From NCBI GenBank assembly GCA_001029755.1, contig CP011214.1:493767-557766 (forward strand): a stretch of DNA of 64,000 bases. Reading direction: 5' to 3'. The notes beneath the pieces are model-generated. The model was given only the letters and a program-made list of their open reading frames with translations, ran no database searches and was not told the origin of the DNA. The first letter of the stretch is position 1. The number at the start of each line of letters is the position of its first letter. Position numbers and translations under genes: made by a program. Origin of the DNA: Candidatus Woesebacteria bacterium GW2011_GWF1_31_35. GTDB taxonomy: Bacteria > Patescibacteriota > Microgenomatia > UBA8517. Below, in pieces: positions 1 to 64,000 of the stretch.

Positions 1-716
1 GGGATAACTATTATCCTTTTAGAAAAACATCAGAAGTTTTAAATAATGCAGATATTACTTTTGCAAATTTAGAAAACCCTATTGTTAAAAATTGTCCTGG
101 AACTATTGGAGGTTTTAAATTTTGTACAAATTATGAAATTGCTAATGGTTTAACTTTTGCAGGTATAGATATCGTATCTTTAGCTAACAATCACTCTGGA
201 AATTATGGTTTAGAAGGATTAACTGAAACTAAAAAGTTTCTAAGTGATAATAATATTTCATATGTTGGGGATAGTAATTTAGCAATAAAAGAAGTTAATG
301 GAACTAAGTTTGGATTTTTAGGATTTGACTATACTTTGAAAAATAATTTAGATAATGATTTGAAATTAATTAAAGATTCAAAAGGAAAGGTAGATGTATT
401 AATAATTGGAGTTCATTGGGGTGATGAGTATAAAGACGAAGCAAATAGTTTACAAAGAACAATTGCTAAAAAAATGATAGAAGCAGGAGTTGATGTAATT
501 ATTGGAGGTCATCCTCATTGGATAGAGGATTATGAAGAAATAAATGGAAAATCTGTTTATTATTCACTAGGAAACTTCATCTTTGATCAGATGTGGAGTG
601 AGGAAACAAAAAAAGGTTTAGTTGTAAAATTGACTTTTGATAGGACTAATCTAGTCAAAAAAGAGGAATTTAATACCTATATAAAATCAATAGGACAACC
701 TGAAATAGTTGATTAA
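1..716 (+). CDS. CapA/PgsA-family metallophosphatase (poly-gamma-glutamate synthesis-like), 5' partial
   Basis: Reading frame is open from the window start; it contains the GGHPHW and YSLGNFIFDQ motifs typical of CapA metallophosphatases. Confidence 0.6.
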   Translation, partial: DNYYPFRKTSEVLNNADITFANLENPIVKNCPGTIGGFKFCTNYEIANGLTFAGIDIVSLANNHSGNYGLEGLTETKKFLSDNNISYVGDSNLAIKEVNGTKFGFLGFDYTLKNNLDNDLKLIKDSKGKVDVLIIGVHWGDEYKDEANSLQRTIAKKMIEAGVDVIIGGHPHWIEDYEEINGKSVYYSLGNFIFDQMWSEETKKGLVVKLTFDRTNLVKKEEFNTYIKSIGQPEIVD

Positions 717-736
717 AAAAACTTCAATTATATTAG

Positions 737-819
737 TGCCAAGGCTAGGATTCGAACCTAGGTAGCCTTACGGCAATTGCTCTACAGGCAATCGTGTTTG
801 ACCGCTCCACAACCTTGGC
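737..819 (-). tRNA. tRNA-Tyr (anticodon GTA) with long variable arm
   Basis: Reverse complement folds as GCCAAGG acceptor, anticodon loop CTGTAGA, long variable arm, T-arm GGTTCGAATCC; CCA not encoded. Confidence 0.8.
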
Positions 820-843
820 AAAAACAAACTAAATATTAATTTG

Positions 844-914
844 AGCCTTCCCTGGGAATCGGACCCGGGTCGACGGTTTACAAAACCGTTGCTCTACCAC
901 TGAGCTAGGAAGGC
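844..914 (-). tRNA. tRNA-Thr (anticodon TGT)
   Basis: Reverse complement gives acceptor GCCTTCC/GGAAGGC, D-arm AGCTCAGTGGTAGAGC, anticodon loop TTTGTAA; the T-arm (GGTCCGATTCC) is slightly off consensus. Confidence 0.7.
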
Positions 915-937
915 ATATTGGAATTATATCAGAAAAA

Positions 938-1084
938 CGGTCCTGCGGAAAAAGGATCTCGGTGAACTTCCTGGATAATTCCAGGTGGGTGGACTACCAA
1001 TTACTCCTAAGAGTAATTGAACGCGTCCTCCCGATTCAACGATTTAGTCAGGAAGATCTGACCTCAACCCTTATCAACAGGACC
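938..1084. ncRNA. Candidate structured ncRNA of unknown family (GC-rich island beside the tRNA pair)
   Basis: Local GC is clearly above the flanks. A closing helix pairs GGTCCTG with CAGGACC, and there are several internal perfect hairpins (CCTGGA-TAATT-CCAGG, AATTACTC-CTAA-GAGTAATT, GTCAGG-AAGA-TCTGAC). The 61-aa ORF here has no protein-like features. Confidence 0.3.
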
Positions 1085-1112
1085 ATGTATATTATATCAG
1101 CTGGGGTCAATG

Positions 1113-1742
1113 TCAAACCAGTGGCAACTGTGGGAGTAAGATTTTAAAAAAAAGATTTATTACAGGAGAGATTAGATTAGATATAAAAGATGATCCTCCA
1201 AATGAAGGAAGGATTAGAAGAAATAATATTATTATTCCAAACCTATTTAAAAAAGATTCAACTTCATATGCATATTTTTTAGGTAGGATTCCAATTAAAA
1301 CTTTTCCTCCGTCTAGGGGATGGATTGGAATTAAGTTAAAAATAGCGAGTGATACATTTAATATTACAAATGGAACAACAAAATTAACTAATAATGGAAA
1401 AAATCTTGCAATTAAAGATACTAACAATGCTAAAGTAAGGTTAGAAAGTGGTCCAGCAAGAGAAACAATTGCTGAATCTTTCCTTGGGTTTTTAAAATTA
1501 TAAGGGTCCACTGGAACAGGCTTTGCCCAACCAAATGGAATAACAGGAGCTCCCAGAGCTCTCATTATTGCAAGACCTAATAGAAGGGTAGTTCCTACTG
1601 GATCATAGTGAACCAGAGGGTTTAAAGAAAGTCTTCCTGAAAGTCTTGCTGTTGGATCCCCAAGTCTGTCAGCCATCCATGCATGAGATGCTTCATGAAT
1701 TGTAATTGCTACGACGAAAGCTAGTATCCAAATTATTATCAT
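1113..1742 (-). CDS. Site-2 protease family zinc metalloprotease (peptidase M50B-like)
   Basis: HEASHAW HExxH motif, a polytopic membrane profile, and the downstream NLIPIHPLDGG (LDG) motif typical of M50. Confidence 0.7.
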   Translation of the reverse strand: MIIIWILAFVVAITIHEASHAWMADRLGDPTARLSGRLSLNPLVHYDPVGTTLLLGLAIMRALGAPVIPFGWAKPVPVDPYNFKNPRKDSAIVSLAGPLSNLTLALLVSLIARFFPLLVNFVVPFVILNVSLAIFNLIPIHPLDGGKVLIGILPKKYAYEVESFLNRFGIIILFLLILPSFGGSSFISNLISPVINLFFKILLPQLPLV

Positions 1743-1786
1743 GTTGATGAATATTTACTAAGATAGTATAATGCTTCCTTAGCTTT

Positions 1787-1984
1787 ATGTCATATTCTTG
1801 TGAGAATTGCTTTAAGAAAACTAGTTTTGGGTCTTCACAAACCCATGGACGTGGTGTTGCTGGAAAAAGATGGAAGAAAAGAGCACAGGAAACAAAAAGA
1901 ACTTTTAAACCCAATCTTCAGATGTATCATGGCATGAAGCTTTGTGCTACATGTATTAAAAAACTTAAAAATACTAAATCTTAA
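1787..1984 (+). CDS. rpmB: 50S ribosomal protein L28
   Basis: 65-aa basic protein with the pattern CxxC...SQTHGRG...KRTFKPNLQ...CxxC, matching Zn-ribbon type L28. Confidence 0.7.
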   Translation: MSYSCENCFKKTSFGSSQTHGRGVAGKRWKKRAQETKRTFKPNLQMYHGMKLCATCIKKLKNTKS

Positions 1985-1987
1985 AAT

Positions 1988-2809
1988 TTAAAAAGTAAAA
2001 TCTTTAGAATATGCGCTTTTAAATTGATTCCAAGAAACAGGACCCTTTCCTTCAAGCTGCACTTCATCTAAAATCAAATTTTTCTCTTCCATGTGACAGC
2101 TTAATATTTTTAATCTTTTACCATTTGAAAGTTTTGTCCAAATTCCTGGCCATGGAAAGTATGCTTTTGACTTTCTCATAATTTTTTCTGGATCATCTTT
2201 TTTAAGATCAATAAATCCATCATCCTTTTTTATAAGTTTTGTATATGTAGCAAGACTTTCATCTTGTTTTTTTAAAGTAATTTTTTCTTTTTCATATGCA
2301 GGGAGAAGTTCTAGCAAAGAGTCACTTGATCTTTCAAAAAGTCTTTGTCTTACTGAATTTAGTGTGTCATCTGGGAGTAGCTCATCTTTAAATTGAGTAA
2401 CAATTGGACCATGATCCATTTTGCTATCAAGTTTAATTATTGTTACCCCGATTTTTTCTGGTTCTTCAATTATATTTTCTTGTATTGGGGAAGCGCCTCT
2501 AAATTTAGGTAAAAGAGAAGGATGAATATTTAAAATTCCAAATTTGAAACTATTTAAGGTAGATTCAGGAATAATTTTTCCATAGGCTACCAAAATTCCA
2601 AGATCAGCCTTAGGAAGTTTTTCAAAATTAAAATGTATTGGAATATGCTTTTTGTGAGCCCAGTTATCAACTGCAGAATATGTTAATATTTTTTCTCTAC
2701 CAACAGGTTTTGGAGATTGGGTTACAACTGCGACAATTTCATAATATTTATATATTTTTTCTAAAACTGGTAAACAATAATCAGGTGTTCCAAAAAATAT
2801 AATTTTCAT
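1988..2809 (-). CDS. fmt: Methionyl-tRNA formyltransferase
   Basis: N-terminus MKIIFFGTP and ILNIHPSLLPKFRGASPIQ formyltransferase core; lies next to def. Confidence 0.9.
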   Translation of the reverse strand: MKIIFFGTPDYCLPVLEKIYKYYEIVAVVTQSPKPVGREKILTYSAVDNWAHKKHIPIHFNFEKLPKADLGILVAYGKIIPESTLNSFKFGILNIHPSLLPKFRGASPIQENIIEEPEKIGVTIIKLDSKMDHGPIVTQFKDELLPDDTLNSVRQRLFERSSDSLLELLPAYEKEKITLKKQDESLATYTKLIKKDDGFIDLKKDDPEKIMRKSKAYFPWPGIWTKLSNGKRLKILSCHMEEKNLILDEVQLEGKGPVSWNQFKSAYSKDFTF

Positions 2810-2813
2810 TTTT

Positions 2814-3359
2814 TTAAATTTCTACTTCTTCCCATTCATCAGTTTCAGAGAGTTTAAAAAGTTTTTTATTTTGTTCCAAAAGATGATCTATAAATAAAAT
2901 TCCATTTAAATGATCAATTTCATGCAAAATTATTTGAGCATTAAAACCTTTAAATTCTTCAACAACTTCACATCCATCCTCATTTAAGTATTTGATTTTT
3001 ACCAGCCCTTCTCTTTTTAAAGGTCCGTAATAATAGGGAAGTGAAAGACATCCTTCTAATATTTCAGGTTTTTTAGATTGTTTTTTGATATCATCTTTAG
3101 AAACACTAAGTCTTGGCTCAATTTTTATTATTTCAGGATTAATTACTACCCTTTTTAAGTTTTTATATCCTACTACAAAAATTCTTAAATTCTTTCCAAT
3201 TTGTGGTGCAGCCAGACCAACTCCTTCAGGATCAATTTGAACTGATAGAGTATCTTTTAAATCTTTAATTATTGCTTTTATTTTTTTATCAATTTGGGTG
3301 ACAGGCTTACAAGTAAGTCTTAACAAAGGATCTCCAGACTGGACTATTTTTTGTATCAT
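2814..3359 (-). CDS. def: Peptide deformylase
   Basis: All three PDF motifs are present: GVGLAAPQIG, EGCLSLP, HEIDHLNG. Confidence 0.9.
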   Translation of the reverse strand: MIQKIVQSGDPLLRLTCKPVTQIDKKIKAIIKDLKDTLSVQIDPEGVGLAAPQIGKNLRIFVVGYKNLKRVVINPEIIKIEPRLSVSKDDIKKQSKKPEILEGCLSLPYYYGPLKREGLVKIKYLNEDGCEVVEEFKGFNAQIILHEIDHLNGILFIDHLLEQNKKLFKLSETDEWEEVEI

Positions 3360-3365
3360 TAGAAG

Positions 3366-5429
3366 CTAATTATACATTTTTTTTGTCGCTTCGTCGTCTG
3401 GAGCAATTTTTTCTAAAATATATTTAAAATTTTCGTTAGCTTTACTAGTTTCTCCAATATCTTTATAGAGAGATCCTAATACAAACCTTGCATCTCTATA
3501 GTTAGGTTTAATCTGAACTGCTTTTTCAAAATTTAAAATTGCATCTTCTAGTTTATTTAGTTTTATTTCCAAAAGTCCCAATTGATAGTAAAGTTTGGGA
3601 TCATTTGGAGAAATTATAATTGCCAATTTAACTGTATCTTCTGCATTAGTAAGATAGTTACTATTAAAACTTGTAAGTTTGATATAAATTGTTGATTGAG
3701 TTTTTCTAAGATTTACATTATTTTTAGTTAAATTAACAGCCTTTTCTGATTCATAGGTTGCAAGTTTTGCAAATTCCAAACCTTTGTCATTTTCATTATT
3801 ATTCGCAAGTAAAACCGCTATATCAGAATTAGATATTGCAGATTCATTCCAAAAAATTGCTTCTTTAGGAGAAATTTTCAAAGCCTTGGTAATTTCTTCT
3901 CTTGCTTTAACTGGATTATCTGACCTATTAAAAAGACGAGCTTTGTTGTAATAAATATCTGCTATAAAATAGCGTGAAATTTCATATAAAAATATAATGG
4001 CAATAATTGTTGAAATTAAAATATAAATTTTTTGTTTATTATCTAAATTATTTAATATTAGTTTTTCTTTCTTTTCGCCCTCTAATTTATTGGTTAAAGT
4101 TATTGCTGGAAGTAAGAAGAAAAGGAGAGATGTGGAAACTACAGAAAAGCCAAAAAAATTAGTTATTAGAATGCTTAGAAATCCGGCCAAAAGGGAAATA
4201 CCAAACGTACTTTTGTTTTGAAAAAGTTGATAAACAATAAATCCAATTAAAGTTAGATAACTAATAAATCCCAACGTTCCTGTTGTTGCTAGATAATTTA
4301 AATATTCATTGTGTGCCTTGTTATATATAAAATCCCACTCAGTAGTTAAATTATGTTCAAGTGGTTTAAACATAGGGTAAGCAAAGGCAAATGTTTCAGG
4401 ACCTGTGCCTAAAATTGGATAATTTGTCCAAATTTTAACCGCTCCTTGCCAAACAATTTTACGTATTGTTCCTGACTCAGTTCCACCACTTTCTAAAGCG
4501 GGGCCTGTAGAAGTATTTTCAGTTTTAGATTTTTTAAATTCACTAAATTTAAAAATTGAAGAATTCCAAGGCGTTCCAATTATTGAAATTAGTATTACAA
4601 ATATTATATTAAAAATAACTAATTTTTTAATAAATTCTTTTTTAAATTTAAATAAAATTAATCCACAAAAAATTAAGTCAGCAATAGCAAAACCTAGTAA
4701 TCCAGAACGAGATTTAGTAAAGAGTAATGTGACAAAAAGAATAATTGATAAAAAGTAAAAGAAAAATAGTTTATTTACTTTTATATTGTCTCCCTTTTTG
4801 ATTAAGGTAAATCCAAAAAGAATTGGAATAAGAGTAACAATAGTTGCTGCTAACCAATTAGGTTGCCCAAAAGTTGAATAAACTCTATTTTGTACATCTT
4901 GCACCCAACATGAATTATTCCAACCAACCCCCATTAATCCACAGGTTGTGCTAAATCCAAAATGTTCTAAAATTGCTAAAAATGAAGCTATTCCTGTTGA
5001 AATTAAAAAAAATATAATTGATTTTTTAGTCATTTCTCCATCCATATTGGATACATAGCCCCAGTAAAGTAGAACATAACTAACAATAGAAAATAATCCT
5101 CCATTAAAACGGGAATAATATCCAAAAATAGAAGTTCTAAAATCTAGTGAAAAAATACTGCTTAGTACTAAAATAACTAAGAAAATGATTAGTGGCCAAT
5201 CTAATATTGTACGACGAAAGATAATTTTTTTGGCTACTATAGATTTTACTGCCCAAACTGTTGTTATTAGAATTGTAAAAATATAAAGGGTTATAATCTT
5301 GTTAAATTCAAATAGTTCAGAAGTTGTTTTAAAAAATATTAAAGGAATTAAAAAAAGTAAAATGTTAAAAAGAATTGATATCATTAGTACTTGATTAGTA
5401 TAGCTTATACTGCTATACAAAAAAAGCAT
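3366..5429 (-). CDS. Polytopic membrane protein, O-antigen ligase (Wzy_C)-like with C-terminal TPR repeats
   Basis: About ten predicted TM segments are followed by TPR-like repeats (YYNKARLFNRSDN..., YYQLGLLEIKLNKLEDAILNFEKAVQIKPNY); this architecture is common in CPR. Confidence 0.5.
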   Translation of the reverse strand: MLFLYSSISYTNQVLMISILFNILLFLIPLIFFKTTSELFEFNKIITLYIFTILITTVWAVKSIVAKKIIFRRTILDWPLIIFLVILVLSSIFSLDFRTSIFGYYSRFNGGLFSIVSYVLLYWGYVSNMDGEMTKKSIIFFLISTGIASFLAILEHFGFSTTCGLMGVGWNNSCWVQDVQNRVYSTFGQPNWLAATIVTLIPILFGFTLIKKGDNIKVNKLFFFYFLSIILFVTLLFTKSRSGLLGFAIADLIFCGLILFKFKKEFIKKLVIFNIIFVILISIIGTPWNSSIFKFSEFKKSKTENTSTGPALESGGTESGTIRKIVWQGAVKIWTNYPILGTGPETFAFAYPMFKPLEHNLTTEWDFIYNKAHNEYLNYLATTGTLGFISYLTLIGFIVYQLFQNKSTFGISLLAGFLSILITNFFGFSVVSTSLLFFLLPAITLTNKLEGEKKEKLILNNLDNKQKIYILISTIIAIIFLYEISRYFIADIYYNKARLFNRSDNPVKAREEITKALKISPKEAIFWNESAISNSDIAVLLANNNENDKGLEFAKLATYESEKAVNLTKNNVNLRKTQSTIYIKLTSFNSNYLTNAEDTVKLAIIISPNDPKLYYQLGLLEIKLNKLEDAILNFEKAVQIKPNYRDARFVLGSLYKDIGETSKANENFKYILEKIAPDDEATKKMYN

Positions 5430-6533
5430 AAAATGAATTTTAAAAGGATCAAATTTATTCGAATTAAAAATTCTGTTAAAAGGTTTAATCCATTAAACTT
5501 TATCTTGGGTTTTTTCTCATCTGATTTAGGGATTGATCTTGGGACTTCAAATACTTTAGTTTATATAAAAAATAAAGGTGTTGTAATTAGAGAACCGTCA
5601 GCTGTTGCAAGGCACAAAAAAACCAAAGAAATTTTAGCAATTGGCCTTTCGGCTAAAAAAATGTTGGGAAGAGCTCCTTCTACAATTGAGGTTATTCGAC
5701 CATTAAAAAACGGTGTTATCGCTGATTTTGATGCAGCTTCCTCAATTTTGACCTATTATATTAAAAAAGTACATGAAACAGGTGGAACAATTCCAAAAAT
5801 TCCAAGACCACATGTTGTAGTTGGAATTCCATCTGGAGTTACTGAAGTCGAAAGAAGGGCTGTAGCTGATGCCGTTCGTGATTCGGGGGCAAGAAGAGTA
5901 GATTTAGTAGAAGAACCTATGGCTGCAGCAATAGGAGCTGGCTTACCAGTAGAATCACCTGAAGGATGTTTTATTGTTGATATTGGAGGAGGTACATCAG
6001 AAATTGCAGTAATTTCTTTGGGTGGAATTGTTTTAGGAAGATCATTAAGGGTTGCAGGAGATGAAATGGATGAAGCGATTGTAAATTATGTTAAGTTAAA
6101 ATATTCACTTTTATTAGGTCAGCCATCTGCAGAAGCTGTAAAAATTGCAATTGCATCGGCCGTTAATTTTGAAAAACCAAAAAATTATGTAGTAAGAGGA
6201 AGAGATTTAGAAACAGGACTTCCTAGATCTGTCAAATTGACTGATGATGAGATAAGAGAGGCGTTAGGCTCTACTATTCAAGAAATAATTGCTGGAATTT
6301 CAGATACATTAGAGGAAACTCCTCCAGAACTTATTTCAGATATTATGGAACGAGGAATATATTTAGCGGGTGGAGGATCTTTAATCTATGGAATTGATAA
6401 GGCAATTTCAGAAGCTACCAAAATGCCAGTATTTTTAGCAGAGGATCCTTTAACTTGTGTTGCTAGAGGTTGTGGAAAACTTTTGGAAAATCCCCTAATG
6501 CTTAATAGGCTTAAAATTACAAAAGGGTTGTAG
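5391..6533 (+). CDS. mreB: Rod shape-determining protein MreB (actin homolog)
   Basis: DLGTSNTLVY phosphate-1 motif, the ...DIGGGTSEIAV segment and an actin-fold pattern; the true start is probably the internal Met at 5433. Confidence 0.85.
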   Translation: MISIAYTAIQKKHKMNFKRIKFIRIKNSVKRFNPLNFILGFFSSDLGIDLGTSNTLVYIKNKGVVIREPSAVARHKKTKEILAIGLSAKKMLGRAPSTIEVIRPLKNGVIADFDAASSILTYYIKKVHETGGTIPKIPRPHVVVGIPSGVTEVERRAVADAVRDSGARRVDLVEEPMAAAIGAGLPVESPEGCFIVDIGGGTSEIAVISLGGIVLGRSLRVAGDEMDEAIVNYVKLKYSLLLGQPSAEAVKIAIASAVNFEKPKNYVVRGRDLETGLPRSVKLTDDEIREALGSTIQEIIAGISDTLEETPPELISDIMERGIYLAGGGSLIYGIDKAISEATKMPVFLAEDPLTCVARGCGKLLENPLMLNRLKITKGL

Positions 6534-6547
6534 TGAAATAATATTAT

Positions 6548-6808
6548 TTAAGACTTTTTTAATTGATCTGAAATCGTCATAAGTGTATAAAATATTTCAC
6601 GAGATATAGGATCAGATTTGGTTCGAGTTAAATTAGTTACTTCTCCTGGACGAACCTTTAGTATTTTTGAAACACGATTACATAGACTGAGATTTTCAGC
6701 TAACTTACATCTATCAACATCAAATTTCATTGATTTTCCTTCAATATTTGTGATTATTTCGACCATTTTCTTAAGTATTAATATACTCCTTTTAATTTTA
6801 AAAATCAA
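6548..6808 (-). CDS. Hypothetical small protein
   Basis: 86-aa ORF in an otherwise empty intergenic slot; no recognisable motif. Confidence 0.3.
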   Translation of the reverse strand: MIFKIKRSILILKKMVEIITNIEGKSMKFDVDRCKLAENLSLCNRVSKILKVRPGEVTNLTRTKSDPISREIFYTLMTISDQLKKS

Positions 6809-6837
6809 ACCATATATTTTTTTGATATCATTGATTT

Positions 6838-8322
6838 ATGCAAACACTTTCTAACAAGAAAAATGACAGCTGGCTTAGTTGGTTTTTGAGAGGGGTTTTG
6901 ATTTTGGGAAGCTTGGTTTTAATTGCAAGACTTTTTGAACTTCAGATAATTAAAGGAAATTATTACAGAAATTTATCAGAAGGAAATAGAATTACAAGGG
7001 TGAAAATTGTAGCAACAAGAGGGAAAATTTTAGCAAGAGGTGGGGAAATTTTAGAAGGTTCTGATTTTTCTCATTTGACTGGATATTTAGCTGAAACTAA
7101 TGAAGATGAAGTAGGTAAAATTGATCCAGCTTGTATTGAAAAAGGTCCAAAAAAATTAGGTCAATTGGTGGGTCGTGGTGGTTTACAAGAATATTATAAT
7201 TGTAGTTTAAGTGGTGTCGATGGAGAAGAATTAATTGAGGTTGATAGTTTGGGAGTAAAATTAAGATCTTTAGGAATTAGAGAACCTATTGCTGGGCTAG
7301 ATTTAAAAACAAATATTGATTTTGGTCTTCAAAAAGAAATTGCAAAAGATTTTGATGGAAACCCAGGAGCAGTAGTTGCAACTGATAAGAATGGAGAAGT
7401 GTTGGCACTCTTTTCTTCCCCATCATTTGATCCTAGTGATGTCGCTAAAAGTTTAAATGATTCTAAATTACCACTTTTTAATAGAAGTATTGGTGGACTT
7501 TTCCATCCTGGTTCTATATTTAAACCTTTAGTTGCAATTGTAGCTTTAGAAGAAGGAGAAATTGACAAAAATTATAAATTTAATGATACAGGTGTAATTA
7601 CTGTTAATACTTTATATGGTAATTATTCTTACTCTAATTGGTATTTTACTCAATATGGTGGAAAAGAAGGAGAAATTGACTTAACAAAAGCACTAGCTCG
7701 ATCAACTGATACTTTTTTCTATACAATTGGAGAATTAACAGGAATTGATAATTTAGTTGAATGGATGAAAAAATTTGGACTTACCAAATTAACTGATATT
7801 GATATTCCTGGAGAAATTTTATCTTTGATTCCTTCACCTGATTGGAAATTAAAAGTAAAAAATGAAAAATGGTTTTTAGGAAATACTTATCATTTTTCAA
7901 TAGGTCAAGGGGATTTGGCTCTAACTCCTGTGGGGATTCATAGGGCAAATTTGGTAGTAACTTCAGGAGGCAAACTCTGTTCATTAAAAATTGTAGGAAA
8001 CACCGTTTGTCAGAAATTAAAAATAAAGATAGATAATATAAATTTAATTAAAAGTGGAATGAAAAAAGCTTGTAGTACAGGTGGGACAGGATATACATTT
8101 TTCGACTTTCAGGAAAAATATGAAGGTATTGATGTTGCTTGTAAAACTGGAACTGCTGAAACAAATGATGATGGTAAAACCCACGCTTGGTTTACAGCCT
8201 TTGCTCCAGTTGATAATCCCGAAATAATGTTAACAGTAATGGTTGAAGGAGGGGGAGAAGGAAGCAAGGTAGCAGGACCAATTGCACGAAAGATAATTGA
8301 TTATTATTTTGTCAATAAATAA
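6838..8322 (+). CDS. mrdA: Penicillin-binding protein 2 / peptidoglycan D,D-transpeptidase
   Basis: N-terminal TM anchor, SxxK (SIFK) and KTG (CKTGTAE) transpeptidase motifs; lies downstream of mreB. Confidence 0.85.
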   Translation: MQTLSNKKNDSWLSWFLRGVLILGSLVLIARLFELQIIKGNYYRNLSEGNRITRVKIVATRGKILARGGEILEGSDFSHLTGYLAETNEDEVGKIDPACIEKGPKKLGQLVGRGGLQEYYNCSLSGVDGEELIEVDSLGVKLRSLGIREPIAGLDLKTNIDFGLQKEIAKDFDGNPGAVVATDKNGEVLALFSSPSFDPSDVAKSLNDSKLPLFNRSIGGLFHPGSIFKPLVAIVALEEGEIDKNYKFNDTGVITVNTLYGNYSYSNWYFTQYGGKEGEIDLTKALARSTDTFFYTIGELTGIDNLVEWMKKFGLTKLTDIDIPGEILSLIPSPDWKLKVKNEKWFLGNTYHFSIGQGDLALTPVGIHRANLVVTSGGKLCSLKIVGNTVCQKLKIKIDNINLIKSGMKKACSTGGTGYTFFDFQEKYEGIDVACKTGTAETNDDGKTHAWFTAFAPVDNPEIMLTVMVEGGGEGSKVAGPIARKIIDYYFVNK

Positions 8323-8324
8323 AA

Positions 8325-8897
8325 ATGGAAGATTTATTTGTATTGGGAAAATTATTACCAACTGATAAAAGAGCCGTTGCTGTTGTCGGATCAAGAAAAA
8401 TGACCCCAAGGGGAATGGAATTAACTAAAAAATATGTTAAGGAATTAGTTAAGGAAAAAATAACTATAGTTTCAGGATTGGCCAGGGGAATTGATACAAT
8501 AGCACATATTACTGCATTGGAAAATGGAGGCAGAACTATAGCGGTTTTGGGATCAGGTTTAGATATTATTTATCCTCCAGAAAATAAAGAGTTGGCTGAA
8601 AGAATAACTAAATCTGGATGTTTAATTTCAGGATTTCCATACGATACTAAACCTGAAGGGAAAAACTTTTTAGCAAGAAACAGAATTATTGTAAAACTAT
8701 CTCTTGCAGTTTTGGTTATTGAAGGACTTCGAAGAAGTGGTACATTATCAACCGCCAGCCATGCTGGTAATGATGGAGTTGAAGTATTTGCAATTCCTGG
8801 TTCTGAAGCTTGTGACTACCTAATTGATAATGGAGCGACTGTTGCTAATAGTCCTAAAGATGTAATAAAGTATTTAAAACAAATAGAAAGTATTTAA
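8325..8897 (+). CDS. dprA: DNA-processing protein DprA/Smf (Rossmann-fold domain only)
   Basis: VVGSRKMTPRGMEL...VSGLARGIDTIAH...GSGLDIIYPPEN pattern of DprA. Confidence 0.8.
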   Translation: MEDLFVLGKLLPTDKRAVAVVGSRKMTPRGMELTKKYVKELVKEKITIVSGLARGIDTIAHITALENGGRTIAVLGSGLDIIYPPENKELAERITKSGCLISGFPYDTKPEGKNFLARNRIIVKLSLAVLVIEGLRRSGTLSTASHAGNDGVEVFAIPGSEACDYLIDNGATVANSPKDVIKYLKQIESI

Positions 8898-10805
8898 ATG
8901 CAGTTAATAATAGTTGAAAGTCCTACAAAAGCAAAAACGCTTTCAAGATTTCTTGGAAGTGAGTTTGAAGTGGATTCAACAAGGGGGCATATAAAAGATT
9001 TGCCAAAAAGTATATTAGGAGTTGATATCGAAAATGATTTTAAACCTGATTACGTTCCTGTTGAAAAGAAAAAAGAAGTAATTGCTTCTTTAAAGAAAAA
9101 GGCAAAACTTGCAAAAATTGTCTATATTGCAACTGATCCTGATAGAGAAGGAGAGGCAATTGCGGGTCATGTTGCAGAAATACTTTCAAAATCCAAGCTA
9201 GTAAGGATTACCTTTCATGAAATTACTAAAGAAGCAGTAAAAGAAGCAATCTCACGTCCTGGAAAAGTAAATGAAAATTTGGTAAATGCTCAAATCTCAA
9301 GAAGAGTACTTGATAGGTTAGTAGGTTATAAAATATCTCCACTTCTTTGGAAAAAAGTAAGAAGAGGTTTATCAGCAGGAAGGGTCCAATCAGTTGCCGT
9401 GAGGTTAATTGTTGAAAGAGAAAATGAAATAAAGGCATTTAAAACGGAAGAATATTGGGAAGTATTTGCTAAATTTAAAGATTTTACAGCTGGATTAATA
9501 AATGAAAAGATAACAAATAAAGTTAAAGCAGATGAAATACTTGCCAATTTAGAAAAGGCAGATTATAAAGTTTTCGATGTTAAGAAAAGAGAAGTTAAAA
9601 GTAATGCTTATGCTCCTTTTACAACCTCAACAATGACTCAAGCCGGAGCTAGAATTTTTGGTTGGTCTGCAAAAAGAACAATGAATGTAGCTCAAAGGTT
9701 ATATGAGGAAGGGTTAATTACATATCACAGAACTGATTCAATGAATCTTTCAATTGATGCAGTTAATAAAGCTAGAAATTTTATCTCAAAAGAATATGGA
9801 CAAAAATATTTACCTGAAAAGGCTTTAGTTTATAAAACCAAATCAAAATCAGCTCAAGAAGCTCATGAAGCTATAAGACCTACAAATATTGAACAAATTA
9901 ATGAAGCTGTTGGCTTAATTCCTGACGAGAAAAAACTATATGAGTTAATTTGGAAAAGATTTATAGCCTGTCAGATGAATCCTGCCATCTATTCTGAAAC
10001 AACAATTGATGTCGAAGCAAAACATAAAGAAGGGGTTCATATGTTAAGAGCATCGGGTCAAATTATGATTTTTGATGGTTGGAGAAAATTATTTATGGTT
10101 GATAAGGAGATAATCATCTTACCTAATTTAACGATTGGCGAATCTCTGGTAAAAGAAAAGGTTTGGAGTGAACAGAAATTTACTTTAGCCCCAGCTAGAT
10201 TTAACGAAGCTTCTTTAATTAAGATATTGGAAAAATTGGGTATCGGTAGACCTTCAACATACGCTCCAATTATTTCTACAATCCAAATAAGAAGTTATGT
10301 TGAGAAAAAGGAAGGGAAGTTTTTTCCAACAACAATTGGTTTTGCTGTAACAGAATTTTTAGTTAAAAATTTCCCAATAGAAATGGATTTTGGTTTTACT
10401 GCAGAAATGGAAGAAAATTTAGATAAAATTGCAGATGGAAAAATTAAATGGGTAGAACTTATGAAAAAGTTTTGGAAACCTTTTGAAAAGACATTAAAAA
10501 GTGTTGAAAAAAATGCAGAGAGAGTAAAAATAGAAACAGAAAAATTAGGGAAAGCCTGTCCCGATTGTAAAGACGGAGAATTAGTTATAAGAGTTGGAAG
10601 ATTTGGAAAGTTTATAAGTTGTTCTAAATTTCCAGATTGCAAACATACAGAGAAATTTTTAGATAAAATTGGTATGAAGTGTCCTGATTGCAAAGAAGGA
10701 GATGTAATTATTAAGAAATCTAAGAAGGGAAATTTCTTTGGATGCAGTAAGTATCCAGATTGTAAATTTGCCAGTTGGAAAAAACCTATTGAAGAAAAAA
10801 GTTAA
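8898..10805 (+). CDS. topA: DNA topoisomerase I
   Basis: TOPRIM N-terminus (IIVESPTKAKT), the topo IA core, and three C-terminal CxxC...CxxC zinc ribbons. Confidence 0.9.
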   Translation: MQLIIVESPTKAKTLSRFLGSEFEVDSTRGHIKDLPKSILGVDIENDFKPDYVPVEKKKEVIASLKKKAKLAKIVYIATDPDREGEAIAGHVAEILSKSKLVRITFHEITKEAVKEAISRPGKVNENLVNAQISRRVLDRLVGYKISPLLWKKVRRGLSAGRVQSVAVRLIVERENEIKAFKTEEYWEVFAKFKDFTAGLINEKITNKVKADEILANLEKADYKVFDVKKREVKSNAYAPFTTSTMTQAGARIFGWSAKRTMNVAQRLYEEGLITYHRTDSMNLSIDAVNKARNFISKEYGQKYLPEKALVYKTKSKSAQEAHEAIRPTNIEQINEAVGLIPDEKKLYELIWKRFIACQMNPAIYSETTIDVEAKHKEGVHMLRASGQIMIFDGWRKLFMVDKEIIILPNLTIGESLVKEKVWSEQKFTLAPARFNEASLIKILEKLGIGRPSTYAPIISTIQIRSYVEKKEGKFFPTTIGFAVTEFLVKNFPIEMDFGFTAEMEENLDKIADGKIKWVELMKKFWKPFEKTLKSVEKNAERVKIETEKLGKACPDCKDGELVIRVGRFGKFISCSKFPDCKHTEKFLDKIGMKCPDCKEGDVIIKKSKKGNFFGCSKYPDCKFASWKKPIEEKS

Positions 10806-10820
10806 TTATTTTAATGTAAC

Positions 10821-10849
10821 TTGACAAAAATAATGTAAATTGATAACAT
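10821..10849 (+). promoter_or_regulatory. Sigma70-like promoter (TTGACA-17 nt-TAACAT) abutting the antitoxin ATG; leaderless transcript predicted
   Basis: Perfect -35 hexamer at 10821-10826 and a 17-nt spacer; the -10-like hexamer ends 6 nt before the ATG at 10856. Confidence 0.35.
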
Positions 10850-10855
10850 TAATGC

Positions 10856-11101
10856 ATGTATACAGTTTCCATTACATCACAGGGACAAATTAGTATTCCT
10901 GCAAAATTGCGAGGTCTTTTTAATTTGAAATCTACGAATAAAGCCACAGTTATTTCTACAGAAGATGGGATTTTGATCAAACCCATTGTTGATTTTTTGG
11001 AATTGTCTGGAAGTTTAATTACTAACAAAAAGTCACTTTCAAATTCAATCATTCATGAATCATTTTCTAAAAGTATGGCAAATAGAAAAAAGAGGTCTTA
11101 A
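10856..11101 (+). CDS. AbrB/SpoVT/MazE-family antitoxin
   Basis: TSQGQISIPAKLR swapped-hairpin DNA-binding motif; directly precedes a PIN-domain gene. Confidence 0.65.
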   Translation: MYTVSITSQGQISIPAKLRGLFNLKSTNKATVISTEDGILIKPIVDFLELSGSLITNKKSLSNSIIHESFSKSMANRKKRS

Positions 11102-11500
11102 TTGAAAATGGTTGAAATTATTATTGATACAAATGCAATTCTTCGTTTTATCTTAAAAGATGTTAGTACACAACATATTGAAATATATGAATTAATTAAA
11201 AAAGCAAAAAATAAAAAGTTAAGAATTATTATTCCTGAAATAGTTGTTTTTGAGACGTATTTTACTTTAAAGAGTTATTATGAATATGAAAAAGAAACTT
11301 TATTAAAAGTTTTAGAGTCATTATTAAGTGCGAATTATCTTAAAATTGAAAATAAACAAATTTTTATGGAAGCTGTAAAAATATATAGAACCAGTAACCT
11401 TGAATTTGTTGATTGTTATTTAGTTTCAAATGCCAAAGCCTTAAATTTGAACATGTTTACTTTTGATAGTAATCTCAAGAAATATTTAATAAAAAAATAA
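11102..11500 (+). CDS. PIN-domain ribonuclease toxin (VapC-like)
   Basis: IIDTNAILRF N-terminal acidic motif, FETYF and FVDCYLV acidic residues; 1-nt gap after the antitoxin. Confidence 0.65.
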   Translation: MKMVEIIIDTNAILRFILKDVSTQHIEIYELIKKAKNKKLRIIIPEIVVFETYFTLKSYYEYEKETLLKVLESLLSANYLKIENKQIFMEAVKIYRTSNLEFVDCYLVSNAKALNLNMFTFDSNLKKYLIKK

Positions 11501-11506
11501 ATTAAT

Positions 11507-12049
11507 TTATTTTTTGTATTCTACAATTTCAGTTGATATAAATTCAAGTTTAATTCCACTCTTTCTAAACATTTTTTCTGATTCAGCTCCTGCATGATAT
11601 TTTTTTTCAGCTACAACTCTTTTAATTCCCGAATTGATAAGAAGCATTGCACAAACTCTGCATGGAGTCATGTTTACATATACTGTTGCGCCATCTAGGG
11701 AAACTCCTCTTTTTGCGGCTTGGCAAATTGCATTTTGTTCTGCATGAACAGTTCTAACACAATGATCAGTAATGGTTCCATCTTCGTGAATTGTTTTTTT
11801 CATTTGATGTCCCACTTCATCACAGTGTGGAAGACCGATAGGAGAACCAACGTAACCAGTTACTAAAATTTGTTTATCCTTTACAAAAACTGCTGACGCT
11901 CTGCCTCTATCACAAGTTGCTCTTTTGGAGACAGATTTCATTATTTCCAAAAAGTATTCATCCCAACTAGGACGAATATAATCAGATGATTTTTTCAATT
12001 GTTTTTTCAACTTCTTCATATAATTTTTTGATTGTACCATTATTATCAA
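11507..12049 (-). CDS. Deoxycytidylate (dCMP) deaminase
   Basis: SWDEYF N-terminal motif, HAEQNAI and PCRVCA zinc-binding motifs; the start is probably the internal Met near 12019, because the ORF overlaps the upstream kinase. Confidence 0.85.
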   Translation of the reverse strand: MIIMVQSKNYMKKLKKQLKKSSDYIRPSWDEYFLEIMKSVSKRATCDRGRASAVFVKDKQILVTGYVGSPIGLPHCDEVGHQMKKTIHEDGTITDHCVRTVHAEQNAICQAAKRGVSLDGATVYVNMTPCRVCAMLLINSGIKRVVAEKKYHAGAESEKMFRKSGIKLEFISTEIVEYKK

Positions 12050-12554
12050 ATTTAAAGTCGGCCATCAATATGCATTTTGATAAGTTTTGCTTTGTAGGAT
12101 CATTAGATTGCATTTCTCTTTCTTCATCCTTTTTAAATTTTTCAAAAGTTACTTTATCTGATTCGCTGGCCCTTTCAGTTATTCGTTTGTACCTTTTTTT
12201 CTGATCAGCATCAACAGCAAAAAGAACAAAATTTCCTTTATTCCTTAAGCCTAATATTTCATCAGGGGTTCTTAAACTTTCAATAATGGAATTTTTCCCT
12301 ACCTTTTTTGCATCTTTATAAAGTTCTAATGCTAAATAATTTGATCCAAATTTTTTTCTTAAATCATTAGCAACAATTACCATATTGTCACGATTAACTT
12401 CTAAATTTCTTTTTTTAATTTCTTCAATTAAATAATTCCTTACAGAATAATGTTTGAAGCTCCTTTTATTAACAAGATAATCAACAACAGTTCCCTTACC
12501 AGCTCCTAAGGTTCCTGTAATGCCAATAATTATCATTAATGGAAAAGTATACAC
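11982..12554 (-). CDS. P-loop nucleoside/nucleotide kinase (adenylate/cytidylate/dNMP kinase-like)
   Basis: IIGITGTLGAGKGTV Walker A motif and about 190 aa; the neighbourhood (dCMP deaminase, MazG, thyA) suggests a role in dNMP metabolism. Confidence 0.5.
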   Translation of the reverse strand: MYTFPLMIIIGITGTLGAGKGTVVDYLVNKRSFKHYSVRNYLIEEIKKRNLEVNRDNMVIVANDLRKKFGSNYLALELYKDAKKVGKNSIIESLRTPDEILGLRNKGNFVLFAVDADQKKRYKRITERASESDKVTFEKFKKDEEREMQSNDPTKQNLSKCILMADFKFDNNGTIKKLYEEVEKTIEKII

Positions 12555-12576
12555 AAAAAATGTATAGTAAACACTA

Positions 12577-12915
12577 ATGAAATTTAATAATTTTGATAAG
12601 TACCAAAATTCTTGTAAAAAGACTGCAGTTTATCCTAATATTGGTAAAAATTTTATATATCCAACAATTGGTTTGATGGGTGAAGCAGGGGAGGTTGCTA
12701 ATAAAATTAAAAAAATAATAAGAGATGATAATTCAATAATTACCAAAGAAAAAAAAGAAGAGCTAGTTTATGAGTTGGGGGACATGATGTGGTATATTGC
12801 CCAGCTTTCAACAGAACTTAATTTAAAACTTTCAGATGTTGCAAAGAAGAATTTAGAAAAGCTTGCATTAAGAAAAAAAAGAAACACACTTCAAGGAAGT
12901 GGCGATCATAGATAA
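12577..12915 (+). CDS. MazG-like all-alpha nucleoside triphosphate pyrophosphohydrolase
   Basis: MGEAGEVAN and EELGDMMWYIAQL motifs of MazG/NTP-PPase. Confidence 0.75.
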   Translation: MKFNNFDKYQNSCKKTAVYPNIGKNFIYPTIGLMGEAGEVANKIKKIIRDDNSIITKEKKEELVYELGDMMWYIAQLSTELNLKLSDVAKKNLEKLALRKKRNTLQGSGDHR

Positions 12916-12924
12916 TAATATTTG

Positions 12925-13410
12925 TTACTTTATCTTTGTTAACACTTTAAATTCAAACGGAGGATTATTGTCTAAATGTTTTTCATTAAATGTTTCTTTC
13001 CAACTTGATAAATTTAATTTGGGAAATTTTACATCACCTTCAAATGATTTATAAATTTTTGTTAGGTAGATTCTTGTTGCTTTAGGTAACATCAATTTAT
13101 AAATTGTCCCTCCGCCAATTACTATTAATTCTTTTTCATTTCTTTTCTTTGCAAAACTTAAAGCGTCGTTTAGGTTATTAAATACAAAACATCCTTTTGC
13201 TTTAAATTTTTTATCATCAGAAAGAATTATATTTATCCTTTCAGGTAATGGTTTTCCTATTGATTCATATGTCTTTTGGCCCATTAAAATATGATGTCCT
13301 AGCGTTATTTTTTTAAAATTTTTCAAATCCTGAGGAATACGCCAAAGAAGTTTTCCTTTACCTCCTATTACATTATTTTTAGCGACTGCAACTATTATTG
13401 ATATTTTCAT
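12925..13410 (-). CDS. folA: Dihydrofolate reductase
   Basis: ISIIVAVAKNNVIGGKGKLLW and LMGQKTYESIG DHFR motifs. Confidence 0.9.
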   Translation of the reverse strand: MKISIIVAVAKNNVIGGKGKLLWRIPQDLKNFKKITLGHHILMGQKTYESIGKPLPERINIILSDDKKFKAKGCFVFNNLNDALSFAKKRNEKELIVIGGGTIYKLMLPKATRIYLTKIYKSFEGDVKFPKLNLSSWKETFNEKHLDNNPPFEFKVLTKIK

Positions 13411-13422
13411 TTTAAGTTTTAC

Positions 13423-14364
13423 TCATACAGATATTTCAGCTTTAATTGAAGGATGTGGTTTGTAGCCTTCAATTGTTATTGCATCAGAACTAATATGATT
13501 AATATCTTTAATTGTACTTTTTAGTATTAATTTAGGAAGTTTTTTAGGCTTTCTTTTAATTTGTTCTTTAGCTTGTTTTAAATGATTTAAATAAAGATGT
13601 GTATCTGCTAAAAACATTGTTACCTCACCAGCTACTTTATCTGTAATATTAGCAATTATTTCAGTTAGTAGCGCGTATGAAGCAATGTTAAATGGAAGTC
13701 CTAAAAATGAATCAACAGATCTTTGATACATTACTAAATTTAATTTTTGTCCTACAACTTGAAATTGAAATAATACATGACATGGTGGAAGTGCAACATT
13801 TTCAATGTTAGCTGCATTCCATGCATTTACAATTATTCTTCTTGAGTCGGGATTTTTTTTGATCAAAGTAATTGCATTTTTTAGTTGATCTATTTCTTTT
13901 CCTTTTCCATCTTTCCAATGTCTCCATTGATATCCATAAACCGGTCCAAGATCTCCCCATTTTTGAGAAAATTTCTCATCTATTTTAATTTTTTCTATAA
14001 AATTATTTAATTTAGTTTTCCATATTTCGGAGTATTTAGGGTATTTTTTTGTTAATTTATTTTTTTCTAAATATTTTTGAAAAGGCCATTCATTCCAAAT
14101 ATTTACACCCTTAGTAACTAAAGGTCTTAGATTTCTTTCACCTTTAATAAACCAAAGAAGTTCTTCTTTAACACCTCTAAACCAAACTTCTTTTGTAGTT
14201 AAAAGTGGAAAACCGGCAGATAGATCAAACTTTAACATTCTGCCAAAAACTTTTTTAGTTCCCGTTCCTGTTCTATCTTTACTTACTGTACCGTTTTTTA
14301 AAATGTCTTTAAGAAGCAATTGATATTGAATATCTACATGATTATTAACTTTAGTAGTTGACAT
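13423..14364 (-). CDS. thyA: Thymidylate synthase
   Basis: PPCHVLFQFQV active-site Cys and a LGLPFNIASYALL block. Confidence 0.9.
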   Translation of the reverse strand: MSTTKVNNHVDIQYQLLLKDILKNGTVSKDRTGTGTKKVFGRMLKFDLSAGFPLLTTKEVWFRGVKEELLWFIKGERNLRPLVTKGVNIWNEWPFQKYLEKNKLTKKYPKYSEIWKTKLNNFIEKIKIDEKFSQKWGDLGPVYGYQWRHWKDGKGKEIDQLKNAITLIKKNPDSRRIIVNAWNAANIENVALPPCHVLFQFQVVGQKLNLVMYQRSVDSFLGLPFNIASYALLTEIIANITDKVAGEVTMFLADTHLYLNHLKQAKEQIKRKPKKLPKLILKSTIKDINHISSDAITIEGYKPHPSIKAEISV

Positions 14365-14394
14365 TTATATGCATAGTAAAATATAAAGTGTTAT

Positions 14395-15006
14395 ATGAAA
14401 AGAGGTAAATTATTAGTTGTTGAGGGTGGGGTAGGTTGTGGAAAAACAACACAAATTGAACTTCTTAAAAAAGACTTAAAAGGTTGGGAATTTTATAGAG
14501 AACCAGGAAGTACTGAATATGGAGAAAAAGTTCGTGACGCAGTTCAGGGATTACATGATTATGAAGTAGAAGAATATGCTGCAATGTTTGGTTATATGGC
14601 AGCAAGGGCCAATTTAATAAGAGGTTTGGTTATTCCTAAATTAAAAAAAGGTAAAAATATTGTTCTTGATAGGTATTGGTATTCAACTTATGCATATCAA
14701 GGTTCCAATGGCGCATCTAAAAAAACAATAGAAACTGTTGCTAAAATAGCAACAGATAATTTAAAACCTAATTTAGTAATTTTTTATGATCTGGATCCTA
14801 AAATTGGAATGAAAAGAAAATCAGGTAGGAATGACTCTGACAGGTATGATATTAAAAAAATTGAATTTCATGAAAAGGTAAGAAGAAGTTATAAAAGTTT
14901 AGGAAAAAAGATTGGCGAAATATGGAAAAATATTGATGCCTCTAAATCAATTGATGAAGTTCACATTACTACTCAAAAACTTCTAAAAAGATATAAAATA
15001 GTCTAA
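14395..15006 (+). CDS. tmk: Thymidylate kinase
   Basis: VVEGGVGCGKTTQ P-loop and the DRY-like block. Confidence 0.85.
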   Translation: MKRGKLLVVEGGVGCGKTTQIELLKKDLKGWEFYREPGSTEYGEKVRDAVQGLHDYEVEEYAAMFGYMAARANLIRGLVIPKLKKGKNIVLDRYWYSTYAYQGSNGASKKTIETVAKIATDNLKPNLVIFYDLDPKIGMKRKSGRNDSDRYDIKKIEFHEKVRRSYKSLGKKIGEIWKNIDASKSIDEVHITTQKLLKRYKIV

Positions 15007-16305
15007 ATGGATAAAGTTAATATACTAATTAAAAAAGAAGAAAAAAGACAACAAGAAACTTTAATGATGATTCCTTCGGAAAATTATGCTTCAAAAGAAG
15101 TTAGAAATGCTGTTGGGAGTATATTAATGAATAAATATTCTGAAGGCTATGCTGGTAAAAGATATTACCAAGGAAATAGGATTATTGATGAAATTGAAAA
15201 CTTAGCAATTGAAAAAGCAAAAAAACTTTTTAAAGTAGCTCATGTAAATTGCCAATCATATTCAGGATCCCCTGCAAATTCTGCAGTTTTATTTGCCCTA
15301 CTTAATGAAGGAGATAAAATAATGGGTTTAAAACTTTCTTCAGGAGGACATTTAACGCATGGACACCCCAATATAACATTTTCTGGAAAATTTTTTAAAT
15401 CTGTTCAATTTGGTACAAAAGATGATGGAGTTATTGATTATGAAGTAGTAGAAAAATTAGCTAAAAAAGAAAAACCAAACTTAATGATTATTGGAACAAC
15501 TGCATATCCTTTAATTTTAGATTGGAAAAAATTAGGGGAAATTGCCGATTCAATAGGGGCATGGTTAGTTGCAGATATTTCCCATGTTTCAGGCCTTGTT
15601 TTGGCCGGAGTTTATACAAGTCCTGTACCTTTTGCACATATTGTGACTACAACAACTCACAAAACACTAAGAGGTCCTAGGGGAGCAATGATTATGGTTA
15701 CTTCTAAAGGACTCAAAAAAGATTCTGAAATTGCAAGTAAAATTGATAGGGCAGTTTTTCCTGGACTTCAGGGAGGACCTCACAATAATACAACTGCAGG
15801 AATTGCCCAGTGTTTAATTGAAGCAGAATCAAAAGAATTTAAAGAATATGGTAAACAAATAGTTAAAAATGCCATTAGTTTAGCCAATGAATTGACTAAG
15901 GGAGGATTAACTGTTGTTACTGGAAAGACCCAGTGTCATTTAATTGTTATTGACCTAAGACCTCTTGGTTTATCAGGAAATGTTGTAGCAGAAGCCTTAG
16001 AAGTTGGTGGAATAGTAGTTAATAGAAATTCGGTTCCTAATGATATAGCTCCACCTTTTTATCCATCAGGAATAAGACTTGGAACACCTGCAATAACAAC
16101 AAGAGGAATGAAAGAAAAGGAAATGAAATTAATTTCTAGTTGGATAATTAGTGTTATTAATCATTTTAAAGATGAAAAACTTCCGGATGAAAAGAATGAA
16201 AGAATTCTTTTCATGAAAAATTTTAGAGCAAAGATTTTAAAAGATAAATTATTGATAAGTATTTCCAAAGAAGTTAAAAGTCTTTGTAAAAAATTCCCAA
16301 TATAA
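15007..16305 (+). CDS. glyA: Serine hydroxymethyltransferase
   Basis: SENYASKEV and TTTTHKTLRGPRGA PLP-lysine motif. Confidence 0.9.
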   Translation: MDKVNILIKKEEKRQQETLMMIPSENYASKEVRNAVGSILMNKYSEGYAGKRYYQGNRIIDEIENLAIEKAKKLFKVAHVNCQSYSGSPANSAVLFALLNEGDKIMGLKLSSGGHLTHGHPNITFSGKFFKSVQFGTKDDGVIDYEVVEKLAKKEKPNLMIIGTTAYPLILDWKKLGEIADSIGAWLVADISHVSGLVLAGVYTSPVPFAHIVTTTTHKTLRGPRGAMIMVTSKGLKKDSEIASKIDRAVFPGLQGGPHNNTTAGIAQCLIEAESKEFKEYGKQIVKNAISLANELTKGGLTVVTGKTQCHLIVIDLRPLGLSGNVVAEALEVGGIVVNRNSVPNDIAPPFYPSGIRLGTPAITTRGMKEKEMKLISSWIISVINHFKDEKLPDEKNERILFMKNFRAKILKDKLLISISKEVKSLCKKFPI

Positions 16306-16314
16306 ATATTTACT

Positions 16315-17118
16315 ATGGCAATTATTTTCGATGGAAAAAGTTATGCTTTAAAAAAAGCAGAGGTTTTAAAAAAAGAAGTACTGGATCTTAATGCTAATGG
16401 TATTTTTCCACATTTAGCCTCAATAATAGTTGGAAACAATCCTGCTAGTAAACTTTATGTTGGTTTGAAAAAAAAAGCGGGAGAGAAAATTGGAATTCAA
16501 GTTGATGTTTATTATTTGTCAGAAAATACTAAAAAAGAAGATTTATTGATTCTTATTAAAACATTAAATGAAGATAGATGTTTTAGTGGAATAATGATTC
16601 AGCTTCCTCTCCCAGAAAATTTAAAACTTTTTAAAGAGGAAATATTAAATACAATAAATCCCAAAAAGGATGTTGATGGATTAAGAAGCGATAGTCAATT
16701 TTTACATCCTACTTCAAAGGCTGTTATTAAAATTATTGATGAAGCAAAAGAAAAAACAAAAAAACAATTTAAAGATGTATGTGTAGTAGGGGCAACTGGC
16801 ATGGTAGGAGAGTCTTTAGTTAAAAAATTTAAAGAAGAAAATTATGAGGTAATTGAATGTGGGAAAAATACAAAGGATTTAAAATCAAAAACATTAATGT
16901 GTGATATTTTAGTTTCAGCAACAGGAGAAGAAGGTTTAATAAATGAGGATATGGTTAAAGATGATGCTATTATTGTCGATGTAGGATCCCCAAAAGGAGA
17001 TGTTGATTTTAGTAAAGTTTTAAAAAAAGCATCATTTATTACCCCTGTTCCTGGAGGAGTAGGTCCAGTTACTATTTACTGTTTACTTGAAAATCTGATA
17101 ATTGCATGTAAGATTTAG
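16315..17118 (+). CDS. folD: Bifunctional methylene-THF dehydrogenase / methenyl-THF cyclohydrolase
   Basis: ASKLYVGLKKKA and PVPGGVGPVT motifs. Confidence 0.85.
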   Translation: MAIIFDGKSYALKKAEVLKKEVLDLNANGIFPHLASIIVGNNPASKLYVGLKKKAGEKIGIQVDVYYLSENTKKEDLLILIKTLNEDRCFSGIMIQLPLPENLKLFKEEILNTINPKKDVDGLRSDSQFLHPTSKAVIKIIDEAKEKTKKQFKDVCVVGATGMVGESLVKKFKEENYEVIECGKNTKDLKSKTLMCDILVSATGEEGLINEDMVKDDAIIVDVGSPKGDVDFSKVLKKASFITPVPGGVGPVTIYCLLENLIIACKI

Positions 17119-17153
17119 TTATAGCTAAGTTAGGCATAATTTTTATTAAAATT

Positions 17154-17666
17154 ATGAATTATGTAAATAAACAAACTATAAATAAGTTTCAAAAAGAATT
17201 AGGAAGTAAAAATCCAACTCCAGGCAGTGGAGTAGTCTCAGCCCTAACGGCCTCATTTGCAGCATCTTTAGTTGAAATGGTATGTAACTTGACAATTGAT
17301 AAAGTTGGTTATGAAAAAGTTCAAAAAGACATTATTAAATATAGAAAAGATGTTGTTGAAACGAAAAATAAACTTTCGAAACTCGCAGAAGAGGATAAAA
17401 GAGCATGTGACAAAGTTGTTTTGGCTTATAAGATTAAAAATAAAGAAAAAATTAGAAAAGCTCTAAATTATGCAATTAATGTTTCAATGAAAGTAAGAGA
17501 AATAACTAAAGAATTAGAAATACTGGCAGTAAAGGTGGGTAAGATTGGAAATAAAAATGCATTATCTGACGCAAAGATCGCAGTTCATTTTGCTCATGCT
17601 TCAGGTAAATCAGCTTTAGAAAATATTAAGACGAACAAAGAATCTTTAAAAAAGATGGATAAGTAG
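17154..17666 (+). CDS. Cyclodeaminase/cyclohydrolase family protein (FTCD C-terminal domain-like)
   Basis: NPTPGSGVVSALTASFAASLVEMVCNLT signature helix of the formiminotransferase-cyclodeaminase C-domain family. Confidence 0.7.
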   Translation: MNYVNKQTINKFQKELGSKNPTPGSGVVSALTASFAASLVEMVCNLTIDKVGYEKVQKDIIKYRKDVVETKNKLSKLAEEDKRACDKVVLAYKIKNKEKIRKALNYAINVSMKVREITKELEILAVKVGKIGNKNALSDAKIAVHFAHASGKSALENIKTNKESLKKMDK

Positions 17667-17778
17667 ATAGCTCTTGCTAATTTGTAATTCTTAAATTAAA
17701 ATATCACTTAAGCATACAGATTCAAGTTTCCTGGACCTTCCGAATCTGTAGAAGTACAAGGAAACAAATAAAATTAAT

Positions 17779-18528
17779 ATGGCAGTTAAAGTTTCATTAG
17801 AAGAATTATTAGAATCAGGTGCACATTTTGGGCATCAGGTTAGACGTTGGAATCCAAAAATAAAGGAATTTGTATTTGGTGAACAAGAAGGTGTTCATGT
17901 TTTTGATCTTGTAAAAACCAAAGAAAGTTTGGAAGCAGCACTTGATGTAATTACTAAAGCTTCAAAAGAGGGAAAAACAATTTTACTTTTAGCCACTAAA
18001 AAACAAGCTAAAGATAAAGCATTAGAAGTTGCAAAAGAAACTGGAATTTCATTAGTATCTGAAAGGTGGTTAGGAGGAACCATAACTAATTTTAATCAAA
18101 TCAAAAAATCACTTGATAAATTAGCTGATATGAAGGTTAAATTTTCAACTGGTTATTATGCAAAATATACCAAAAAAGAAAGACTTTTGATTGAAAGAGA
18201 GATAACAAGATTGGAGAGGTTTTTTGGTGGTATTACTAATTTAAGGGATAAACCAGATATTATGATTGTTGTTGATATTAGAAAAGAAATAACTGCAATC
18301 AGGGAAGCTAATAGAAAGGGTATAACTACAATAGGAATCGTTGACACCAATTCTGATCCTAATATGGTCGATTACCCAATTCCAATGAATGACGATGCTA
18401 CAAAAGCTTTGGCCTTAGTTTTAGAATATATTAAGGAAGCAATACTTGAAGGAAAGGGTATAACCAATAAAGTTAATGTTATAAAAGAAACTCCAAAAAA
18501 AGTTAAAAAACCAGAAGCTAAAAAATAA
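17779..18528 (+). CDS. rpsB: 30S ribosomal protein S2
   Basis: GAHFGHQVRRWNPK motif. Confidence 0.9.
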   Translation: MAVKVSLEELLESGAHFGHQVRRWNPKIKEFVFGEQEGVHVFDLVKTKESLEAALDVITKASKEGKTILLLATKKQAKDKALEVAKETGISLVSERWLGGTITNFNQIKKSLDKLADMKVKFSTGYYAKYTKKERLLIEREITRLERFFGGITNLRDKPDIMIVVDIRKEITAIREANRKGITTIGIVDTNSDPNMVDYPIPMNDDATKALALVLEYIKEAILEGKGITNKVNVIKETPKKVKKPEAKK

Positions 18529-18530
18529 AA

Positions 18531-18983
18531 ATGAGTAAAATTGATGCAACACTTATCAAGAAATTAAGAGAAGAAACAGGTGCAGGAGTTATGCGTGTTA
18601 AAAATGTATTAGAAGAAGTAAAGGGAGATGAAAAGAAAGCTCTTGATGTATTAAAGAAAGAAGGTTTTGAAAAAGTAGCTAAAAGAGAAGGAAGAGAGAC
18701 TAATCAAGGAAAAATTTTTGCCTATACGCATCATACTGGTAAAGTTGCCTCAATTACTGAACTTTTTTCAGAAACTGACTTTGTAGCCAAAAATGAATTA
18801 TTTGAAAATCTTGGAAAAGATATTGCTTTACAAGTTGCATCAATGGGAGAAAAGGATATTGAGAAACAGGAATTTATTAAAGATCCTTCTAAAAAAATTT
18901 CAGATTTAATTAAAGAAGTAATTGCTAAGACCGGAGAAAATATTAGACTTGGTAGGGTTATGCGTGTAGAATTAGGAAAGTAA
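18531..18983 (+). CDS. tsf: Elongation factor Ts (short, 150 aa)
   Basis: LIKKLREETGAGVMRVKNVL UBA-like N-terminus followed by the TDFVAKNE block. Confidence 0.85.
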   Translation: MSKIDATLIKKLREETGAGVMRVKNVLEEVKGDEKKALDVLKKEGFEKVAKREGRETNQGKIFAYTHHTGKVASITELFSETDFVAKNELFENLGKDIALQVASMGEKDIEKQEFIKDPSKKISDLIKEVIAKTGENIRLGRVMRVELGK

Positions 18984-19537
18984 TGGACGAAACTCAAGTA
19001 ACTTCAAAAATGCAAAGAGTCGTTGATTTGGTAGTTTCTGATATTAGTGGAATTCGAACAGGTAGAGCAACACCATCTTTAGTTGAAAATATTAATTGTC
19101 CCGCATATGGTGGAACACAGGTTTTAAAAGTAATTGAACTAGCTTCAATCTCTGCTCCTGATACTCAAACTTTGGTAATTTCTCCCTGGGATAAATCAAT
19201 TATAGGAGACATCAGAAAAGGAATATTGGAAGCTAATATTGGAATGAACCCATCAATTGATGGAGAAATAATTAGAATATCTTTCCCTCCATTAACAACA
19301 GAAGATAGAGAAAAATATGTAAAAATATTATCAGGAAAACTTGAAAATGGAAAAGTACTTATTCGATCAGTTAGGGCTGATGAGATGCATTTAATTAAGA
19401 AAAATTTTGAAGACAAAAAAATTACTGAGGATGAGAAAAAAGATGCAGAGACTAAGATCCAAGAGTTAACAGATTTATATATAGGAAAAATTGAAAGTTT
19501 AGGAGAAGCAAAAAAAAGTGATTTACTTCAGATTTAA
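18983..19537 (+). CDS. frr: Ribosome recycling factor
   Basis: RRF pattern ISGIRTGRATPSLVENI; overlaps the tsf stop. Confidence 0.85.
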   Translation: MDETQVTSKMQRVVDLVVSDISGIRTGRATPSLVENINCPAYGGTQVLKVIELASISAPDTQTLVISPWDKSIIGDIRKGILEANIGMNPSIDGEIIRISFPPLTTEDREKYVKILSGKLENGKVLIRSVRADEMHLIKKNFEDKKITEDEKKDAETKIQELTDLYIGKIESLGEAKKSDLLQI

Positions 19538-19788
19538 ACAAAATCCACTACGGGTAGTTTTAAATTTTTCTGAATAATTTGCACATTTTTGGTTACATGA
19601 ATGTTTTGTTTATCAAGATAGTTCGATGTATCTTTTAAATCTTTGCTTATCTTTTTGACATCTTCTTTGATAATTTTTATATCGTCTCTGATTGGTTTTA
19701 ATTTTTCTCCTAATTTAGATTTTAATTTTTCTTCAAGTTTAGTATCAATCAAATTTCCAATTGAATTAAGATCGTTTTTGGTAAGCAT
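19534..19788 (-). CDS. Hypothetical coiled-coil protein
   Basis: 84-aa Lys/Glu-rich ORF convergent with frr. Confidence 0.35.
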   Translation of the reverse strand: MLTKNDLNSIGNLIDTKLEEKLKSKLGEKLKPIRDDIKIIKEDVKKISKDLKDTSNYLDKQNIHVTKNVQIIQKNLKLPVVDFV

Positions 19789-19842
19789 AAATTAATATTA
19801 CACCGTGTACTTTTGACGTCAATTATTGCATAATGACAAAAT

Positions 19843-20931
19843 ATGTTGGGATCAATCTTAATTTTTATTTTAGTTCTTTCTATTTTAGTTTTGGTTCATG
19901 AATTGGGGCATTTCTTGGTTGCTAAAAAGTTTGGTATTCTTGTTGAGGAATTTGGGTTTGGCTTACCCCCTCGCATTTTTGGTAAAAAAATAAAGGATAC
20001 AATTTATTCTATAAATCTACTTCCTTTTGGTGGTTTTGTGAGACTTCATGGCGAATTGACAGATGATAAAGTAACGAACTCTAAACGAGCCTTTTTAAAT
20101 AAACCAAAATTAATTAAGGTTGCAGTAATAATTTCCGGGGTTATTATGAACTTTATTTTAGCAATTGTTGCCTTTGCTATAGTCTATTCTTTTACTGGGA
20201 TTCCAAGAGATACTAAAGAAGTTAAAATACTAGACATAGCTACAGGATCTCCAGCACAAATTGCACAAATATTACCAGGAGACAAAGTTTTGGCTGTCGA
20301 TGGAGTAAAAGTAATTAGTGTCACAGAATTTATTTCTAAAGTTGAAGATAAAAAAGGTAAAAAGGTTATATTACAATTACAAAATAGAAAAGTAACAATA
20401 ATTCCAAGAATAAGCCCTCCAGAGGGGGAAGGTCCATTAGGTGTTGCTGTTACAAATACTGAAGTTTATTTTGCTCCTATTTGGCAAAGACCTTTTTATG
20501 GTGCATATTTTGGATTTAAAGAAGCTATATTTTGGGGTAAAAATGTTTTAATGGGCTTAGGTTCAATTTTTACAAGTTTATTTAAAGGACAAGTTCCTCA
20601 GGATGTTTCAGGACCAGTAGGGGTTTTTGCAGTAACTTCAGAAGTTGCTAAAGAAGGAATTTTAAGTTTAATTAATTTACTTGGAATCATTTCAGTTAAT
20701 TTAGCAATTATTAATATTTTACCTTTCCCAGCCCTTGATGGTGGAAGACTTTTGTTTATTTTTATTGAAAAAATAATTGGAAAAAGAATTATTCCTAAAG
20801 TTGAGAACTTTATTCATACTGTTGGTATGATTATTCTTTTAGGTCTAATTTTAGCAATTACAATCCATGATATTAGACGTTTAATAACTGCTGGTTCAAT
20901 TTCAGGATTTCTAAATTCAATGATAAAATAA
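19843..20931 (+). CDS. rseP: Regulated intramembrane zinc protease RseP (M50 with PDZ)
   Basis: HELGH motif, a PDZ segment and NILPFPALDGG. Confidence 0.85.
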   Translation: MLGSILIFILVLSILVLVHELGHFLVAKKFGILVEEFGFGLPPRIFGKKIKDTIYSINLLPFGGFVRLHGELTDDKVTNSKRAFLNKPKLIKVAVIISGVIMNFILAIVAFAIVYSFTGIPRDTKEVKILDIATGSPAQIAQILPGDKVLAVDGVKVISVTEFISKVEDKKGKKVILQLQNRKVTIIPRISPPEGEGPLGVAVTNTEVYFAPIWQRPFYGAYFGFKEAIFWGKNVLMGLGSIFTSLFKGQVPQDVSGPVGVFAVTSEVAKEGILSLINLLGIISVNLAIINILPFPALDGGRLLFIFIEKIIGKRIIPKVENFIHTVGMIILLGLILAITIHDIRRLITAGSISGFLNSMIK

Positions 20932-20938
20932 ACCAATA

Positions 20939-22153
20939 ATGAAGCAATCAATTTTATTTCCAAAAACAAGAAAAGAAGCTCCAAAAGATGCAGAAAGTGT
21001 CAACCATAAACTTTTAGTCAGAGCAGGGTTTATTGATCAATTAATGGCAGGAAGTTGGACACTTTTGCCTTTAGGTTGGAGGGTAGTTTCTAAAATAAAT
21101 AACATAATTAAGGAGGAAATGGATGCAATTGGTGGTCAAGAAATGCTGATGCCACTACTTCACCCTAAAGAAATTTGGAATGAAACAGGAAGATGGGATA
21201 AGGCAGATGAAGTTATGTATAAATTAAAGGATAAAAGAAAAAAAGAATTTGTTCTTTCTTTTACTCATGAAGAAATAGTAATGGATTTAATTCGCAAAAA
21301 CATTACAAGTTATAAAGATTTACCAATTTCAATTTATCATTTTTCGACCAAATTTAGGAATGAACTGCGAGCAAAATCAGGAATATTAAGAGGGCGAGAA
21401 TTTATGATGAAGGATCTTTATTCTGCACACACATCAGAGGAAGATCTAATGGAATATTATGAAAAAGTTAAAAAAGCTTATTCTAAAATATTTAGAAGGT
21501 TAGGTTTTAACAGCGAAACCGGTTATGTTTTTAAAGTTACGAAAGCTTCAGGTGGGGTATTTACAGATAAATATACACACGAGTTTCAGGTACTTTCTGA
21601 AGCAGGTGAGGATACAATTTACTGGAAAAATGATGAAGATGAGGCCATTAATGAAGAGATATTAGAAGGAAATAAAGATGATTATAAAATGGCTAAATCT
21701 ATTGAGGTGGGAAATATTTTTCCATTAGGTACTTGGTATGCAGAGAGAATGAAAATTTACTTTACTGATGAAGATGGAAAGAAAAAGCCCCTTTGGTTTG
21801 GAAGTTACGGAATAGGGTCTACCCGTGTAATGGGAACATGGGTTGAAGTTTCTCATGATGAAAAAGGAATAATTTGGAATAAAGAAATAAGTCCCTTTGA
21901 TGTTCATTTGATTGAACTTACAGGCGGAAAAGCTAAAGAAGTATATGAAAAATTAACTTATACAGGAGTTGATGTTCTCTGGGACGACAGAAATATACCT
22001 GCCGGAGAGAAGTTTGCAGATTGTGATTTAATTGGAATTCCTGTAAGACTTGTTGTTTCAGAAAAAACAAAAGGTAAGATTGAATTTAAAATGAGAAATT
22101 CTAAAGATATCGAACTTTTAAGTTTAGATGAGGTTATAAATAAATTAAAATGA
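20939..22153 (+). CDS. proS: Prolyl-tRNA synthetase (compact, 404 aa)
   Basis: LMPLLHPKEIWNETGRW and RGREFMMKDLYSAH class II motifs. Confidence 0.8.
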   Translation: MKQSILFPKTRKEAPKDAESVNHKLLVRAGFIDQLMAGSWTLLPLGWRVVSKINNIIKEEMDAIGGQEMLMPLLHPKEIWNETGRWDKADEVMYKLKDKRKKEFVLSFTHEEIVMDLIRKNITSYKDLPISIYHFSTKFRNELRAKSGILRGREFMMKDLYSAHTSEEDLMEYYEKVKKAYSKIFRRLGFNSETGYVFKVTKASGGVFTDKYTHEFQVLSEAGEDTIYWKNDEDEAINEEILEGNKDDYKMAKSIEVGNIFPLGTWYAERMKIYFTDEDGKKKPLWFGSYGIGSTRVMGTWVEVSHDEKGIIWNKEISPFDVHLIELTGGKAKEVYEKLTYTGVDVLWDDRNIPAGEKFADCDLIGIPVRLVVSEKTKGKIEFKMRNSKDIELLSLDEVINKLK

Positions 22154-22476
22154 ATGAAGATTGCGTATTTTGTAAGATTATAAATAAAGAAATTCCCACA
22201 AAAAATATAAGATATGAAGATTCTGATATTATTGCTTTTGATAGTATTGATCCTGTAGCTAAAACACACATACTAATAGTTCCCAAAAAACATATTATAA
22301 GTTTTCTAGAAATTAATGACGATTATGATTTTTCAAAAATAATTAAAGCTGCACAAAAAATCATTGTGGAAAATAAAATCGAATTAGCGTATAAATTAGT
22401 ATTCAATGGCGGAAAGTTTCAAACTATACAACACCTGCATTGGCATTTATTATCAGGTAATCTAAAAGAAATATGA
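22150..22476 (+). CDS. HIT-family (histidine triad) hydrolase
   Basis: CVFCKII N-terminus and HLHWHLL triad; TGA stop overlaps the next start (ATGA). Confidence 0.8.
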   Translation: MNEDCVFCKIINKEIPTKNIRYEDSDIIAFDSIDPVAKTHILIVPKKHIISFLEINDDYDFSKIIKAAQKIIVENKIELAYKLVFNGGKFQTIQHLHWHLLSGNLKEI

Positions 22477-22925
22477 TTGCAAATACTCTAACACAAAAAA
22501 TAGGCGAAGCAATGAAGGCAAGAGATGCAATTCGTCTTTCAACTTTACGTATGCTTTCATCTGCATTTAATTATGAAAAGATTGCAAAACAACACGAACT
22601 AAATGATGAAGAGGAATTAAGTGTTGTAAGAAAAGAAGCTAAAAAGAGAAAAGAAGCAATTGATGCTTATGAAAAAGTAACAGATAAAGAAAGTGTGAGA
22701 GAAAGAATTGATCAGGAAACAAAGGAATTGGCTATTTTGCAAGAATATTTACCACCAGAAATAAGTCAGGATGAAATAATAAAATTGGTAGATGCAGCAA
22801 TTTTAGAATTAAAAGTAAGTTCTATTTCAGATATGGGCAAAGTAATAGGATTAGTCAAATCAAAATCTCCAGGAGTGGATGGTTCTACATTAGCTGAAAT
22901 AGTAAAGCAAAAATTATTAAGTTAA
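22473..22925 (+). CDS. GatB/YqeY domain protein
   Basis: LTQKIGEAMKARD...LSTLRML YqeY pattern. Confidence 0.7.
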   Translation: MIANTLTQKIGEAMKARDAIRLSTLRMLSSAFNYEKIAKQHELNDEEELSVVRKEAKKRKEAIDAYEKVTDKESVRERIDQETKELAILQEYLPPEISQDEIIKLVDAAILELKVSSISDMGKVIGLVKSKSPGVDGSTLAEIVKQKLLS

Positions 22926-22938
22926 TTTTTTTAACATT

Positions 22939-23325
22939 ATGATAAAAGTAAAAGTGTCTAAACAATTAAATTATCCTGTTAGTGGAGTCAAAATTCGAAA
23001 TTTTTTGCAAAATTTTTTCAAAGATCAGGGAATTGTGTCAGATGCAACCGCTCACGTTTTTTTGGTAAATGAAGCAAAAATGTTAAAACTTGCTAAAAAA
23101 TATTATAAAGATAATAAGTTACATAATGTTTTTACTTTTGTGGAATCTGAGGTAGCTGGGTTTGTTAATCCTCCAATTACTGGAATAAATTTGGGAGAAA
23201 TTGTAGTTTGTTTTCCAGTTGCTGTTAAAGAAGCAGGAATTGAAGGAAAATTGATAGAAGAAAAAGTATTAGAACTTATTGAACATGGTGGAATGCATCT
23301 TTTGGGTAAACATCATGAAGAATAA
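22939..23325 (+). CDS. ybeY: rRNA maturation endoribonuclease YbeY
   Basis: C-terminal HGGMHLLGKHH zinc-binding motif. Confidence 0.75.
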   Translation: MIKVKVSKQLNYPVSGVKIRNFLQNFFKDQGIVSDATAHVFLVNEAKMLKLAKKYYKDNKLHNVFTFVESEVAGFVNPPITGINLGEIVVCFPVAVKEAGIEGKLIEEKVLELIEHGGMHLLGKHHEE

Positions 23326-23344
23326 TTAAAATAAGTTTTATAAA

Positions 23345-24799
23345 ATGACTTTTTATTTAAAATACAGACCACAAAAATTAGACGATTTAGATATCTTATC
23401 GGTCAGAAATACTTTAGTTAATATTTTAAAATCAGGTACGATTCCCCACGCATATCTATTTGCTGGGCCTAAAGGAACTGGAAAAACATCAGCAGCAAGA
23501 ATACTGGCCAAAGCCATTAATTGTGAATCAAAAAATCCACCATGTAATAAATGCGATCAGTGTGTCTCTATTACTAATGGAACAAACATTGACGTGATTG
23601 AAATGGATGCTGCTAGTAATAGAGGAATTGATGATATTAGAGCTTTAAGAGATATTATTAAATTAGCTCCCGCTAAAGCAAAATCCAAAATTTATATTAT
23701 TGATGAGGCTCATATGTTAACAATTGAAGCTTCTAATGCACTTTTAAAAACTTTAGAGGAACCACCATCTCATGTTTACTTTATTTTGGCTACGACTAAT
23801 CCTGAAAAATTAATTGAAACAATAAAAAGTAGAACTACTTTAATTCATTTTACCAAAGCTACAGCTGATGAAATATCTAGATCATTAAAAAGAGTTGTGG
23901 ATGGAGAAAAAATGAAAATATCAGAAGAAGATCTTAAAATTATCGCCAAAATGTCTAAAGGGTCATTTAGAGATGCTGTAAAAATACTAGAGCAAGTAAG
24001 TGTTGATAAAAATTTATTAAAAAATTCAAAGAGTTTTAATGTAGATAATTTTTTGGAATTACTAAATAAAAAAGATTTAAAAAAAAGTCTTAATGAGCTA
24101 TCAAGTGCCATTAAAGAAGGGATAAGTGTCGAATTAATAACTGAATCAGTTTTAGAAAAGTTGAGGTTTGAACTTTTGGCGTTATCCGGAATAGGTTCTA
24201 ATGAATATAAATTTACAAAATTAGAACTAATTCAACTAATTGAATTCATAATTCAATCACAGGAAAATATTAAACTTTCCCCAGTTGAGGAATTGCCTTT
24301 AGAACTTGCTATAATTAAATGGTTTGGAGATGACGGGGAAGTTGATATTGGGGATGGAGATATAAATGATGATAAGAAAGATGAAACTACAGAAAAACAA
24401 AATACTAAAGTTTTAAAAGATGATATAAAACTTAGTGATACAAATATAGAAAACTCAACTCCTTCTGAATTTAACATACCTGAAGTAAACATCGAATACT
24501 GGACTAAAATTTTGGCTGAAGTTAAATTAATAAATGCATCAATTGAAGCGCTTTTAAGATCTTCTAAACCAATTGGGTTTGATGGACAAAGATTAAAATT
24601 AGGTGTTTATTATAAATTTCATAAAGATAAATTAGAAGAATTAAAAAATAAAAAATTGTTAGAAGATATTGCTACAAAAATTTTTGAAAAGACAATTAGG
24701 ATTGAATGTCTATTAACTGAACCACCTGCAAAAATACAATTGACTGAGAGTAAGGATGATAATATACTAAACGTTGCAGAGGAGATATTTAATGTTTGA
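23345..24799 (+). CDS. dnaX: DNA polymerase III subunit gamma/tau
   Basis: GPKGTGKTS Walker A, CNKCDQC zinc module, IIDEAHML box. Confidence 0.85.
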   Translation: MTFYLKYRPQKLDDLDILSVRNTLVNILKSGTIPHAYLFAGPKGTGKTSAARILAKAINCESKNPPCNKCDQCVSITNGTNIDVIEMDAASNRGIDDIRALRDIIKLAPAKAKSKIYIIDEAHMLTIEASNALLKTLEEPPSHVYFILATTNPEKLIETIKSRTTLIHFTKATADEISRSLKRVVDGEKMKISEEDLKIIAKMSKGSFRDAVKILEQVSVDKNLLKNSKSFNVDNFLELLNKKDLKKSLNELSSAIKEGISVELITESVLEKLRFELLALSGIGSNEYKFTKLELIQLIEFIIQSQENIKLSPVEELPLELAIIKWFGDDGEVDIGDGDINDDKKDETTEKQNTKVLKDDIKLSDTNIENSTPSEFNIPEVNIEYWTKILAEVKLINASIEALLRSSKPIGFDGQRLKLGVYYKFHKDKLEELKNKKLLEDIATKIFEKTIRIECLLTEPPAKIQLTESKDDNILNVAEEIFNV

Positions 24800-24833
24800 T
24801 AAGCAAAGCTTGTCAAACAGTTTTTAATAAAAT

Positions 24834-25121
24834 ATGTTTGATAAATTTAAACAATTAGGAGAGTTAAATAAAATGCGTCAGCAAGCTCAGAGTTTGCAGA
24901 AAGAGCTTGAGAAAATTATAGAAACTGTTGAGAAAAATGGTTTAAGTGTTTCAGTTACAGGGGATCAAAAAATTAGATATATTAAAAAAGATGGAGAAGA
25001 AATGAAAGAGTTGGTTGAACTTATTAACGAAGCTATGAAAAAAGTACAAAAAGAAGCAGCCAAAAAGATGATGGAAATGGGTGGAGGACTTTCAGGACTT
25101 CTAGGTGGAATGGGTAAATAA
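24834..25121 (+). CDS. ybaB: Nucleoid-associated protein YbaB/EbfC
   Basis: MRQQAQSLQKELEK pattern; canonical dnaX-ybaB-recR order. Confidence 0.8.
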   Translation: MFDKFKQLGELNKMRQQAQSLQKELEKIIETVEKNGLSVSVTGDQKIRYIKKDGEEMKELVELINEAMKKVQKEAAKKMMEMGGGLSGLLGGMGK

Positions 25122-25122
25122 A

Positions 25123-25392
25123 TTAGTTATCTTTATCAAGTCGATCTAAAAATTGACAAGGAGAAGGATTACTTCTCCCCCTGGTAATAGCAGGATTTGT
25201 ACACTGGACTCTTTTTTCTCCGGAAGCATTTAAATTCATTGGAAATTGGCAACTTGCACGAGACCCTTTTGGAGGACATTCTGGATAACCACCAGGTCTT
25301 GTTTCAAGTGGAGCTGATATACTATTAATTTCAACAAATTTAATATCAGGTGTCATTATTGGATATTGTACTGTTTTTGTGTGATTTTTCAA
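25123..25392 (-). CDS. Hypothetical Cys-rich small protein (antisense in the ybaB-recR spacer)
   Basis: 89-aa ORF with 6 Cys that exactly fills a 285-nt gap; no homology recognised. Confidence 0.3.
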   Translation of the reverse strand: MKNHTKTVQYPIMTPDIKFVEINSISAPLETRPGGYPECPPKGSRASCQFPMNLNASGEKRVQCTNPAITRGRSNPSPCQFLDRLDKDN

Positions 25393-25407
25393 GTAAAATG
25401 AATAGTT

Positions 25408-26019
25408 ATGAAAATTGCAAAAGCTATCTCTTCATTAATTGAATCTTTTGAAAAACTTCCTGGAATTGGTCCAAAGTCGGCTCAAAGACTTACATATTAT
25501 CTATTACACGTTCCACAAAGAGAATTAGACGAATTTGGAAAAAATCTAGAAAGATTAAAAAAAGATACAGTATTTTGCACAGTTTGTAAAAATATAGCTG
25601 AAGTTGACCCTTGTCCAATTTGTTCAGATAATTTAAGAGATAAGACTATACTTTTAGTGGTTGAACAACCTTTAGACATTTTAGCTTTTGAAAGAAGTGG
25701 GAGATTTAGGGGAATTTATCATTGTCTTCATGGGGCTATTAATCCCTTGGAAAACATTGGTCCTGATGAGATTTTTATAGATGAATTAATCAAAAGAGTA
25801 AAAGATACCAAAAAAAATAAAATTGAAGAAGTAGTTATTGCTACAAATCCAACAATGGAAGGGGAAGCAACTGCGATGTATCTAGTAAAACAATTTAAAA
25901 GTATTAATTCAAAAGTAAAAGTTACTCGTCTAGGAATGGGAATTCCTACCGGAGCTGATTTAGAATATGCAGATGATGTAACATTAACTCAGGCCCTAGA
26001 AGGTCGTAGGGAAATGTAA
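25408..26019 (+). CDS. recR: Recombination protein RecR
   Basis: LPGIGPKSAQRL HhH motif, C4 zinc finger CTVCKN...CPIC, Toprim. Confidence 0.9.
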   Translation: MKIAKAISSLIESFEKLPGIGPKSAQRLTYYLLHVPQRELDEFGKNLERLKKDTVFCTVCKNIAEVDPCPICSDNLRDKTILLVVEQPLDILAFERSGRFRGIYHCLHGAINPLENIGPDEIFIDELIKRVKDTKKNKIEEVVIATNPTMEGEATAMYLVKQFKSINSKVKVTRLGMGIPTGADLEYADDVTLTQALEGRREM

Positions 26020-26024
26020 ATTAT

Positions 26025-26555
26025 ATGAATACAACTGCCCAAAGTTTTAAACAAGCTATTAAAAAGTCCGCTAGAACTATTGGAGATGAGCCGTTAGAGA
26101 TTCTTAAAAATGCTAGAGATCAAGTGACAGGGTCTGAAGATTATTTTTCAGGAAATGAGAAAACTAATGAAGTATCTAAAGATGATTCTGCAATTAGAGA
26201 TGAAGAACAGTACAAAAAAAAAGTTTCTGAACAAGACGGAAGGCATTTGGAGGCTTTAGAAGTAGAACTTAAAGATATAAGACGTCAAAAACTTTTTAAT
26301 GAAATAATGCAAAAAATACAAGATGGAATTGATGTTTCAGTCGAAGAATTTAGTGAACTTACTTATGAACAGAGAGAAGTATTAAAAGCACAGATTGAGG
26401 TAATTAAAAATAAAAAAATACAATCTTTAAATCAAAACAATGGTTTAATAGAACCTGCTTCTAAAAAAGGTAGGAGACTTGGGATATTTGGACAAAAGCA
26501 GGCAGCAGAAAAACAAACTACTAGAGTAGAGAATCCTATTCAGTCTTCTACTTAA
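26025..26555 (+). CDS. Hypothetical charged/coiled-coil protein
   Basis: 176-aa ORF with no recognisable motifs. Confidence 0.4.
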   Translation: MNTTAQSFKQAIKKSARTIGDEPLEILKNARDQVTGSEDYFSGNEKTNEVSKDDSAIRDEEQYKKKVSEQDGRHLEALEVELKDIRRQKLFNEIMQKIQDGIDVSVEEFSELTYEQREVLKAQIEVIKNKKIQSLNQNNGLIEPASKKGRRLGIFGQKQAAEKQTTRVENPIQSST

Positions 26556-26574
26556 AATTTGCTACAATACTAAT

Positions 26575-27987
26575 ATGCCAGGACTTTTAATTTACAATTC
26601 TTTAACTAGAAAAAAGGAATTATTTACTCCTATTAACCCATCTGAAGTGAAGATGTATACCTGTGGTCCAACTGTCTATCATTTTACCAGTATTGGAAAT
26701 TTTAGAACATATACTTCAGCTGACATATTACTTCGAGTTTTAGAATATAACGGTTTTAAGGTTAAATATATTATGAATTTAACTGATGTTGGTCATTTAA
26801 CTGGAGATAATTTAGGAGATGCTGATACCGGAGAAGATAGATTGGAAAAAGCTGCTAAGGAAGAAAGGAAAACCGCATGGGATATTGCTTCAATTTATAC
26901 TGAAAGTTTTCTTACTGATTTTAAAAAATTAAATCTAACAAAGCCTTTTGAGTTTGTTAAAGCAACTGATCATATTCAAGAACAAATAGATCTTATTAAA
27001 AAGCTTGAAGAAAAAAATCTTATCTATAAGACTTCAGATGGAATATATTTTGATACAGTTAAGTTTGAAAAAAATACAGGGAAAAAATATGGAGAACTTT
27101 CAACACTTGATCAAATTAAAGAAGGAGCAAGAGTTGAACCAAATCCAGAAAAGAAAAATCCTAGAGATTTCGCGCTTTGGAAATTTAGTCCAAAAAATGT
27201 TAAAAGAGATATGGAATGGGAATCTCCTTGGGGAATTGGTTTTCCTGGTTGGCATATAGAATGTTCTGCAATGAGTATGAAATATTTAGGAGAAACAATA
27301 GATATTCATACGGGGGGAGAGGATTTACGCTCAACTCATCATCCAAACGAAATTGCCCAAAGTGAGGGTGCAACAGGAAAACAATTTGTTAACTATTGGA
27401 TGCATGGCTCATTTTTAAAAGTTGATGGAAAAAGAATGGGAAAAAGCTTGGGTAATGCCTATACCATTAAAGATATTGATGATAAAGGGTTTAGTCCTTT
27501 GGATTTAAGATATTTTTATTTAGGTGGAAAATATAATGAGCAATTAAATTTTACTTGGGAAGGTTTAAATTCAGCTAAAATAGCTTTAGAAAAAATCAAA
27601 AATCAACTTGAGATTATTAAATCAAATAAGGATCGTAATGTAATTTCAAACGAAAAATTAGAAAAGTTAGATAAATATAGAAATGATTTCATATCTTCGC
27701 TTAATGATGATTTAAATACTCCAAAAGCACTAGCTACCCTTTGGGAAGTTATTAAAAGTAATATTCCAAGTCAAGATAAATATGATTTAATTTTAGACTT
27801 TGACGAAGTTTTAGGTTTAGATCTTTCAAAACAGGCGGAAACTAAAGAAATTCCTGAAAATATAGAAAAATTAATTGATGAAAGGAATAAATTGAGAAAT
27901 GAAAAAAGGTTTGAAGAATCGGATAATATAAGAGATAAGATTATTAAATTAGGATTTGAAGTTAAAGATCCTGCCAAAAATGAATAA
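26575..27987 (+). CDS. cysS: Cysteinyl-tRNA synthetase
   Basis: MYTCGPTVYHFTSIGN (HIGH region) and KMGKSLGN (KMSKS). Confidence 0.9.
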   Translation: MPGLLIYNSLTRKKELFTPINPSEVKMYTCGPTVYHFTSIGNFRTYTSADILLRVLEYNGFKVKYIMNLTDVGHLTGDNLGDADTGEDRLEKAAKEERKTAWDIASIYTESFLTDFKKLNLTKPFEFVKATDHIQEQIDLIKKLEEKNLIYKTSDGIYFDTVKFEKNTGKKYGELSTLDQIKEGARVEPNPEKKNPRDFALWKFSPKNVKRDMEWESPWGIGFPGWHIECSAMSMKYLGETIDIHTGGEDLRSTHHPNEIAQSEGATGKQFVNYWMHGSFLKVDGKRMGKSLGNAYTIKDIDDKGFSPLDLRYFYLGGKYNEQLNFTWEGLNSAKIALEKIKNQLEIIKSNKDRNVISNEKLEKLDKYRNDFISSLNDDLNTPKALATLWEVIKSNIPSQDKYDLILDFDEVLGLDLSKQAETKEIPENIEKLIDERNKLRNEKRFEESDNIRDKIIKLGFEVKDPAKNE

Positions 27988-28639
27988 ACAAAATTTTGTT
28001 AATTTAGTTGGTAGATTTATTTTAATTATAAATTTATTAGGACTTATTATTCTTTCAGTTTTTGTAGTTTTAATTTATCAAAAGTCTACAAAACAAGAAA
28101 AATTAGTTACAACAACTGAAAGTACTAAGGAAAATGATACTTGTGGCTCAGATTGTAAAGCTTATATTGATTCTGCAATATTGAATGTTTCTCAAAAAGA
28201 CATAAGTTTACCAACAACTTCTCCTACCTCTACAACTAAACCAACATTTTTACCAACAACTAAGCCTAAAACTTTTATTTCTTATATCCCAATTGCTGGT
28301 CCAGCAACAACAACATCAACAACTTGGGAAGATGTTTCTGGAACCGATTTTAACCTCGATCTAAATACAAATTATGGATCTAATGCTAAAACATCTTGGG
28401 AAGCTTTTATAAAAGTAGCCCATAATAACGGACAGGTTTTTGCAAGATTAATTGATGTTACTCATGGAATAGTTGTAAATGGTAGTGAAATATCTTTAAT
28501 TAATAATTCAAATCTTACACAAGTTTCTTCTGGACCTTTAAGTTTTTGGTCTGGGAATAATCAATACAGGGTTCAATTAAAATCTTTAAATTCATTTGAA
28601 GTCACTTTTGGAAGCGGGAGAGTAAAGATTACTTATTAG
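27956..28639 (+). CDS. Hypothetical membrane-anchored extracellular protein with Thr/Pro-rich linker
   Basis: N-terminal TM segment, then TSPTSTTKPTFLPTTKPKT linker and a beta-rich C-domain. Confidence 0.45.
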   Translation: MKLKILPKMNKQNFVNLVGRFILIINLLGLIILSVFVVLIYQKSTKQEKLVTTTESTKENDTCGSDCKAYIDSAILNVSQKDISLPTTSPTSTTKPTFLPTTKPKTFISYIPIAGPATTTSTTWEDVSGTDFNLDLNTNYGSNAKTSWEAFIKVAHNNGQVFARLIDVTHGIVVNGSEISLINNSNLTQVSSGPLSFWSGNNQYRVQLKSLNSFEVTFGSGRVKITY

Positions 28640-28641
28640 TC

Positions 28642-28980
28642 TTAAAAGTTAATTTTTTTAATTCCAAATTTTTTTTCGGGAATGGATTTTTTAACAATCA
28701 CCCCAACATAGTCAATTAAAGGAAAAGATTTTCTAACTTCCAACATAAATTTTTCTGAAAGATTTGTGGTGTAATTACCAAAGCCTGCCTTTTCACTTTG
28801 CGAACAAAGTTTACTTTCCCATTCACGAATTATTGAAAGAATCTTTGCACCTCCATTATTAAATTCTTCCTGTAGTGAATCTTGATCTAAACTATATTTC
28901 ATATGAAGTTTGGTAAAGTCTTCAAAAGCCTTTTTTTCAGTTGTGATCATTCTCTCAAAATATTCTCTATATTTTGTCAT
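28642..28980 (-). CDS. Hypothetical protein
   Basis: 112-aa ORF with no recognisable motif. Confidence 0.4.
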   Translation of the reverse strand: MTKYREYFERMITTEKKAFEDFTKLHMKYSLDQDSLQEEFNNGGAKILSIIREWESKLCSQSEKAGFGNYTTNLSEKFMLEVRKSFPLIDYVGVIVKKSIPEKKFGIKKINF

Positions 28981-29043
28981 ATATGATATTTAAACGATTT
29001 AACCTATTGATTTCAAGTCCTAAAATATGCAATTATTAAAGAT

Positions 29044-29649
29044 ATGCCAGAAGAAGAGGTAAAGATTGTGGGTCTTTCTAAAGAAAAAGTTGGAGGGAAA
29101 GTTAATTTTAAGATTATTTTTGCAATAATTGGAATTGTTGTTTTAGCTTTAGGGATAGTTGCTGGAATTATTTTAGTTCGTGAGCAACAAAATATATCAG
29201 AAGATGCTCAGACATGTAATGAAGAATGTCCAAGTGCAGATGGAGTACTTCGAAACTGTCATCCACCAAATTCAAATGGTTCTGCTCAAGAAAGTGTCTG
29301 TAGTAGTAGTGGGCTGGTCGCTTTTTGCGGATCTAGAAATTATTGCTGTCCTTCAGCTGGAGCTCCGTGGACTACAAATTTAACTTTGTGTGCAACAGAG
29401 GCGCCAACACCTACAGAAACTGCGACAGCCACCACAACATCAACAGGATCAGGTTCTCCAACATCAACTACTAGTACAGGATCAGGAAGTGCATCAGTAA
29501 CACCAACTGGTTTTTCAAGAGCAACACCAACTGCTATAGCTTCTGAAACATCAGCTCCAATACCGGTTACCGGAGCATCTTGGCCAACAATATTGGGTGC
29601 AGGAGTTGGTATTATTGTAGTATTAACTTCACTTCTTTTGGCTTTATAA
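29044..29649 (+). CDS. Hypothetical cell-surface protein (Cys-rich domain, Thr/Ser/Gly linker, C-terminal hydrophobic anchor)
   Basis: N-terminal TM, an 8-Cys module, a TPTETATATTTSTGSGSPTSTT linker and a C-terminal TM. Confidence 0.45.
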   Translation: MPEEEVKIVGLSKEKVGGKVNFKIIFAIIGIVVLALGIVAGIILVREQQNISEDAQTCNEECPSADGVLRNCHPPNSNGSAQESVCSSSGLVAFCGSRNYCCPSAGAPWTTNLTLCATEAPTPTETATATTTSTGSGSPTSTTSTGSGSASVTPTGFSRATPTAIASETSAPIPVTGASWPTILGAGVGIIVVLTSLLLAL

Positions 29650-29680
29650 TAATTAATTGTTTTTTTAATAAATTAAACAA

Positions 29681-30037
29681 ATGGAAAAAGGAATAATAAT
29701 TACGATTGCAACTTTGGTATTAGTGTCAGTTGGTTTTATCATATTTAAACCAAAATTAAATCAAAAAGTTCTAGGTAACAAAACTGAGATAACTTATACT
29801 TTAAATGATGTTTCTACTCATTCAACAACAAATGATTGTTGGACTGTGATTGATAATGGAGTATATGATGTAACAAAATTTATTTCTCAACATCCTGGTG
29901 GAGATAAAATTCTTATGTCTTGTGGAATAAATGCAACAGATTTATTTAATGGAATTTCACCTTTAGGTAGAGTGCATTCAGAAGTTGCCAAAAGGCTTCT
30001 AACTGGTATGAAAATTGGAAATTTTAAGTCTAATTAG
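29681..30037 (+). CDS. Cytochrome b5-like heme/steroid-binding domain protein, membrane anchored
   Basis: DCWTVIDNGVYDVTKFISQHPGGDKIL (HPGG heme-ligand motif). Confidence 0.7.
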   Translation: MEKGIIITIATLVLVSVGFIIFKPKLNQKVLGNKTEITYTLNDVSTHSTTNDCWTVIDNGVYDVTKFISQHPGGDKILMSCGINATDLFNGISPLGRVHSEVAKRLLTGMKIGNFKSN

Positions 30038-30067
30038 AAAGTATCTTCATGTGTTACAATTTAAAAT

Positions 30068-30697
30068 ATGCTAGAAGAAGGTTTAATTTTATCTGTTAAA
30101 AATTTAAATGTTGATTTTAATGGTCATAAAATACTTGATAATTTAAGTCTTGATCTAAAGAGAGATTCAACCTTAGCAATAATAGGACCAAATGGAGCAG
30201 GTAAAACTGTATTTATTAAAACTCTTTTAGGATTAATAAATTATTCAGGAAATATAACTTGGCAGAAAGATGTAAGAATTGGCTATGTCCCACAAAAACT
30301 TTCAGTTTCAAGAGAACTTCCTTTAACAGTATTGGAGTTTTTAATTTTAAAAGAAAAAGATACTAAAAAAATAAATGATATTTTACTTAAAGTTGGATTT
30401 AAACAAAAAGCAGAACATATTCATCATGATATCAGAGTACTAAATACTAAACTTGGTAGTTTATCTGGTGGAGAAGTACAAAGAATTTTAATGGCATATG
30501 CATTACTTGGAAATCCAAATGTATTACTACTAGATGAACCAACTGCGGGAGTTGATATTAAAGGAGAGGAAACTTTCTATGAACTTTTTAAAAATTTAAA
30601 AAAAGATAGTGATTTAACTATTATTTTTATATCACATGACGAAGAAATTGTTACAAAATATGCTGATAATATTATTAAACTAATACATGAACACTAA
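30068..30697 (+). CDS. ABC transporter ATP-binding protein (metal uptake, ZnuC/MntB-like)
   Basis: GPNGAGKT Walker A and LSGGEVQR signature; short 209 aa. Confidence 0.8.
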   Translation: MLEEGLILSVKNLNVDFNGHKILDNLSLDLKRDSTLAIIGPNGAGKTVFIKTLLGLINYSGNITWQKDVRIGYVPQKLSVSRELPLTVLEFLILKEKDTKKINDILLKVGFKQKAEHIHHDIRVLNTKLGSLSGGEVQRILMAYALLGNPNVLLLDEPTAGVDIKGEETFYELFKNLKKDSDLTIIFISHDEEIVTKYADNIIKLIHEH

Positions 30698-31454
30698 TCT
30701 AATATTCTTAATTATTTTAGGAGGATTAATAGGAGCATCATCAGGATATCTTGGGTCTTTTATGGTTTTAAAAAGAATGTCTTTAGTGGGGGATGCACTT
30801 TCCCATGTTGCTCTTCCTGGTATTGCTATTGCATTGATTTTAGGTATAAATCCAATGTTAGGAGCAATCTTGGCTTTAACTTTAGCAATAGTTGGAATAT
30901 GGTACTTAGGTGAAAAATCTCAAATATATCCTGAAGCTTTGGTTGGAATATTTTTTACGGGAAGCTTGGCAATTGGTATTTTATTAACTCCAGAACCTGA
31001 AATGTTTGAGGCTTTATTTGGAAATATTGATAAGATAACAAATCTTGATGGATTAATAATTATATTAGGAACGGTTATAATTTTTGTTTTAACAAAGTTA
31101 ATTTCAAAAAAATTAATGTTGGGAATTGTTTCAGAAGATTTGGCTAAATCACAAAAAATAAATATTTCTAAAGTAAATTTAACTTATTTATTATTAGTAG
31201 GATTAGTTGTTACTTTGGGAGTTAAGTTTTTAGGGACTTTATTAACTGGAGCATTAGTTATTATTCCTGCAGTTACAGCCAGAAATATTTCAAAAAGTAT
31301 TAAAAGTTTTCATATTTTATCAGTTGTTTTTGGAATAATAGCAGCTACATTTGGAATTTTAATTGCAAAAATATTAGGAATTCCATCTGGCCCAATTGTA
31401 GTTTTGGTTGGAATTTTTCTTTTTTTATTTAGTTTTCTTTTACGTAGCAAATAA
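30687..31454 (+). CDS. ABC-3 family metal transporter permease (ZnuB-like)
   Basis: 8-TM profile typical of ABC-3; overlaps the ATPase gene. Confidence 0.7.
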   Translation: MNTNLIFLIILGGLIGASSGYLGSFMVLKRMSLVGDALSHVALPGIAIALILGINPMLGAILALTLAIVGIWYLGEKSQIYPEALVGIFFTGSLAIGILLTPEPEMFEALFGNIDKITNLDGLIIILGTVIIFVLTKLISKKLMLGIVSEDLAKSQKINISKVNLTYLLLVGLVVTLGVKFLGTLLTGALVIIPAVTARNISKSIKSFHILSVVFGIIAATFGILIAKILGIPSGPIVVLVGIFLFLFSFLLRSK

Positions 31455-31481
31455 TTTTCTTCAAGTGTAAAATACACATAT

Positions 31482-31540
31482 GTCATTATCTGTAGGGACG
31501 CGTATTTTACCGCCCCACAATTTGATTTTTACTTCAAAGT
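31482..31540 (+). repeat. Copy A of a ~55-nt direct repeat (hairpin plus T-rich tail), left flank of the radical-SAM cassette
   Basis: GTCAT...GGGACGCGTATTTTACCGCCCCACAATTTGATTTTTACTTCAAAGT is about 80% identical to copy B at 34266-34328. Confidence 0.6.
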
Positions 31541-31668
31541 AACGCTACCCAAGGCTAGAAAGGAAAGAGAAATAGTTGAGCGAGACTGTTTAGGTGGGAT
31601 TTTAGCTTCAAGAGTGCCAGAAGATAAATACCACACACCTGAACTCACTATATATTAAGAAAATCTTT

Positions 31669-32796
31669 TCAGATAAAGACATCGTTAGTCTGAGGTGTAC
31701 GTATCATGTAAGGTAGAAGATTAATTCCTTGTTCGTGGCCATTAGCTAAAAGATGAAGCAACAAATTTGATTCATGTCGAATGCAATAAAATGGGCAAGT
31801 TTTTTTTGGGTTAATAGATTTAGCTTTTTCTACACGAGCAGTAGAATTCCAATAGTCTTTAAAATTTATTTCTATTGAACCGATTTTTTCGTTTTCATGT
31901 CCGCGTTTGTATGGGCAGGGGTAAATTCCTTTAGGAGTTACAACAGTTCTTAATTCAACACTTGGACAAGTTTGGTAATCTTTTGGTTGATTTGGAAACT
32001 TGTTTGTTAACAAGTAATCAGTGGATTTTGGCGAAATAACTTGAAATTCATTAGTATTTAATGCCTCCAACAATGGAGTTTGTCTTACTATCTCAGATTT
32101 AGTATTTATGGATAAGGGTATGAGGTTGTGGTGTGCATCTACTGCTGGTTTATATTCAAAATAATCACAACCAAGATCTCTGGCCAATTTAGCAGCAACA
32201 AAAAGTTCTTGCACATTTGTTTTAGGTCGAGCATTGGGTAAATTTCTTTCAATTAATAAAAAGCTATATCCAAGAATACCTTTTTTTACTTTTGCGAGAG
32301 TCTCAATGTTTGCAGTTGTTTTTGAGAATGAATTGAGAATGTGTGATGGCCGAAATTTAGAATATGTTTCCTGTGTCCCCGCATCCATTGAGACACGTGT
32401 CCACTGTACACATTCAGCTATTTCGTTGGTATATCTATTCATAAGTGAACCGTTTGTTGTAAGACCGACAGAAATTCCTAACTCATACGCTTTGATAATT
32501 GGTTCTGGCATCGATTTATGAGTAAGTGGTTCACCTCCACCAATGAATATAATTCCTTTAACATCTGTATCGTGAAATTCGTCTATCAATCCAGTCAATC
32601 TTTCGTCTTCAATACCACCTTTATTAAGAAGATTGGCGTTTATACATTCAGGACATGAGAAATTGCATGCCGTAGTCGGATCTAGTTCTACAACTAATGG
32701 ACCTGATGTTTGTCGTTTTTCAATATATTCTTCAACTCTAGGTAAGAGGTTCGGTTGTAGCATTTTATGTGTAAAATTTAATACTTCAATTGACAT
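31669..32796 (-). CDS. Radical SAM enzyme with Cys-rich C-terminal region
   Basis: CNFSCPEC (CxxxCxxC) cluster, GGGEPL SAM motif, extra C-terminal cysteines (CPSVEL, CPYKRG, CPFYC). Confidence 0.75.
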   Translation of the reverse strand: MSIEVLNFTHKMLQPNLLPRVEEYIEKRQTSGPLVVELDPTTACNFSCPECINANLLNKGGIEDERLTGLIDEFHDTDVKGIIFIGGGEPLTHKSMPEPIIKAYELGISVGLTTNGSLMNRYTNEIAECVQWTRVSMDAGTQETYSKFRPSHILNSFSKTTANIETLAKVKKGILGYSFLLIERNLPNARPKTNVQELFVAAKLARDLGCDYFEYKPAVDAHHNLIPLSINTKSEIVRQTPLLEALNTNEFQVISPKSTDYLLTNKFPNQPKDYQTCPSVELRTVVTPKGIYPCPYKRGHENEKIGSIEINFKDYWNSTARVEKAKSINPKKTCPFYCIRHESNLLLHLLANGHEQGINLLPYMIRTPQTNDVFI

Positions 32797-33865
32797 GGCT
32801 ATTTAATTTATTCACTATAACACCATCGTTCGATGGTTTTGTTACATAAACCTTAACAGGTAATTCTTTTAGGGAATTAGTGACTTGTTTTGTATTACAA
32901 TTTGGAACTAGCGCAAAAGTACACCCTCCCATGCCTGTACCAGTTAATTTTGCACCAATGGCACCATATTTTAGCGATCTTGAAATACACTCTTCAATGA
33001 GATTTGTTGAAACTCCCATATAATCACGCATTAGAGTGTGACAGTGTGAAATTGAAGATCCAAGCTTATTTGCATCAATTACTTTTCCATCTAGAATATT
33101 TTTCATTTCGTTTATAGCATCATTTGTTGTATTGACATATTTCATTATTAGAGTTTCCTTGTTTGCATATCTTATGCGTTTTTTTCTTATAACATCTGCT
33201 GTATTTCTTGGTGTGAGAGTATCGACAATCACTATATCAAATCCGTCAGGGAGAACAAATTTTTCAATATTTTTTGGGGGTATAGTTGAACTATCTAAAT
33301 ATATCAAACCACCAATTCCGCATGAATACATATCCATTTGACCTGCCCCTGTTCTTAACTCCTCGGACTCGATTTTATAAGCTAGATCGCAAATGGTTGT
33401 TGTGTCCAAAATTGATCCATAAAAGTTTGCAATCGCAGCAACACTAGCAACTGAAACTGCAGCACTGCTACTTAGTCCAGCTTTTGCAGGAAGATTGCTT
33501 GTAATCTCTATAGTAATTGGATATGTTTTAATACCTAAATCACTAATTACTTTTATTGCAGCATTTGTATAATCCAACACATGGTGTGAATAATTACCGA
33601 TTTGATCTTTTAATAAATCTATCTCAGAGTTTAATGAGCCTTTAGTTTTTAATTTGAATACATCATTATTGTTTGATACTGAAGCTTTAGTTTTTAAATC
33701 AATGGCACACAAAATCGAAGGACCTGTTATCCAGTCAATATCTTCTCCTGCCAAACAAATTCTTCCTGGCGTCGTGGCTTCAATTTCCTGAAACATTTTA
33801 TATAGATTTGGCAGGAATTTTGTCGTCCTTAAAAATTTGTGAATTGTTGTTTCCAGTGAGAACAA
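32786..33865 (-). CDS. GHMP-family sugar kinase (galactokinase-like signature)
   Basis: GRICLAGEDIDW resembles the galactokinase signature GRxNLIGEHxDY; PAKAGLSSSAA GHMP ATP-binding motif. Confidence 0.7.
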   Translation of the reverse strand: MFSLETTIHKFLRTTKFLPNLYKMFQEIEATTPGRICLAGEDIDWITGPSILCAIDLKTKASVSNNNDVFKLKTKGSLNSEIDLLKDQIGNYSHHVLDYTNAAIKVISDLGIKTYPITIEITSNLPAKAGLSSSAAVSVASVAAIANFYGSILDTTTICDLAYKIESEELRTGAGQMDMYSCGIGGLIYLDSSTIPPKNIEKFVLPDGFDIVIVDTLTPRNTADVIRKKRIRYANKETLIMKYVNTTNDAINEMKNILDGKVIDANKLGSSISHCHTLMRDYMGVSTNLIEECISRSLKYGAIGAKLTGTGMGGCTFALVPNCNTKQVTNSLKELPVKVYVTKPSNDGVIVNKLNSHVN

Positions 33866-34178
33866 GTTTTATAACAACAAAAATCGCGGTTTTATCGTTG
33901 GTGTTTGCAAAAGTGTGTATGCTATTTTCTACACGAATTAAGTCTCCCTTTTGCACAGTTTCCTTTTTTTCTGTTTCTTTTTCTAACCATCTTATTTCCA
34001 GAGACCCATCAATTATAAATATCAACTCTTCTACGACATTGTGCGAGTGCCATTCTTGGGTTGTTCCCGCAGGAATTTCATTATAGTGAAGTTCGTATTC
34101 TGGTTGAAGGTAATAGTCTACCTGGGTGCCATCAGGTTTTTTCCTATGAATAGCATTTAGTCGATTTATAATTTCCAT
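33798..34178 (-). CDS. Cupin-fold protein
   Basis: WHSHNVVEEL (HxH...E) and GDLIRVENSIHTFAN cupin motifs. Confidence 0.6.
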   Translation of the reverse strand: MEIINRLNAIHRKKPDGTQVDYYLQPEYELHYNEIPAGTTQEWHSHNVVEELIFIIDGSLEIRWLEKETEKKETVQKGDLIRVENSIHTFANTNDKTAIFVVIKLVLTGNNNSQIFKDDKIPAKSI

Positions 34179-34265
34179 TATTAAAAGCTGAGCCTAAGTT
34201 TACTACTTTTTGTTTGTAAAATCAAACCCCTATAGGGTGTGTTTAATCTGTTATAATTACGTTAT

Positions 34266-34328
34266 GTCATCGCTTTCTTGTGGGACACTCATTTCACCGT
34301 CCCAACTTTTGATTTTCACTTCAAGTTT
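34266..34328 (+). repeat. Copy B of the ~55-nt direct repeat, right flank of the radical-SAM cassette
   Basis: GTCAT...GGGACACTCATTTCACCGTCCCAACTTTTGATTTTCACTTCAAGTT; perfect GGGAC/GTCCC stem followed by a T-rich tract. Confidence 0.6.
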
Positions 34329-34450
34329 AAGATTCCGGAGCCAAATAAAGACAGGTTGATTTTAGAAAGAGATAATTTGGGAAGAATAATTCATTCAGAG
34401 CTTCTTTTTAACCAAATTAAAGAAGATGTAATTGATAGTTTATAAAAATT

Positions 34451-35083
34451 TTGTATAATCATTATATGATTAACGAGGAAGAACAAGGGACGAACTCTCA
34501 GCAATCAGAAAAACCATCTGCTTCAGAAATATTTAGTGGAAAGGATGTTGTAATTGGAAGAGAATTAGTAGAACTTCTTATTGCAGACGAGGTAGGAGTT
34601 CCTGTTTATTATCACAATTATCAGAATTTAGATAAAAAGATTAATGTAATGGTAGATAGAGAGGTGGGAAATGAAGACTATTCTGTAAGACAGAAAGAGG
34701 AAAATCATGACCAGCTTTTAGGAATAATTATTCCTACAGCTGATGCCAAAGACCAGTTTATATATATAGGTATCATGGAAGACGATTTTGTTTTTCAAGC
34801 AGGTAGCGATCTTCAAGCTGAATTTAACCCAGAGTCGAATGTTAGATATACATTTGGTTGGCAAAGATTTGGCGACAGAATTGCTCAGCATGAGAATGAT
34901 TCTACAACCCCAGAACGCTATAAATTAGAGATTCTGTTCAAAGCTCATGAAGACTCCCAAAGATTTGATACGAAAGTTTTGGAGGCAGTAGAAAAAAGAA
35001 GACAAATTCATGAAGCGATACGAAAATCGAGAACTGAAATAAGGCAAAATCTCAAAGACAAACTTTTTGGTGGATCTAGTTAA
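34451..35083 (+). CDS. Hypothetical soluble protein (island cargo)
   Basis: 210-aa ORF, acidic, with no recognisable motif. Confidence 0.45.
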   Translation: MYNHYMINEEEQGTNSQQSEKPSASEIFSGKDVVIGRELVELLIADEVGVPVYYHNYQNLDKKINVMVDREVGNEDYSVRQKEENHDQLLGIIIPTADAKDQFIYIGIMEDDFVFQAGSDLQAEFNPESNVRYTFGWQRFGDRIAQHENDSTTPERYKLEILFKAHEDSQRFDTKVLEAVEKRRQIHEAIRKSRTEIRQNLKDKLFGGSS

Positions 35084-35303
35084 CAATCTTCGTGTTAAAA
35101 TACTCTCATGTCAGCCTTAAAAGTCGGGATATACAGTTCACTATTCCAAAAATAGAATTTGCTTCATCTTTTATACTTCCGTTGCCTCGTAAAGCTAGGT
35201 TTATAACACAAAGAGATTGCTTGGGTAGAATTTTAAACTCAAAAATACCTCCAACTATATATAATTATCGGTCAACATAATAAGAATTTAAGGTGTAAAA
35301 TGT

Positions 35304-35852
35304 TTGTGTATGGAGGCACCATTTGGAATAATTTTTCTTAAAAAGGCAGAATTGTTTAATTTAGTTTCAAGGTTTGATAAACAATATGGTGGTTCGCCTA
35401 GCAATAATCCTTGGTTGATTGAAAAACAAATCTTAAGATGGACATATGGACACCATAAACATCTGGGTAGTCCAATAAAGACAGAGCATTTATCGTTAGG
35501 TTCTCAGAATAACAAACTTCATGATTTTAAAATGATTGATTCAAAAGGTGGACTGAGGTCGCAATTTAAATATTTAGAAAAAAACAGTTTAACTAAGCCT
35601 CTGGAAAACTTGGTTGTAAGGGGGTTTGCCAATTATTTTAACGAGTCAGAAGGACATAATGCTATTGTCATAAACAAAGATGGTTTACTTGTAGGAGAAG
35701 TAATTGCTGACATGGAAAAGGACAATATTTTTATTAAAGCAAATTATCTCTTTTATAGTCATATGATGGATCATCTTGGTGCCACTGTAATGATGATTGT
35801 TACAACAATAGGTCTGATAAAGTTATTTATCAGTTTTTTTTATGTCAAATAA
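35304..35852 (+). CDS. Hypothetical protein with C-terminal TM helix (island cargo)
   Basis: 182-aa ORF overlapping the next gene by 11 nt. Confidence 0.4.
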   Translation: MCMEAPFGIIFLKKAELFNLVSRFDKQYGGSPSNNPWLIEKQILRWTYGHHKHLGSPIKTEHLSLGSQNNKLHDFKMIDSKGGLRSQFKYLEKNSLTKPLENLVVRGFANYFNESEGHNAIVINKDGLLVGEVIADMEKDNIFIKANYLFYSHMMDHLGATVMMIVTTIGLIKLFISFFYVK

Positions 35853-36534
35853 AATTCAACCCATAACAGACTATTTTTTATCATTATCAGCTAATCCTAT
35901 TGTTAAGGCTCTTTCACAAATCAGCGTATTTACGGCACCAGTTAATTCACTTTTTTCTGGTGAATATAGTCGTCTTAAAGAAGAAGAACTCTTAACTGTT
36001 GTTCATTCGTTACATTCAAAAATTCAAACAATTGAGCAGAGGTTTATTGATAAGGACTTCTTTTCTTCATATGACGGAAAAAGAGCTTTTGGTATGGCAT
36101 TTTCATCTTTATTAAAGGATTCTAGAAAGCAAAAATTAGAAGCTATGTCCAATCTGTTGGTAAATCTGAGTTTAAAATCAAATGTGTCTTATGATGAACG
36201 ACTTTTATTTTTGGATATATTAGATAGTCTTAACCCGTTTCAACTTACTGTTTTAGGAAGAATATATGAATTTAATAAAGAAAATAGACCAAATTTAAGA
36301 AAAATAGAACCTTCTGGTATTGCAGATTATTTTGCAGATAAGGGAATTGATAGACAATTAACACTCCAAGCAATATCTATCCTTGCAAACAATTATATTT
36401 TAAATAGAGATTCTAGCCCTGTATTAGGAGGGGGAGGGTTAACCCATCATTTTACGGATTTTGGTGAAAAATTTTATATATTTATCTCAACAGTATTGGA
36501 TAAAAATAGTGAGTATCTAAAGATAACTAGTTAG
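35842..36534 (+). CDS. Hypothetical protein (island cargo; weak resemblance to Abi-type proteins)
   Basis: 230-aa ORF translationally coupled to the upstream gene; no confident motif. Confidence 0.4.
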   Translation: MSNKIQPITDYFLSLSANPIVKALSQISVFTAPVNSLFSGEYSRLKEEELLTVVHSLHSKIQTIEQRFIDKDFFSSYDGKRAFGMAFSSLLKDSRKQKLEAMSNLLVNLSLKSNVSYDERLLFLDILDSLNPFQLTVLGRIYEFNKENRPNLRKIEPSGIADYFADKGIDRQLTLQAISILANNYILNRDSSPVLGGGGLTHHFTDFGEKFYIFISTVLDKNSEYLKITS

Positions 36535-36748
36535 GTTTGATATCCAACAATTTTGACAATGTTGTATCCAATGCTCTGGCTATATTGTATGCTGTTCTAA
36601 TAGATATATTCCTTCCCTTTTCAATATCCCAGAAATATGCTCTATGTAAGTTTGATTTTTCAGCTAGTTGTTCTTGGGTCATTCCCTTTTCCTTGCGTAG
36701 CCATTCAATTCTTTCACCTAACTTTCTGTAAATAGGTTTGTAATTCAT
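36527..36748 (-). CDS. XRE-family helix-turn-helix transcriptional regulator
   Basis: LRKEKGMTQEQLAEKSNLHRAYFWDIEKG is a canonical XRE/Cro-CI HTH. Confidence 0.8.
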   Translation of the reverse strand: MNYKPIYRKLGERIEWLRKEKGMTQEQLAEKSNLHRAYFWDIEKGRNISIRTAYNIARALDTTLSKLLDIKPN

Positions 36749-36863
36749 ACCCTAAGGGTAGTAGATTCCAAAATAAATCTTTACCAGATATATCTTGCTT
36801 TTATAGTCGTTGGAGGCGTATTATCAAGATAACATGTTCTGTTATCAGAATACTTAGATAGAT

Positions 36864-37556
36864 ATGGAAGAAATACGATTTTCAAAAAATAATGCAAAAA
36901 AATTTAGAAATATTTGGCTTGTAAGTTTATTGCTCTTTGTAGTTTCTATAATAGGTATGCTTTCAAATATTGCCACCGATAATACTGGCACATATTTTGG
37001 TCTGTTTACGCTCATTTTATCCCTTTCTGTTATCGTTGGTTCTTTGTCATTTGTTATATGGATATACAAAATAGGAAATAAAATAATTAAGAATATTATT
37101 AAGATTCTTGGAATGCTAACGGGAAGTATATTTTTTCTTATGATTTTATGGATGATCCTTTTTCGCTATGCGATTGTTGATGGAAGTTCAATGGAGCCAT
37201 CATATAAACACAATGAAATATATCTTGTTAGTAAGTTCGCCCTCAAATCTAGTGATCCTAAACGAGGAGATGTAGTTGATTATTACTTTATTAATAAAAA
37301 TAATGAGAGGATGGGTAGAATAGTGGGTTTACCACACGAAACCATTCTTGTAGCCTCTGACGAGCTTACAGTTGACGGTAATAAGCTTGATGAACCTTAT
37401 GTTGATTGGAGTGAATGGACCAAGGGAAGAGAAGAAAACATCACCCTTAAAGACGGCGAGTTTCTAGTGCTTTTTGATAAAAGGGGTGGGGACATGCAAG
37501 TTATTAAAAAAGAAAACATAATAGGTAAATTTATATTCAAGCTATACGCTAAATGA
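36864..37556 (+). CDS. Signal peptidase I (S26 family)
   Basis: DGSSMEPS catalytic Ser box and GDVVDYYF; two N-terminal TM helices. Confidence 0.7.
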   Translation: MEEIRFSKNNAKKFRNIWLVSLLLFVVSIIGMLSNIATDNTGTYFGLFTLILSLSVIVGSLSFVIWIYKIGNKIIKNIIKILGMLTGSIFFLMILWMILFRYAIVDGSSMEPSYKHNEIYLVSKFALKSSDPKRGDVVDYYFINKNNERMGRIVGLPHETILVASDELTVDGNKLDEPYVDWSEWTKGREENITLKDGEFLVLFDKRGGDMQVIKKENIIGKFIFKLYAK

Positions 37557-38173
37557 AATCTATCTTCAAAAAGTTTTTTTCAGAAATAAAAAGAATGGCA
37601 GATAATTATAGTTCATTAATTTTAATACTGATTTTAATTGTGCTTATTGCTCCTTATGCATTTCAGTTAACAAACAAGTTAAAAAATAATTATGTTTTAA
37701 ATAAAAGGTTCAAGGTAGAACTGAGGGAAAGAGAAATTGAAAAGCTTAAACAAGAAAATGTTAATAACAAAATCAATAATCTAATCCAACAATACAATAT
37801 TGAAACACTTACGAGTGGTGGGTTTGTAAAACTATTATATGAATATTTGGATGCTAAATCAGATATTGAAAGATATTACAAAGATTATAACCTGTCTTGC
37901 GCAGACTTAGCCAATGGAGTGGAATATAAATCTGACTCCACTTTTTTTAATGATATAGACTTCTCTAGATTTACACGAGATATTGCTATTGAAAATTGTC
38001 AGATAGCTAATTCAACAAAAGGTCATTATGAACAATTTATTAAAGAAAAAGGTTTGATTGAAAAACTTATTTCTGAAAACCAAAATAATACAGATCTAGA
38101 AATCAGAGATTTTATATCAAACATTTCTAGACAATTAGTATCCATAAACTTAAAATTGAGTCTATTAGATTAA
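37553..38173 (+). CDS. Hypothetical membrane-anchored coiled-coil protein
   Basis: N-terminal TM, a coiled-coil stretch, 4-nt overlap with the signal peptidase gene. Confidence 0.4.
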   Translation: MKSIFKKFFSEIKRMADNYSSLILILILIVLIAPYAFQLTNKLKNNYVLNKRFKVELREREIEKLKQENVNNKINNLIQQYNIETLTSGGFVKLLYEYLDAKSDIERYYKDYNLSCADLANGVEYKSDSTFFNDIDFSRFTRDIAIENCQIANSTKGHYEQFIKEKGLIEKLISENQNNTDLEIRDFISNISRQLVSINLKLSLLD

Positions 38174-38180
38174 CGAAATT

Positions 38181-38810
38181 ATGAAAAAATATCTGTTGAT
38201 AATATTTTTAGGAGCCCTAACACTTTCTGTATTTACTTTTATTAATAGATCTAACCCAATTATTAATGTTAAAAATACAAACCAATCACCTTCTATAAAA
38301 GATAGTTCTCAAGCAGAATGCCCTTTTTTTGTAGATAAAAACTTTCCAAAAGAATACTTTTCTAATGTATTTAATGAAGTAATGGTGTCTTACCCTCCTT
38401 CTCTGATCACTTCCAATCAAGAAATAATTCCCATTAAAGAAAGATTCAATCCATTAAAAGAACCTTTTGGCGGTGAATTTTATACGATTCCTAAAGGAGC
38501 ATATCCTTGGACCGAAAGAAATTTTGATCTAGATAACGACGAGAAGAAGGAAAGGATTTTATCTGCAGATACTGCCATGAATCACACACCAAATTTGGCA
38601 GTAATTGTTAAGGATGGATACATAATTTATAAAACCAAGGGGGCAAATGTATATATAAGTGAGGTTGGTGACCATAATGGATTTTTTCTCCATGAAAATA
38701 CCGATTGGAATAGTGGAGAATATAAAACCACTAGGTATGTTCATAAGGACGAAAAATTCATTCCTGTTTGGTTTCAAACCTCTTGTGTTGTTAGACCACA
38801 AAGTGACTAA
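38181..38810 (+). CDS. Hypothetical secreted protein
   Basis: Signal peptide MKKYLLIIFLGALTLSVFTF. Confidence 0.4.
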   Translation: MKKYLLIIFLGALTLSVFTFINRSNPIINVKNTNQSPSIKDSSQAECPFFVDKNFPKEYFSNVFNEVMVSYPPSLITSNQEIIPIKERFNPLKEPFGGEFYTIPKGAYPWTERNFDLDNDEKKERILSADTAMNHTPNLAVIVKDGYIIYKTKGANVYISEVGDHNGFFLHENTDWNSGEYKTTRYVHKDEKFIPVWFQTSCVVRPQSD

Positions 38811-39227
38811 CTCCTTGTGTGTATAAGGACTACACATGTTTGTGCCCATCCTCAAGCATCCCATCAAGGCTAGAGTCATTTTCTACAAGCAAAACAACTT
38901 CAATGCAATATCAATGCAATTGCCTAGGCAAGGGCAAGGCTACGCCCTGTGCAAATGTAATGACTATATTGCTAAGTAGCAGGTTTGGTAATTGAACTAT
39001 ACCTACCCTCCATATTAATATTTTGGTTCCCTGTGGGTATTGATATTATTTGATAGATGAGATATATTGATATAGTCAAGAGAGATTGGAGATAGAAAAA
39101 TATACAGAAAGATCTCCAGTTTTCTCCATTACACAAAGTAATTAATACACTAATCATTTAGCACAGCCATTGTCCCAGCTCCATTTGAGCGTTTGACCAA
39201 GGCACCGCATTAAGATTCAAAATTTTT

Positions 39228-39245
39228 AAGACGGTGTCTTTTTTG
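39228..39245 (+). terminator. Intrinsic terminator-like hairpin (AAGAC-GGT-GTCTT followed by TTTTTT)
   Basis: 5-bp GC-containing stem and a 6-T run. It sits at the end of a 450-nt ORF-free GC-shifted segment, inside the 9-bp inverted repeat TTTGACCAA/TTGGTCAAA. Confidence 0.4.
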
Positions 39246-39261
39246 TTGGTCAAATATTTAT

Positions 39262-39444
39262 ATGATTAATGATACTAGTCAAGCTATATTAACAAGCCCA
39301 GAACCCCTTGTAGTGGCTCAAAAGTGTCCTGTGTGTAATGGTTTCGGAACTTTAAAATATGGATCTTTAATTTGTCATGGTTGTTCTGGTAAGGGTTACA
39401 TATTGATACCTAACAATATTAGTTCAAAAAAGAACAAACAATAG
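39262..39444 (+). CDS. Small DnaJ-type zinc-finger protein (two CxxCxGxG repeats)
   Basis: CPVCNGFG and CHGCSGKG. Confidence 0.45.
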   Translation: MINDTSQAILTSPEPLVVAQKCPVCNGFGTLKYGSLICHGCSGKGYILIPNNISSKKNKQ

Positions 39445-39456
39445 AAAGTTGGAATC

Positions 39457-40011
39457 ATGACACTATACAGAATTGAAGATGTTAAAAAGAAATATCCAAA
39501 TTGGTTTTCCGCCGATTCTGAATTAACTTATGATGAACAAAAATGGATATGGGAAAATTCACTGTTACCTGAAGGCAATAACAAAGGCTTAGAACAAGTA
39601 GGTAAACAAGATAGCACAAGTATTAGTCTTATTAGAAGTGTTAGTGGTATACGGAATCTTAAAGAAAATGTAAACGAAAACCGACAGAAAAATGAAGCAA
39701 TTAAGGATCTTCAAGATTACACATACAAAACCCCCCTTAAATTCATAGCGATAAAATTAGAAACCATATTTGGCATATGGGATAAAAAGCCTTTCCACTG
39801 GATATATATAGCAGAGAACTACACTCCTAAAGCAATAAATTCTGTTTTAAGAGAGATGAGAAAACGAAAAGAAAACGGAGGTATGCCATTAGAGATACCT
39901 GGTGCCTATTTTACTAAAGTATTAACAAAGTATCACTCCAAAAGAAAATTACCCAAACGAAAAGAGATTGCATATACCAATGGAGGCATCAAACAGCAAA
40001 ATAATGAATAA
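39457..40011 (+). CDS. Hypothetical protein (island)
   Basis: 184-aa ORF, basic C-terminus. Confidence 0.4.
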   Translation: MTLYRIEDVKKKYPNWFSADSELTYDEQKWIWENSLLPEGNNKGLEQVGKQDSTSISLIRSVSGIRNLKENVNENRQKNEAIKDLQDYTYKTPLKFIAIKLETIFGIWDKKPFHWIYIAENYTPKAINSVLREMRKRKENGGMPLEIPGAYFTKVLTKYHSKRKLPKRKEIAYTNGGIKQQNNE

Positions 40012-40178
40012 GTTAAAAGTTCTAAAACTTAATTTCTATTCGTGCGAAGGAAATGATTATAAACATGAGGTGAATAGTTTTTACTTCAATTTGTTTGACA
40101 ATATTTTAAGAGAAATACGACAAAAGTCATTGACAATAAAGTGTGATATAAATACACTAAAGTTAACTAAAGTATAGT

Positions 40179-40355
40179 ATGAATGATGAATATCTTACAT
40201 TAGAAGAAGTTTCAAAAAAACTAAAAGTGAATAAAATCACAGTTTACAGAATGGCAAAAAGGGGAAAAATCCCTGCATTTAAATTCGGAAAAGTATGGAG
40301 AGTTGATAATAAAAAGTTAGAAAGAATGATAGAAAGAAAATTAAATGGAAAATGA
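40179..40355 (+). CDS. Excisionase-family (HTH_17 / Xis-like) DNA-binding protein, 58 aa, not in the supplied ORF track
   Basis: Translation gives MNDEYLTLEEVSKKLKVNKITVYRMAKRGKIPAFKFGKVWRVDNKKLERMIERKLNGK. The LTxxEVxxxLxVxxxTVYRxxxxGxIPAxKxGxxWR pattern is diagnostic. It overlaps the recombinase start by 11 nt. Confidence 0.65.
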   Translation: MNDEYLTLEEVSKKLKVNKITVYRMAKRGKIPAFKFGKVWRVDNKKLERMIERKLNGK

Positions 40356-41976
40356 CAAAAAAATTGTAGCTATATATGCGAGGGTATCAACTGGAAGGCA
40401 GGAACAGGAAGCAACTATTGAATCTCAATTGGATGAAGTTAAAAGGAAAATTATAGAAGATGGACATATATTACCTGATGAAAATATCTTTATAGATGAT
40501 GGATGGTCTGGCGAACTTATAGCTAGACCAGACCTAGACAGAATGAGGGATTTTGCTTTGACGGGAAAATTTTCTGCTTTATATGTTTATGACAGGGGAA
40601 GATTATCAAGAAGATTTACTCATCAAGAAATAGTTATTGAGGAACTGTCCGATAAAGAAATTGGTTTTATTTCTCTTCATGATATTAATGCACTGACTCC
40701 AGAAGAACATGTTTTGCAAGCAATGCAGGGTGTATTTCACGAATATGAAAGAGTAAAAATTGTTGAAAGGATGAGAAGGGGGAAATTATTTAAAGCAAGG
40801 AACGGAATAGTAATTAGTGGCGATGCTTTGTATGGTTATAAGTATGTTAAAAAGACTGATACTACTCCTACACATTGGGCAATAGATGAAAACGAGAGCG
40901 AAGTGGTTAAGAAAATGTTTAGGTGGTTTGTGATAGATAAAATAGGCATTAACGCAATTATTAACAAGCTATCTGATGAGGGAATTCCAACAAAAAAAGG
41001 TAAGAGTAAACATTGGACTAAAGGACCAGTTAGTAGAATATTGTGTTGTGATACTTACTTTACTGGAGTGGCTTACTACAATAAATCAGAGTCAATTGTA
41101 AGTAAACGAAGGTTAAAGAATGAAAAGTATTTCAAAATCAAGAAAAATAGTCGTAAACAACGACCTAAAGAGGAATGGATTCCATTTGATGTGCCGATAA
41201 TTATAGAAGATAAATCTTTTTTTGATAGATCACTTCAACTATTAAATTACAACAAAAAATTTGCCAATAAGAATAAAAAATTTGACTACATTCTTTCAGG
41301 AAAATTTTACTGTGAACACGGCTTCCCAATGGTTGGAGATGGTAAACAAGGCAGTCAAAGATATTATCGTAGCAGTGATAAAGTTCGCAGGAACGAATTA
41401 AGAACTTGTGATTGTGAGGGGGTGAATGTTTTTGTTGTTGAGGGTCTTTGGTGGAAACATATTAAGGATATAATATCTAATCCTGATTTTATAAAACTGA
41501 AAATTAAAGAATATGTTGAATCAAGAGCAGGAGTTAATACATCATTTGAACAAGACATACTTATAAATAAAACAAAGATCTCTAATTTAACTGATCAGGA
41601 GTCAAAATTTGCACAAATGTATGCTGAGAATTTGATTGATCTTGATCAATTGAGAGGATTGATTAAACAAGTAAAAGATAGGAAATTCATATTTACACGG
41701 AATCTTAAAAAACTAGAAAGAATTAAACCAGTAAAAGTAAGAATTAACGATGAAGAAATATCTCTACTTTACGATAAGGCAAGAGAGGTATTACAATCAC
41801 AAGACTTTTCGGATAAAAATTTGGTGTTACGAGATTTAGTGAGTAAAATAGTATTAAAGAAAGGAGGAGAGGTAAATACATGGATAAATATACCAATAAA
41901 TACCCAATACTTGGAACATGGGACTGAGCGTAGGGATAGTAGGTCTTCCAAATGTGGGGAAGTCCACACTTTTTAA
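40345..41976 (+). CDS. Large serine recombinase (resolvase/invertase catalytic domain, recombinase domain and zinc ribbon)
   Basis: IYARVSTGRQE catalytic Ser motif, DRLSRR-like block (DRGRLSRR), GYKYV recombinase domain, Cys clusters; the 3' end overlaps ychF by 59 nt. Confidence 0.8.
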   Translation: MENDKKIVAIYARVSTGRQEQEATIESQLDEVKRKIIEDGHILPDENIFIDDGWSGELIARPDLDRMRDFALTGKFSALYVYDRGRLSRRFTHQEIVIEELSDKEIGFISLHDINALTPEEHVLQAMQGVFHEYERVKIVERMRRGKLFKARNGIVISGDALYGYKYVKKTDTTPTHWAIDENESEVVKKMFRWFVIDKIGINAIINKLSDEGIPTKKGKSKHWTKGPVSRILCCDTYFTGVAYYNKSESIVSKRRLKNEKYFKIKKNSRKQRPKEEWIPFDVPIIIEDKSFFDRSLQLLNYNKKFANKNKKFDYILSGKFYCEHGFPMVGDGKQGSQRYYRSSDKVRRNELRTCDCEGVNVFVVEGLWWKHIKDIISNPDFIKLKIKEYVESRAGVNTSFEQDILINKTKISNLTDQESKFAQMYAENLIDLDQLRGLIKQVKDRKFIFTRNLKKLERIKPVKVRINDEEISLLYDKAREVLQSQDFSDKNLVLRDLVSKIVLKKGGEVNTWINIPINTQYLEHGTERRDSRSSKCGEVHTF

Positions 41977-42889
41977 TGCTCTTTTAAAAAAGCAACTTGC
42001 ATATGTTGCTAATTTTCCATTTGCAACGATAGAACCTAATATTGGAGTTGTTCCTGTTCCTGATGAAAGACTTACTAAATTATCTAAAATATATAATTCT
42101 CCAATTGTTCCAGCTACTGTTCAATTTGTAGATATTGCAGGACTAATTGCAGGAGCTTCTAAAGGAGAAGGACTTGGAAATAAATTTTTAAGTCACATTA
42201 GAGACGTATCCGCAATTTGTCATGTAATTCGAGTATTTACTGATCCTGACATAATAAAGCAAGGAGTAGTAAGTCCTAAAGATGATTTTGAAATAGTTAA
42301 ACTTGAATTGGATTTAGCTGATCAGCAAACTTTAGAAAATCATGAAAAGAAAAAAAATAAAGATATTGAGAGTTTACCTTTATTTTCTAAAAAACCTATT
42401 TTAATTGTTTTAAATATTGATGAAAAAGATTTAGTTAAGGCAGAAGAATTGGAAGGTGAGTATGCTACCAAACTTGGTGTTTTAAAAGATCAAGTCGTTG
42501 CAGTATCTGCAAAAGTTGAATCAGAACTATCAGAACTTTCAGAAGATGATCAAAAATCATATCTTTCCGATTTAGGTGTTAAAAACTCAGGACTTGAAAG
42601 ACTTATTCAAAAAGCATTTAAAACATTAGGATTAATTACCTTTTTAACTGCAGGTGAAAAAGAAGTTAGGGCTTGGACTATTAAAGATGGAATTACAGCT
42701 CAGGAGGCATCTGGTGTTATTCATACTGATTTTATGAATAAATTTATAAAAGCTGATATTTGTAATTTTAATGATTTTATAGAGAATAATGGATGGAAAA
42801 ACGTTAGAGAATTAGGAAAGGTAAGAAGCGAAGGAAGAGATTATATAGTTAAAGATGGAGATGTTGTTGAATTTAAAATTGGAAGTTAA
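41918..42889 (+). CDS. ychF: Ribosome-binding ATPase YchF (Obg-family GTPase)
   Basis: GIVGLPNVGKSTLFNAL G1 motif and a TGS-like C-terminus. Confidence 0.85.
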   Translation: MGLSVGIVGLPNVGKSTLFNALLKKQLAYVANFPFATIEPNIGVVPVPDERLTKLSKIYNSPIVPATVQFVDIAGLIAGASKGEGLGNKFLSHIRDVSAICHVIRVFTDPDIIKQGVVSPKDDFEIVKLELDLADQQTLENHEKKKNKDIESLPLFSKKPILIVLNIDEKDLVKAEELEGEYATKLGVLKDQVVAVSAKVESELSELSEDDQKSYLSDLGVKNSGLERLIQKAFKTLGLITFLTAGEKEVRAWTIKDGITAQEASGVIHTDFMNKFIKADICNFNDFIENNGWKNVRELGKVRSEGRDYIVKDGDVVEFKIGS

Positions 42890-42898
42890 CCTTTATTA

Positions 42899-43171
42899 TT
42901 AGATTTCTAATTTACGTTCAGTATTTGAAAATCCATCTCTAATAATAACTTTTATATTTTGGTTGGTAGAGTAATAGACAATCTTTTCCAAGACGTGAGG
43001 TACTGGATACAATTCTATATTATTATCTTTTTTTAGAGATGTAATAAAATCATCAATTTTGGTAAGGCATGTACCATTGTGAAATTCTTCGATGCAATTT
43101 TTTTGAAAGACACAGCTATTGGTACAAGGTAAATTTCTTAATTCAATTGTTGTAATTTTTTCCTTCCCCAT
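42899..43171 (-). CDS. Hypothetical small Cys-containing protein
   Basis: 90-aa ORF with no recognisable motif. Confidence 0.35.
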   Translation of the reverse strand: MGKEKITTIELRNLPCTNSCVFQKNCIEEFHNGTCLTKIDDFITSLKKDNNIELYPVPHVLEKIVYYSTNQNIKVIIRDGFSNTERKLEI

Positions 43172-43229
43172 GATATAAAAATGATATTAACATCTCTATT
43201 GAATAAATCAAGTTAGGCGTGTTATACTT

Positions 43230-43517
43230 GTGGTCATGAATAATTATGAATTGACCTTGGTTTTAGAAGGTAAAACAACAGCTGCAAAAAAGAAATCTCT
43301 ATTAGAATCTTTAGAAAAGACAGTTAACCTTTTAAAAGGAAAGATTGGAAAAGTTGAAGATTGGGGAGTTAAAGAATTATTTCATAAAATAAAGAAAAAT
43401 AGCGAAGGATTGTTTTTAAATTGTGATTTAGAGCTTCCAGCCTCTGCAGTTAAACAACTGGACTTAAAGTTAAAAACAGAAGATAATATAATTCGATTTT
43501 TGATAGTTAAAAAATAA
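43230..43517 (+). CDS. rpsF: 30S ribosomal protein S6
   Basis: YELTLVL start and canonical rpsF-ssb-rpsR context. Confidence 0.75.
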   Translation: MVMNNYELTLVLEGKTTAAKKKSLLESLEKTVNLLKGKIGKVEDWGVKELFHKIKKNSEGLFLNCDLELPASAVKQLDLKLKTEDNIIRFLIVKK

Positions 43518-43518
43518 A

Positions 43519-44010
43519 ATGGCAAAAAGTTTAAACAAGGTACAATTAATAGGTAATTTAACTAAAGATCCAGAATTAAAATTTACTCCAAATGGTGCTG
43601 CAGTTTGTACAATAGGAATTGCAACAAATAGAAGTTGGACTACTGATTCAGGCGAGAAGAAAGATGAAGCAGATTTTCATAGATTAGTAGCTTGGAATAA
43701 ACTTGCCGAAATTTGTGGACAACTTCTTAAAAAGGGACGAAAGGTATATGTTGAAGGTAGGCTTCAAACTAGAAATTGGCAAGATAAAGATGGTCAAACA
43801 AAATATATGACTGAAATTGTTCTTTCTGACATGATTTTACTTGATTCAAGGAGAGATGGAGAAACTTCTACTGTAGTAACTGATGAATTTAATGTTCCTG
43901 AAAATTTAGATGAAAGCCAGGTTCCTGCTGCCGAAGAACCAACAAAATCAAAAGGGAAATCAAAAAAAGAAGAAGTAAAAAAAGAAGCTTCTGATGATAT
44001 TCCTTTTTAA
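43519..44010 (+). CDS. ssb: Single-stranded DNA-binding protein
   Basis: OB fold (VQLIGNLTKDPELKFTPNG) and acidic C-terminal tail DDIPF. Confidence 0.85.
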   Translation: MAKSLNKVQLIGNLTKDPELKFTPNGAAVCTIGIATNRSWTTDSGEKKDEADFHRLVAWNKLAEICGQLLKKGRKVYVEGRLQTRNWQDKDGQTKYMTEIVLSDMILLDSRRDGETSTVVTDEFNVPENLDESQVPAAEEPTKSKGKSKKEEVKKEASDDIPF

Positions 44011-44044
44011 GATTTTTATTATTAGTGTTTAATTAGAAAATAAT

Positions 44045-44284
44045 ATGCCAGCAAAGAAAAAATTTAAAAAACAAATTAAAAAATTAAGACCAGTTTCAAC
44101 AAAATGTGTTTATTGTGAAACAAAGGCTATTCCAAGTTATAAAAATTATGATCTTTTAAGTAGATATCTTTCTGATAGAGGAAGAATATTTTCAAGGGAT
44201 AGAAGTGGAATTTGTGCTAAACATCAAAGAAAAATGGCTGATGAGATTCAAAGGGCTAGATTTTTAGGACTTCTTCCTTTCTAA
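44045..44284 (+). CDS. rpsR: 30S ribosomal protein S18
   Basis: YKNYDLLSRYLSDRGRI and RFLGLLPF. Confidence 0.85.
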   Translation: MPAKKKFKKQIKKLRPVSTKCVYCETKAIPSYKNYDLLSRYLSDRGRIFSRDRSGICAKHQRKMADEIQRARFLGLLPF

Positions 44285-44304
44285 AATTTAAGGTACTATT
44301 ATTT

Positions 44305-45570
44305 ATGTCAAAAATTAATATGAATTTTTCATATGTCAGAAAAGTAATTTTAGGAGTTATTGCTATTGGAGTTATTTTTACTGCAGGATATATCTTAGGT
44401 TCTAATGGATTTAAATTAGAAACAGCATCTTTTCCTAAGATTAAGATTTCAAGAGAAGTTCCTCAAGATAAACGAGATGTTGACTTTTCTCTTTTCTGGA
44501 GAGTCTGGGATACTTTAAATACTTCATACTACGATAAAAGTAAAATAAGTCCACAAAAAATGGTCTATGGTGCAATTAGTGGAATGGTTGCCTCGTTAGG
44601 AGATCCTTATACAGCTTTTCTTCCCCCCGAAGAAAATAAAGTTATAGAAGAAGATTTATCAGGGTCATTTGAAGGTGTTGGGATTCAAATTGGATTTAAG
44701 GGTAAAAATTTAGCAGTTATTGCTCCACTTCCCGGATCTCCTGCCGATGAGGTAGGGGTTAAAGCAGGGGATTTAATAATTGAGATTAAAGATGAAGAAA
44801 AGAAAATTGATGTTGGAACAAACGGGATGACATTAACTGATGCAGTAAAATTAATTAGAGGTAAGGCTGGAACCAAGATTACACTGTTTCTCTTAAGAGA
44901 AGGTGTTAGCGAACCAATTAAGACGGAAATTACAAGAAAAAATATTGATGTTCCATCAATAATTCTTTCCTTTGTAGATAATAATGGAGTAGTTATTCAG
45001 AATGGAACGATTGCTCATATTAAACTTTTAAAATTTGGTGCTGATACTTTAACCGAATGGACAAAGGCAGTAAATGAAGTTGTAGGAAAAAGGGGAGTTA
45101 AATCAATTGTATTAGATTTAAGAAATAACCCAGGTGGTTATATGCAAGGAGCAGTTGATATCGCAAGTGAATTTGTAAAAACAGGTTCTGTAGTTGTTAT
45201 TGAAGATAAGGGTGGAATTAATAAACAAGAATATAAAACTAATAAAATTGGTGCACTTAATGATTATAAATTAGTAATTTTAGTTAATGGAGGAAGTGCT
45301 TCAGCTTCAGAAATTTTGGCAGGAGCTTTAAGAGAAATTAAAGGAGTAAAACTTGTTGGAGAGATAACTTTTGGTAAAGGTACAATTCAAGAGCCATTAC
45401 AACTTGAACAAGGATCTGGACTTCATATAACAATTGCTAAATGGTTAACACCAAAAGGAGTTTGGGTTAATGAAAAGGGATTTGAACCAGATGTTAAAAT
45501 AGAAGATAAAGTAGATACTCAAGTTGATGAACAACTTTTGGAAGCCATTAAAATTTTAAGCAAAAATTAA
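44305..45570 (+). CDS. Carboxy-terminal processing protease (S41, PDZ)
   Basis: PDZ segment (GSPADEVGVKAGDLIIEI) and GGSASASEILAGAL catalytic Ser block. Confidence 0.8.
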   Translation: MSKINMNFSYVRKVILGVIAIGVIFTAGYILGSNGFKLETASFPKIKISREVPQDKRDVDFSLFWRVWDTLNTSYYDKSKISPQKMVYGAISGMVASLGDPYTAFLPPEENKVIEEDLSGSFEGVGIQIGFKGKNLAVIAPLPGSPADEVGVKAGDLIIEIKDEEKKIDVGTNGMTLTDAVKLIRGKAGTKITLFLLREGVSEPIKTEITRKNIDVPSIILSFVDNNGVVIQNGTIAHIKLLKFGADTLTEWTKAVNEVVGKRGVKSIVLDLRNNPGGYMQGAVDIASEFVKTGSVVVIEDKGGINKQEYKTNKIGALNDYKLVILVNGGSASASEILAGALREIKGVKLVGEITFGKGTIQEPLQLEQGSGLHITIAKWLTPKGVWVNEKGFEPDVKIEDKVDTQVDEQLLEAIKILSKN

Positions 45571-45670
45571 GGAAGTATCTATATTATATAAAGAAAGAAT
45601 ATATAAAAAATAAGTCAAAGAAATCAATCAAAATTTCAACTAATCTTTCTGAATTTAGTGAGTAAGAATA

Positions 45671-46375
45671 TTAATTTACAATGGTTTTAGTAAGGGCAAT
45701 TACTTTTTCCAGGTTTCCTTCAACAATAACTTCAAGGTTTCCCCATGATTTAGCTAATCTGTGATCAGTAACTCTGTCTTGTGGGAAGTTATAAGTTCTG
45801 ATTTTTTCAGATCTCATGCCACGACCAATTACTGACCTATATCCTGCAATTGTTTTTAATTTTTCCTCTTCCTCTTTCTCCCAAAGTTTAGAACGAAGTA
45901 GAGAAAGAGCAATAACTCTATTTTGTTCTTGAAACCTCTCTTCTCTGGCTTGGACTACAATTCCTGTTGGAATATGAGTAAGTCTTACTGCTGTTGATAC
46001 TTTATTTACATTTTGTCCTCCATGCCCACCGGCTCTTGTAAACTGCCACTCCAAATCACTAGGGTTAATATTAACGTCTGTTTCGGCAACTTCAGGTAGA
46101 ACTACTACTGTTGCAGTTGAAGTGTGAATTCTACCTCTTTTTTCAGTTGAAGGAACTCTTTGAACTCTATGAACTCCTGATTCATTTTTAAGATCATCAA
46201 ACACAGAAATTCCTACGAATTTTAAGGTTAAATCATCAATTTGTAATTGTTTCCAATTTTTCTTGGTTGCGTAACGCGAGTACATTCGGAGAAGATCTTG
46301 TCCCCATATTTTTGCTTCATCTCCACCTGTGGCGCCTCTTACCTCAAGGTAACAAGTTTGATTAGTAGGATTCAT
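45671..46375 (-). CDS. prfA: Peptide chain release factor 1-type protein lacking N-terminal domain 1 (234 aa)
   Basis: [23 protein letters not shown], the PST (PxT, RF1-type) codon-recognition motif, and GGQ in [26 protein letters not shown]. Starts 1 nt after the rpmE stop. Confidence 0.75.
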
Positions 46376-46376
46376 T

Positions 46377-46694
46377 TTACTTTACTTTTTTAGCACGAAG
46401 TACTTCTAAGTTTTCAGGTCTACTCATTTCTTCTTTAATCTTTTTCTCTTTTTTAATTCTTCTCTTTTCAGTTTTTGATACAACATTTTTAGCAACATGA
46501 GATAGCTTTGTTTTAAATGCTTCAACTCTTCCTGCAGCATCTAGGTATTTCATCTGTCCTGTGTAGAAAGGATGACAGACAGAACAAACCTCAACGTTTA
46601 TTTCAGGCAAAGTTGCGCCAACAACAAATGTATTGCCACAAGCACAAGTTACTTTTGCTTCTTTAAACCATTTTGGATGAATATTTGCTTTCAT
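46377..46694 (-). CDS. rpmE: 50S ribosomal protein L31
   Basis: MKANIHPKW start and CxxC...[10 protein letters not shown] zinc ribbon. Confidence 0.85.
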
Positions 46695-46716
46695 ATATTT
46701 TATCTATTACTTTTGC

Positions 46717-47622
46717 TTACAGTGAGTTATTATATCGCGATCTTTTAATTTCAGCAATGGCTACACCAATAGTAATAATAATTGCACCAACAATGAAAGT
46801 AGGTGTAATTTTTTCTCCCAACCAAAGAACAGCAATAGGAAGAGATAAAACAGGGTAGAGGTAAGCAAAAAGTGACTGTTCTCCTATTTCAATTGTTTTT
46901 TGAGCTTTGTTAGAGAGAAAATATGCAAGACTTCCGGATATTATGGCCATATAGAAAACTCCTAAATGGTAGTTAAAATTAACTGAGAGAAATGATTTTT
47001 GAGACGTAAGGAAAACAAACGGTAAAAATGATAAAAACCCTATTATGAATGAAAAATTAGTTAACGTTAAAGGGTTAACACCATTTTTAAGTAACTTTTT
47101 AGTAATAACTGCAACTACTACAGTTGCTATTACGTATCCTAAAATCAAAAGGTTACCTGAAAACTTTAAATATTCGTGCCCTCTTTGAATTATTGGTTCA
47201 ATTACGGTTAAGATTGTTCCAATAACAGCAATTCCCATTCCTATTTTTTCTCGTTTTGTTACTTTTTCGTTTAAAAATACAACTCCGGCCATGGATATAA
47301 TTAAAGGACTTGCTAATGAGATTAAACTTGAATCAAGAACTGTAGTGTCATTAAGACCAAAAAATAAAAGCCCTAAAGATACAGTTGATGTCAAAAAACC
47401 ACAGAAAAGCATGAGCCAAAAAGTTTTTTTATCAGTTGGAAGATGTAATCCAAAAACTGCAAAAGATATTAATGCAATAATTGTTGATATTCCAAATCTA
47501 TAAGTTAGAAAAACTATTGGAGAAAAACCACCTAATGTATATTTAATAATAGGACTGGCAACACCCCAAATGACAGCAACAATAAGAAGCATTAAATAGG
47601 CACGGGTTCTGGCAGAGTTCAT
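46717..47622 (-). CDS. EamA/DMT-family transporter
   Basis: 10-TM profile with two EamA-like halves. Confidence 0.6.
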   Translation of the reverse strand: MNSARTRAYLMLLIVAVIWGVASPIIKYTLGGFSPIVFLTYRFGISTIIALISFAVFGLHLPTDKKTFWLMLFCGFLTSTVSLGLLFFGLNDTTVLDSSLISLASPLIISMAGVVFLNEKVTKREKIGMGIAVIGTILTVIEPIIQRGHEYLKFSGNLLILGYVIATVVVAVITKKLLKNGVNPLTLTNFSFIIGFLSFLPFVFLTSQKSFLSVNFNYHLGVFYMAIISGSLAYFLSNKAQKTIEIGEQSLFAYLYPVLSLPIAVLWLGEKITPTFIVGAIIITIGVAIAEIKRSRYNNSL

Positions 47623-48491
47623 TATTGTAATTCGACTATTCTATCTATACCGAACGAAAAACCAACGGCAGGAATTTTTCTTCCTGCAAACATTCCGATT
47701 AAATTATCATATCTTCCACCGCCACCAATTGATAAATCATTAGGATTTCCATTTAATTTCATTTCAAAAACTGTTGATGTGTAGTAATCCAAGCCTCTTG
47801 CCAGTGTAGAATCGAAGTAAAAATCAACATTTTCCTTTAATTTATATTCACTTTCCAATATTTTAAATATTTTAAGTAAATTTTCTGTAGGCTTTGTTTT
47901 TTCAATAAAATTTAATAAATTTTGAGGCATTTTATCTTTTCCGATTTTATGCATTTTGTCGATTAATCTAATATCTTCAACTTTTAATTCTTTAAAATTA
48001 TTTCTGTCATTTATTGCAAGTTTAGCTTTTGAAAAACCTATTGCTCGAAAACCTTCAATTGCTGTAGCAATTACTTTTGCATCATTTTCAATATTTTCGC
48101 TTCCAACAATATCAAAATCAAATTGTGTCAACTCTCTTGACCTTCCTTTTTGAGGTTTTTCACCTCTAAAAACTTGACCTATTTGATATCTTGAAAAAGT
48201 AGGGGAAAGAAGGCCTAAGTTATTTGCTACAAATCTAGCTAATGGAACAGTTAAATCATATCTTAACGCTAATTTTCTTCTTCCCTTGTCTTCAAATTGA
48301 TAAACCAATTTTTCTTCTTCACCATATTTCCCTAAAAGTGTTTCTGCAAATTCAACAATTGGAGTTTCTAAAGGTTCAAACCCATATTTTTCTAATACAA
48401 GACTAATGGAATTAATATAAGTTCTTTTCCTTTTTTCAACTTCAGGAAAAATATCGTTAAAACCCTTAGGTGTTACTGGACCTTTCTGCAT
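47622..48491 (-). CDS. Histidyl-tRNA synthetase-like class II catalytic core without anticodon-binding domain (289 aa)
   Basis: Motif 1 (LALRYDLTVPLARF), motif 2 (RELTQFDFDIVG) and motif 3 (GGGRYDNL). The ORF ends right after GFSFGIDRIVEL, where the anticodon-binding domain would start. Confidence 0.65.
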   Translation of the reverse strand: MQKGPVTPKGFNDIFPEVEKRKRTYINSISLVLEKYGFEPLETPIVEFAETLLGKYGEEEKLVYQFEDKGRRKLALRYDLTVPLARFVANNLGLLSPTFSRYQIGQVFRGEKPQKGRSRELTQFDFDIVGSENIENDAKVIATAIEGFRAIGFSKAKLAINDRNNFKELKVEDIRLIDKMHKIGKDKMPQNLLNFIEKTKPTENLLKIFKILESEYKLKENVDFYFDSTLARGLDYYTSTVFEMKLNGNPNDLSIGGGGRYDNLIGMFAGRKIPAVGFSFGIDRIVELQ

Positions 48492-48495
48492 AATT

Positions 48496-49395
48496 TTATT
48501 CTACAGGAGTAAAGATACTTCTTAAAGAGTATGTTTCGGAAATTATATTACCAGCAACAATTATTGTTTGACCCTCATTTAAATCAAAAACATCAGGTCC
48601 ACTCCAAGTTTTAGGTAAGATAATCTCTAAAGTTTCTCCATCATTTTTAATTAAAGTCAATTTCTTTTTTGTAACTTCTGAGATTTTTCCCCATACAATT
48701 TCTTTTTTATCATCCATTAATTCACTTGTAATCAATATCCTTTTGGCAGATAGAACTTTATTGCCATTAAGAAGTCCCATTGCAACAATATAATCTCCAA
48801 TTGCAAGGTCAGTTGCTTTAACTACAGCTGATTTTTTTAAAACGTTTATATAAGTTGTATCATCGGCAGTTCCTGCTTGAAGAATTTCACCGTTTATTGC
48901 CTTTATTTGAATTGTTCCACCCGAAATATCAGTAACTGTTCCAACATATGCTTTGGATTTTTTGGTTGGATCTACATATTTTTCAAATTCTTCAGAATAA
49001 ATTATTTTAATTTTAGTTTCAGCCAAATCTCCTTTGGAATCAAAACTAACAGCTTTTATTTCAGAAAACCCAACTGGAAGTTTAACTTCTAATTCAAACG
49101 ATCCATTCTCTTTTGCCTTTCCTAAAAAATCATTGTCGGTTGTTGAGATAACAACATTTGAAAGAGATTTTGTCATTCCATTAACAATTTTTGGACTTTC
49201 AGTGATTACGTCAAAATCAGACATATTTGCAATTGTAAGTATCAAATTTTGTTTAGGGGTAGTAACTGGAGTTTCAAGGGTTTCAGATTCTTGAGTATTT
49301 TTTTTAATAGAAGAAGTTGCTTTCCATATCCCAAAAGCAGTAATTAAACCAATAGAAATTCCTGCAAATATGGCTAAAGCTGTTTCTTTTCTCAT
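48496..49395 (-). CDS. Hypothetical membrane-anchored extracellular protein
   Basis: N-terminal TM segment, a Thr-rich linker, beta-rich. Confidence 0.4.
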   Translation of the reverse strand: MRKETALAIFAGISIGLITAFGIWKATSSIKKNTQESETLETPVTTPKQNLILTIANMSDFDVITESPKIVNGMTKSLSNVVISTTDNDFLGKAKENGSFELEVKLPVGFSEIKAVSFDSKGDLAETKIKIIYSEEFEKYVDPTKKSKAYVGTVTDISGGTIQIKAINGEILQAGTADDTTYINVLKKSAVVKATDLAIGDYIVAMGLLNGNKVLSAKRILITSELMDDKKEIVWGKISEVTKKKLTLIKNDGETLEIILPKTWSGPDVFDLNEGQTIIVAGNIISETYSLRSIFTPVE

Positions 49396-49448
49396 TTTAT
49401 TTTAAATAAAAATACTTAGAGAGCTAATATAAGCGTAAAAGTGTCCTC

Positions 49449-49985
49449 TTGTCAAGCCAACATAAAATATATAGAATGGCATTACCTATGGATATAACTT
49501 TTATTTCAGGCCAAACATTCAAAATTAAAGGTAGAACTGGTATTACTTTAACAGATCCAATTGGTCCAACAATAGAATCTTTAAATGGAGAAAAAAAGAC
49601 GTTTACAGGGCCGGGAGAATATGAAGTTTCTGGAATTTCAATAATTGGAATTTCAACAGATGATGGAACTTTATTTATTTATGAAGTGGACGGCTTAAGA
49701 ATTTGCCATGTTGGAAACTTAAAGAAAAAACTTCCAGAAAACAAATTATCATTTATTGGTGATATCGATATATTGTTAACTTCTATAGGACCTGAAACTA
49801 TTGAAATAATTCAACAAATAGAAAGTTATTATGTAATTCCATTTGATTATGAATCACAAGAACAACTTGATAAATTCTTAAAAGATAGTGGATTAACTGT
49901 AGAAAAAATGTCTAAATTTAGCCTTAAAAAAGAAGAAATAATTGAAGAGTCCTCTGCTCAAGTTATTGTCCTAGAGAAAAATTAA
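49449..49985 (+). CDS. Hypothetical protein
   Basis: 178-aa ORF with no confident motif. Confidence 0.4.
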   Translation: MSSQHKIYRMALPMDITFISGQTFKIKGRTGITLTDPIGPTIESLNGEKKTFTGPGEYEVSGISIIGISTDDGTLFIYEVDGLRICHVGNLKKKLPENKLSFIGDIDILLTSIGPETIEIIQQIESYYVIPFDYESQEQLDKFLKDSGLTVEKMSKFSLKKEEIIEESSAQVIVLEKN

Positions 49986-52588
49986 TGGCAGACATAAATC
50001 AAGTTAGAGTACCTCCGCACTCTGCCGAAGCCGAAGGAAGCGTCCTCGGAGCTCTTCTATTGGATAAAGATGCTGTTATAGCTGTTGCTGAATTTTTACT
50101 ACCTGAGGATTTTTACGATGAACGCAACAAAGAAATATATGAAGCAATGCTTACTTTATATGAAGAAAGAGTTCCAGTTGATGTTTTAACAGTAACTGAA
50201 AAATTAAAAAAGAATAAGAATTTAAAAAAAATAGGTGGTGCATCATATTTAACAGATATTGCCAATAAAGTTCCAACTGCAGCTCATGTTGAGCATTATG
50301 GAAAAATAGTTAAAGATTCTTCAGTTAAAAGAGCTTTAATGAAAGCTGCAAGTAGACTTGTTGATTTTTCAATGGATGAGGGAATGTCATCGGGAGATCT
50401 TTTGGATAGGGCAGAATCAGAAGTTTTCTCTTTAACTCAGAAACATCTAACTAAAGCCTTTACTTCTGTAAGAGATACTTTGGCTGAAAGTTTCGATAGA
50501 TTAGATGAACTTCATAAACAGGGAGAGGGTTTAAGGGGGGTATCAACTGGCTTTGAAGATCTTGATAATGCTTTAGCGGGAATGCAAAAATCGAATCTTT
50601 TAATATTAGCAGCTAGGCCGTCTGTTGGTAAAACTTCATTGGCATTAAACATTGCTCAACATGCAGCTGTAACTGATAAACGATCAGTTGGTTTTTTCTC
50701 ACTTGAAATGAGCAAAGAGGAATTAGTAGATAGACTTTTAGTTGCTCAAGCTGATATTGATGCTTGGAGATTAAAAACAGGAAAATTAACAGAAGAAGAT
50801 TTTACTAAACTATCAAATGCAATGGGAGAGTTAGCCGAAGCGCCTCTTTACATTGATGACACCCCAGCTCTTTCTATATTAGAGATGAGAACAAAAGCAA
50901 GAAGACTTCAGGTTGAACATGGGCTTGACCTTTTGGTTGTTGATTATCTTCAACTTGCAAGAAGTAGAAACTTGGAGAATAGGGTTCAGGAAGTTTCTGA
51001 AATTTCACAAGGACTTAAAAACTTAGCAAGAGAACTTAAAGTTCCAGTTTTAGCTCTATCTCAACTTTCAAGAGGTGTAGAATCAAGGGGAGTAAAAAAG
51101 CCCCAATTATCGGATTTGAGAGAGAGTGGATGTCTTTTGGGGGATACTTTAATAACTCTTTATAAATCAGGCGAAAGAGTCAGAATGGATTCATTAGTTG
51201 GAAAGACAAATTTCAAAGTTTTGGGTATGAATGATAATTTTGAGATTGTACCAGTAACTGTTTCAAAAGTTTTTGAAAGTGGCAAGAAATTATCTTATAA
51301 ATTAATACTTAAAAGTGGGAGAATCGTCTTTGCATCGGGAAATCATCCTTTTTACAAACTTACGGGTTGGGAAAGACTTGATAAACTTAAAGTTAAAGAT
51401 AACATTGCTGTTCCTAGAAAAATTATTAATAAGATAAACTTAAAATCTGCACTTTCTGATTCACGCCTGATTTTACTTGCTCATTTAATTGGCGATGGAT
51501 GCTTTGTTAAAAGACAACCTTTACATTATACAAATTCAGAAATGAAACTTATTAAGATTGTAGAGAAGTCTGCATTAAAGGAATTTAATATAGTTCCTAG
51601 AATTATTAAACAAGAAAATTGGTACCATATCTATCTTTCTTCTAAAGAAAAATTAGCAAGGGGAAGAAGAAACCCAATTGTTAAGTGGTTGGATGAGGAA
51701 TTAAATATTTATGGACAAAGATCAAGAGAAAAAATCATTCCAGATATTGTTTTCCAACAAAATGACAAAAAAATATCATTATTTCTAAAACATTTATGGT
51801 CAACTGATGGATGTATTTATGTTTATAAAGGAAAAGATAAGAGAAAAGTTACTCTTTATTACGCTTCGGGAAGTAGAATATTAGCTGAACATGTATCACA
51901 TTTACTCTTAAGACTTGGAATTATTTCAACGATAACTACTTCAAAAAAGAAAGGTTATGAAGATATATATAATGTTCAAATTCAAGGTAAAGAAAATCAA
52001 ATCAAGTTTATTAGAAAAATAAATTTTGTCGGTATAAAGGCTAATAAATCAATAGAAGCACTTTTATTTTTAAAAAGAATTAAATCAAACCCAAATAATG
52101 ATGTAATTCCAAAAGAAATTTGGGAATATATTGAAAGTATTAGAAGAGAAGAGTGTTTAACAACAAGGGAATTTCATAAAAAAATGGGTTGGGCATATAG
52201 TGGAACACAAAGACATGGAAATGGTGTAGGAAGAGAAAGATTAGATAAAATTGCAAAAATATTAGAGGATAAATATTTATCAAATTTAGCAAACTCAGAT
52301 TTATACTGGGATGAAATAGCAAGTATTGAAAAAATTGGAATTAAAAAAGTATATGATCTGACCGTACCTAAATATTCAAATTTTGTTGCAAATGACATAT
52401 TAGTTCATAACAGTATAGAGCAAGACTCTGACGTCGTTATGTTTTTATGGCGCGAAGATGATGAAAAGATTGAAAATATTAGACTTGATGTTGCAAAACA
52501 CAGGAATGGTCCTTTAGCTTCAGTTCCATTATTCTTTAAAGGAGACAGAATAAAGTTCTATGCAAGAGATGTAAAAAGTGGGAAATAA
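49985..52588 (+). CDS. dnaB: Replicative DNA helicase DnaB interrupted by an intein
   Basis: DnaB N-domain, Walker A (ARPSVGKTS) and H4 motif (SQLSRGVESR). The extein resumes with SIEQDSDVVMFLWRED after a 427-aa insertion. Confidence 0.9.
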   Translation: MADINQVRVPPHSAEAEGSVLGALLLDKDAVIAVAEFLLPEDFYDERNKEIYEAMLTLYEERVPVDVLTVTEKLKKNKNLKKIGGASYLTDIANKVPTAAHVEHYGKIVKDSSVKRALMKAASRLVDFSMDEGMSSGDLLDRAESEVFSLTQKHLTKAFTSVRDTLAESFDRLDELHKQGEGLRGVSTGFEDLDNALAGMQKSNLLILAARPSVGKTSLALNIAQHAAVTDKRSVGFFSLEMSKEELVDRLLVAQADIDAWRLKTGKLTEEDFTKLSNAMGELAEAPLYIDDTPALSILEMRTKARRLQVEHGLDLLVVDYLQLARSRNLENRVQEVSEISQGLKNLARELKVPVLALSQLSRGVESRGVKKPQLSDLRESGCLLGDTLITLYKSGERVRMDSLVGKTNFKVLGMNDNFEIVPVTVSKVFESGKKLSYKLILKSGRIVFASGNHPFYKLTGWERLDKLKVKDNIAVPRKIINKINLKSALSDSRLILLAHLIGDGCFVKRQPLHYTNSEMKLIKIVEKSALKEFNIVPRIIKQENWYHIYLSSKEKLARGRRNPIVKWLDEELNIYGQRSREKIIPDIVFQQNDKKISLFLKHLWSTDGCIYVYKGKDKRKVTLYYASGSRILAEHVSHLLLRLGIISTITTSKKKGYEDIYNVQIQGKENQIKFIRKINFVGIKANKSIEALLFLKRIKSNPNNDVIPKEIWEYIESIRREECLTTREFHKKMGWAYSGTQRHGNGVGRERLDKIAKILEDKYLSNLANSDLYWDEIASIEKIGIKKVYDLTVPKYSNFVANDILVHNSIEQDSDVVMFLWREDDEKIENIRLDVAKHRNGPLASVPLFFKGDRIKFYARDVKSGK
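51131..52411 (+). mobile_element. Intein (Hint domain with LAGLIDADG homing-endonuclease module) in the DnaB helicase domain
   Basis: N-terminal splice junction RESG|CLLGDTLI, LAHLIGDGCF LAGLIDADG motif, C-terminal junction ILVHN|S; in frame with dnaB. Confidence 0.8.
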
Positions 52589-52925
52589 ATAAAGATTGTA
52601 ATTTATATGGATAAAGAGAGACAAGGTAATAATCAGACGGAGCTCAAAGTACCAATAGAGGTCAACAAAAAAATTCATCAGACCCACTTTCCAGTTTCGA
52701 AAGTACAATTACAAAATGAGGATTTTGATAGTGGTTACGAATGGATAAAATCAGGTATTGGGCGTTTGAAACGTGTACCCAAGAAAACGGAAAATACCTA
52801 ATTCACTACCTGTGCCGAGGGGGGGTATTCAAATCGAACACTCTCGACAGGCTTAATTCTACATCAACCGAAACTCTAGCCTCACAAACAGAAACTCTAA
52901 ATTCATATTTAGTTACGGGAGCAAT

Positions 52926-53300
52926 TTACTCCATCAAAAATTTTGTATTTTTGCAGGGAACGCCACATTTCATAAACTCGCCAGCTAAATTGGTGTTATA
53001 AATAAAAATGGGTGGGTTTTTTACCTCAATGACTTTGTTATCCGTGAGTTTAAAAATAATTCTACCATGAAGCGCTGCAACCTCAACCACGCGACCGTTC
53101 TTTAATAGCTTTATGCCTTGTCGATATTTAATCCAACTGGGAAAATAAACTAAAGCAAGAACAACTGAAATAACAGAAATTACTATTAATATTTCACTAA
53201 TATACTTGTGCAGTATTCTTGAATTAGTTCGAACGCATTTTGGCGAGGAGCCCCCCCGCGAAAACCGAACGACTTCGCCGGAAGATTTAACAATTTCCAA
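52926..53300 (-). CDS. Hypothetical small membrane protein
   Basis: 124-aa ORF with one TM segment; the region has atypical composition. Confidence 0.3.
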   Translation of the reverse strand: MEIVKSSGEVVRFSRGGSSPKCVRTNSRILHKYISEILIVISVISVVLALVYFPSWIKYRQGIKLLKNGRVVEVAALHGRIIFKLTDNKVIEVKNPPIFIYNTNLAGEFMKCGVPCKNTKFLME

Positions 53301-53346
53301 TTTTCCTTTGGCGGAAAGAATTTATAAATTTATGCCAAACAAAACA

Positions 53347-53904
53347 CTAGCCAGGCAACCAACCAACTCTTATTTTCCTAAAGATAAGTTCGTCAACTGT
53401 TATATCAGAGTCATTACCATTCTCTTCGACAAAACGAACATCTTTCAAGATTACAGTTGTCGTGTAGTTTCTGTTCCACGCTGATTGAGATTCGTCAATT
53501 TTCGAAATAGAGATAATTGCCTTTCCGGTTTTTCCAATCAATTTTTTAGATTTTGGTTGGTTGGGATCCACAGCATCATTGCAATACAACATTTTTATCT
53601 TATCTCCTATAAGAATCTCAACACTCAAACCATCCGTTTTCCCAATTTCAAAGGTTTTTTCCATGGTAGAAAGGTTAAGCTTTTCTTTTATTGCATACAC
53701 AGAAATACCAGCAGTATTGTTGCTGTTAATTTTGTAAACAAAGATATTGCTACAACCACCACCGATCTCTTGAAAAGAGATGGAGGCAGGCACTTTGGGA
53801 GTTGGAGAAAAGACGTTCGTTTTTCTTGCTACAAAAAAGTAGCCAAGTATTGCGACCAGACCAACGATAGCTATCAAGAGAGTTGTTTTTGTTGTTTTGT
53901 TCAT
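53347..53904 (-). CDS. Hypothetical membrane-anchored protein
   Basis: N-terminal TM (LLIAIVGLVAILGYFFV), 185 aa. Confidence 0.4.
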   Translation of the reverse strand: MNKTTKTTLLIAIVGLVAILGYFFVARKTNVFSPTPKVPASISFQEIGGGCSNIFVYKINSNNTAGISVYAIKEKLNLSTMEKTFEIGKTDGLSVEILIGDKIKMLYCNDAVDPNQPKSKKLIGKTGKAIISISKIDESQSAWNRNYTTTVILKDVRFVEENGNDSDITVDELIFRKIRVGWLPG

Positions 53905-54025
53905 GTGATTAAAAAATTTTCTTTTCTTCTTTCAAAATCGCCAATTCGTTTTTGTCCCGAAAATTCAATACAAACTGTCCACCGAGCGAAGCGAGGCGAA
54001 CCCCTCTTGCTTGCAATTTCCTCAA

Positions 54026-54113
54026 TGGTGCCGAGGAGAGGAGTCGAACCTCCACGGGGTTTTATCCCCACAGGTTTTTGAGACCTGAGCGTCTGCCATT
54101 CCGCCACCTCGGC
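54026..54113 (-). tRNA. tRNA-Leu (anticodon CAA), CCA encoded
   Basis: Reverse complement gives GCCGAGGTGGCGGAATGGCAGACGCTCAGGTCTCAAAAACCTG...GGTTCGACTCC...CCTCGGCACCA, with a long variable arm and anticodon loop CTCAAAA. Confidence 0.85.
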
Positions 54114-54140
54114 GTAAAAAGATTGACTCTTATTGTATCA

Positions 54141-54169
54141 TTGACACTTTTCTTTTCAAAGAATATATT
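54141..54169 (+). promoter_or_regulatory. Sigma70-like promoter TTGACA-17 nt-TATATT abutting the ATG of the next gene (leaderless)
   Basis: Perfect -35 hexamer with a 17-nt spacer; the -10 hexamer ends 6 nt before the ATG at 54176. Confidence 0.4.
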
Positions 54170-54175
54170 AAAAAT

Positions 54176-54439
54176 ATGATAAAAAATAAATTAACAGAAA
54201 CAGAAAAACTTAGATTAAGGATGGATTATAAATTTTCGACGGTTGATGAAAAATTTGAAGAAGTTATTGAAAAAATTGAAGGTACTGATAAAAAAATTGA
54301 CAGAGTTTTAACTCAACTTGATTCAATGGCTGGACAATTTAAAAAATTTGATGAAGAGCTAATGATGCAGTCAGGTAGAATAACTATACATTCAGATCAA
54401 ATTAAAGAACTTCAGGGTGTAGTTTTCCCAAATGCGTGA
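54176..54439 (+). CDS. Hypothetical coiled-coil protein
   Basis: 87-aa charged ORF. Confidence 0.4.
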   Translation: MIKNKLTETEKLRLRMDYKFSTVDEKFEEVIEKIEGTDKKIDRVLTQLDSMAGQFKKFDEELMMQSGRITIHSDQIKELQGVVFPNA

Positions 54440-54454
54440 TAAAATAGCTTCATT

Positions 54455-55024
54455 ATGTCAACAATAAATGCAACAGCATTACGAGCAGGAATCGCTTTTT
54501 TATATGAAGGAAAACCTTTTAAAGTTATAAAATACTCTTTGATTAAAATGGGTAGGGGTGGAGCTACTGTAAGAGTTAATTGTAATAATCTTGAAAATGG
54601 AGCCAACATCGAACATGCATTTTCTTCTAATCTTTCTTTTGAACAAATAAGTTTAAGTAAGAAAAAATTACAATATCTTTATAAAGATCCTAATTTTGCA
54701 TATTTTATGGATTCTTTCTCATATGAACAAATTGAAATTCCATTATCGATTATTGGATCTGAACTTTTATATTTTAAAGAAGGAGAGGATGTTAATATCT
54801 TATTTTGGGATGAAAAACCAATGTCTTGTGAACTTCCACCAAAGGTAACACTAGAAGTAATAGAATGTGATCCAGGGGTTAAGGGAAATTCTGCGTCTAA
54901 TTTTTTGAAATCTGCAAAAATGGAAAATGGACTATTAACAAAAGTTCCACTATTTATTAAAGTTGGTGAAAAAATAAGAATAGATACAAGAAGCGGAGAT
55001 TATGTTGAAAGAGCTAAAGAGTAA
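54455..55024 (+). CDS. efp: Elongation factor P
   Basis: KMGRGGATVRVNCNNLENGA loop region (KPGKG-like) and three beta-barrel domains, 189 aa. Confidence 0.8.
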   Translation: MSTINATALRAGIAFLYEGKPFKVIKYSLIKMGRGGATVRVNCNNLENGANIEHAFSSNLSFEQISLSKKKLQYLYKDPNFAYFMDSFSYEQIEIPLSIIGSELLYFKEGEDVNILFWDEKPMSCELPPKVTLEVIECDPGVKGNSASNFLKSAKMENGLLTKVPLFIKVGEKIRIDTRSGDYVERAKE

Positions 55025-55038
55025 AGTAATTATCTAAA

Positions 55039-55503
55039 TTACTTCTGAAAAATCCAAAAAAGTGAGGCAATAACCGTAATTATTTGTGTAGTAAAACCTA
55101 GAGTGAAATTTGTATCTACCTGAATTGATTTTTGTAGTTTAATCCATTTACTTAAAAATATGTTTCTAACTCCCAAAAAGAAATATGGACCTTCCATAAT
55201 ATCTGGTAAAACTGAAGCAAAGGAACAAAGAAGAATATTTAGAGAAAGTAATGAATTGGGAAATTTACTATATGCTACAAAAAATCCTAATATTAAAGAA
55301 ATAACTACATCAATAGTTACGATAATTGTAGATTTTTTAGTAGGTTTCCCATATTTTTCTGTCTCAGTATTTAGATGTGGGTTCCAATGGGGGATTCTTT
55401 CTAAAAGAAAGTGACTAGCAAAAGCTAAAGGAACCGCAATCCATGGATTTGGAATCTTTGTTGCAATTGCAATCCCTAGGGCTACATGTGGTGTTTCAAG
55501 CAT
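55039..55503 (-). CDS. Hypothetical integral membrane protein
   Basis: Four TM segments. Confidence 0.4.
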   Translation of the reverse strand: MLETPHVALGIAIATKIPNPWIAVPLAFASHFLLERIPHWNPHLNTETEKYGKPTKKSTIIVTIDVVISLILGFFVAYSKFPNSLLSLNILLCSFASVLPDIMEGPYFFLGVRNIFLSKWIKLQKSIQVDTNFTLGFTTQIITVIASLFWIFQK

Positions 55504-55530
55504 GTTACTTAATATGATATTATCAACATT

Positions 55531-56124
55531 ATGGTAATAGCAAATATCTTGGGGATTTTAATCTTTTTATTCTTACTTTGGAAGAAGCTTAAAGAAGACT
55601 ATTCCTATGAAAGAATATTTAATTTAGCCACACTAATTTTAATAGGTTTATTAGTAGGTTTTTTAATTTCAAAAAAAGTTTTGCCTGAGTTTTGGTTTTT
55701 TCTGGAACTAATTGGGGTTGGAATTGGATTCGTAATAGGGGTTATAAAGTTTAAATTAAATTTTTTTGAAACATTCGAAGGGGTTGTAATTGGATTTTTA
55801 CCCTTGCTTACATTATTTTTCCTTTCTGATTCTATTAAAAACTCTAGTCTTTCATCCTTTTTAGCTTTTTGGTTATCTTTGATTTGCATCTTTTTATTCT
55901 TTCTAGTGGATACTTATTATCGAAGTTTTTCTTGGTATAAATCAGGTAGAGTAGGTTTTTCTGGTGTTTTTATAGCAGGATTATTTTTTTTAATCCGTGC
56001 ATTGATTTCTATATTTTTTCCAGATGTGATATCCTTATCAGGTAATTTTGAAGGTTATATTTCAGGTACTTTAGCTTTTATACTTTTCTTGTTATTATTT
56101 AACTTATCAAGGAGTGAAAAATGA
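55531..56124 (+). CDS. Hypothetical integral membrane protein
   Basis: Six TM segments. Confidence 0.4.
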   Translation: MVIANILGILIFLFLLWKKLKEDYSYERIFNLATLILIGLLVGFLISKKVLPEFWFFLELIGVGIGFVIGVIKFKLNFFETFEGVVIGFLPLLTLFFLSDSIKNSSLSSFLAFWLSLICIFLFFLVDTYYRSFSWYKSGRVGFSGVFIAGLFFLIRALISIFFPDVISLSGNFEGYISGTLAFILFLLLFNLSRSEK

Positions 56125-56519
56125 GTACAAAACAAAATAAAAATATTAAAGATCATCAAGTACGTTTTCCTGCGAATTTATTAAGACCTGTTTCTGATTT
56201 TTTAGTTCTTCAACTTAAAAATTTAAAAATAAACAAGAGTAAAATTTCTTCAGAAGACCCTTTTAAAGATAAATCAAGAGTCTTGGATAATGCTGCTACA
56301 GACACTGAAGCTGAAGAACAATTTGGTCATGCAAGAGTTTCTGCAATTAAAGAAGAACTAAACAGAAAGTCAGATCAAATTAAAAAGGCTTTAAAAAGAG
56401 TTAAACAGGGTAAGTATGGAATTTGTGAAGATTGTGGAAAAATGATTGATACAGATAGATTGGGAGCATATCCTGAAGCTACGATGTGTATTGATTGCGA
56501 GAAGAAAAGAGAAAAATAA
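56121..56519 (+). CDS. DksA/TraR-family C4 zinc-finger protein
   Basis: C-terminal CEDCGKMID...CIDCEKK zinc finger. Confidence 0.7.
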   Translation: MSTKQNKNIKDHQVRFPANLLRPVSDFLVLQLKNLKINKSKISSEDPFKDKSRVLDNAATDTEAEEQFGHARVSAIKEELNRKSDQIKKALKRVKQGKYGICEDCGKMIDTDRLGAYPEATMCIDCEKKREK

Positions 56520-56573
56520 AATATAGATTTACTTCACATAGTAAGTAAAGTAAAGTAAAATACTTCGTAATAC

Positions 56574-57287
56574 ATGTTAGAACCAAAAATAATATTTGAT
56601 GATCCTGATTTTTTTGTTGTTGAAAAACCTACTGGTTGGATTTCAAATGAGGCAGGAACAACTACAAATCAGCCGGTACTACAAACTTGGATAAAGAAAA
56701 ATTTTAAGTATCCATTAAATGGAAATTTAGAGGCAAGAGATGGATTGGTCCATAGACTTGATAAAGAAACATCAGGACTTATTTTGATTGCCAAGAAAAA
56801 AGAGACATTTGAAGCCCTACAAGGTCAATTTAAGGATAGGTTGGTATCAAAAACGTACATGGCTTTAGTTCATGGTAGAGTAGATCGTTTAGAAGGGGAA
56901 ATTAAAGAAACCGTTGGAAGGTTACCATGGAGAAAAGATAGATTTGGAATTGTTCCTGGTGGAAGAGAAGCTGAAACCCACTATAAAGTTATTGGATATT
57001 ATGAAAACAAAATTAATAAATTTACTCTTTTAGAATTAACTCCAAAAACAGGTAGAACACATCAGATTAGGATTCACCTTAAACATATTGGGCATCCAAT
57101 TGTTGCTGATGATTTTTACGCCGGTAGAAAAACTTCTCGGAGTGATAGAAAATGGTGTTCTAGATTGTTTTTGCATGCTGGGGGAATTACCTTTTTACAT
57201 CCCAAGGAAGGAGAAAAAATAAGTTTTGAATCTAATCTTCCTTCTGACCTTCGTGAAACACTAGAAAAATTAGTGAAATTAGCCTAG
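56574..57287 (+). CDS. RluA-family pseudouridine synthase
   Basis: HRLDKETSGLILIAKKK catalytic Asp motif. Confidence 0.8.
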   Translation: MLEPKIIFDDPDFFVVEKPTGWISNEAGTTTNQPVLQTWIKKNFKYPLNGNLEARDGLVHRLDKETSGLILIAKKKETFEALQGQFKDRLVSKTYMALVHGRVDRLEGEIKETVGRLPWRKDRFGIVPGGREAETHYKVIGYYENKINKFTLLELTPKTGRTHQIRIHLKHIGHPIVADDFYAGRKTSRSDRKWCSRLFLHAGGITFLHPKEGEKISFESNLPSDLRETLEKLVKLA

Positions 57288-57300
57288 TATTAATGTTAGT

Positions 57301-58974
57301 ATGGTTATTTCTTTCACACTTGCTCTTTTTATCGTTTTGTCATCAGCTTTAATGGGGGGGTATATCGCCAAGAGACTTAAATTTCAGCCAATTATTGGAT
57401 ATATTCTAGCAGGAGTAATAACTAGCGCAATTTTTCCAATTTCAGGCCTTGGAATTGAGAAGTTAGCAGAAATTGGAGGAATTTTACTTTTATTTTCAAT
57501 AGGTTTAGAGCTTTCAGTAAATAAATTTAAGAACATTCTAAAAAAGATTCTAATAGCTTCAGTTTTGCAAATGTTACTAGTTACAGTGTTTTTATTTTTT
57601 GTTTTAAGATTGTTTGGATTTAGTAATATCTCATCTTTTGTCTTAGCTATTGGCTTTTCTCTTTCTTCAACAGCTGTAGTAGTTAAGACACTTTTTGATA
57701 GAGGAGAGTCAGAAACGATTCATGGAAAGTTAATGATTGGTTGGCTATTAGTACAAGATTTAGCAGTTATTCCAATCATGGTAATTTTACCAATTTTGGC
57801 TAGCAATCAAGAATCTGTAATAGTTTTAGGTGGAATTGCAATATTAAAGGCAATTTTTCTAATTGTTGTATCAATTGTATTAGGTAAACATGTAGTACCT
57901 TTTTTTGTTCATAAAATAACGATTTTAAATTCTAGAGAGTTATTAGTATTAACATCAATTGCTCTTGCTGTAGGAACTGCTGTTGGAGTTTCTTTCTTTG
58001 GTATTTCAGCAACACTTGGCGCATTTATTGCTGGTTTTGTAATTTCTGAGTCTCAAGAAAACCATACTATTTTTGCAGAGGTAAGACCTTTAAGAGATCT
58101 TTTTGTTGCACTTTTCTTTGTAACTCTAGGTTTTTTTGTAAGTTTTCCTGTTATTATTTCTCACCTTGGAGTGATACTTGTTTTGGCAATAATTGTTATT
58201 TTACTAAAGTTTATTGTTGTTTCTCTAATTAATTATTTATTAAAGTTTAGTGGTAAAACAATGATTATTTCTGCAATAGGTTTAGCTCAAGTAGGAGAGT
58301 TTTCTTTTATTATATTTTCAACTGCAGCAGTATTAAAATTAATTCCTTCCGAAATTGCTTCAATCGGTATTGCTGTAAGTTTAGTAACTTTAATATTAAC
58401 CCCATTTATATATAAAAAGGCCTTACCTTTATGGAAATTATTAAGATCAAAATTTAAAGTATTTTCTTCTCTTGAAAGAAATCCAAAAGAAATAATTGAT
58501 TTTTCTGATCATATTATAATTTGTGGTTATGGCAGAGTAGGGGGTTGGATTGGTAGGGCATTACAAGATAAAGGAATTAAATTTGTGGTTATTGATTATA
58601 ATCAAGAAATTGTAAATTCTTGTTTGAAAAAAGGAATAAGTGCAATTTATGGTGATCCTGTTGAAAAAGAAGTTTTACAAATGGCAAATATAACTTCTGC
58701 CAAGGCAATTGTAATCGCGATTCCTGATAGACTCTCTCATGAATCTATTATTGCTCATGTTGAAACTTTGTCTCCTAATGTAAAAATTATTTCAAGGGTT
58801 CATCTCGATGAAGACTATGAGAAGTTTAGATCATTAAGGGTTGATAGAATTGTTCAACCTGAATTTGAAGCAGCTGTTGCGATTACTAGAAATATATTAA
58901 TTTCGATGGGTAAAGAAAAAGATGAAATTCAAAGATCAATTAAAAGTCTAAGACTATCACATGCGAAGATATAA
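57301..58974 (+). CDS. Monovalent cation:proton antiporter (CPA2/Kef-type) with C-terminal RCK/TrkA-N domain
   Basis: 12-TM CPA2 core followed by an IIICGYGRVGGWIGRAL Rossmann (RCK) domain. Confidence 0.8.
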   Translation: MVISFTLALFIVLSSALMGGYIAKRLKFQPIIGYILAGVITSAIFPISGLGIEKLAEIGGILLLFSIGLELSVNKFKNILKKILIASVLQMLLVTVFLFFVLRLFGFSNISSFVLAIGFSLSSTAVVVKTLFDRGESETIHGKLMIGWLLVQDLAVIPIMVILPILASNQESVIVLGGIAILKAIFLIVVSIVLGKHVVPFFVHKITILNSRELLVLTSIALAVGTAVGVSFFGISATLGAFIAGFVISESQENHTIFAEVRPLRDLFVALFFVTLGFFVSFPVIISHLGVILVLAIIVILLKFIVVSLINYLLKFSGKTMIISAIGLAQVGEFSFIIFSTAAVLKLIPSEIASIGIAVSLVTLILTPFIYKKALPLWKLLRSKFKVFSSLERNPKEIIDFSDHIIICGYGRVGGWIGRALQDKGIKFVVIDYNQEIVNSCLKKGISAIYGDPVEKEVLQMANITSAKAIVIAIPDRLSHESIIAHVETLSPNVKIISRVHLDEDYEKFRSLRVDRIVQPEFEAAVAITRNILISMGKEKDEIQRSIKSLRLSHAKI

Positions 58975-59812
58975 AAGAATTAAAAACAAAAAGAGTAGAG
59001 AATTAAGAATAAAAAAGATTAGAGGTTTTATTTATTTATTTTTAATTTTATTAATTTTAATTATAGCTTTTGTTTTAATTAAGATTACTAGCTTAAAAAA
59101 ATTTATTTATGTAAATAATGTTGATAGTAATGCTGAGATAACAGTAGTTGATCCTCAAAAACTTAAAATAATTAAGATTTTAATTCCTGAAAATACTCAA
59201 ATTAATTCTTCAAGAGGTTTTGGTGTGTATAAGATTTCAAGTCTCTGGAAATTGGGAGAAAAAGAAGGTTTAAAGGGAAAATTAGTAACCGAGTCTGTTA
59301 GAAGAGACTTTTTGATTCCTCTTTATTTATGGAAAGATGGAGACAAAACAAATTTAAATTTTTGGCAGAGAATTAAAATTTATCTTCTGGATAAAGGATT
59401 TTCAAATTATTATGTTAATAATATAAATTTAATAGATAATAGAGTTTTAAAATTAAAAAAATTTACTGATGGAACAGATGGTTACATTATTTCTTCGAAA
59501 ATTCCTGAATCAATTTTGATTAATTTTGTAGAAGACTATATGACCGAAACGGTTTCCAAAATTGAAATAGAGGATTTAACAGGAAATTCCATGACTGTTG
59601 AAAATATTTCAAAAATACTTGGAGTAATGGGAGGAAAAATTATTTCATATTCTAAAGGATTTGATAAAGATTTTGATTGCGAAGTAATTGGGAAAGATAA
59701 AATTCTGGTCGGTGTGGTTTCAAAAAATTTCGATTGTAAGGTAAGTATTGACACTAAACTATCAGTTGATCTCAAAATCAGACTGGGAGGAAGATTCGTC
59801 GATAGATTCTGA
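58961..59812 (+). CDS. Hypothetical membrane-anchored extracellular protein
   Basis: Basic N-terminus, one TM segment, 283 aa. Confidence 0.4.
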   Translation: MRRYKRIKNKKSRELRIKKIRGFIYLFLILLILIIAFVLIKITSLKKFIYVNNVDSNAEITVVDPQKLKIIKILIPENTQINSSRGFGVYKISSLWKLGEKEGLKGKLVTESVRRDFLIPLYLWKDGDKTNLNFWQRIKIYLLDKGFSNYYVNNINLIDNRVLKLKKFTDGTDGYIISSKIPESILINFVEDYMTETVSKIEIEDLTGNSMTVENISKILGVMGGKIISYSKGFDKDFDCEVIGKDKILVGVVSKNFDCKVSIDTKLSVDLKIRLGGRFVDRF

Positions 59813-60424
59813 TTTTTCTAATGGAAAAGACATACAATTTTCAAATTCTTTTCCTTTTTTTACTTCTTTAATAAAGACTTTTATGTTAGATGAACAAACT
59901 GATTTAATAAACACTTTATAGGAATTTCCCCCCTTAACTAATAGACGAATGCGAGCTGATATGTCGTCAGGAAGTCTACCAACATAAGTATCATCTAAAG
60001 TAGTTATAGTAGCTCTGTGGGAATGTGTTAATAATTTCACTTCGTCTCCTGAATATAGTTTAGAAATATTTTTAGGTGAGCCTAGGTTAATTAAGTTAGT
60101 TAATTTGGTTTTACCAACTTCTTCTAAAAAAACGGAGGCATCTATATTTTGTTCGCTTCCTGAATCAACGTTAGTTTTAAATCTTTTATATTTTTCAATT
60201 GATTTTTCAGCAATCTTGTTTGAAGGCTCAATTTTAAGAACTTTTTTAGATACACCTTTAGCTTTTGTGATTTCACCCGTTTCAAGATAAGCTCTTGCAA
60301 GACGGTTTAACGCTTCTGTGTCAGATCCATCTTCTTTAATAATTAATTTATTTATTTTGATGGCTTCTTTCCATTGACATCTTAAAGCTAGATTAATTGC
60401 TTTACGGGTCAGATTTTCTTCCAT
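59762..60424 (-). CDS. TPR-repeat protein
   Basis: N-terminal TPR-like helices (LNRLARAYLETGEITKAKGVSKKVLKIEP). Confidence 0.45.
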   Translation of the reverse strand: MEENLTRKAINLALRCQWKEAIKINKLIIKEDGSDTEALNRLARAYLETGEITKAKGVSKKVLKIEPSNKIAEKSIEKYKRFKTNVDSGSEQNIDASVFLEEVGKTKLTNLINLGSPKNISKLYSGDEVKLLTHSHRATITTLDDTYVGRLPDDISARIRLLVKGGNSYKVFIKSVCSSNIKVFIKEVKKGKEFENCMSFPLEKSESIDESSSQSDFEIN

Positions 60425-60527
60425 ATTTTTTAATTTTAATAAGTAATTTTTCTATTCTATATAAAAAATTTTTCTTTTTAAAGTATAGAGATGGGAAAGA
60501 AGTTGTCAATATAGTATAATTGCCTTT

Positions 60528-61238
60528 ATGTCAGGACATTCTCATTTTGCGACTATAAAAAGACAAAAAGAAACAAAAGATGCGGCAAAAGGAAATCTTT
60601 TTGGAAAACTTTCGAAAACTATTTCAATAGCGATAAAATCGGGTGGGGGAGCCAATCCTGACACAAACTTCAAATTAAGAGTCGCAATTGATAAAGCTAA
60701 AGAATTTAATATGCCTAAAGATAATATTGATAGGATATTAAAATCTGCTATGGAAAAAATGGACAATATAGAAGAAATAACATATGAAGGGTTTGGACCA
60801 TGTGGAGTTGGAGTTTTGGTTGAAACTGTAACTGATAATAAAAATAGAACTGCGCAGGAATTTAAAAATATTTTTGAAAAATCAGGGGGAAGTATGGCTG
60901 GCCCAGGAGCAGTATCTTATAATTTTGAGAACAAAGGATTTTTACTAGTACAGAAAAAAGGTGATGTTGAAAATCAGATATTAACCTTAATTGATATTGG
61001 GATAGAGGATTGCGAAGAAAGAGAAGATGGCTTGGAAGTTTTTGTTCATCCTGACCATTTAAAAGAGACTAAAGAGAAGATAGAAGCAGCAGGATTTGTT
61101 ATATTAAGTACAGAACTTAGGATGGAAGCTAAGACTTATTTAGAAGTAACAAATGATGATCAAATTGCAAAAATTACAAATTTTCTTGAGGAATTAGAAG
61201 AACATGACGATGTGCAAAAGGTATATTCTAATTTTTAA
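60528..61238 (+). CDS. yebC: YebC/PmpR-family transcriptional regulator
   Basis: MSGHSHFATIKRQKE...KLRVAIDKAK. Confidence 0.85.
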   Translation: MSGHSHFATIKRQKETKDAAKGNLFGKLSKTISIAIKSGGGANPDTNFKLRVAIDKAKEFNMPKDNIDRILKSAMEKMDNIEEITYEGFGPCGVGVLVETVTDNKNRTAQEFKNIFEKSGGSMAGPGAVSYNFENKGFLLVQKKGDVENQILTLIDIGIEDCEEREDGLEVFVHPDHLKETKEKIEAAGFVILSTELRMEAKTYLEVTNDDQIAKITNFLEELEEHDDVQKVYSNF

Positions 61239-61241
61239 ATT

Positions 61242-62012
61242 ATGTCTAAACGCTTGCGTTTTTTAATTTCTTCTCTGGTTCTGTCTGTCGGATTTATAAT
61301 TATTCAATTTTTGGAAGGATCGTTAAAATTTCCTGCAATTGGAATTTTAGTTCTATTAACAGGAGCTTTATCAGTTTGGTCTTTCTTTGAGGGTTTGGGT
61401 AAAAATATGACTTGGATTTCATTAATACTTCCAATGATGTTTACCTTAAGTGTAGGTATTTTTTGGTTTTTACTTCCAGCAAGCATATATACTCGCATAC
61501 CAATAGTTATTTTTTATTCATTGGGTATTTATGTTCTGTCAACAACAATGAATATTTATACTGTTTCATCTCTTAGAACAATTGCACTTCTTCGTGCTGC
61601 GCGCGGAGTAGGCTTTGTCTTAACCTTAGTTACATCCTTTTTAATCTTTGATGCAATTCTTTCTATAAGACAAAATATTTTAATTACAATTTCTTTAGTT
61701 TTAGTGTCCTCGTTTTTACTGTTTTTACAAGGCTTTTGGTCTATTAACCTTGAGAAAGAATTTGATAAAGATGTTTTTCAAATGGCAACAATTTCTTCTT
61801 TAATCATGGCTGAACTTTCAACCTTAATTTACTTCTGGCCTGTAACTGTTGTTGTAGGTTCACTTTTCTTAACTAGCGGGGGATATCTCTTGCTAGGGTT
61901 AGGACAAGCAAAACTTGAAGAAAGACTTTTCTCTGCAACCATTAAAGAGTATTTAACCGTAGGATTAATTGTTTTAATTGGAATGTTTTTTGCCACCCGT
62001 TGGGGGGGATAG
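61242..62012 (+). CDS. Hypothetical integral membrane protein
   Basis: About eight TM segments. Confidence 0.45.
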   Translation: MSKRLRFLISSLVLSVGFIIIQFLEGSLKFPAIGILVLLTGALSVWSFFEGLGKNMTWISLILPMMFTLSVGIFWFLLPASIYTRIPIVIFYSLGIYVLSTTMNIYTVSSLRTIALLRAARGVGFVLTLVTSFLIFDAILSIRQNILITISLVLVSSFLLFLQGFWSINLEKEFDKDVFQMATISSLIMAELSTLIYFWPVTVVVGSLFLTSGGYLLLGLGQAKLEERLFSATIKEYLTVGLIVLIGMFFATRWGG

Positions 62013-62105
62013 GGAAGTAGGTAAGAAGTACCCCATAATTATAGGTTATGTTTTCACGAGGCAGGGAAGAGTTTTCACGAAATAAACCCGAATGATATAG
62101 TTTGA

Positions 62106-62114
62106 TGTGGATAA
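62106..62114. promoter_or_regulatory. DnaA-box consensus 9-mer (TGTGGATAA = reverse complement of TTATCCACA) between short direct repeats
   Basis: Perfect 9-mer. It lies between the TTTTCACGA pair (62051, 62072) and the ATAAACCCGAA pair (62082, 62126) in a 1-kb ORF-free AT-rich region. Confidence 0.25.
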
Positions 62115-62996
62115 CTTATTGCGACATAAACCCGAAAAGTACTATTCAATAATAACTTAAGGGAGGTGTTACTCTAACTAATTAGCTAATCTGTATCTTA
62201 TGTCTTTATTAGATCTTATAAGTAATGTTCTCTGAAAAATAGTACTACCATTCAAAATTTATTAACTGAGTATAATAAACCTTACACTCGGTTTCAATAA
62301 TGAAAGAGGACAGTGTAAGTAATAATTTTAATAAAATCATCTAGACTTGTTAACTTATATTTCCACTTCATTATTTAAAGATATTCTCTTCTTTTTATTA
62401 AACTCATTAACTTTTTTAACCGAAATTATTCCATATAAAAACATTTTATTAATCTTCAACAATTTGTTAAAAAGTAAAATATATGCAAATTGCTGTTTAG
62501 CCCGATAATATGGGATTTAACATAGATGATTAACTACCCGTCTTTTGTTCCAGACAGGTCTTAAAATCGATTTGGTGAGGTCACATTTATGCTTATATTT
62601 TTTAAGTATTTCTTAAATATTATTTACATTTTTACTATTATTTTTTTATAATTTAATTATTAATGTTCATATATAAATATAAAATGAGATTTAAATTAAA
62701 TTAATACTAATAAACAATTTACTATAAATTTTTTACAAATATTTATTATGAGAATTTAGTCTAAATTTTAATTTAGGAAAATTTTAATACTATAGGAAAT
62801 AATGAGATTTTGGTAAAATTATCTACCCCTACTCCCCCATTTTCCCTTTAACTCGTGAAAATTTTACCTTTTTATAAATTGTCATATTGTTACAACATGA
62901 CTGAAGGGACTCCTTGTGGGTGGTGGGTAGATCAATCGGGTTCAAATTTGAAAGTAATTTGACTGATTTACGATAAAACATTAAACTGAGTATAAT

Positions 62997-63959
62997 ATGA
63001 AGAACTTTGTTCAACTACCTCATTTTGATGATTATCTTTTGTATATTAAAACTCAAAATTATTCAGATGAAACTGTCTATAACTATGAAAGAGATTTAGA
63101 GACATTTAGAAATTTTTTAGATTCTGGCCTCTCCTCCCCTACCCAATTTAATAAAATAAATAAACAAGTAATTAATGAATATAAAGCTTATTTATCATCA
63201 TCAGATAGAGTTACTTCTAAAAATAAGTTTAAGAGTGTTAAAAAATTATCTTCTTATAGCTTAAATAGAATACTTTCAAGTTTAAGATCATATACCAAAT
63301 ATTTAATAGAAATGGACTTTGAGTCACCAATTTCACCCAATTCAGTAAAATTAGTTAAAACTGAAAAAAAACATTCTAAGGTTGCAGAATTTGATCAATT
63401 AGTTAATTTAATCGAATCGCCAGAGCGTTTAGAAAAAAGTCCAATAATTGGCCTTAGAAATAGAGTAATGCTTGAAGTATTATTCTCAACTGGTATGCGT
63501 ATTTCTGAACTTTGTAATTTAAAAAGAGTTGATATAGATGGTAGTGGAAAAATTTTTATAATGGGTAAAGGTAAAAAAGAAAGGTTTGTTTATTTAACAC
63601 CTAGAGCGGTAGATTTATTAGATAGTTATTTAAAAATAAGAACTGATAGTTTGGAAAATTTATTTATTCCACTACGAGGTCCAAATAGTAAAAAAAATGA
63701 CAAGAAAATTTCAACAAACTATTTGCAGGCTAAAATAAAGGAATATAGACAAAAATTAAGAATAAATGTTCCAACATCAGCCCATTCATTAAGGCACGGG
63801 TTTGCAACTTATTTAGCAGAACAGGGTGCTTCAGCTACAGCCATACAATTTCTTTTGGGTCATGAGTCTTTAAACACAACCACTCGTTATTTGCACGCAT
63901 CAGACAAATTTGCTGAAGAGACTCACAGAAAGTATCATCCACTTAAGGATAAAAAATGA
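62997..63959 (+). CDS. Tyrosine site-specific recombinase, XerC/XerD-like
   Basis: C-terminal R..HxxR..Y catalytic pattern (LRHGFATYL, LLGHESLNTTTRYLH) and an N-terminal SAM-like core-binding domain; 320 aa. Confidence 0.8.
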   Translation: MKNFVQLPHFDDYLLYIKTQNYSDETVYNYERDLETFRNFLDSGLSSPTQFNKINKQVINEYKAYLSSSDRVTSKNKFKSVKKLSSYSLNRILSSLRSYTKYLIEMDFESPISPNSVKLVKTEKKHSKVAEFDQLVNLIESPERLEKSPIIGLRNRVMLEVLFSTGMRISELCNLKRVDIDGSGKIFIMGKGKKERFVYLTPRAVDLLDSYLKIRTDSLENLFIPLRGPNSKKNDKKISTNYLQAKIKEYRQKLRINVPTSAHSLRHGFATYLAEQGASATAIQFLLGHESLNTTTRYLHASDKFAEETHRKYHPLKDKK

Positions 63960-64000
63960 ATTATTCAATTGAATATATTTTAAATAATATAGTTTTTACT

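Follow-up and report, generated by a model that had tools for sequence, protein, structure and literature searches.

Composite direct repeats upstream of ychF in a Candidatus Woesebacteria genome: probable attL-type junctions of large serine recombinase elements

Why does a conserved repeat recur in one orientation on either side of a gene cassette in Candidatus Woesebacteria bacterium GW2011_GWF1_31_35, and what placed it there? In the 64,000-nt stretch analyzed here (the window), the initial annotation described two direct repeats of ~55 nt in the same orientation. Their repetition and orientation hold up: gapped local alignment of the two copies (A and B) scores 43, against 29 for the best other placement anywhere in the window on either strand. 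(An ungapped repeat finder failed on this pair because of a 3-nt indel between the copies, and was replaced by gapped alignment.) A 43-nt IUPAC core pattern matches copies A and B only, with 0 matches expected from 100 shuffles. The repeat itself is real, but the proposed length is too short and the count of two incomplete, as the unit spans ~190 nt and a third, more diverged copy (C) lies at ~35093-35280. A nucleotide profile built solely from relatives outside the window recovers unit A at 31468-31648 (E = 1e-37), unit B at 34249-34405 (E = 2.5e-34) and unit C at 35092-35275 (E = 2.9e-16), the next best match having E = 0.15. By this profile and a six-frame HMM, the window holds three copies, all inside 3.8 kb, co-oriented with ychF and 6.6-10.5 kb upstream of it:

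31463-31658, plus strand: repeat unit A
34249-34445, plus strand: repeat unit B
35093-35280, plus strand: repeat unit C

Each unit falls into two parts, and the reading frame that is conserved differs between them. No tRNA was found at the repeat site.

The copies had been taken to resemble intrinsic terminators, with copy A ending the ABC transporter operon. In both A and B an inverted repeat, GGGAY…RTCCC, is indeed followed by a T-rich stretch, and 94% of cells are pairable across 15 copies, as would suit terminators or a REP-like family of structured intergenic repeats. The inverted repeat behind the proposed GGGAC/G(T/C)CCC stem is thus present, but a stable or covarying hairpin is not: neither copy passes a terminator scan, the fold z-scores of the copies are only -0.7 to -1.9, the repeats have no match in Rfam, and covariation is not beyond chance (390 of 500 shuffles reach the covariation score). 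With no terminator call, weak folds and no covariation, the assignment of copy A as the terminator of the ABC operon falls away, and copies B and C sit before genes, not after them. Variation among the copies is codon-position-specific (400/228/623), and what looked like a stem and a T-tract encode …R/W-D…F-T-V-P-x-F-D-F-Y-F-K… in one frame, which is under purifying selection. Nor are there the many dispersed copies expected of a REP-like family: at every locus examined, copies occur only upstream of ychF, and REP- or MITE-like scatter was seen neither in the 64-kb window nor at those loci. Because of the coding signal, we regard the terminator or REP-like reading as refuted and give it almost no weight.

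The two parts of the unit resemble the ends of two different genes. The left ~35 nt, comprising a TGnTAnAAT box, 6 nt, an ATG, the codons MS(x)LS[VC]G and GGGA, match the native ychF 5' end of related Microgenomates. At the loci that served for native-site (attB) comparison (L009, L010 and L018-20, from species other than that of the window), ychF itself begins with the box, six nucleotides and an ATG, followed by MSLSVG, MSQLSCG or MNISCG and then GG(G/A/C)A. Left halves of the units are 62-91% identical to the L009 ychF 5' end, over a background of 45% (s.d. 8%). The three left halves in the window are as follows:

31463-31498, plus strand: left half of unit A, with GTG-TAAAAT box 31465-31473, 6 nt, ATG 31480, MSLSVG and GGGA 31495-31498; 79% identical to the native L009 ychF 5' end (background 45%, s.d. 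8%)
34249-34285, plus strand: left half of unit B, with TGTTATAAT box 34249-34257, ATG 34264, MSSLSCG and GGGA 34282-34285; 65% identical to native ychF 5' ends
35093-35129, plus strand: left half of unit C, with TGTTAAAAT box 35093-35101, ATG 35108, MSALKVG and GGGA 35126-35129; left-half profile match E = 2.4e-07

Unit A begins 9 nt past the stop codon of an ABC-3 permease gene. Between the ATG and GGGA, differing codons are synonymous/non-synonymous in the ratio 86/72 in the ATG frame, versus 2/202 in the frame of the right half (frame X). A small ORF of 20-31 aa starting at the conserved ATG was considered and rejected: it is open in all copies, yet only its first 6-7 codons are frame-conserved. 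The TGnTAnAAT box is presumably the ychF promoter, which would drive a leaderless mRNA and, in its displaced copies, would now fire into the cargo.

The right ~160 nt (the X-core) are coding sequence under purifying selection, with dN/dS of 0.24 in frame X; differing codons there are synonymous/non-synonymous 907/1204 in frame X versus 191/1985 in the ATG frame. The window contains three:

31497-31658, plus strand: X-core A, DAYFTAPQFDFYFKVTLPKARKEREIVERDCLGGILASRVPEDKYHTPELTIY then stop (six-frame HMM E = 2.9e-32)
34284-34445, plus strand: X-core B, DTHFTVPTFDFHFKFKIPEPNKDRLILERDNLGRIIHSELLFNQIKEDVIDSL then stop (HMM E = 1.6e-27; nhmmer E = 2.5e-34)
35128-35280, plus strand: X-core C, DIQFTIPKIEFASSFILPLPRKARFITQRDCLGRILNSKIPPTIYNYRST then stop (HMM E = 1.1e-28)

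Elsewhere, unsplit genes for a large serine recombinase (LSR) carry the homologue of the X-core as the last ~50 residues of the protein. An exhaustive profile search returned seven sequences in which the LSR C-terminal region runs unbroken into the X-core (P0192, P0220, P0172, P0135, P0150, P0248 and P0249), all of them fragments or stop-broken ORFs on short contigs, with no full-length unsplit protein found. At these unsplit junctions a ychF-like leader (MNLSVG; MGLSIGIVGL) lies in the +1 frame. At three loci (L024, L026 and L028), the ORF preceding the X-core carries Recombinase and Zn_ribbon domains. When the window's own LSR is fused to X-core A, B or C, it again aligns from end to end with the unsplit tails; the reconstruction LSR(…TERR) plus X-core C is one such case, and by its position X-core C is likely the partner tail of this recombinase. 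A search of the second half of the repeat against a viral collection gave no match. Three viral-contig matches to a 23-nt hairpin core had suggested coding on the minus strand (…W-D-G-E-I-S-V-P), where there are no long ORFs; the matches are noise against the family profile, and their number is about that expected by chance for 17 specified bases.

Purifying selection on the X-core (dN/dS 0.24) could also mean that the units are independent small protein genes of ~55-65 aa, each heading a two-gene operon with a variable second gene, their likeness to ychF and LSR being secondary. Translation would then start at an ATG, GTG or TTG inside the box (M-L-K-Y-T-H-V…), or at the conserved ATG, with a programmed -1 shift of frame at N_GGG_A, a possibility that was taken seriously, as both frames are selected. 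The X-core is open in almost all copies, recombinase-less modules included, its end adjoins or overlaps the start of the next gene, and gene calls in 118-221 database clusters give proteins of 42-85 aa. An in-frame start overlaps the box in 9 of 14 copies, but four (units A and B of the window, L010 and L017_8929) have none; of these, three lack any start before the nearest upstream stop and unit B has only a TTG just before the core. The remaining copy, L012_9158, has the box in another frame and only a distant in-frame TTG. The junction, moreover, has no slippery heptamer, and the ATG-GGGA segment is selected in the ychF frame and not in frame X. The X-core itself belongs to no Pfam family, PHROGs, NCBIfam and PADLOC likewise gave no informative family for it, and in an AF2 model the beta-hairpin alone is confident (pLDDT 74.8). 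Since the leader corresponds to the N-terminus of ychF, and in unsplit genes the X-core continues the LSR ORF, both frames are explained without recoding; frameshifting was therefore dropped as the primary reading, and small independent genes appear an unlikely account of the units.

At the ychF end of the array, the window carries the genes to which both halves of the repeat point:

40179-40355, plus strand: HTH_17 (excisionase/MerR-like) gene, directly upstream of the recombinase (Pfam match)
40345-41976, plus strand: large serine recombinase, 543 aa, with Resolvase, Recombinase and Zn_ribbon_recom domains
41900-41960, plus strand: attR-type junction, the recombinase 3' end with an element-borne ychF-like leader
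41918-42889, plus strand: ychF, the target gene (Pfam MMR_HSR1 and YchF-GTPase_C)

The recombinase has the domains PF00239, PF07508 and PF13408 and matches the PHROG 95 integrase (E = 1.9e-67); the HTH_17 protein is a candidate directionality factor. The LSR gene abuts ychF, and its last 14 codons (…RRD followed by SRSSKCGEVHTF and a stop) run across the start of ychF in its -1 frame; the X-core stands in that relation to its own leader as well. In the leader at this junction the ATG lies at 41918, followed by MGLSVG, GGGA at 41933-41936 and then ychF proper (IVGLPNVGKS…). Four other loci (L012-15) share this LSR/ychF layout, and downstream of ychF the window has rpsF-ssb-rpsR, as in related genomes. 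The best dyad of the reconstructed attP has its center on the GGGA junction, yet its symmetry is weak, with 18/34 pairs (P ~0.09); other sites are not significant.

Comparison with other genomes locates the exchange. Wherever ychF is in range, the unit copies always lie upstream of it and in the same orientation, at distances of 0.6-10.5 kb, and arrays of stacked modules are also present at L009, L011, L012 and L018. In a related lineage, the strain pair L026 and L028 is 99.76% identical over 6,687 nt, and the identity stops exactly at …ATGAACCTATCGGTCGG (…TCGG), the junction between leader and X-core; beyond it, identity falls at once from 99.8% to ~60%, with two different X-cores and different genes. 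A same-species variant of the window (L016) is 98.6% identical to it from 31521 rightwards, keeping the linkage of X-core A with the radical-SAM gene, and diverged to the left, where a NUDIX gene stands instead of the ABC transporter. Its breakpoint, 23 nt rightward of GGGA, falls within TTTGATTTTTACTTCAA, the 17-nt stretch where the repeat is most conserved, and has the look of homologous recombination more than of a site-specific event. One could suppose from this that the units are paralogous blocks shuffled by homologous recombination alone between diverged duplicates, with no site-specific recombinase involved. That account, however, leaves unexplained why the left half is a ychF start, why the LSR abuts ychF in the matching frame, and why L026 and L028 part exactly at the leader/X-core boundary, and we judge it even less plausible than small independent genes. 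Probably both processes operate, homologous recombination supplementing site-specific exchange without replacing it. Within the species of the window the layout is uniform: it recurs in all of the 24 longest contigs per marker for three markers (ABC-3, cupin and the 205-aa cargo protein), with no empty site, circular junction or alternative arrangement among them. Four distant ABC-3 relatives (L002-L005), in which both the motif and the synteny are absent, were uninformative.

Because the LSR gene runs into the ychF start in the frame of the X-core, and the strain pair diverges at the junction, we take the repeats to be attL-type. Each would be a hybrid junction formed when an LSR element integrated into the first codons of ychF, a reading to which we assign a probability of roughly 80%. 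The initial annotation had also raised, in substance, what these hybrids of a ychF 5' end and an LSR 3' tail now support: insertion of the cassette by recombination at a repeated element, or, alternatively, att-like sites of an island. The left ~35 nt would be the host side, running from the promoter-like box of ychF over 6 nt, the ATG and the first 6-7 codons to the invariant GGGA. The right ~160 nt would be the element side, the last ~50 codons of the LSR, whose reading frame would span its own attP, so that integration would split the recombinase ORF. The body of the recombinase would stay beside ychF at attR, where the element would replace the first codons of ychF (in the window, by MGLSVG) and the LSR ORF would end 14 codons on, in the -1 frame of ychF. 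The X-core tail would end up at the opposite end of the insert, preceded by the displaced ychF start, from whose frame it is offset by one base.

Junctions A, B and C would accordingly bound three modules stacked upstream of ychF:

31497-34281: module A, with X-core A, radical-SAM, GHMP and cupin genes reversed, then a box
31669-34178, minus strand: cargo of module A, radical SAM 31669-32796, GHMP kinase 32786-33865 and cupin 33798-34178 (Pfam); gene callers place the GHMP kinase start later (336 aa)
34282-~35125: module B, with X-core B, one gene, then a box
34466-35083, plus strand: cargo of module B, a 205-aa protein with no family match (gene call)
~35126-41935: module C, a 6.8-kb LSR element with X-core C, cargo, HTH_17, then LSR
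35304-40177: cargo of module C, namely two proteins without assigned function (35304-35852 and 35842-36534), an HTH_3 regulator (36527-36748, minus strand), signal peptidase I (36864-37556) and further proteins without assigned function (37553-38173, 38181-38810, 39262-39444, 39457-40011 and 39968-40177)

Against Pfam, PHROGs, NCBIfam and PADLOC, the only informative cargo matches were signal peptidase I and the generic radical-SAM, GHMP and cupin families; NCBIfam and PADLOC gave only sub-threshold matches for the cargo of module A. The window's LSR presumably catalyzed these insertions, and module C may still be mobile. Modules A and B, which have no recombinase, could, like SCC elements, have moved in trans or through att pairings of lower selectivity. 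Canonical recombination between attP and attB does not account for the ychF-type box at the right end of the recombinase-less modules. The X-cores of these modules are still open and protein-like; inert scars would not be expected to stay so unless they were recent or put to use again.

In staphylococci, SCC composite islands consist of stacked cassettes moved by the Ccr large serine recombinases, and pseudo-SCC elements are thought to be moved in trans. As in SCCmec and other SCC elements (see also PMC10581047), LSR insertion here would occur at one end of a conserved housekeeping gene, the modules are stacked, each is bounded by a direct repeat of integration-site sequence, and some lack a recombinase. 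Unlike SCC, where the target is the 3' end of rlmH, the repeat a 15-20-nt integration-site sequence and the recombinase genes ccrAB, the target here is the 5' end of ychF, the ~190-nt repeat contains a fragment displaced from the recombinase gene itself, the array sits in a CPR bacterium, and one LSR gene and one HTH_17 gene are present. The array would thus class as an SCC-type composite island, its closest analogue, by architecture and not by Ccr family. In following the Islander logic (PMC4383910), and like integrases at the dusA 5' end (PMC4482086) and tycheposons (bioRxiv 10.1101/2020.12.28.424599), the elements would duplicate a fragment of the target gene at the distal island end, supply a replacement that keeps the target functional, and regenerate a site whose reuse yields arrays of cargo modules. 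Those systems mostly use tyrosine integrases at tRNA/tmRNA genes or dusA, whereas a serine recombinase is involved here, the host fragment comprises only the promoter and 6-7 codons, and the element-side half is recombinase coding sequence. Integration at ychF has itself been reported: it is an LSR target of pipolins (PMC11551731), and a pneumococcal prophage int adjoins it (PMC8637289). There too, LSR elements attach at or just upstream of ychF, with the recombinase gene beside it; hosts and cargo differ, and the available portions of the two reports describe neither a cassette array nor a split recombinase ORF.

Like integrons, the locus has a co-oriented, mostly promoter-less cargo array, a conserved recombination site and promoter before each module, and a recombinase nearby. 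Its enzyme, however, is a serine recombinase rather than the tyrosine recombinase IntI, it is anchored in a housekeeping gene, and it has no attC hairpins (the inverted repeat shows no structural covariation); the serine enzyme and the absent covariation rule out an integron as such. The splitting of a gene by integration recalls mycobacteriophage BPs and its relatives (PMC4557955), in which attP lies inside a phage gene in integration-dependent immunity. There too, integration alters the C-terminus of the product, and the integrated and free states yield different isoforms; by contrast, the gene split in BPs encodes the repressor and the integrase is a tyrosine enzyme, whereas here the serine recombinase itself is split. 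For a recombinase ORF split by its own integration, no serine-integrase precedent was found in the literature searched. That the split has a regulatory consequence here is conjecture. As a tentative extension, which we consider possible rather than probable, the LSR ORF would span its own attP and exchange its ~50-residue tail for a short ychF-derived one upon integration, giving state-specific isoforms that might aid directionality; displaced tails behind ychF promoters would act as reusable docking sites, and the LSR would shuffle recombinase-less cassettes through attP x attL-type pairings, producing an integron-like, promoter-supplying array at an essential gene.

A family of 'hypothetical small proteins' in Microgenomates, at least 221 clusters at 50% identity, can be re-annotated from the composite nature of the repeat: they would be displaced ends of recombinase genes together with copies of the ychF start. 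Little is known of the mobile elements of CPR genomes, and the repeat also provides a simple tag in the sequence for where their mobile modules begin and end. Since genetic tools for CPR bacteria are scarce, defined attB/attP pairs together with a native integrase would be useful. The split recombinase ORF, reminiscent of integration-dependent immunity, suggests a possible coupling of enzyme form to integration state, and the stacked modules, some of them without a recombinase and each behind a copy of a housekeeping promoter, may serve as a model of accessory-gene turnover in streamlined CPR genomes.

The repeats on either side of the radical-SAM/GHMP-kinase/cupin operon, initially annotated as a ~55-nt pair, are real but extend further. 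Copies A and B, in the same orientation, align with a gapped local score of 43, against at most 29 when copy A is compared with the remaining 200-nt tiles of the window, both strands included. No place in the window (G+C, 30.7%) besides these two copies fits a 43-nt degenerate core pattern, and shuffles give an expectation of zero. A 3-nt indel hides the pair from an ungapped repeat search. A metagenome scan with a pattern covering both conserved halves returned three loci (L009–L011), whose likeness to the window runs over 130–165 nt, far beyond the right edge first drawn. Six-frame profile searches found exactly three family members in the window (31455–31655, 34257–34442 and 35080–35277), and a nucleotide profile built without the window units recovered all three (E 1e-37, 2.5e-34 and 2.9e-16; next best, E 0.15). 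The third, unit C, is likely the distal junction of a recombinase-bearing element.

Repeat units and recombinase in the window, on the strand of ychF
31463–31658, unit A
34249–34445, unit B
35093–35280, unit C, a third and more diverged copy absent from the initial annotation, directly upstream of a 182-aa ORF at 35304
40345–41976, large serine recombinase (LSR), 543 aa, with Resolvase, Recombinase and zinc-ribbon domains (PHROG 95 integrase, E 1.9e-67)

The reading of the copies as terminator-like elements was rejected. A terminator scan calls neither copy A nor copy B, folds on either strand are no better than shuffles (z-scores −0.7 to −1.9), Rfam gives no match for the repeats at either threshold, and the covariation score of the GGGAYR/YRTCCC stem across 15 copies was reached by 390 of 500 shuffles. 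Pairing is possible in 94% of cells of this stem because its columns are near-invariant. A near-identical 27-nt palindromic element in three IMG/VR contigs (ATGGGACGGATATTTCACCG[CT]CCCAT, then a T-rich run; L006 2207–2239, L007 3667–3700 and L008 1340–1372) is unrelated to the family, its profile scores being noise; a role as terminator or operator of a phage is possible.

Each unit comprises two halves read in different frames. The sequence from the motif F-T-V-P on codes for protein in a single frame (frame X). Differences are spread 400/228/623 over the three codon positions, the median dN/dS of 0.24 compares with 1.3 and 2.0 for the other two frames, and differing codons are 907 synonymous to 1204 non-synonymous, versus 191/1985 and 103/2055. 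The upstream part common to all full-length copies consists of a TGnTAnAAT box, 6 nt (8 and 7 in two copies) and an ATG in the +1 frame relative to X; this ATG and the next 5–6 codons form a leader (MSLSVG, MSSLSCG, MSQLSCG, MSSLEVG, MSALKVG, MGLKIG or MSSIKCG) before an invariant GGGA. Between ATG and GGGA the selected frame is that of the ATG, with 86 synonymous and 72 non-synonymous differing codons versus 2/202 in frame X. A start in the box giving entry to frame X is absent in 4 of 14 copies (units A and B, L010 and L017_8929), and the box of a fifth, L012_9158, is out of frame with X. A programmed −1 frameshift was considered; the simpler explanation, that a ychF start adjoins an LSR tail, was preferred. 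In unit A alone, the box has lost its spacer base through a 1-nt deletion relative to other copies, giving GTG TAA, and a perfect 9-bp inverted repeat (GTAAAATAC / GTATTTTAC, 31467–31475 and 31500–31508) lies either side of the leader.

Native ychF of related genomes opens with the same sequence as the left half. The L009 gene begins TGTTAAAAT-ACAAAC-ATG TCA CTT TCT GTA GGG ATT GTC GGA… (MSLSVGIVGLPNVGKS), and other native N-termini are MSQLSCGIVG (L010) and MNISCGIVG (L018–L020). Left halves of the repeats are 62–91% identical to the L009 5′ end (unit A, 79%; unit C, 73%; unit B, 65%), against a background of 45% (s.d. 8%). In sequence, the left half is a ychF start. Native ychF of several Microgenomates is preceded by an extended −10-like box (TGnTAnAAT), with exactly 6 nt between the end of the box and the ATG and no Shine-Dalgarno sequence:

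L009, oriented ~1800–1845 (minus strand), native ychF box
L010, 1420–1465, native ychF box
L018, 11000–11045, native ychF box

This arrangement suggests that ychF in these CPR bacteria is expressed from leaderless mRNA; the box in the units would be that promoter, now driving cargo.

The window LSR gene, preceded by an HTH_17 gene, abuts ychF (ATG at 41918) and passes through its start in the −1 frame (…QYLEHGTERRD|SRSSKCGEVHTF*), the same relation as that of frame X to the leader; the layout recurs in L012–L015. Among the 221 matches of a profile search run exhaustively over 1.84 billion representatives, most are 40–110 aa long, and several longer ones are LSR C-terminal regions running uninterrupted into an X-core (the right ~160 nt of a unit), as in database proteins P0192 (…IIDKVIIQERSGVEVWAHLPLPNIQKLGYEPIGW-YFQHTIATLQFKFNFVLPAPNKERIIVQRDGKGRIIRSQIPVI), P0220, P0172, P0135, P0150, P0248 and P0249. 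In L024, L026 and L028, Recombinase and Zn-ribbon domains occur in the ORF directly upstream. When joined to X-core A, B or C, the window LSR (to …TERR) aligns end to end with the unsplit tails of P0192, P0220, P0172 and P0135 (scores 169–214 with X-core C, 149–220 over all three), whereas the unjoined ORF scores 65–168 and its alignment ends at the junction. These continuities identify the right half as the tail of a serine recombinase gene. Read in the +1 frame, unsplit junctions also contain a ychF-like leader (MNLSVG in L022, MGLSIGIVGL in L024), as should be expected of an attP that restores ychF after integration. Neither an intact full-length LSR–X-core gene nor a circular form was seen in these contigs, which are short and in which several LSRs are broken.

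The 611-aa protein P0162 is made up of nine tandem ~66-aa repeats (each …LLSCGIRGDGFSFQ.YHNLVILRDTRGWLLLSKISQP…). Every repeat joins a ychF-like leader to an X-core-like segment, head to tail along the protein, as though cargo-free att units had been stacked. The LSR genes of L026 (6200–6260) and, at the same place, L028 share an in-frame TGA (…KKCAEA*LRAETNS…) in both 99.8%-identical strains, reflecting a pseudogene common to the two or else recoding of UGA. 'Candidatus Anstonellales archaeon' (DPANN) is the label on the NCBI record, possibly through a binning error in view of the CPR-type unit.

L026 and L028 are 99.76% identical across 6,687 nt, ending exactly at …ATGAACCTATCGGTCGG|, beyond which both X-cores and downstream genes differ. 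This breakpoint, together with the identity of the two halves, upholds the alternative reading first offered for the repeats, as att-like sites of the island. L016 is the sole variant found for the species of the window. The two match at 98.6% identity to the right of 31521; on the left side, the unit of L016 begins with another 5′ end, and a NUDIX gene takes the place of the ABC transporter. Its breakpoint, 23 nt right of GGGA and within the most conserved stretch, looks like homologous recombination between paralogous units, and probably both this process and site-specific exchange act. Dyad symmetry of the att sites is weak, and no same-species empty site was found.

In every locus with ychF in range (the window, L009, L010, L012–L015, L018–L020 and L022–L023), all units lie upstream of ychF on the same strand, 0.6–10.5 kb away, and most are immediately followed by a different, unrelated gene.

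Order in the window
ABC-3 permease, unit A, radical SAM + GHMP kinase + cupin (reversed), unit B, 205-aa gene, unit C
then two unknown genes, HTH_3 regulator, signal peptidase I, further unknown genes
then HTH_17, LSR, ychF-rpsF-ssb-rpsR

In this model, a 6.8-kb element carrying the recombinase and a putative excisionase lies between unit C and the LSR/ychF junction, and units A and B delimit modules that lack a recombinase. If excision took place at any of the units, ychF would be left with a plausible N-terminus (MSLSVG-, MSSLSCG- or MSALKVG-IVGLPNVGKS). Canonical attP × attB recombination does not explain the ychF-type box at the right end of recombinase-less modules; these may reflect SCC-like trans-mobilisation or relaxed att pairing, the latter hinted at by X-core exchange behind one LSR in L026/L028. 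X-cores are still open and protein-like even in such modules, so they may to some extent be expressed on their own or serve again as recombinase tails.

The minus-strand operon at 31669–34178 has sub-threshold family matches only (radical SAM: viperin-like and tungsten-cofactor maturase; kinase: mevalonate/galactokinase-like); the 359-aa kinase ORF that begins at a TTG extends into the cupin gene, and the version chosen by gene callers has 336 aa. The recombinase-bearing module includes a signal peptidase I homologue (36864–37556; TIGR02227, 78 bits, cutoff 47) beside several secreted-looking proteins without assigned function. In the related lineage of L012–L015, the variable region upstream of ychF (for example, L012 3098–8070) encodes sortases and Ice_binding-domain surface proteins, and strains differ by a DnaJ-domain gene versus small ORFs. 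The island upstream of ychF is suggested to be a hotspot of cell-surface gene turnover.

SCCmec-type composite islands combine an LSR, a housekeeping-gene end and stacked modules between direct repeats, some without a recombinase. They are the closest architecture to the window array, which shares these features (context, PMC10581047). A displaced target fragment marks the island end here as in Islander logic (PMC4383910), dusA 5′-end elements (PMC4482086) and tycheposon arrays (bioRxiv 10.1101/2020.12.28.424599). Pipolins are reported to use ychF as the target of their LSR (PMC11551731), and the int gene of a pneumococcal prophage adjoins ychF (PMC8637289). A gene split by its own element's attP recalls integration-dependent immunity (PMC4557955); in the present case the gene concerned is that of the serine recombinase. 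Literature searches gave nothing on LSRs in Patescibacteria and nothing relevant on attP within a serine integrase gene. The points of interest are the split-recombinase design, the cassette-array architecture in CPR bacteria and a corrected annotation for a sizeable family of 'small hypothetical proteins'.

Follow-up and report, generated by a model that had tools for sequence, protein, structure and literature searches.

A conserved cupin, GHMP kinase and radical SAM operon as probable cargo of a serine recombinase array upstream of ychF in a Candidatus Woesebacteria genome

A small cupin, a GHMP kinase and a radical SAM (rSAM) enzyme are encoded by three genes in the window, i.e., the whole stretch of 64,000 nucleotides analyzed here, and their operon is a conserved yet uncharacterised three-enzyme set. 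Judged from the sequences that flank it, the operon is very probably cargo, carried by a 2.8-kb cassette within a tandem array of elements of a large serine recombinase (LSR). The three enzymes may act as a self-contained module to tailor or salvage some unusual sugar, a function whose likelihood falls just short of even; the two layers combined, a sugar module carried as LSR-array cargo, are given an even chance. A description of the rSAM, GHMP and cupin trio was not found in the literature, partner and defence contexts included.

The three enzymes of the operon

The three minus-strand genes of the preliminary description and its motifs (CxxxCxxC, GGGEPL and the GHMP signature) were confirmed, as were its superfamily assignments by Pfam matches to Radical_SAM, GHMP_kinases_N/C and Cupin_2, with GalKase_gal_bdg slightly below threshold. 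The operon starts with the cupin gene (33798-34178, minus strand; 126 aa), and a single base separates the cupin stop from the kinase ATG at 33796. The longest kinase reading frame begins at TTG 33865 (32786-33865, minus strand). Since the kinase homologues are about 330 aa long and an ATG lies at 33796, the gene probably spans 32786-33796 (336 aa). It overlaps by 11 nt with the rSAM gene (31669-32796, minus strand; 375 aa). The GC content of the cassette with the trio is 35%, compared with 28% in the flanks. As had been proposed, the proteins belong to no characterised pathway or family: none reached the curated cut-off of a named NCBIfam family, every match being far below. The PADLOC-DB 2.0 scan revealed no anti-phage system, with no match for kinase or cupin and only generic N-terminal pVip matches for the rSAM enzyme. 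Searches of plasmid and phage collections returned distant or unannotated matches only.

The cupin scored 39.2 with Cupin_2 (PF07883; threshold 27.2). Residues H44, H46, E50/E51 and H88 were invariant in 12 sequences and form an HxH...E...H metal site within the Cupin_2 barrel; from this invariant His/His/Glu/His site, the protein is predicted to bind a metal. The same subfamily also occurs alone, and the best 120 homologues were all stand-alone proteins, with no informative fusions among the matches listed. The cupin is tied more loosely to the rSAM enzyme than the kinase is.

Motif I of the kinase is PGRICLAGEDIDW, with the Arg of galactokinase and a GEDIDW signature. It aligned with SPGRVNLIGEHTDY of P. 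furiosus GalK, and the catalytic Asp, predicted by alignment to lie in GQMDMY, aligned with the Asp of GILDQF; Asp also occupies the position of the GalK His. The galactokinase-like motif G-R-x-x-L-x-G-E-x-x-D-aromatic is present together with the catalytic Asp. The scores were below the cut-offs for galactokinase (TIGR00131, 106.7 vs. 226.65; PF10509, 22.3 vs. 23.1) and mevalonate kinase (TIGR00549, 135.7 vs. 163.05). By these sequence features, the window kinase is classed as GalK-like and not as a nucleotide kinase.

The best NCBIfam and PDB matches of the kinase were nevertheless mevalonate kinases (147 and 136 bits). They favor an isoprenoid module, in which the GHMP protein would be a divergent mevalonate or phosphomevalonate kinase, the NUDIX protein found near it in other genomes would be either an IDI-like enzyme or a hydrolase of isoprenyl phosphates, and an isoprenoid would be what the rSAM enzyme modifies. 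IDI type 1 is a member of the NUDIX superfamily, and a GDGT/macrocyclic archaeol synthase was one of the three PDB sequence matches of the rSAM enzyme. However, motif I combines the GalK Arg with GE-x-x-D-aromatic and shows Arg and Asp where mevalonate kinase carries Lys and His, and the galactokinase models scored nearly as high as the mevalonate kinase models. Moreover, the NUDIX partners were closest to NudE, NudK and ADP-ribose/NAD diphosphatases, and no further mevalonate-pathway gene was present in any neighbourhood examined. An isoprenoid role is thus regarded as highly improbable.

The rSAM enzyme belongs to a family of more than 1,100 homologues and carries the core cluster motif C44-x3-C48-x2-C51 as well as FIGGGEPL. 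The additional C-terminal cysteines noticed earlier proved to be four, C277, C294, C334 and C338, which were invariant in an alignment of 24 diverse homologues, as were many Arg and Lys residues. The four cysteines suggest a putative twitch-like auxiliary [4Fe-4S] domain; since there are only four, the enzyme would be twitch-like and not of the full 7-Cys SPASM form, and Pfam SPASM (PF13186) did not match the protein. The AF2 model was confident (pLDDT 92.7), and its best structural neighbours in the PDB by Foldseek were SuiB, DesII, BlsE, SkfB and anSME, each with a probability of 1.0, with CteB also among the top matches. Sugar enzymes and peptide maturases both occur among them, with a TM of about 0.6 and 14% identity throughout. 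By sequence, BlsE was the top PDB match. The CxxxCxxC core, the C-terminal Cys cluster and the fold similar to anSME, BtrN or SkfB place the enzyme in the SPASM/twitch subclass.

With SuiB, SkfB, CteB and anSME among the structural matches, a RiPP-like or anSME-like peptide or protein maturase was considered, for which the three paralogous small ORFs flanking the operon would encode precursor peptides. Only about 30 residues precede the rSAM core, leaving no room for an RRE domain, and the small ORFs are C-terminal fragments of a recombinase (see below), the first of which lacks a canonical start. They were absent from every other trio locus, and the conserved partner is a kinase of a sugar/small-molecule class. 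A role in maturation is therefore extremely improbable.

Conserved partner genes and a candidate sugar pathway

The trio is kept together in other CPR bacteria and in Acidobacteriota, Bacteroidota, Planctomycetota and Actinomycetota, with differing flanks; absence of the trio from all other genomes, which by the preliminary description would have spoken against it, is thus not the case. The GHMP kinase adjoined the rSAM gene in 56 of 86 loci from many phyla, as did genes for NUDIX (in 41 loci), cupin (10), aldo-keto reductase (AKR; 5) and 2H-like (4) proteins, counts that are no unbiased census because 80 genome loci were taken by similarity rank and were mostly from Streptomyces. Cupin, kinase and rSAM genes occurred together in 10 loci, and their order followed three different patterns. 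The family of the rSAM-GHMP pair counts more than 500 genome loci, among them a cluster kept in more than 40 Streptomyces and Kitasatospora species.

Recurrent partners were NUDIX hydrolases, aldo-keto reductases, a GT2-cupin fusion (in Clostridium), GalE-like SDR, PseC-like aminotransferase, sugar ABC importers and a probable 2H phosphoesterase. At locus L088, genes for a NudE/NudK-like NUDIX protein and a PseC-like aminotransferase come after the trio, the Streptomyces loci encode a GalE/RmlB-like SDR and a sugar-type ABC importer, and Agrobacterium has an AAA_33 kinase-NUDIX fusion. The partner of about 225 aa showed only weak Pfam matches to 2H phosphoesterases, and its profile found nothing among PDB sequences. 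Genes for NUDIX, AKR or 2H-type partners are not encoded within the 64-kb window. The recurrent partners are more in keeping with sugar or nucleotide-sugar chemistry than with defence of the viperin type, and of the two products proposed in the preliminary description, a modified sugar is the one that the partner genes favor.

The exact chemistry, as we infer it, would begin with phosphorylation of a sugar hydroxyl, probably the anomeric one, by the GalK-like kinase. The twitch-type rSAM enzyme would generate a 5'-deoxyadenosyl radical to take a hydrogen off the ring of its substrate (sugar, sugar-phosphate or nucleotide-sugar), leading to dehydration, oxidation or epimerisation as in DesII, BlsE, AprD4, BtrN and HygY, and the metal cupin would isomerise or epimerise the resulting keto/enol sugar. 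Elsewhere, this core may be extended by an AKR ketoreductase, a PseC-like aminotransferase, a GalE-like SDR, a NUDIX enzyme of the NDP-sugar/ADP-ribose type, the probable 2H phosphoesterase, the cupin-fused glycosyltransferase or a sugar ABC importer.

The rSAM enzyme shares with DesII, BlsE and BtrN the CxxxCxxC core followed by a C-terminal Cys-rich auxiliary-cluster domain, and DesII and BlsE are near it by structure or sequence. Further twitch/SPASM rSAM enzymes acting on sugars are AprD4, HygY and NeoN, and the reductase, aminotransferase and SDR partners of the trio family resemble the logic of AprD4/AprD3 and DesI/DesII. In contrast to these enzymes, the window rSAM enzyme is only about 14-16% identical to them (TM about 0.6), is not part of an antibiotic cluster and has a GalK-like kinase partner, which they lack. 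Leloir salvage by GalK and GalE is similar with respect to the GalK-like signature and to the Streptomyces clusters with GalE-like SDR and sugar ABC importer. It differs in that the trio family has an rSAM enzyme and NUDIX instead of GalT or another nucleotidyltransferase, and a kinase under the galactokinase cut-offs. Since a nucleotidyltransferase was never seen beside the kinase in the loci examined, an NDP-sugar route would be incomplete.

Alternatively, the genes may encode an antiviral or antimicrobial nucleotide-analogue factory with a viperin-like rSAM enzyme, in which kinase, NUDIX and 2H proteins adjust phosphorylation. Viperin forms ddhCTP, and as in viperin/pVip-plus-kinase pairs, the rSAM gene is linked to a kinase gene, and part of the family is found in mobile-island contexts. 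Many non-CPR loci were found in mobile or defence-island-like contexts, several of them among transposases, integrases and recombinases, one adjoining Dpd genes and another STAND NTPases; NUDIX proteins are frequent, the AAA_33 kinase-NUDIX fusion and the probable 2H phosphoesterase of four loci fit the idea, and the invariant Arg and Lys residues suggest an anionic substrate. The pVip HMMs did match the rSAM enzyme, but only in its generic N-terminal core: NF038283 scored 46.9 bits (cut-off 180) over residues 35-147, and the PADLOC pVip models 52 and 45 bits over residues 34-147. Viperin structures ranked 22nd or lower by Foldseek (TMq 0.45-0.48), well below SPASM/twitch enzymes, and to our knowledge viperins lack a four-Cys auxiliary domain. 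The viperin analogy drawn earlier is thus not borne out for the rSAM enzyme, nor is the viperin-plus-kinase style of nucleotide analogue for a kinase that is GalK-like. Unlike viperin/pVip pairs, the window set combines the four-Cys domain and a GHMP kinase with a family of carbohydrate-type partners (sugar importer, GalE-like SDR, PseC-like aminotransferase and GT2), while the sampled cargo of sister arrays was not defensive. Ophion (rSAM, PHP and PRTase) differs from the trio in composition. Overall, a nucleotide-analogue factory is unlikely.

Junction units and a probable integration array at ychF

The cassette had been described as lying precisely between two copies of a direct repeat of about 55 nt. 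The repeat is real, and the trio fills the gap almost exactly, with 10 nt between the stop of the ORF in copy 1 and the rSAM stop; yet there are three copies, all in the same orientation, and they represent LSR integration junctions at ychF and not a generic bracket. Copies 1 and 2 (31479-31537 vs. 34263-34324) are imperfect, being 74% identical across 62 nt (within-window E = 2e-5); the pair was missed by a repeat search at default settings. The 62-nt stretch is the best-conserved core of units of about 190 nt, in each of which the promoter and initial codons of ychF are fused to the last ~45 codons of an LSR.

Junction unit 1 (31465-31658, plus strand; attL-type) comprises the ychF-type -10 box TGTAAAAT, an ATG at 31480 with five ychF-like codons (MSLSVG) and the core GGGA at 31495-31498. 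In another frame, it encodes the last ~54 LSR codons (RDAYFTAPQFDFYFKVTLPKARKEREIVERDCLGGILAS...) up to the stop at 31656-31658, a peptide with 65% amino acid identity to residues 539-581 of the LSR from contig L099; this frame has no canonical start codon. Junction unit 2 (34249-34445, plus strand) consists of TGTTATAAT, ATG 34264 (MSSLSCG) and GGGA at 34282-34285, after which the LSR C-terminal segment (WDTHFTVPTFDFHFKFKIPEPNKDRLILERDNLGRIIHS...) follows. Junction unit 3 (35093-35280, plus strand) contains TGTTAAAAT, ATG 35108 (MSALKVGI) and GGGA at 35126-35129, again followed by an LSR C-terminal segment. The left arms correspond to true 5' regions of ychF in further CPR contigs; that of unit 3 is nearly identical to the 5' end of the real ychF gene in contig L093.

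Conservation among the copies is that of a coding frame, with substitutions increasing from codon position 2 to 1 to 3, and the other frames contain 3-4 stops. This codon-position pattern, together with the recombinase homology, overturned the idea that the repeat start (TGTTATAAT...ATGTCA) is an sRNA or leader promoter. Duplicated two-gene modules were also rejected, as no paralogy links the two ORFs that follow copies 2 and 3. When the window was scanned with Rfam and for tRNAs, there was no match at or around the repeats, which are thus neither a known RNA nor an att site of the tRNA type.

The missing body of the recombinase was found 6-10 kb downstream of the junction units, where a tail-less LSR gene (40345-41976, plus strand; Resolvase, Recombinase and Zn_ribbon_recom domains) abuts ychF. 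The LSR is 51% identical to the intact 585-aa L099 LSR up to ...GTERRD. From there on, the 45 conserved C-terminal residues are missing, and the frame continues into ychF with the tail SRSSKCGEVHTF before its stop. The attR-type junction (41918-41936, plus strand) reads ATGGGACTGAGCGTAGGGA, encoding HGTERRD of the recombinase and, in the +1 frame, MGLSVG, the start of ychF (41918-42889, plus strand), the ribosome-binding ATPase gene that served as integration target. A similar 19-mer occurs within the intact LSR genes of L099 and L115, and intact LSRs carry ATGGGACTGAGCGTAGGGAT, or an MSLSVG variant, in the +1 frame. Internally, L099 and L115 continue from ATGGGACTGAGCGTAGGGAT directly into ACTCATTTC, i.e., the junction sequence is uninterrupted in intact homologues. 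A tblastn search with the intact L099 LSR gave one match at 40345-41988, which covers residues 6-553, and separate matches of residues ~539-584 to the three repeats. The LSR parts thus lie co-oriented on the plus strand at opposite ends, the N-terminal part at 40345-41936 and C-terminal parts from 31498, 34285 and 35129, as expected for a split integrase. The three recombinase domains, the position of the gene at the element end by the att junction and the sequence switch at GGGA are those of an LSR element. Since the repeats are LSR/ychF junctions and the tail-less LSR stands at ychF, the trio would be cargo of an integration array.

Cassette 2 holds a 210-aa ORF without family match (34451-35083, plus strand). 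The youngest element carries further cargo (35304-40011), namely ORFs of 182, 230, 206, 209 and 184 aa, an XRE HTH protein (36527-36748, minus strand) and a signal-peptidase-S26-like protein (36864-37556).

The repeat-encoded peptide matched 180 cluster representatives, mostly of 55-85 aa, and several of these continue straight from L099/L115-like recombinase C-terminal sequence. Their number and size, the coding-like substitutions, the frame open in all three copies, and the TTG and GTG starts at copies 2 and 3 would also suit an independent family of small proteins, e.g., regulators or toxins, duplicated here by chance. However, the same segment forms the contiguous C-terminus of intact LSRs and is exactly what the window LSR lacks, and the apparently conserved N-terminus (MLKF-H-) is the translated ychF -10 box plus ATG. 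Copy 1 has no start, copy 2 has an in-frame stop in its N-terminal part, and frameshifted copies exist in other arrays. Such a family is thus very unlikely to explain the repeats.

Similar arrays precede ychF in many CPR contigs. The motif was found in 30 metagenome loci, eight of which hold 2-5 co-oriented copies 0.6-1.5 kb apart, with ychF downstream in 10 of the 30. Contig L095 shares the left flank of the window and carries different cassettes, and the sampled cargo of sister arrays was metabolic or transport-related. A viral-contig scan for the repeat peptide found nothing, the motif was absent from the other trio-bearing CPR loci, and no description of an LSR array at ychF in CPR was found in the literature.

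For the growth of the array, we infer the following mode. The attP site would lie inside the 3' end of the element's own recombinase gene and the target would be the first ychF codons. Integration would split the recombinase: the last ~45 codons would come to lie at the left junction, joined to the promoter and start of ychF that the insertion displaced, and the truncated gene at the right junction, where the embedded ATG-G-L-S-V-G would restore the ychF start. Of such events, the window retains three left junctions and a single truncated recombinase. The left arm of every one of these junctions is of the B-type (native ychF), and no recombinase body lies between them, which is unexpected under simple repeated attP x attB integration. 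Neither an excised circle nor an empty site was seen.

Known cassette systems and meaning for CPR bacteria

In staphylococcal cassette chromosome (SCC) arrays, the large serine recombinases CcrAB/CcrC act at the rlmH 3' end. The ychF array is similar in its LSR at a housekeeping-gene end, its tandem cassettes with target-end direct repeats and its many cassettes without recombinase. It differs in targeting the ychF 5' end instead of the rlmH 3' end, in the promoter within each junction and in its CPR hosts; since the att site lies within the recombinase coding region, integration would, unlike in SCC, split the recombinase. In SSV1-type archaeal viruses and the Myxococcus phage Mx8, attP lies inside int, and tyrosine recombinases target tRNA genes. 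As there, attP in the integrase ORF would mean that integration separates or replaces the integrase C-terminus, whereas the ychF-array recombinase is of the large serine type and carries a built-in mimic of its target, the start of a protein gene. Integrons likewise hold short, mostly one-gene and mostly co-oriented accessory metabolic or transport cassettes split by a repeated recombination module. In the array, however, the sole recombinase is of the serine type, an IntI tyrosine recombinase is lacking, and in place of an attC hairpin the repeated module consists of a promoter and a coding remnant.

It is conceivable, although distinctly less than probable, that CPR bacteria possess an LSR-driven, integron-like cassette system at the ychF start, one cassette of which spreads a new rSAM/GalK-like-kinase/cupin sugar pathway. 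If so, each cassette would combine a copy of the ychF promoter with the recombinase's detachable C-terminal 'exon', excision by attL x attR would rebuild a working recombinase, and cassettes without recombinase could be mobilised in trans. The pathway, distributed from Patescibacteria to Streptomyces, would make or salvage a new radical-derived sugar or nucleotide-sugar.

An LSR with attP in its own gene and a mimic of its target's start would be an unusual design of possible interest for integrase genome engineering. As the rSAM-GHMP pair represents a large family, solving a single member would improve the annotation of many genomes, and new radical sugar chemistry would probably come to light. 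How CPR bacteria, with their tiny genomes, come by accessory metabolism is poorly understood; a site-specific array of cassettes at ychF would offer a concrete mechanism of gene flow in these bacteria that can be put to the test.

Gene content and families of the trio

The region is made up of three closely packed minus-strand genes, encoding a radical SAM (rSAM) enzyme (31669–32796, 375 aa), a GHMP kinase and a cupin (33798–34178, 126 aa). The longest ORF of the kinase gene spans 32786–33865 and overlaps the rSAM gene by 11 nt. The gene itself probably spans 32786–33796, since homologous kinases comprise about 330 aa and the cupin stop is followed, one base on, by an ATG at 33796. Radical_SAM, GHMP_kinases_N/C and Cupin_2 were confirmed by Pfam, with the galactokinase signature scoring 0.8 bits under threshold. 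In an alignment of 24 rSAM homologues (down to 40% identity), CxxxCxxC, GGGEP and four C-terminal cysteines were all invariant, as were many Arg/Lys residues. Thus, the gene arrangement, rSAM motifs and C-terminal cysteines of the preliminary description were confirmed. Residue-level alignment revealed the catalytic Asp, the galactokinase-type Arg and the GE-x-x-D-aromatic motif in the kinase (PGRICLAGEDIDW vs PGRVNLIGEHTDY). The predicted His/His/Glu/His metal site of the cupin was invariant, and the protein is 100% identical to A2422_04240 of Candidatus Woesebacteria bacterium RIFOXYC1_FULL_31_51. Cupin residues 23–68 gave a sub-threshold thymidylate synthase match (PF00303, E = 1e-4; PDB 4h0r, E = 0.016), which is probably due to chance.

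None of the three proteins reached a curated NCBIfam cut-off, in keeping with the preliminary description, which recognised no known pathway in the trio. The top match of the rSAM enzyme was a tungsten-cofactor maturase model (75 bits, cut-off 380). The viperin model matched its N-terminal core only (47, cut-off 180), and PADLOC returned nothing for the trio beyond a generic pVip N-terminal match. The kinase scored 136–147 bits with mevalonate kinase and 107–117 bits with galactokinase models, all below threshold. Among PDB sequences, the rSAM enzyme weakly matched BlsE (E = 1e-4) and a tetraether synthase. With the 24-sequence alignment as input, AlphaFold2 gave a confident model (pLDDT 92.7), and its best Foldseek PDB neighbours were SuiB, DesII, BlsE, SkfB and anSME (TM about 0.6, about 14% identity), with viperins and MoaA placed lower. 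From this ranking, the enzyme is predicted to belong to the SPASM/twitch class, with one predicted four-Cys auxiliary site and no close characterised relative.

Elsewhere in the window, the product of 29681–30037 combines an N-terminal membrane helix with a cytochrome b5-like haem/steroid-binding domain (PF00173, 70 bits), a domain unusual for a CPR bacterium. The adjoining gene (29044–29649) encodes a secreted Cys- and Thr/Ser-rich protein of 201 aa.

Repeat units and the ychF array

The direct repeat reported to bracket the trio exists, but in three imperfect copies rather than two. The positions 31479–31537 and 34263–34324 share 74% identity over 62 nt (E = 2e-5) and form the core of units of about 190 nt; a third copy lies at 35093–35280, and all three are on the plus strand. 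The copies are kept as a reading frame: substitutions were fewest at codon position 2 and most frequent at position 3, amino-acid identity was about 50% (nucleotide identity 52–62%), and the other frames contain stops. Searching 1.84 billion proteins with a profile of the three peptides yielded 180 cluster representatives, of which 59 had E < 1e-10. Most comprise 55–85 aa, and several continue directly from sequence resembling a recombinase C-terminus. The metagenome locus L099 encodes a 585-aa Resolvase-domain protein whose C-terminal end is the repeat motif. By tblastn, its residues 6–553 matched window positions 40345–41988 (51% identity) and residues about 539–584 matched the three repeats. 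At the sequence level, this comparison was decisive for reading the repeat as a predicted recombinase tail instead of a plain cassette bracket.

The window recombinase ORF (40345–41976; Resolvase, Recombinase and Zn-ribbon domains) is followed by ychF (41918–42889). The recombinase reads ...LEHGTERRD before diverging into SRSSKCGEVHTF*, and ATGGGACTGAGCGTAGGGATAGTAGG at its end encodes, in the +1 frame, the ychF start MGLSVGIVG. In intact recombinases this ychF-start mimic is internal and followed by a conserved tail; L099 is the same as the window junction up to GGGAT, and locus L115 carries an ATG-S-L-S-V-G variant. Every window repeat opens with a TGTTAAAAT-type -10 box, followed 6–7 bases on by an ATG with 5–6 ychF-like codons (MSLSVG, MSSLSCG, MSALKVGI), and switches to the recombinase tail at GGGA. 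The left arms closely resemble genuine ychF 5' regions of other CPR contigs (copy 3, L093; copy 1, L107). Since the arms match ychF 5' ends and the tails match the recombinase, the four sites appear to behave as three attL-type (ychF 5'/recombinase tail) and one attR-type (recombinase body/ychF) junctions. The attP site would lie inside the recombinase gene; integration there would split the recombinase, and ychF would stay intact thanks to the embedded start codon. The ychF array has likenesses to integrons, to SCC arrays at rlmH and to the split integrases of SSV1 and Mx8, but is none of these.

Cassette 1 (31499–34281, about 2.8 kb) carries the trio, cassette 2 a single 210-aa ORF, and the third element (35130–41936) seven ORFs and the recombinase body. 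The trio has a GC content of about 35%, the left flank one of about 28%. At each of the three left junctions the arm is of the native type (B), and the recombinase body is absent between them, a pattern not expected from simple serial attP x attB integration. Possibly, cassettes without a recombinase were mobilised in trans, older recombinases were precisely lost, or strains exchanged DNA by homologous recombination. Speculatively, selection to restore a functional recombinase on excision may conserve the tail at the protein level in recombinase-less cassettes. Neither an excised circle nor an empty site was seen.

A metagenome scan found the repeat motif at 30 loci, of which eight held 2–5 co-oriented copies 0.6–1.5 kb apart, some frameshifted; at 10 of the 30, ychF is located downstream of the copies. 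Locus L095 shares the left flank of the window (ABC ATPase and ABC-3 permease, 55–66% identical) and has four junctions before ychF, with cargo unlike that of the window. Sampled array cargo, mostly co-oriented with the junction promoter, included CorA, an Ldh_2 dehydrogenase, a methyltransferase, GNAT, an MFS transporter and a PPDK_N-like protein. The copies L093:3704-3908, L093:4847-4981 and L097:1801-1884 are frameshifted or truncated, which is more in line with recombination scars that decay than with genes that are maintained. No serine-recombinase array of this kind in CPR was found described in the literature. The repeats are reinterpreted as predicted serine-recombinase junctions, which would make the trio a mobile cassette in a ychF hotspot shared across CPR.

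The trio appears to move by other vehicles too, because the junction motif was absent from the other trio loci examined. In a Bacteroidota MAG (L013), it lies in an island of about 4.5 kb between direct repeats of about 125 nt (5060–5185 and 9593–9718; 94% identical over 109 aligned nt). These repeats duplicate a minus-strand gene at its 3' end, which is the hallmark of another integrative element. At L001, it is flanked by a perfect 20-nt direct repeat (about 6505–6524 and 9235–9254).

Conservation and partner genes

Homologues of the rSAM enzyme number more than 1,130 in the protein collection, and representative genomes contain at least 525 loci of the family. A 26%-identical relative of the enzyme is encoded in a 735-kb uncultured phage genome (LR756501.1:323236-324180). 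The trio proved to be a conserved neighbourhood in CPR and non-CPR genomes, in three gene orders: cupin-GHMP-rSAM is found again in other CPR genomes, where the flanks differ wholly, as well as in one Bacteroidota and one Pyrinomonadaceae MAG and in a 2.5-Mb genome; Mariniblastus has cupin-rSAM-GHMP, and a Solirubrobacteraceae genome rSAM-cupin-GHMP. The combination was not found described in the literature.

HMMs from neighbour clusters were scored over 86 non-redundant rSAM loci, a similarity-ranked, Streptomyces-rich sample, so the counts are associations and not frequencies. The rSAM gene was adjoined by a GHMP kinase at 56 loci, a NUDIX hydrolase at 41, a cupin at 10 (each time with the kinase), an aldo-keto reductase (AKR) at five and a protein of about 225 aa at four. 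In two genomes, cupins of the subfamily occur alone (L091:7001-7387 and L092:7001-7381; 42–47% identical), and neither an rSAM nor a GHMP gene lies within 7 kb of them. Given these counts and the stand-alone cupins, rSAM and kinase are the core and the cupin is accessory.

The ~225-aa protein directly follows rSAM-GHMP (L016:10199-10870, L015:10096-10800, L017:10120-10797, L004:12255-12920) and has two HxT/S motifs (LHVSVA, IIHTTLF). It is probably a 2H phosphoesterase, judging by weak matches to 2'-5' RNA ligase/HVSL families; an intermediate with a cyclic phosphate is thereby hinted at. The Clostridium cupin forms a fusion with a GT2 glycosyltransferase, with an AKR next. The genes after the L088 trio encode a NudE/NudK-like NUDIX, a PseC-like sugar aminotransferase and an FAD oxidoreductase. 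A cluster shared by more than 40 Streptomyces and Kitasatospora species has genes for a sugar-type ABC binding protein and an ABC permease, then rSAM, and then, in convergent orientation, GHMP, NUDIX and a GalE/RmlB-like SDR; no published description of this cluster was found, and a DMFA2_C-domain protein is often encoded upstream (L020–L085; e.g., L028:7827-11950, L068). In Agrobacterium (L005:9302-10432 and downstream), rSAM-GHMP precedes an uncharacterised 279-aa protein and an AAA_33(KTI12)-NUDIX fusion, flanked by integrase/IS66 and Dpd-type helicases with DpdG.

Proposed function in sugar metabolism

The partner set (GalK-like kinase, GalE-like SDR, DegT/PseC aminotransferase, ketoreductase, cupin, GT2, NDP-sugar/ADP-ribose-type NUDIX and sugar importer) is typical of the metabolism of sugars and nucleotide sugars. 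Twitch-type rSAM enzymes working on sugar rings are an established kind, including AprD4/AprD3 with its dehydratase-reductase logic, BtrN, HygY and NeoN; DesII and BlsE, of this kind, were among the top matches of the window enzyme. Given these partners and this precedent, a radical sugar tailoring or salvage module is favoured. A weak point is that a nucleotidyltransferase was absent from every neighbourhood examined.

Between the two products initially envisaged, the sugar is favoured over a viperin-like one. That the trio is a viperin-like defence system retains some support from the mobile or defence-island surroundings of family loci, namely transposases (L004), an integrase plus Dpd genes (L005), STAND NTPases (L088) and IS elements (L090). 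However, the rSAM enzyme did not score as a viperin, and a defensive role leaves the carbohydrate partners unexplained; the rSAM defence system Ophion differs in composition.

In the favoured sugar module, the kinase would phosphorylate a sugar, the rSAM enzyme would abstract a ring hydrogen so that the sugar is dehydrated, oxidised or epimerised, and the cupin would isomerise the product. The invariant Arg/Lys residues of the rSAM enzyme would fit a phosphorylated substrate. The direction of the pathway can be read both ways: an importer, as in Streptomyces, points to catabolism or salvage, and the GT2 fusion of Clostridium to biosynthesis.

Follow-up and report, generated by a model that had tools for sequence, protein, structure and literature searches.

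Genes and features of the region

The region described here lies at 31.5–41.9 kb of the window (the whole stretch of 64,000 nucleotides that was analysed; all positions are counted from its first nucleotide) and ends in the first codons of ychF. Its genes and other features are as follows, with letter-number handles (L011 and the like) denoting related loci in other genomes.

31669..34178, minus strand: radical SAM, GHMP kinase and cupin genes (ORF calls, Pfam labels), the cargo of cassette A
34466..35083, plus strand: ORF1, 205 aa, acidic, sole cargo of cassette B (34282-35126)
35304..35852, plus strand: ORF2, 180-182 aa, basic, C-terminal membrane segment
35842..36534, plus strand: ORF3, 230 aa, helical N-terminal half and winged-helix-like C-terminal half
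36527..36748, minus strand: XRE-family HTH protein, 73 aa (HTH_3 at 4e-13)
36828..36846, no strand: palindrome GATAACA-TGTTC-TGTTATC, 18 nt upstream of the S26 start
36864..37556, plus strand: S26 signal peptidase I homologue, 230 aa (Peptidase_S26 8.9e-16; TIGR02227 78 bits, cut-off 47)
37553..38173, plus strand: ORF6, 206 aa, N-terminal membrane segment
38181..38810, plus strand: ORF7, 209 aa, signal-peptide-like N-terminus
38811..39261, no strand: gene-free stretch of 451 nt inside the element, without a credible ORF
39262-39444, plus strand: Zn-ribbon protein, backbone, 72% identity to a gene of the L018 element
39457-40011, plus strand: 184-aa protein, backbone
39968/39980-40177, plus strand: 65-69-aa protein, backbone, 51-52% identity to L016 and L018 genes
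40179..40355, plus strand: excisionase-type HTH protein (HTH_17; TIGR01764 at 2.6e-11), L016 homologue at 67% identity
40345..41976, plus strand: large serine recombinase body, 543 aa (Resolvase, Recombinase and Zn_ribbon_recom domains; phrog_95 integrase at 1.9e-67)
41918..42889, plus strand: ychF, the target gene (TIGR00092 at 4.6e-112)

The seven ORFs that an earlier note on this DNA had described, with the XRE gene and the S26 homologue, are present where it had placed them. All seven lie between cassette A (the "cassette" of that note, with cargo inverted relative to the array, between cores 31495 and 34282) and the recombinase, but the list was not complete: four further genes, encoding a 60-aa Zn-ribbon protein, the 184-aa and 65-69-aa proteins and the excisionase-type HTH protein, follow ORF7. 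The same genes are called in public assemblies, which place the start ATG of ORF1 at 34466 and that of ORF2 at 35310, and the exact proteins of the block are found in NCBI in Candidatus Woesebacteria genomes. At the GC content of the region (~30%), we estimate a stop frequency of ~0.08 per codon; by our calculation, open frames of at least 180 codons are thus expected at only ~3e-7 per start, and the ORFs of the block are therefore not chance occurrences.

Much of the described anatomy was also borne out: ORF2 and ORF3 share 11 nt, the convergent XRE gene runs 8 nt into the 3' end of ORF3, hydrophobic segments are seen at the C-terminus of ORF2 and the N-terminus of ORF6, and the N-terminus of ORF7, described as a secreted protein, is signal-peptide-like. 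ORF1 is acidic as claimed (pI 4.9), but the assemblies start it at ATG 34466 (205 aa) and not at the proposed TTG 34451 (210 aa). The S26 homologue, described as having two membrane segments, has three hydrophobic ones (19-37, 47-65 and 81-99), and tblastn found no second S26 homologue in the window. Three small conserved ORFs, at 31455-31655, 34257-34445 and 35080-35280 (the last two in or at the edge of the block), were absent from the earlier note; they are the key to the region.

Repeated junctions and a probable split of the recombinase gene

The small ORFs belong to a junction of ~190 nt that occurs three times in the window, with cores at 31495, 34282 and 35126. A fourth, different junction lies at the right end.

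31466..31655, plus strand: Junction 1, attL type (tail HMM E=1.4e-19); -10-like box 31468-31473, ATG 31480, YchF-like MSLSVG, core GGGA 31495-31498, tail copy C0 running to 31655
34249..34445, plus strand: Junction 2, attL type; TG-n-TATAAT 34249-34257, ATG 34264, MSSLSCG, core GGGA 34282-34285, tail copy sA with its stop at 34445
35093..35280, plus strand: Junction 3, attL type, left end of the recombinase-bearing element; TG-n-TAAAAT 35093-35101, ATG 35108, MSALKVG, core GGGA 35126-35129, tail copy sB with its stop at 35280
41918..41937, plus strand: attR junction, ATGGGACTGAGCGTA followed by GGGA and T; core GGGA 41933-41936

Each attL-type junction has the same order: a -10-like box, 6-7 nt, an ATG, about 4-6 YchF codons, GGGA and a tail ORF of 45-50 codons that is homologous to the C-terminal tail of large serine recombinases. 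This layout is common to the three window copies and to L011, L014 and L018. Genuine ychF genes have the same promoter-ATG arm, and the left arm of Junction 3 hardly differs from the 5' end of the genuine L021 ychF. A promoter scan of the region did not rise above chance, and the promoter reading therefore rests only on conservation across loci.

The recombinase in front of ychF, labelled "cassette chromosome recombinase, CcrB-like" by one public source, retains its catalytic Ser; its Zn_ribbon_recom match is under the Pfam cut-off (22.1 vs 25.3). It has no C-terminal tail: its reading frame crosses GGGA (41933) into ychF and ends in HGTERRD followed by SRSSKCGEVHTF and a stop, the final 12 residues being ychF DNA in another frame. 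The attR DNA thus codes twice, for HGTERRD of the recombinase and for MGLSVGI of YchF, and at the right end ATGGGACTGAGCGTAGGGAT is common to both genes. The element thereby provides the first five to six codons of ychF. A body without a tail and with read-through over GGGA implies an attachment site inside the recombinase gene, and integration into the start of ychF therefore splits that gene.

Homologues bear this out. The intact recombinase gene of L014 contains the identical 21-nt attR string, and the tail-bearing homologue P0174 reads YGTERRD followed by THFAVPTFDFYFK. Among 120 homologues, tails were found in six by HMM and in seven by end classification, and nearly all tail-less ones stop 4, 7 or 12 residues past R(D/N), their C-terminal extension being ychF P-loop DNA read out of frame. 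Joined to the body, all three window tails are in frame and give enzymes of 583 aa (C0), 583 aa (sA) and 580 aa (sB), compared with 573-580 aa for four of the intact homologues. In an AF2 model of an intact enzyme, the att-encoded residues 523-540 coincide exactly with a disordered linker, behind which lies a three-strand module.

Probable successive insertions at the start of ychF

Thus, the region from 31.5 to 41.9 kb probably consists of three site-specific insertions in the first codons of ychF by a CcrB-like large serine recombinase with its att site inside its own gene. The att site would lie in the linker between the enzyme body and a C-terminal tail of ~45 residues. On integration, the body would remain ychF-proximal and read into ychF, and the tail would move to the distal end, behind the displaced ychF promoter and start codon. 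ORF1 would then be a single-gene cassette without a recombinase (34282-35126), and ORF2 to ORF7 would be cargo and backbone of a 6.8-kb recombinase-bearing element (35126-41933). The order of this element is, to the left, the tail exon, a variable two-gene cargo slot (ORF2 and the DUF4393-like ORF3) and the XRE regulator; to the right of XRE follow the membrane-and-secreted genes (S26-like, ORF6, ORF7), Zn-ribbon, p184, p69, excisionase and recombinase. The earlier view of these genes as mobile-element cargo, served by the recombinase, is upheld; the block is, however, the cargo of two neighbouring mobile units and not one defence module.

Recombination of the right junction with any one of the three left ones would excise everything between the two and restore a full-length recombinase gene. 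Exit by a left junction other than that of entry would lead to cassettes being gained or left behind, and such switching may have given rise to the recombinase-less arrays of other genomes. The displaced ychF promoters would drive the genes behind them, namely ORF1 and ORF2-ORF3. XRE would repress the rightward operon towards excisionase and recombinase; the palindrome upstream of the S26 gene is a candidate XRE operator, and the excisionase-type HTH protein a candidate directionality factor.

Cassette arrays in other Patescibacteria

The same layout makes up integron-like gene-cassette arrays that recur in many Patescibacteria. Cassettes bounded by tails lie upstream of ychF in 11 of the 16 species-representative loci (one to four each, with two or more in seven of the 11), with diverse cargo and no recombinase within 10 kb. 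The ychF-SSB-S41 flank is kept in all related loci, and, in the same synteny, the genes of related recombinases (60-65% identity) overlap the start of ychF but are accompanied by different cargo. L011 carries the string sB-ORF2-ORF3-XRE-S26-ORF6 as in the window. ORF1 is missing there, and a GrpB cassette occupies its position. It counts against the array reading that the recombinase-less cassettes have a genuine ychF promoter arm, instead of a recombinase 3' end, as their right arm. For such cassettes to move directly, sites would have to pair in a way that large serine recombinases are not known to perform.

An unlikely, though not negligible, alternative is that these arrays are fossils, produced by successive ychF insertions and decay by deletion, with recombinase-less units as immobile remnants whose tails are slow to decay. 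All 24 contigs that were read have the identical, integrated arrangement, and no excision product of the window copy was found, which counts against the main reading as well: the predicted attP junction was not in JGI metagenome contigs, and the three predicted full-length recombinases and three restored YchF proteins were not among about 15 billion proteins. Some tails are decayed and frameshifted (L021 2645-2813, L022 7496-7564), and the most degraded are the distal ones in L022, L025 and L030. However, the units in 11 genomes are neat, each made up of a tail, a single gene and an intact ychF promoter arm that adjoins the next core, which is not expected from random deletion; the tails have a purifying-selection pattern and are all in frame with the recombinase body; and the same element lies behind different cassettes in the window and in L011.

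Cargo and backbone of the recombinase-bearing element

The S26 homologue retains the catalytic Ser (GSSMEPS), and its general-base Lys is replaced by Gly (ERMGRIVGLPHE), as in the L011 copy (79% identity). The proposal that it matures an island-encoded secreted product is weakened because the catalytic Lys is absent from both. A working secretion-processing unit of the S26 homologue, ORF6 and ORF7, serving the element's secreted and membrane proteins, nevertheless has a parallel in SipW, which matures TasA in Bacillus. Its genes follow one another closely or overlap, an N-terminal hydrophobic segment is seen in both ORF6 and ORF7, and the S26 protein scores above the NCBIfam cut-off with its nucleophile in place. 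Set against this, box E is degenerate besides the loss of Lys, the ORF6 homologue of L018 adjoins XRE without any peptidase, and ORF7 has no homologue in the loci, viral contigs or PDB. We therefore consider such a unit doubtful; rather than being an active signal peptidase, the S26-like protein is more likely to serve ORF6 and ORF7 as a non-catalytic or non-canonical partner.

ORF6, for which neither a family nor a PDB match was found, has homologues at 53% identity in L011 and 28% in L018; it belongs to the element backbone and co-occurs with XRE. Homologues of XRE, which is divergent from S26-ORF6-ORF7, occur within the L016 element and, in L018, beside the ORF6 homologue. In L018, XRE is preceded by a pair that is non-homologous to ORF2-ORF3, and XRE therefore behaves as the element's own regulator and not, as had been suggested, as that of the pair. 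The L016 and L018 homologues of the 65-69-aa protein sit just upstream of the recombinase. The gene-free stretch has no Rfam match.

ORF3 belongs to a family of 16 clusters and carries the UniRef name "DUF4393 domain-containing protein". Nine of 17 family members match PF14337 in one register but below threshold (10-13 bits vs a cut-off of 29 for Abi-alpha), and the window ORF3 itself has no Abi-alpha match; its other matches are MarR/PadR-like only, none at E<=1e-3, and its AF2 model has a pLDDT of 62. ORF3 may thus be a distant DUF4393/Abi-alpha relative, a weak but consistent assignment. Its homologues beyond the near-identical L011 copy (52-61% identity) are solitary or follow an unrelated membrane protein, and have no neighbouring XRE or peptidase gene. 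The only ORF2 homologue found is that of L011 (94.5% identity), and ORF2 has no family or PDB match. ORF1 has no match in Pfam, PADLOC, PHROG, NCBIfam or PDB and no relative in JGI metagenome contigs.

It is accordingly very unlikely that the seven genes form one XRE-controlled accessory or defence module, with the signal peptidase processing its secreted product, as the earlier note had it. The position of XRE between the pair and the peptidase operon, its resemblance to PADLOC control proteins of defence systems (which any XRE protein would have) and the DUF4393-like ORF3 speak for such a module, as does the cargo of sister elements at the ychF site: a Gabija-like OLD-ATPase and UvrD pair in L016, Mrr_cat in L014 and a weak Schlafen/AlbA_2 match in L018. 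Against it, ORF1 is cut off by Junction 3 in its own att-delimited cassette, in place of which L011 has a GrpB one; four other contexts contain an ORF3 gene but no ORF2, XRE or S26, and the pair and XRE do not recur together outside L011; XRE co-occurs with ORF6 and not with the pair; and the peptidase lacks its Lys. PADLOC gave no match for ORF1, ORF2, ORF3, ORF6 or ORF7, and no cargo protein fits a known defence model. What survives of the suggested toxin-antitoxin, abortive-infection or exclusion function is the ORF3 link and the defence-type cargo of sister elements. Of the cargo, ORF2-ORF3 is the best, if tentative, candidate for phage exclusion.

Finally, the small ORFs can hardly be independent small proteins or regulatory leaders before variable operons, unconnected with recombination sites: although their substitutions are of coding type (mostly at third codon positions in the three paralogues of the window and two more of L011, for example 17/8/24 by position, and 1/1/5 between sB and its L011 copy at 85% identity), each has a promoter-like box, and they are often called as genes of 50-80 aa (as are most of the 174 cluster representatives of the family, with the motif at the C-terminus), some representatives are C-terminal ends of serine recombinases, the same sequence is the in-frame C-terminus of intact enzymes, no ATG, GTG or TTG follows the promoter box in the conserved frame in three of the five copies examined from the window and L011, C0 has no start in frame at all, the conserved ATG belongs to the ychF frame, and copies occur only upstream of ychF or of a recombinase reading into ychF.

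Comparison with known systems

Among the cargo and backbone proteins, the S26 homologue resembles SipA/LepA of streptococcal pilus islands, which are catalytically altered signal-peptidase homologues: both have an S26 fold, are encoded on an accessory element next to genes for membrane or secreted proteins, and miss part of the Ser/Lys dyad. The window protein, however, keeps Ser and loses only Lys, and there are no pilin or sortase genes near it. ORF3 is similar in size to Abi-alpha (EF2833, DUF4393/PF14337) of Enterococcus faecalis prophage 6, which causes premature lysis of infected cells (PMC6356687). Like Abi-alpha, ORF3 lies on a mobile element, and its family has weak same-register PF14337 matches. 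These score far under the Pfam threshold, and, unlike Abi-alpha, which works as a single gene, ORF3 is coupled in translation to a membrane protein.

As in integrons, the cassettes are small, mostly single-gene and of diverse accessory function, are stacked at one fixed chromosomal site, are each bounded by a recombination site and have, at the insertion point, a promoter directed into the array. Unlike in integrons, there is neither an IntI tyrosine recombinase nor folded attC sites, and each junction has its own host-gene promoter, start codon and recombinase-coding exon; recombination chemistry and site logic are different.

The split gene recalls the SSV-type "suicidal" integrases of archaeal viruses and plasmids, in which attP lies within the integrase ORF, integration sends the gene halves to both element ends, excision rebuilds the gene, att is translated as part of the enzyme, and hybrids from halves of different origin are possible (PMC7253208). 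An att site in the recombinase gene, splitting by integration and translated att DNA are common to both. The SSV-type enzymes, tyrosine recombinases that were described as confined to archaea, target tRNA genes, and their splitting leaves two halves without activity; here, a bacterial serine recombinase loses only a C-terminal module of ~45 residues, and the catalytic, recombinase and zinc-ribbon domains stay intact.

The staphylococcal and enterococcal SCC, SCCmec and ECC elements (CcrAB/CcrC) likewise use a large serine recombinase, insert at one end of a conserved housekeeping gene and, by repeated insertion, build up islands, tandem or composite, that contain both inner and outer left sites; att-bounded units without a recombinase also occur among them (bioRxiv 10.64898/2026.03.31.715619). 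The target is the 3' end of rlmH in SCC and the 5' start of ychF here, where the element must provide the start codon of the target gene. In contrast to SCC, the att site here lies inside the recombinase gene, so that integration truncates the enzyme, and many units are single genes of about 0.7-1.3 kb.

A probable split recombinase gene at the ychF start

The genes at 34451–38810 (five uncharacterized ORFs, namely ORF1, ORF2, ORF3, ORF6 and ORF7, an XRE-family gene and a peptidase S26 homologue) are most likely part of an att-delimited array at the start of ychF, in which the gene of a serine recombinase is split; ORF1 most likely represents one cassette, and ORF2–ORF7 part of a recombinase-bearing element. 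The attachment site lies inside the recombinase gene, insertion is into the ychF start, and recombinase-bearing and recombinase-less units are stacked in tandem. The window contains three left junctions versus one recombinase.

The junctions are marked by small ORFs. Two of these, inside the block (34257–34445 and 35080–35280), are 45% identical over 40 residues, and a profile built from both located a third copy in the window at 31455–31655, immediately beside the radical SAM, GHMP kinase and cupin genes on their left side, as well as two further copies in L011, a related contig. From left to right, the window copies are termed C0, sA and sB. They went undetected by a DNA repeat finder because they are too diverged in DNA. 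Differences between copies fall mostly at the third codon position (for example, 17, 8 and 24, and 1, 1 and 5, at positions 1, 2 and 3), and the sequence has thus evolved under coding constraint. Among 1.84 billion representative proteins, the three copies have 174 relatives, mostly of 50–80 amino acids with the motif at the extreme C terminus, several of which are C-terminal pieces of large serine recombinases. The first tail alignment was too diverse for a genome scan and was replaced by a narrower one. Two large predicted proteins, P0057 (4223 amino acids) and P0069 (995 amino acids), matched the tail profile 8–10 times; they were rejected as true multi-domain relatives, P0069 resembling a translated tandem DNA repeat.

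The window recombinase (543 amino acids, 40345–41976; hereafter the body) ends inside ychF. Among its 120 closest relatives, the motif forms an in-frame C-terminal tail in 6 by HMM and in 7 by classification of the ends, as in the database protein P0174 (...YGTERRD-THFAVPTFDFYFKIELPKANKERIIMERDNLGRI...). Nearly all tail-less homologues, including the window protein, terminate 4, 7 or 12 residues past ...R(D/N), with endings such as SRSSKCGEVHTF that are the ychF P-loop region (GIVGLPNVGKSTLFN) in another reading frame. The body keeps all recognized domains: PF00239 (6.3e-26), PF07508 (1.3e-13), the phrog_95 integrase family (1.9e-67) and PF13408, at 22.1 bits just below the cut-off of 25.3. 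All 60 aligned sequences, the window protein among them, have the catalytic nucleophile Ser16, and the unusual zinc-ligand residues are common to 10–13 of these 60 relatives. The window recombinase thus looks intact as judged from its sequence. No tyrosine recombinase was found in the region by domain scan or in public gene calls.

The attachment site

CAT GGG ACT GAG CGT AGG GAT in the recombinase frame and ATG GGA CTG AGC GTA GGG ATA, the start of ychF, are one and the same DNA, and the intact recombinase gene of the 13-kb contig L014 contains this 21-base string with the tail behind it. In the window, the elements that stand ahead of every detached tail are, in order, a TGnTAAAAT or TATAAT box, a 6-nt spacer, ATG, 4–5 further codons and GGGA, and these junction codons spell the YchF N terminus (MSLSVG, MSSLSCG and MSALKVG). 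The same anatomy was found in L011, L014 and L018 (a contig with a related element) and in 16 further Patescibacteria loci. Uninterrupted ychF genes of those Patescibacteria genomes bear the same arm, which in L021 has nearly the same sequence as the left arm of sB. Since a ychF-like promoter and ATG arm stands before each tail, the detached-tail junctions are assigned as attL-type, joining the host ychF promoter and start at GGGA to the tail of the element, and the overlap of recombinase and ychF as the matching attR. The core GGGA(T/C) is common to attL-type and attR-type junctions and to one attP-type sequence, in which a dyad, GGGAC-N25-GTCCC, was read by eye.

Whichever of the three window tails is joined to the body, the result is an open frame of 580–583 amino acids, the length class of intact homologues. 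An AlphaFold model of an intact enzyme comprises a confident body, a disordered linker that coincides exactly with the att-encoded residues 523–540 and, after it, a small three-strand module of modest confidence. In L037 (10001–11812), an intact-tail relative with a longer linker (603 amino acids) is located away from ychF, with KsgA-side genes on one side and a convergent ABC-F gene on the other. Its presence at another chromosomal site indicates that the tail is native, or ancestral, to the enzyme clade, and the split arrangement appears specific to the ychF-targeting members. In L014, the intact-tail recombinase (10001–11743) has detached tails upstream at 2356–2415 and 3541–3693, one of them truncated; judged from the sequence past its first 869 nt, this contig is either a tandem array with a recombinase gene rebuilt mid-array or a circular composite element.

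Units of the array

The junction cores at 31495, 34282 and 35126 delimit the following units.

Units of the array in the window.
31495–34282: cassette A; tail C0 and three inverted enzyme genes
34282–35126: cassette B; tail sA and ORF1
35126–41933: element C; in its first part tail sB, ORF2, ORF3, XRE, S26, ORF6 and ORF7; in the remainder, to 41933, a 451-nt gap, Zn-ribbon, p184, p69 (p184 and p69 being backbone proteins of 184 and 65–69 amino acids), excisionase and the recombinase body

The radical SAM, GHMP kinase and cupin genes (31669–34178, minus strand) lie between the cores at 31495 and 34282, and because these cores flank them, cassette A is a further insertion, in inverted orientation with respect to the array. 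L011 shares the string from sB to ORF6 (identities to the window: sB 85%, ORF2 94.5%, ORF3 97%, XRE 90%, S26 79% and ORF6 53%) and has, in the position of ORF1, a GrpB cassette with its own tail, which confirms the boundary between ORF1 and element C. The gene-free 451 nt (38811–39261) have a GC content somewhat above that of their surroundings and could be an origin or a regulatory region; they are without an Rfam match, as is the whole island at gathering or permissive thresholds.

The seven ORFs that the earlier note had described are present, and the same genes appear in public calls on the 485-kb source scaffold; the exact island proteins are deposited for Candidatus Woesebacteria genomes, on contigs of up to 826 kb. 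At about 30% GC, we estimate the chance of an open frame of 180–230 codons at about 3e-7 per start, making chance ORFs very unlikely here.

Related elements and recombinase-less arrays

In L016, a complete 916-kb genome, and in L018, recombinases 60–65% identical to that of the window overlap the ychF start within the same ychF–S6–SSB–S18 synteny and are accompanied by different cargo. The Woesebacteria element in L016 (CP066693.1, 1661–4374 and 5091–9512) encodes an OLD-type ATPase with TOPRIM and a UvrD helicase (a Gabija-like pair in its domains), a small terminase (Terminase_2), a DUF5659 protein and a 675-amino-acid AAA_25 protein. Its Terminase_2, DUF5659 and AAA_25 cargo suggests that this sister element is of a satellite-like, replicative kind. 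Its left junction is farther away than the 10 kb analysed. The L018 element carries DUF5680, NUDIX and an overlapping gene pair. This pair (238 and 233 amino acids; 4688–6301, followed by a convergent XRE gene) fills the slot of ORF2–ORF3. Its first member has a weak Schlafen/AlbA_2 match. The idea that the pair is a diverged ORF2–ORF3 was rejected, as neither BLASTP nor the ORF3-family profile revealed a relationship, and this two-gene slot therefore appears to be exchangeable.

Tail junctions lie directly upstream of ychF, on the ychF strand, in 11 of 16 species-representative loci. These 11 Patescibacteria loci contain one to four cassettes each (two or more in 7), and no recombinase was found within 10 kb of the ychF cassettes.

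Examples of recombinase-less arrays.
L021, 51–4705
L022, 7496–11165
L024, 8861–12950
L025, 9246–11804

The cassettes are mostly of 0.65–1.3 kb with a single gene, and some junctions are split or decayed. Pfam-confirmed cargo comprises AAA_14/DUF4143, HAD, endonuclease/exonuclease/phosphatase and peptidase S51 proteins, a reverse transcriptase and a BrnT/CopG toxin–antitoxin pair. The distal tails are the most decayed in three arrays, with the opposite in one. The right flank of the arrays is conserved everywhere, whereas the left is variable.

Cargo and backbone proteins

The earlier note had proposed a single XRE-controlled defence module. ORF1 falls outside it as a separate cassette; for ORF2–ORF3, a variable cargo pair judging by sequence comparison, a faint link to abortive infection speaks for part of the proposal. 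In Pfam, PADLOC, PHROGs and NCBIfam, the only island proteins recognized were XRE, S26, the excisionase and the recombinase, with ORF1, ORF2, ORF3, ORF6 and ORF7 unmatched. In the PADLOC-DB v2 scan, these five had no matches at E < 0.01; XRE alone matched, to generic HTH control-protein models. Beyond L011, ORF3 occurs without ORF2, XRE or the peptidase. Its homologue is preceded in L004–L009 by an unrelated 132-amino-acid membrane protein with an 11-nt overlap, and stands alone in L010 and L012.

With identities of at least 52%, the ORF3 family comprises no more than 16 clusters, on which single-sequence and profile searches agree. The ORF3 model is mediocre (pLDDT 62), with a C-terminal half like MarR/PadR winged helices; fold searches returned generic winged-helix matches only, none at E ≤ 1e-3, and neither a profile search of PDB sequences nor tblastn against phage genomes gave a match. 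Nine of 17 family members match PF14337 (Abi_alpha) in one register at 10–13 bits, against a gathering score of 29; window ORF3 itself has no match at E ≤ 1, and its UniRef name is DUF4393. Abi-alpha is an abortive-infection protein experimentally shown to act by premature lysis (PMC6356687). We treat the similarity of ORF3 to Abi-alpha as a lead, not as membership, and ORF2–ORF3 as the best candidate for phage exclusion.

Both family assignments of the earlier note, XRE and S26, correspond to confident matches. XRE matches PF01381 (HTH_3) at 4e-13 over 55 of 55 profile positions. Homologues of XRE are encoded by the elements in L016 and L018; the one in L018 is flanked by the non-homologous gene pair on one side and a homologue of ORF6 on the other. 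Both XRE and ORF6 belong to the backbone of the element, and XRE fits the role of element regulator. A candidate operator lies nearby.

Candidate regulatory site.
36828–36846: palindrome, candidate operator

The S26 homologue scores above the cut-offs for TIGR02227 (78.3 bits versus 47) and PF10502 (58.7 bits versus 22.9) and keeps the nucleophile Ser, in GSSMEPS. The general-base Lys is replaced by Gly (...RMGRIVG... aligned to ...YVKRVIG... of SpsB), also in the L011 copy; the Ser/Lys dyad of signal peptidase I is thus incomplete, and the protein is probably not a working signal peptidase, which counts against the proposal that it processes a secreted product of the island. The acidic character of ORF1 and the hydrophobic segments described earlier were confirmed, with one correction: there are three such segments in the peptidase, not two.

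Searches of PDB sequences gave nothing significant for ORF1, ORF2, ORF6 or ORF7. Across loci, metagenome and viral contigs and the PDB, relatives of ORF1, ORF2 and ORF7 were found only as near-identical copies; the metagenome scan found none of ORF1, and in viral contigs the intact recombinase, ORF7 and S26 were each without relatives. Elsewhere in the window, the DnaB helicase gene (49985–52588) contains an intein with a LAGLIDADG endonuclease domain (Pfam labels, public gene call).

A model for excision and cassette spread

Recombination between a left and the right junction would excise a circle and rebuild the full recombinase gene. We predicted six excision products: three attP forms, in which the end of the recombinase would be joined to sB, sA or C0 (for example, ...GAGCGTAGGGATATACAGTTCAC), and three restored ychF forms, in which each displaced arm would be joined to ...GGGATAGTAGGTCTTCC. 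Use of an outer left junction would carry off neighbouring cassettes; after entry into a new genome, re-excision through the inner junction would leave the cassettes behind, with ychF driven by the promoter arm of a cassette. This outer-in, inner-out route would need canonical attP × attB and attL × attR recombination only. Alternative choice of the left site would explain the spread of recombinase-less cassettes, not their origin, which it leaves unexplained because the right arm of a cassette is a genuine ychF promoter arm and not a recombinase 3′ end. Direct recombination of a cassette circle with attB would account for the origin; to our knowledge, these enzymes have no such activity.

The tails, in recombinase-less cassettes too, are under coding constraint, which suggests that the full-length enzyme, predicted to arise from the circle alone, requires its tail; that the tail acts in directionality is a guess. 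ORF1 and ORF2–ORF3 lie downstream of displaced promoters, which probably drive their expression, and the spacing of 6–7 nt to the ATG suggests a leaderless mRNA. A promoter and terminator scan of the region gave nothing above chance. Its best sigma-70-like match (34432–34459, TTGATA-16-TATAAT, 11/12) falls within the 3′ end of sA, a short way before the start codon of ORF1, which may therefore have a promoter of its own besides the displaced ychF promoter.

None of the six exact predicted products was present among about 15 billion proteins, and the predicted attP junction was not found in JGI metagenome contigs; an empty attB or a circle for the window copy was likewise not recovered from these two sources. 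All 24 of 24 contigs had the arrangement of the window, and exact look-ups of YchF and the cupin for an empty site returned the same arrangement only. Absent excision products and a uniform arrangement count against activity of the window copy.

A wider reading, which we regard as possible rather than probable, is that Patescibacteria practise an integron-like gene capture by a serine recombinase, with the 5′ end of ychF as docking site for exchangeable cassettes. A cassette would then combine a swappable C-terminal exon of the recombinase with one gene or a few and with a substitute promoter and start for ychF. A complete recombinase would exist only in the excised circle, making the tail a built-in switch between integration and excision. 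Cassettes would be exchanged between genomes by hitch-hiking, through the alternative left site, or by a non-canonical pairing of a cassette site with attB, and every cassette would be expressed from the displaced ychF promoter that precedes it.

Comparison with known systems

One 20-nt stretch, read in two frames, would couple the full-length enzyme, ychF and the expression of cargo. The recombinase-less ychF arrays in many Patescibacteria, organisms with tiny genomes and few known gene-transfer routes, suggest a gene-exchange platform, and if the tail controls directionality, it would be of interest to serine integrase engineers. The literature searched contained no serine recombinase gene spanning its own att site and nothing on ychF as an att target in Patescibacteria or on cassette arrays in the Candidate Phyla Radiation; in the passages searched, a large survey of serine recombinase att sites (PMC10083194) makes no mention of such a case.

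Integrons differ in their IntI tyrosine integrase, attI and attC hairpins; the array region has no tyrosine recombinase, and its junctions are conserved as coding sequence, not as folded inverted repeats. In the suicidal integrases of the SSV type, att also lies inside the integrase ORF and integration splits the gene. These are tyrosine enzymes described as restricted to archaea (PMC7253208), and both halves are inactive, whereas the window enzyme, from Patescibacteria, has serine recombinase domains and those of its body are intact. The array resembles SCC in its large serine recombinase, its fixed target at the end of a gene and its composite arrays including recombinase-less units (bioRxiv 10.64898/2026.03.31.715619). 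SCC elements target the 3′ end of rlmH (orfX) through Ccr recombinases, whereas the target here is the 5′ start of ychF; as in SCC, the window has several left sites for one recombinase, and recombinase-less units or arrays are present in 11 other genomes.
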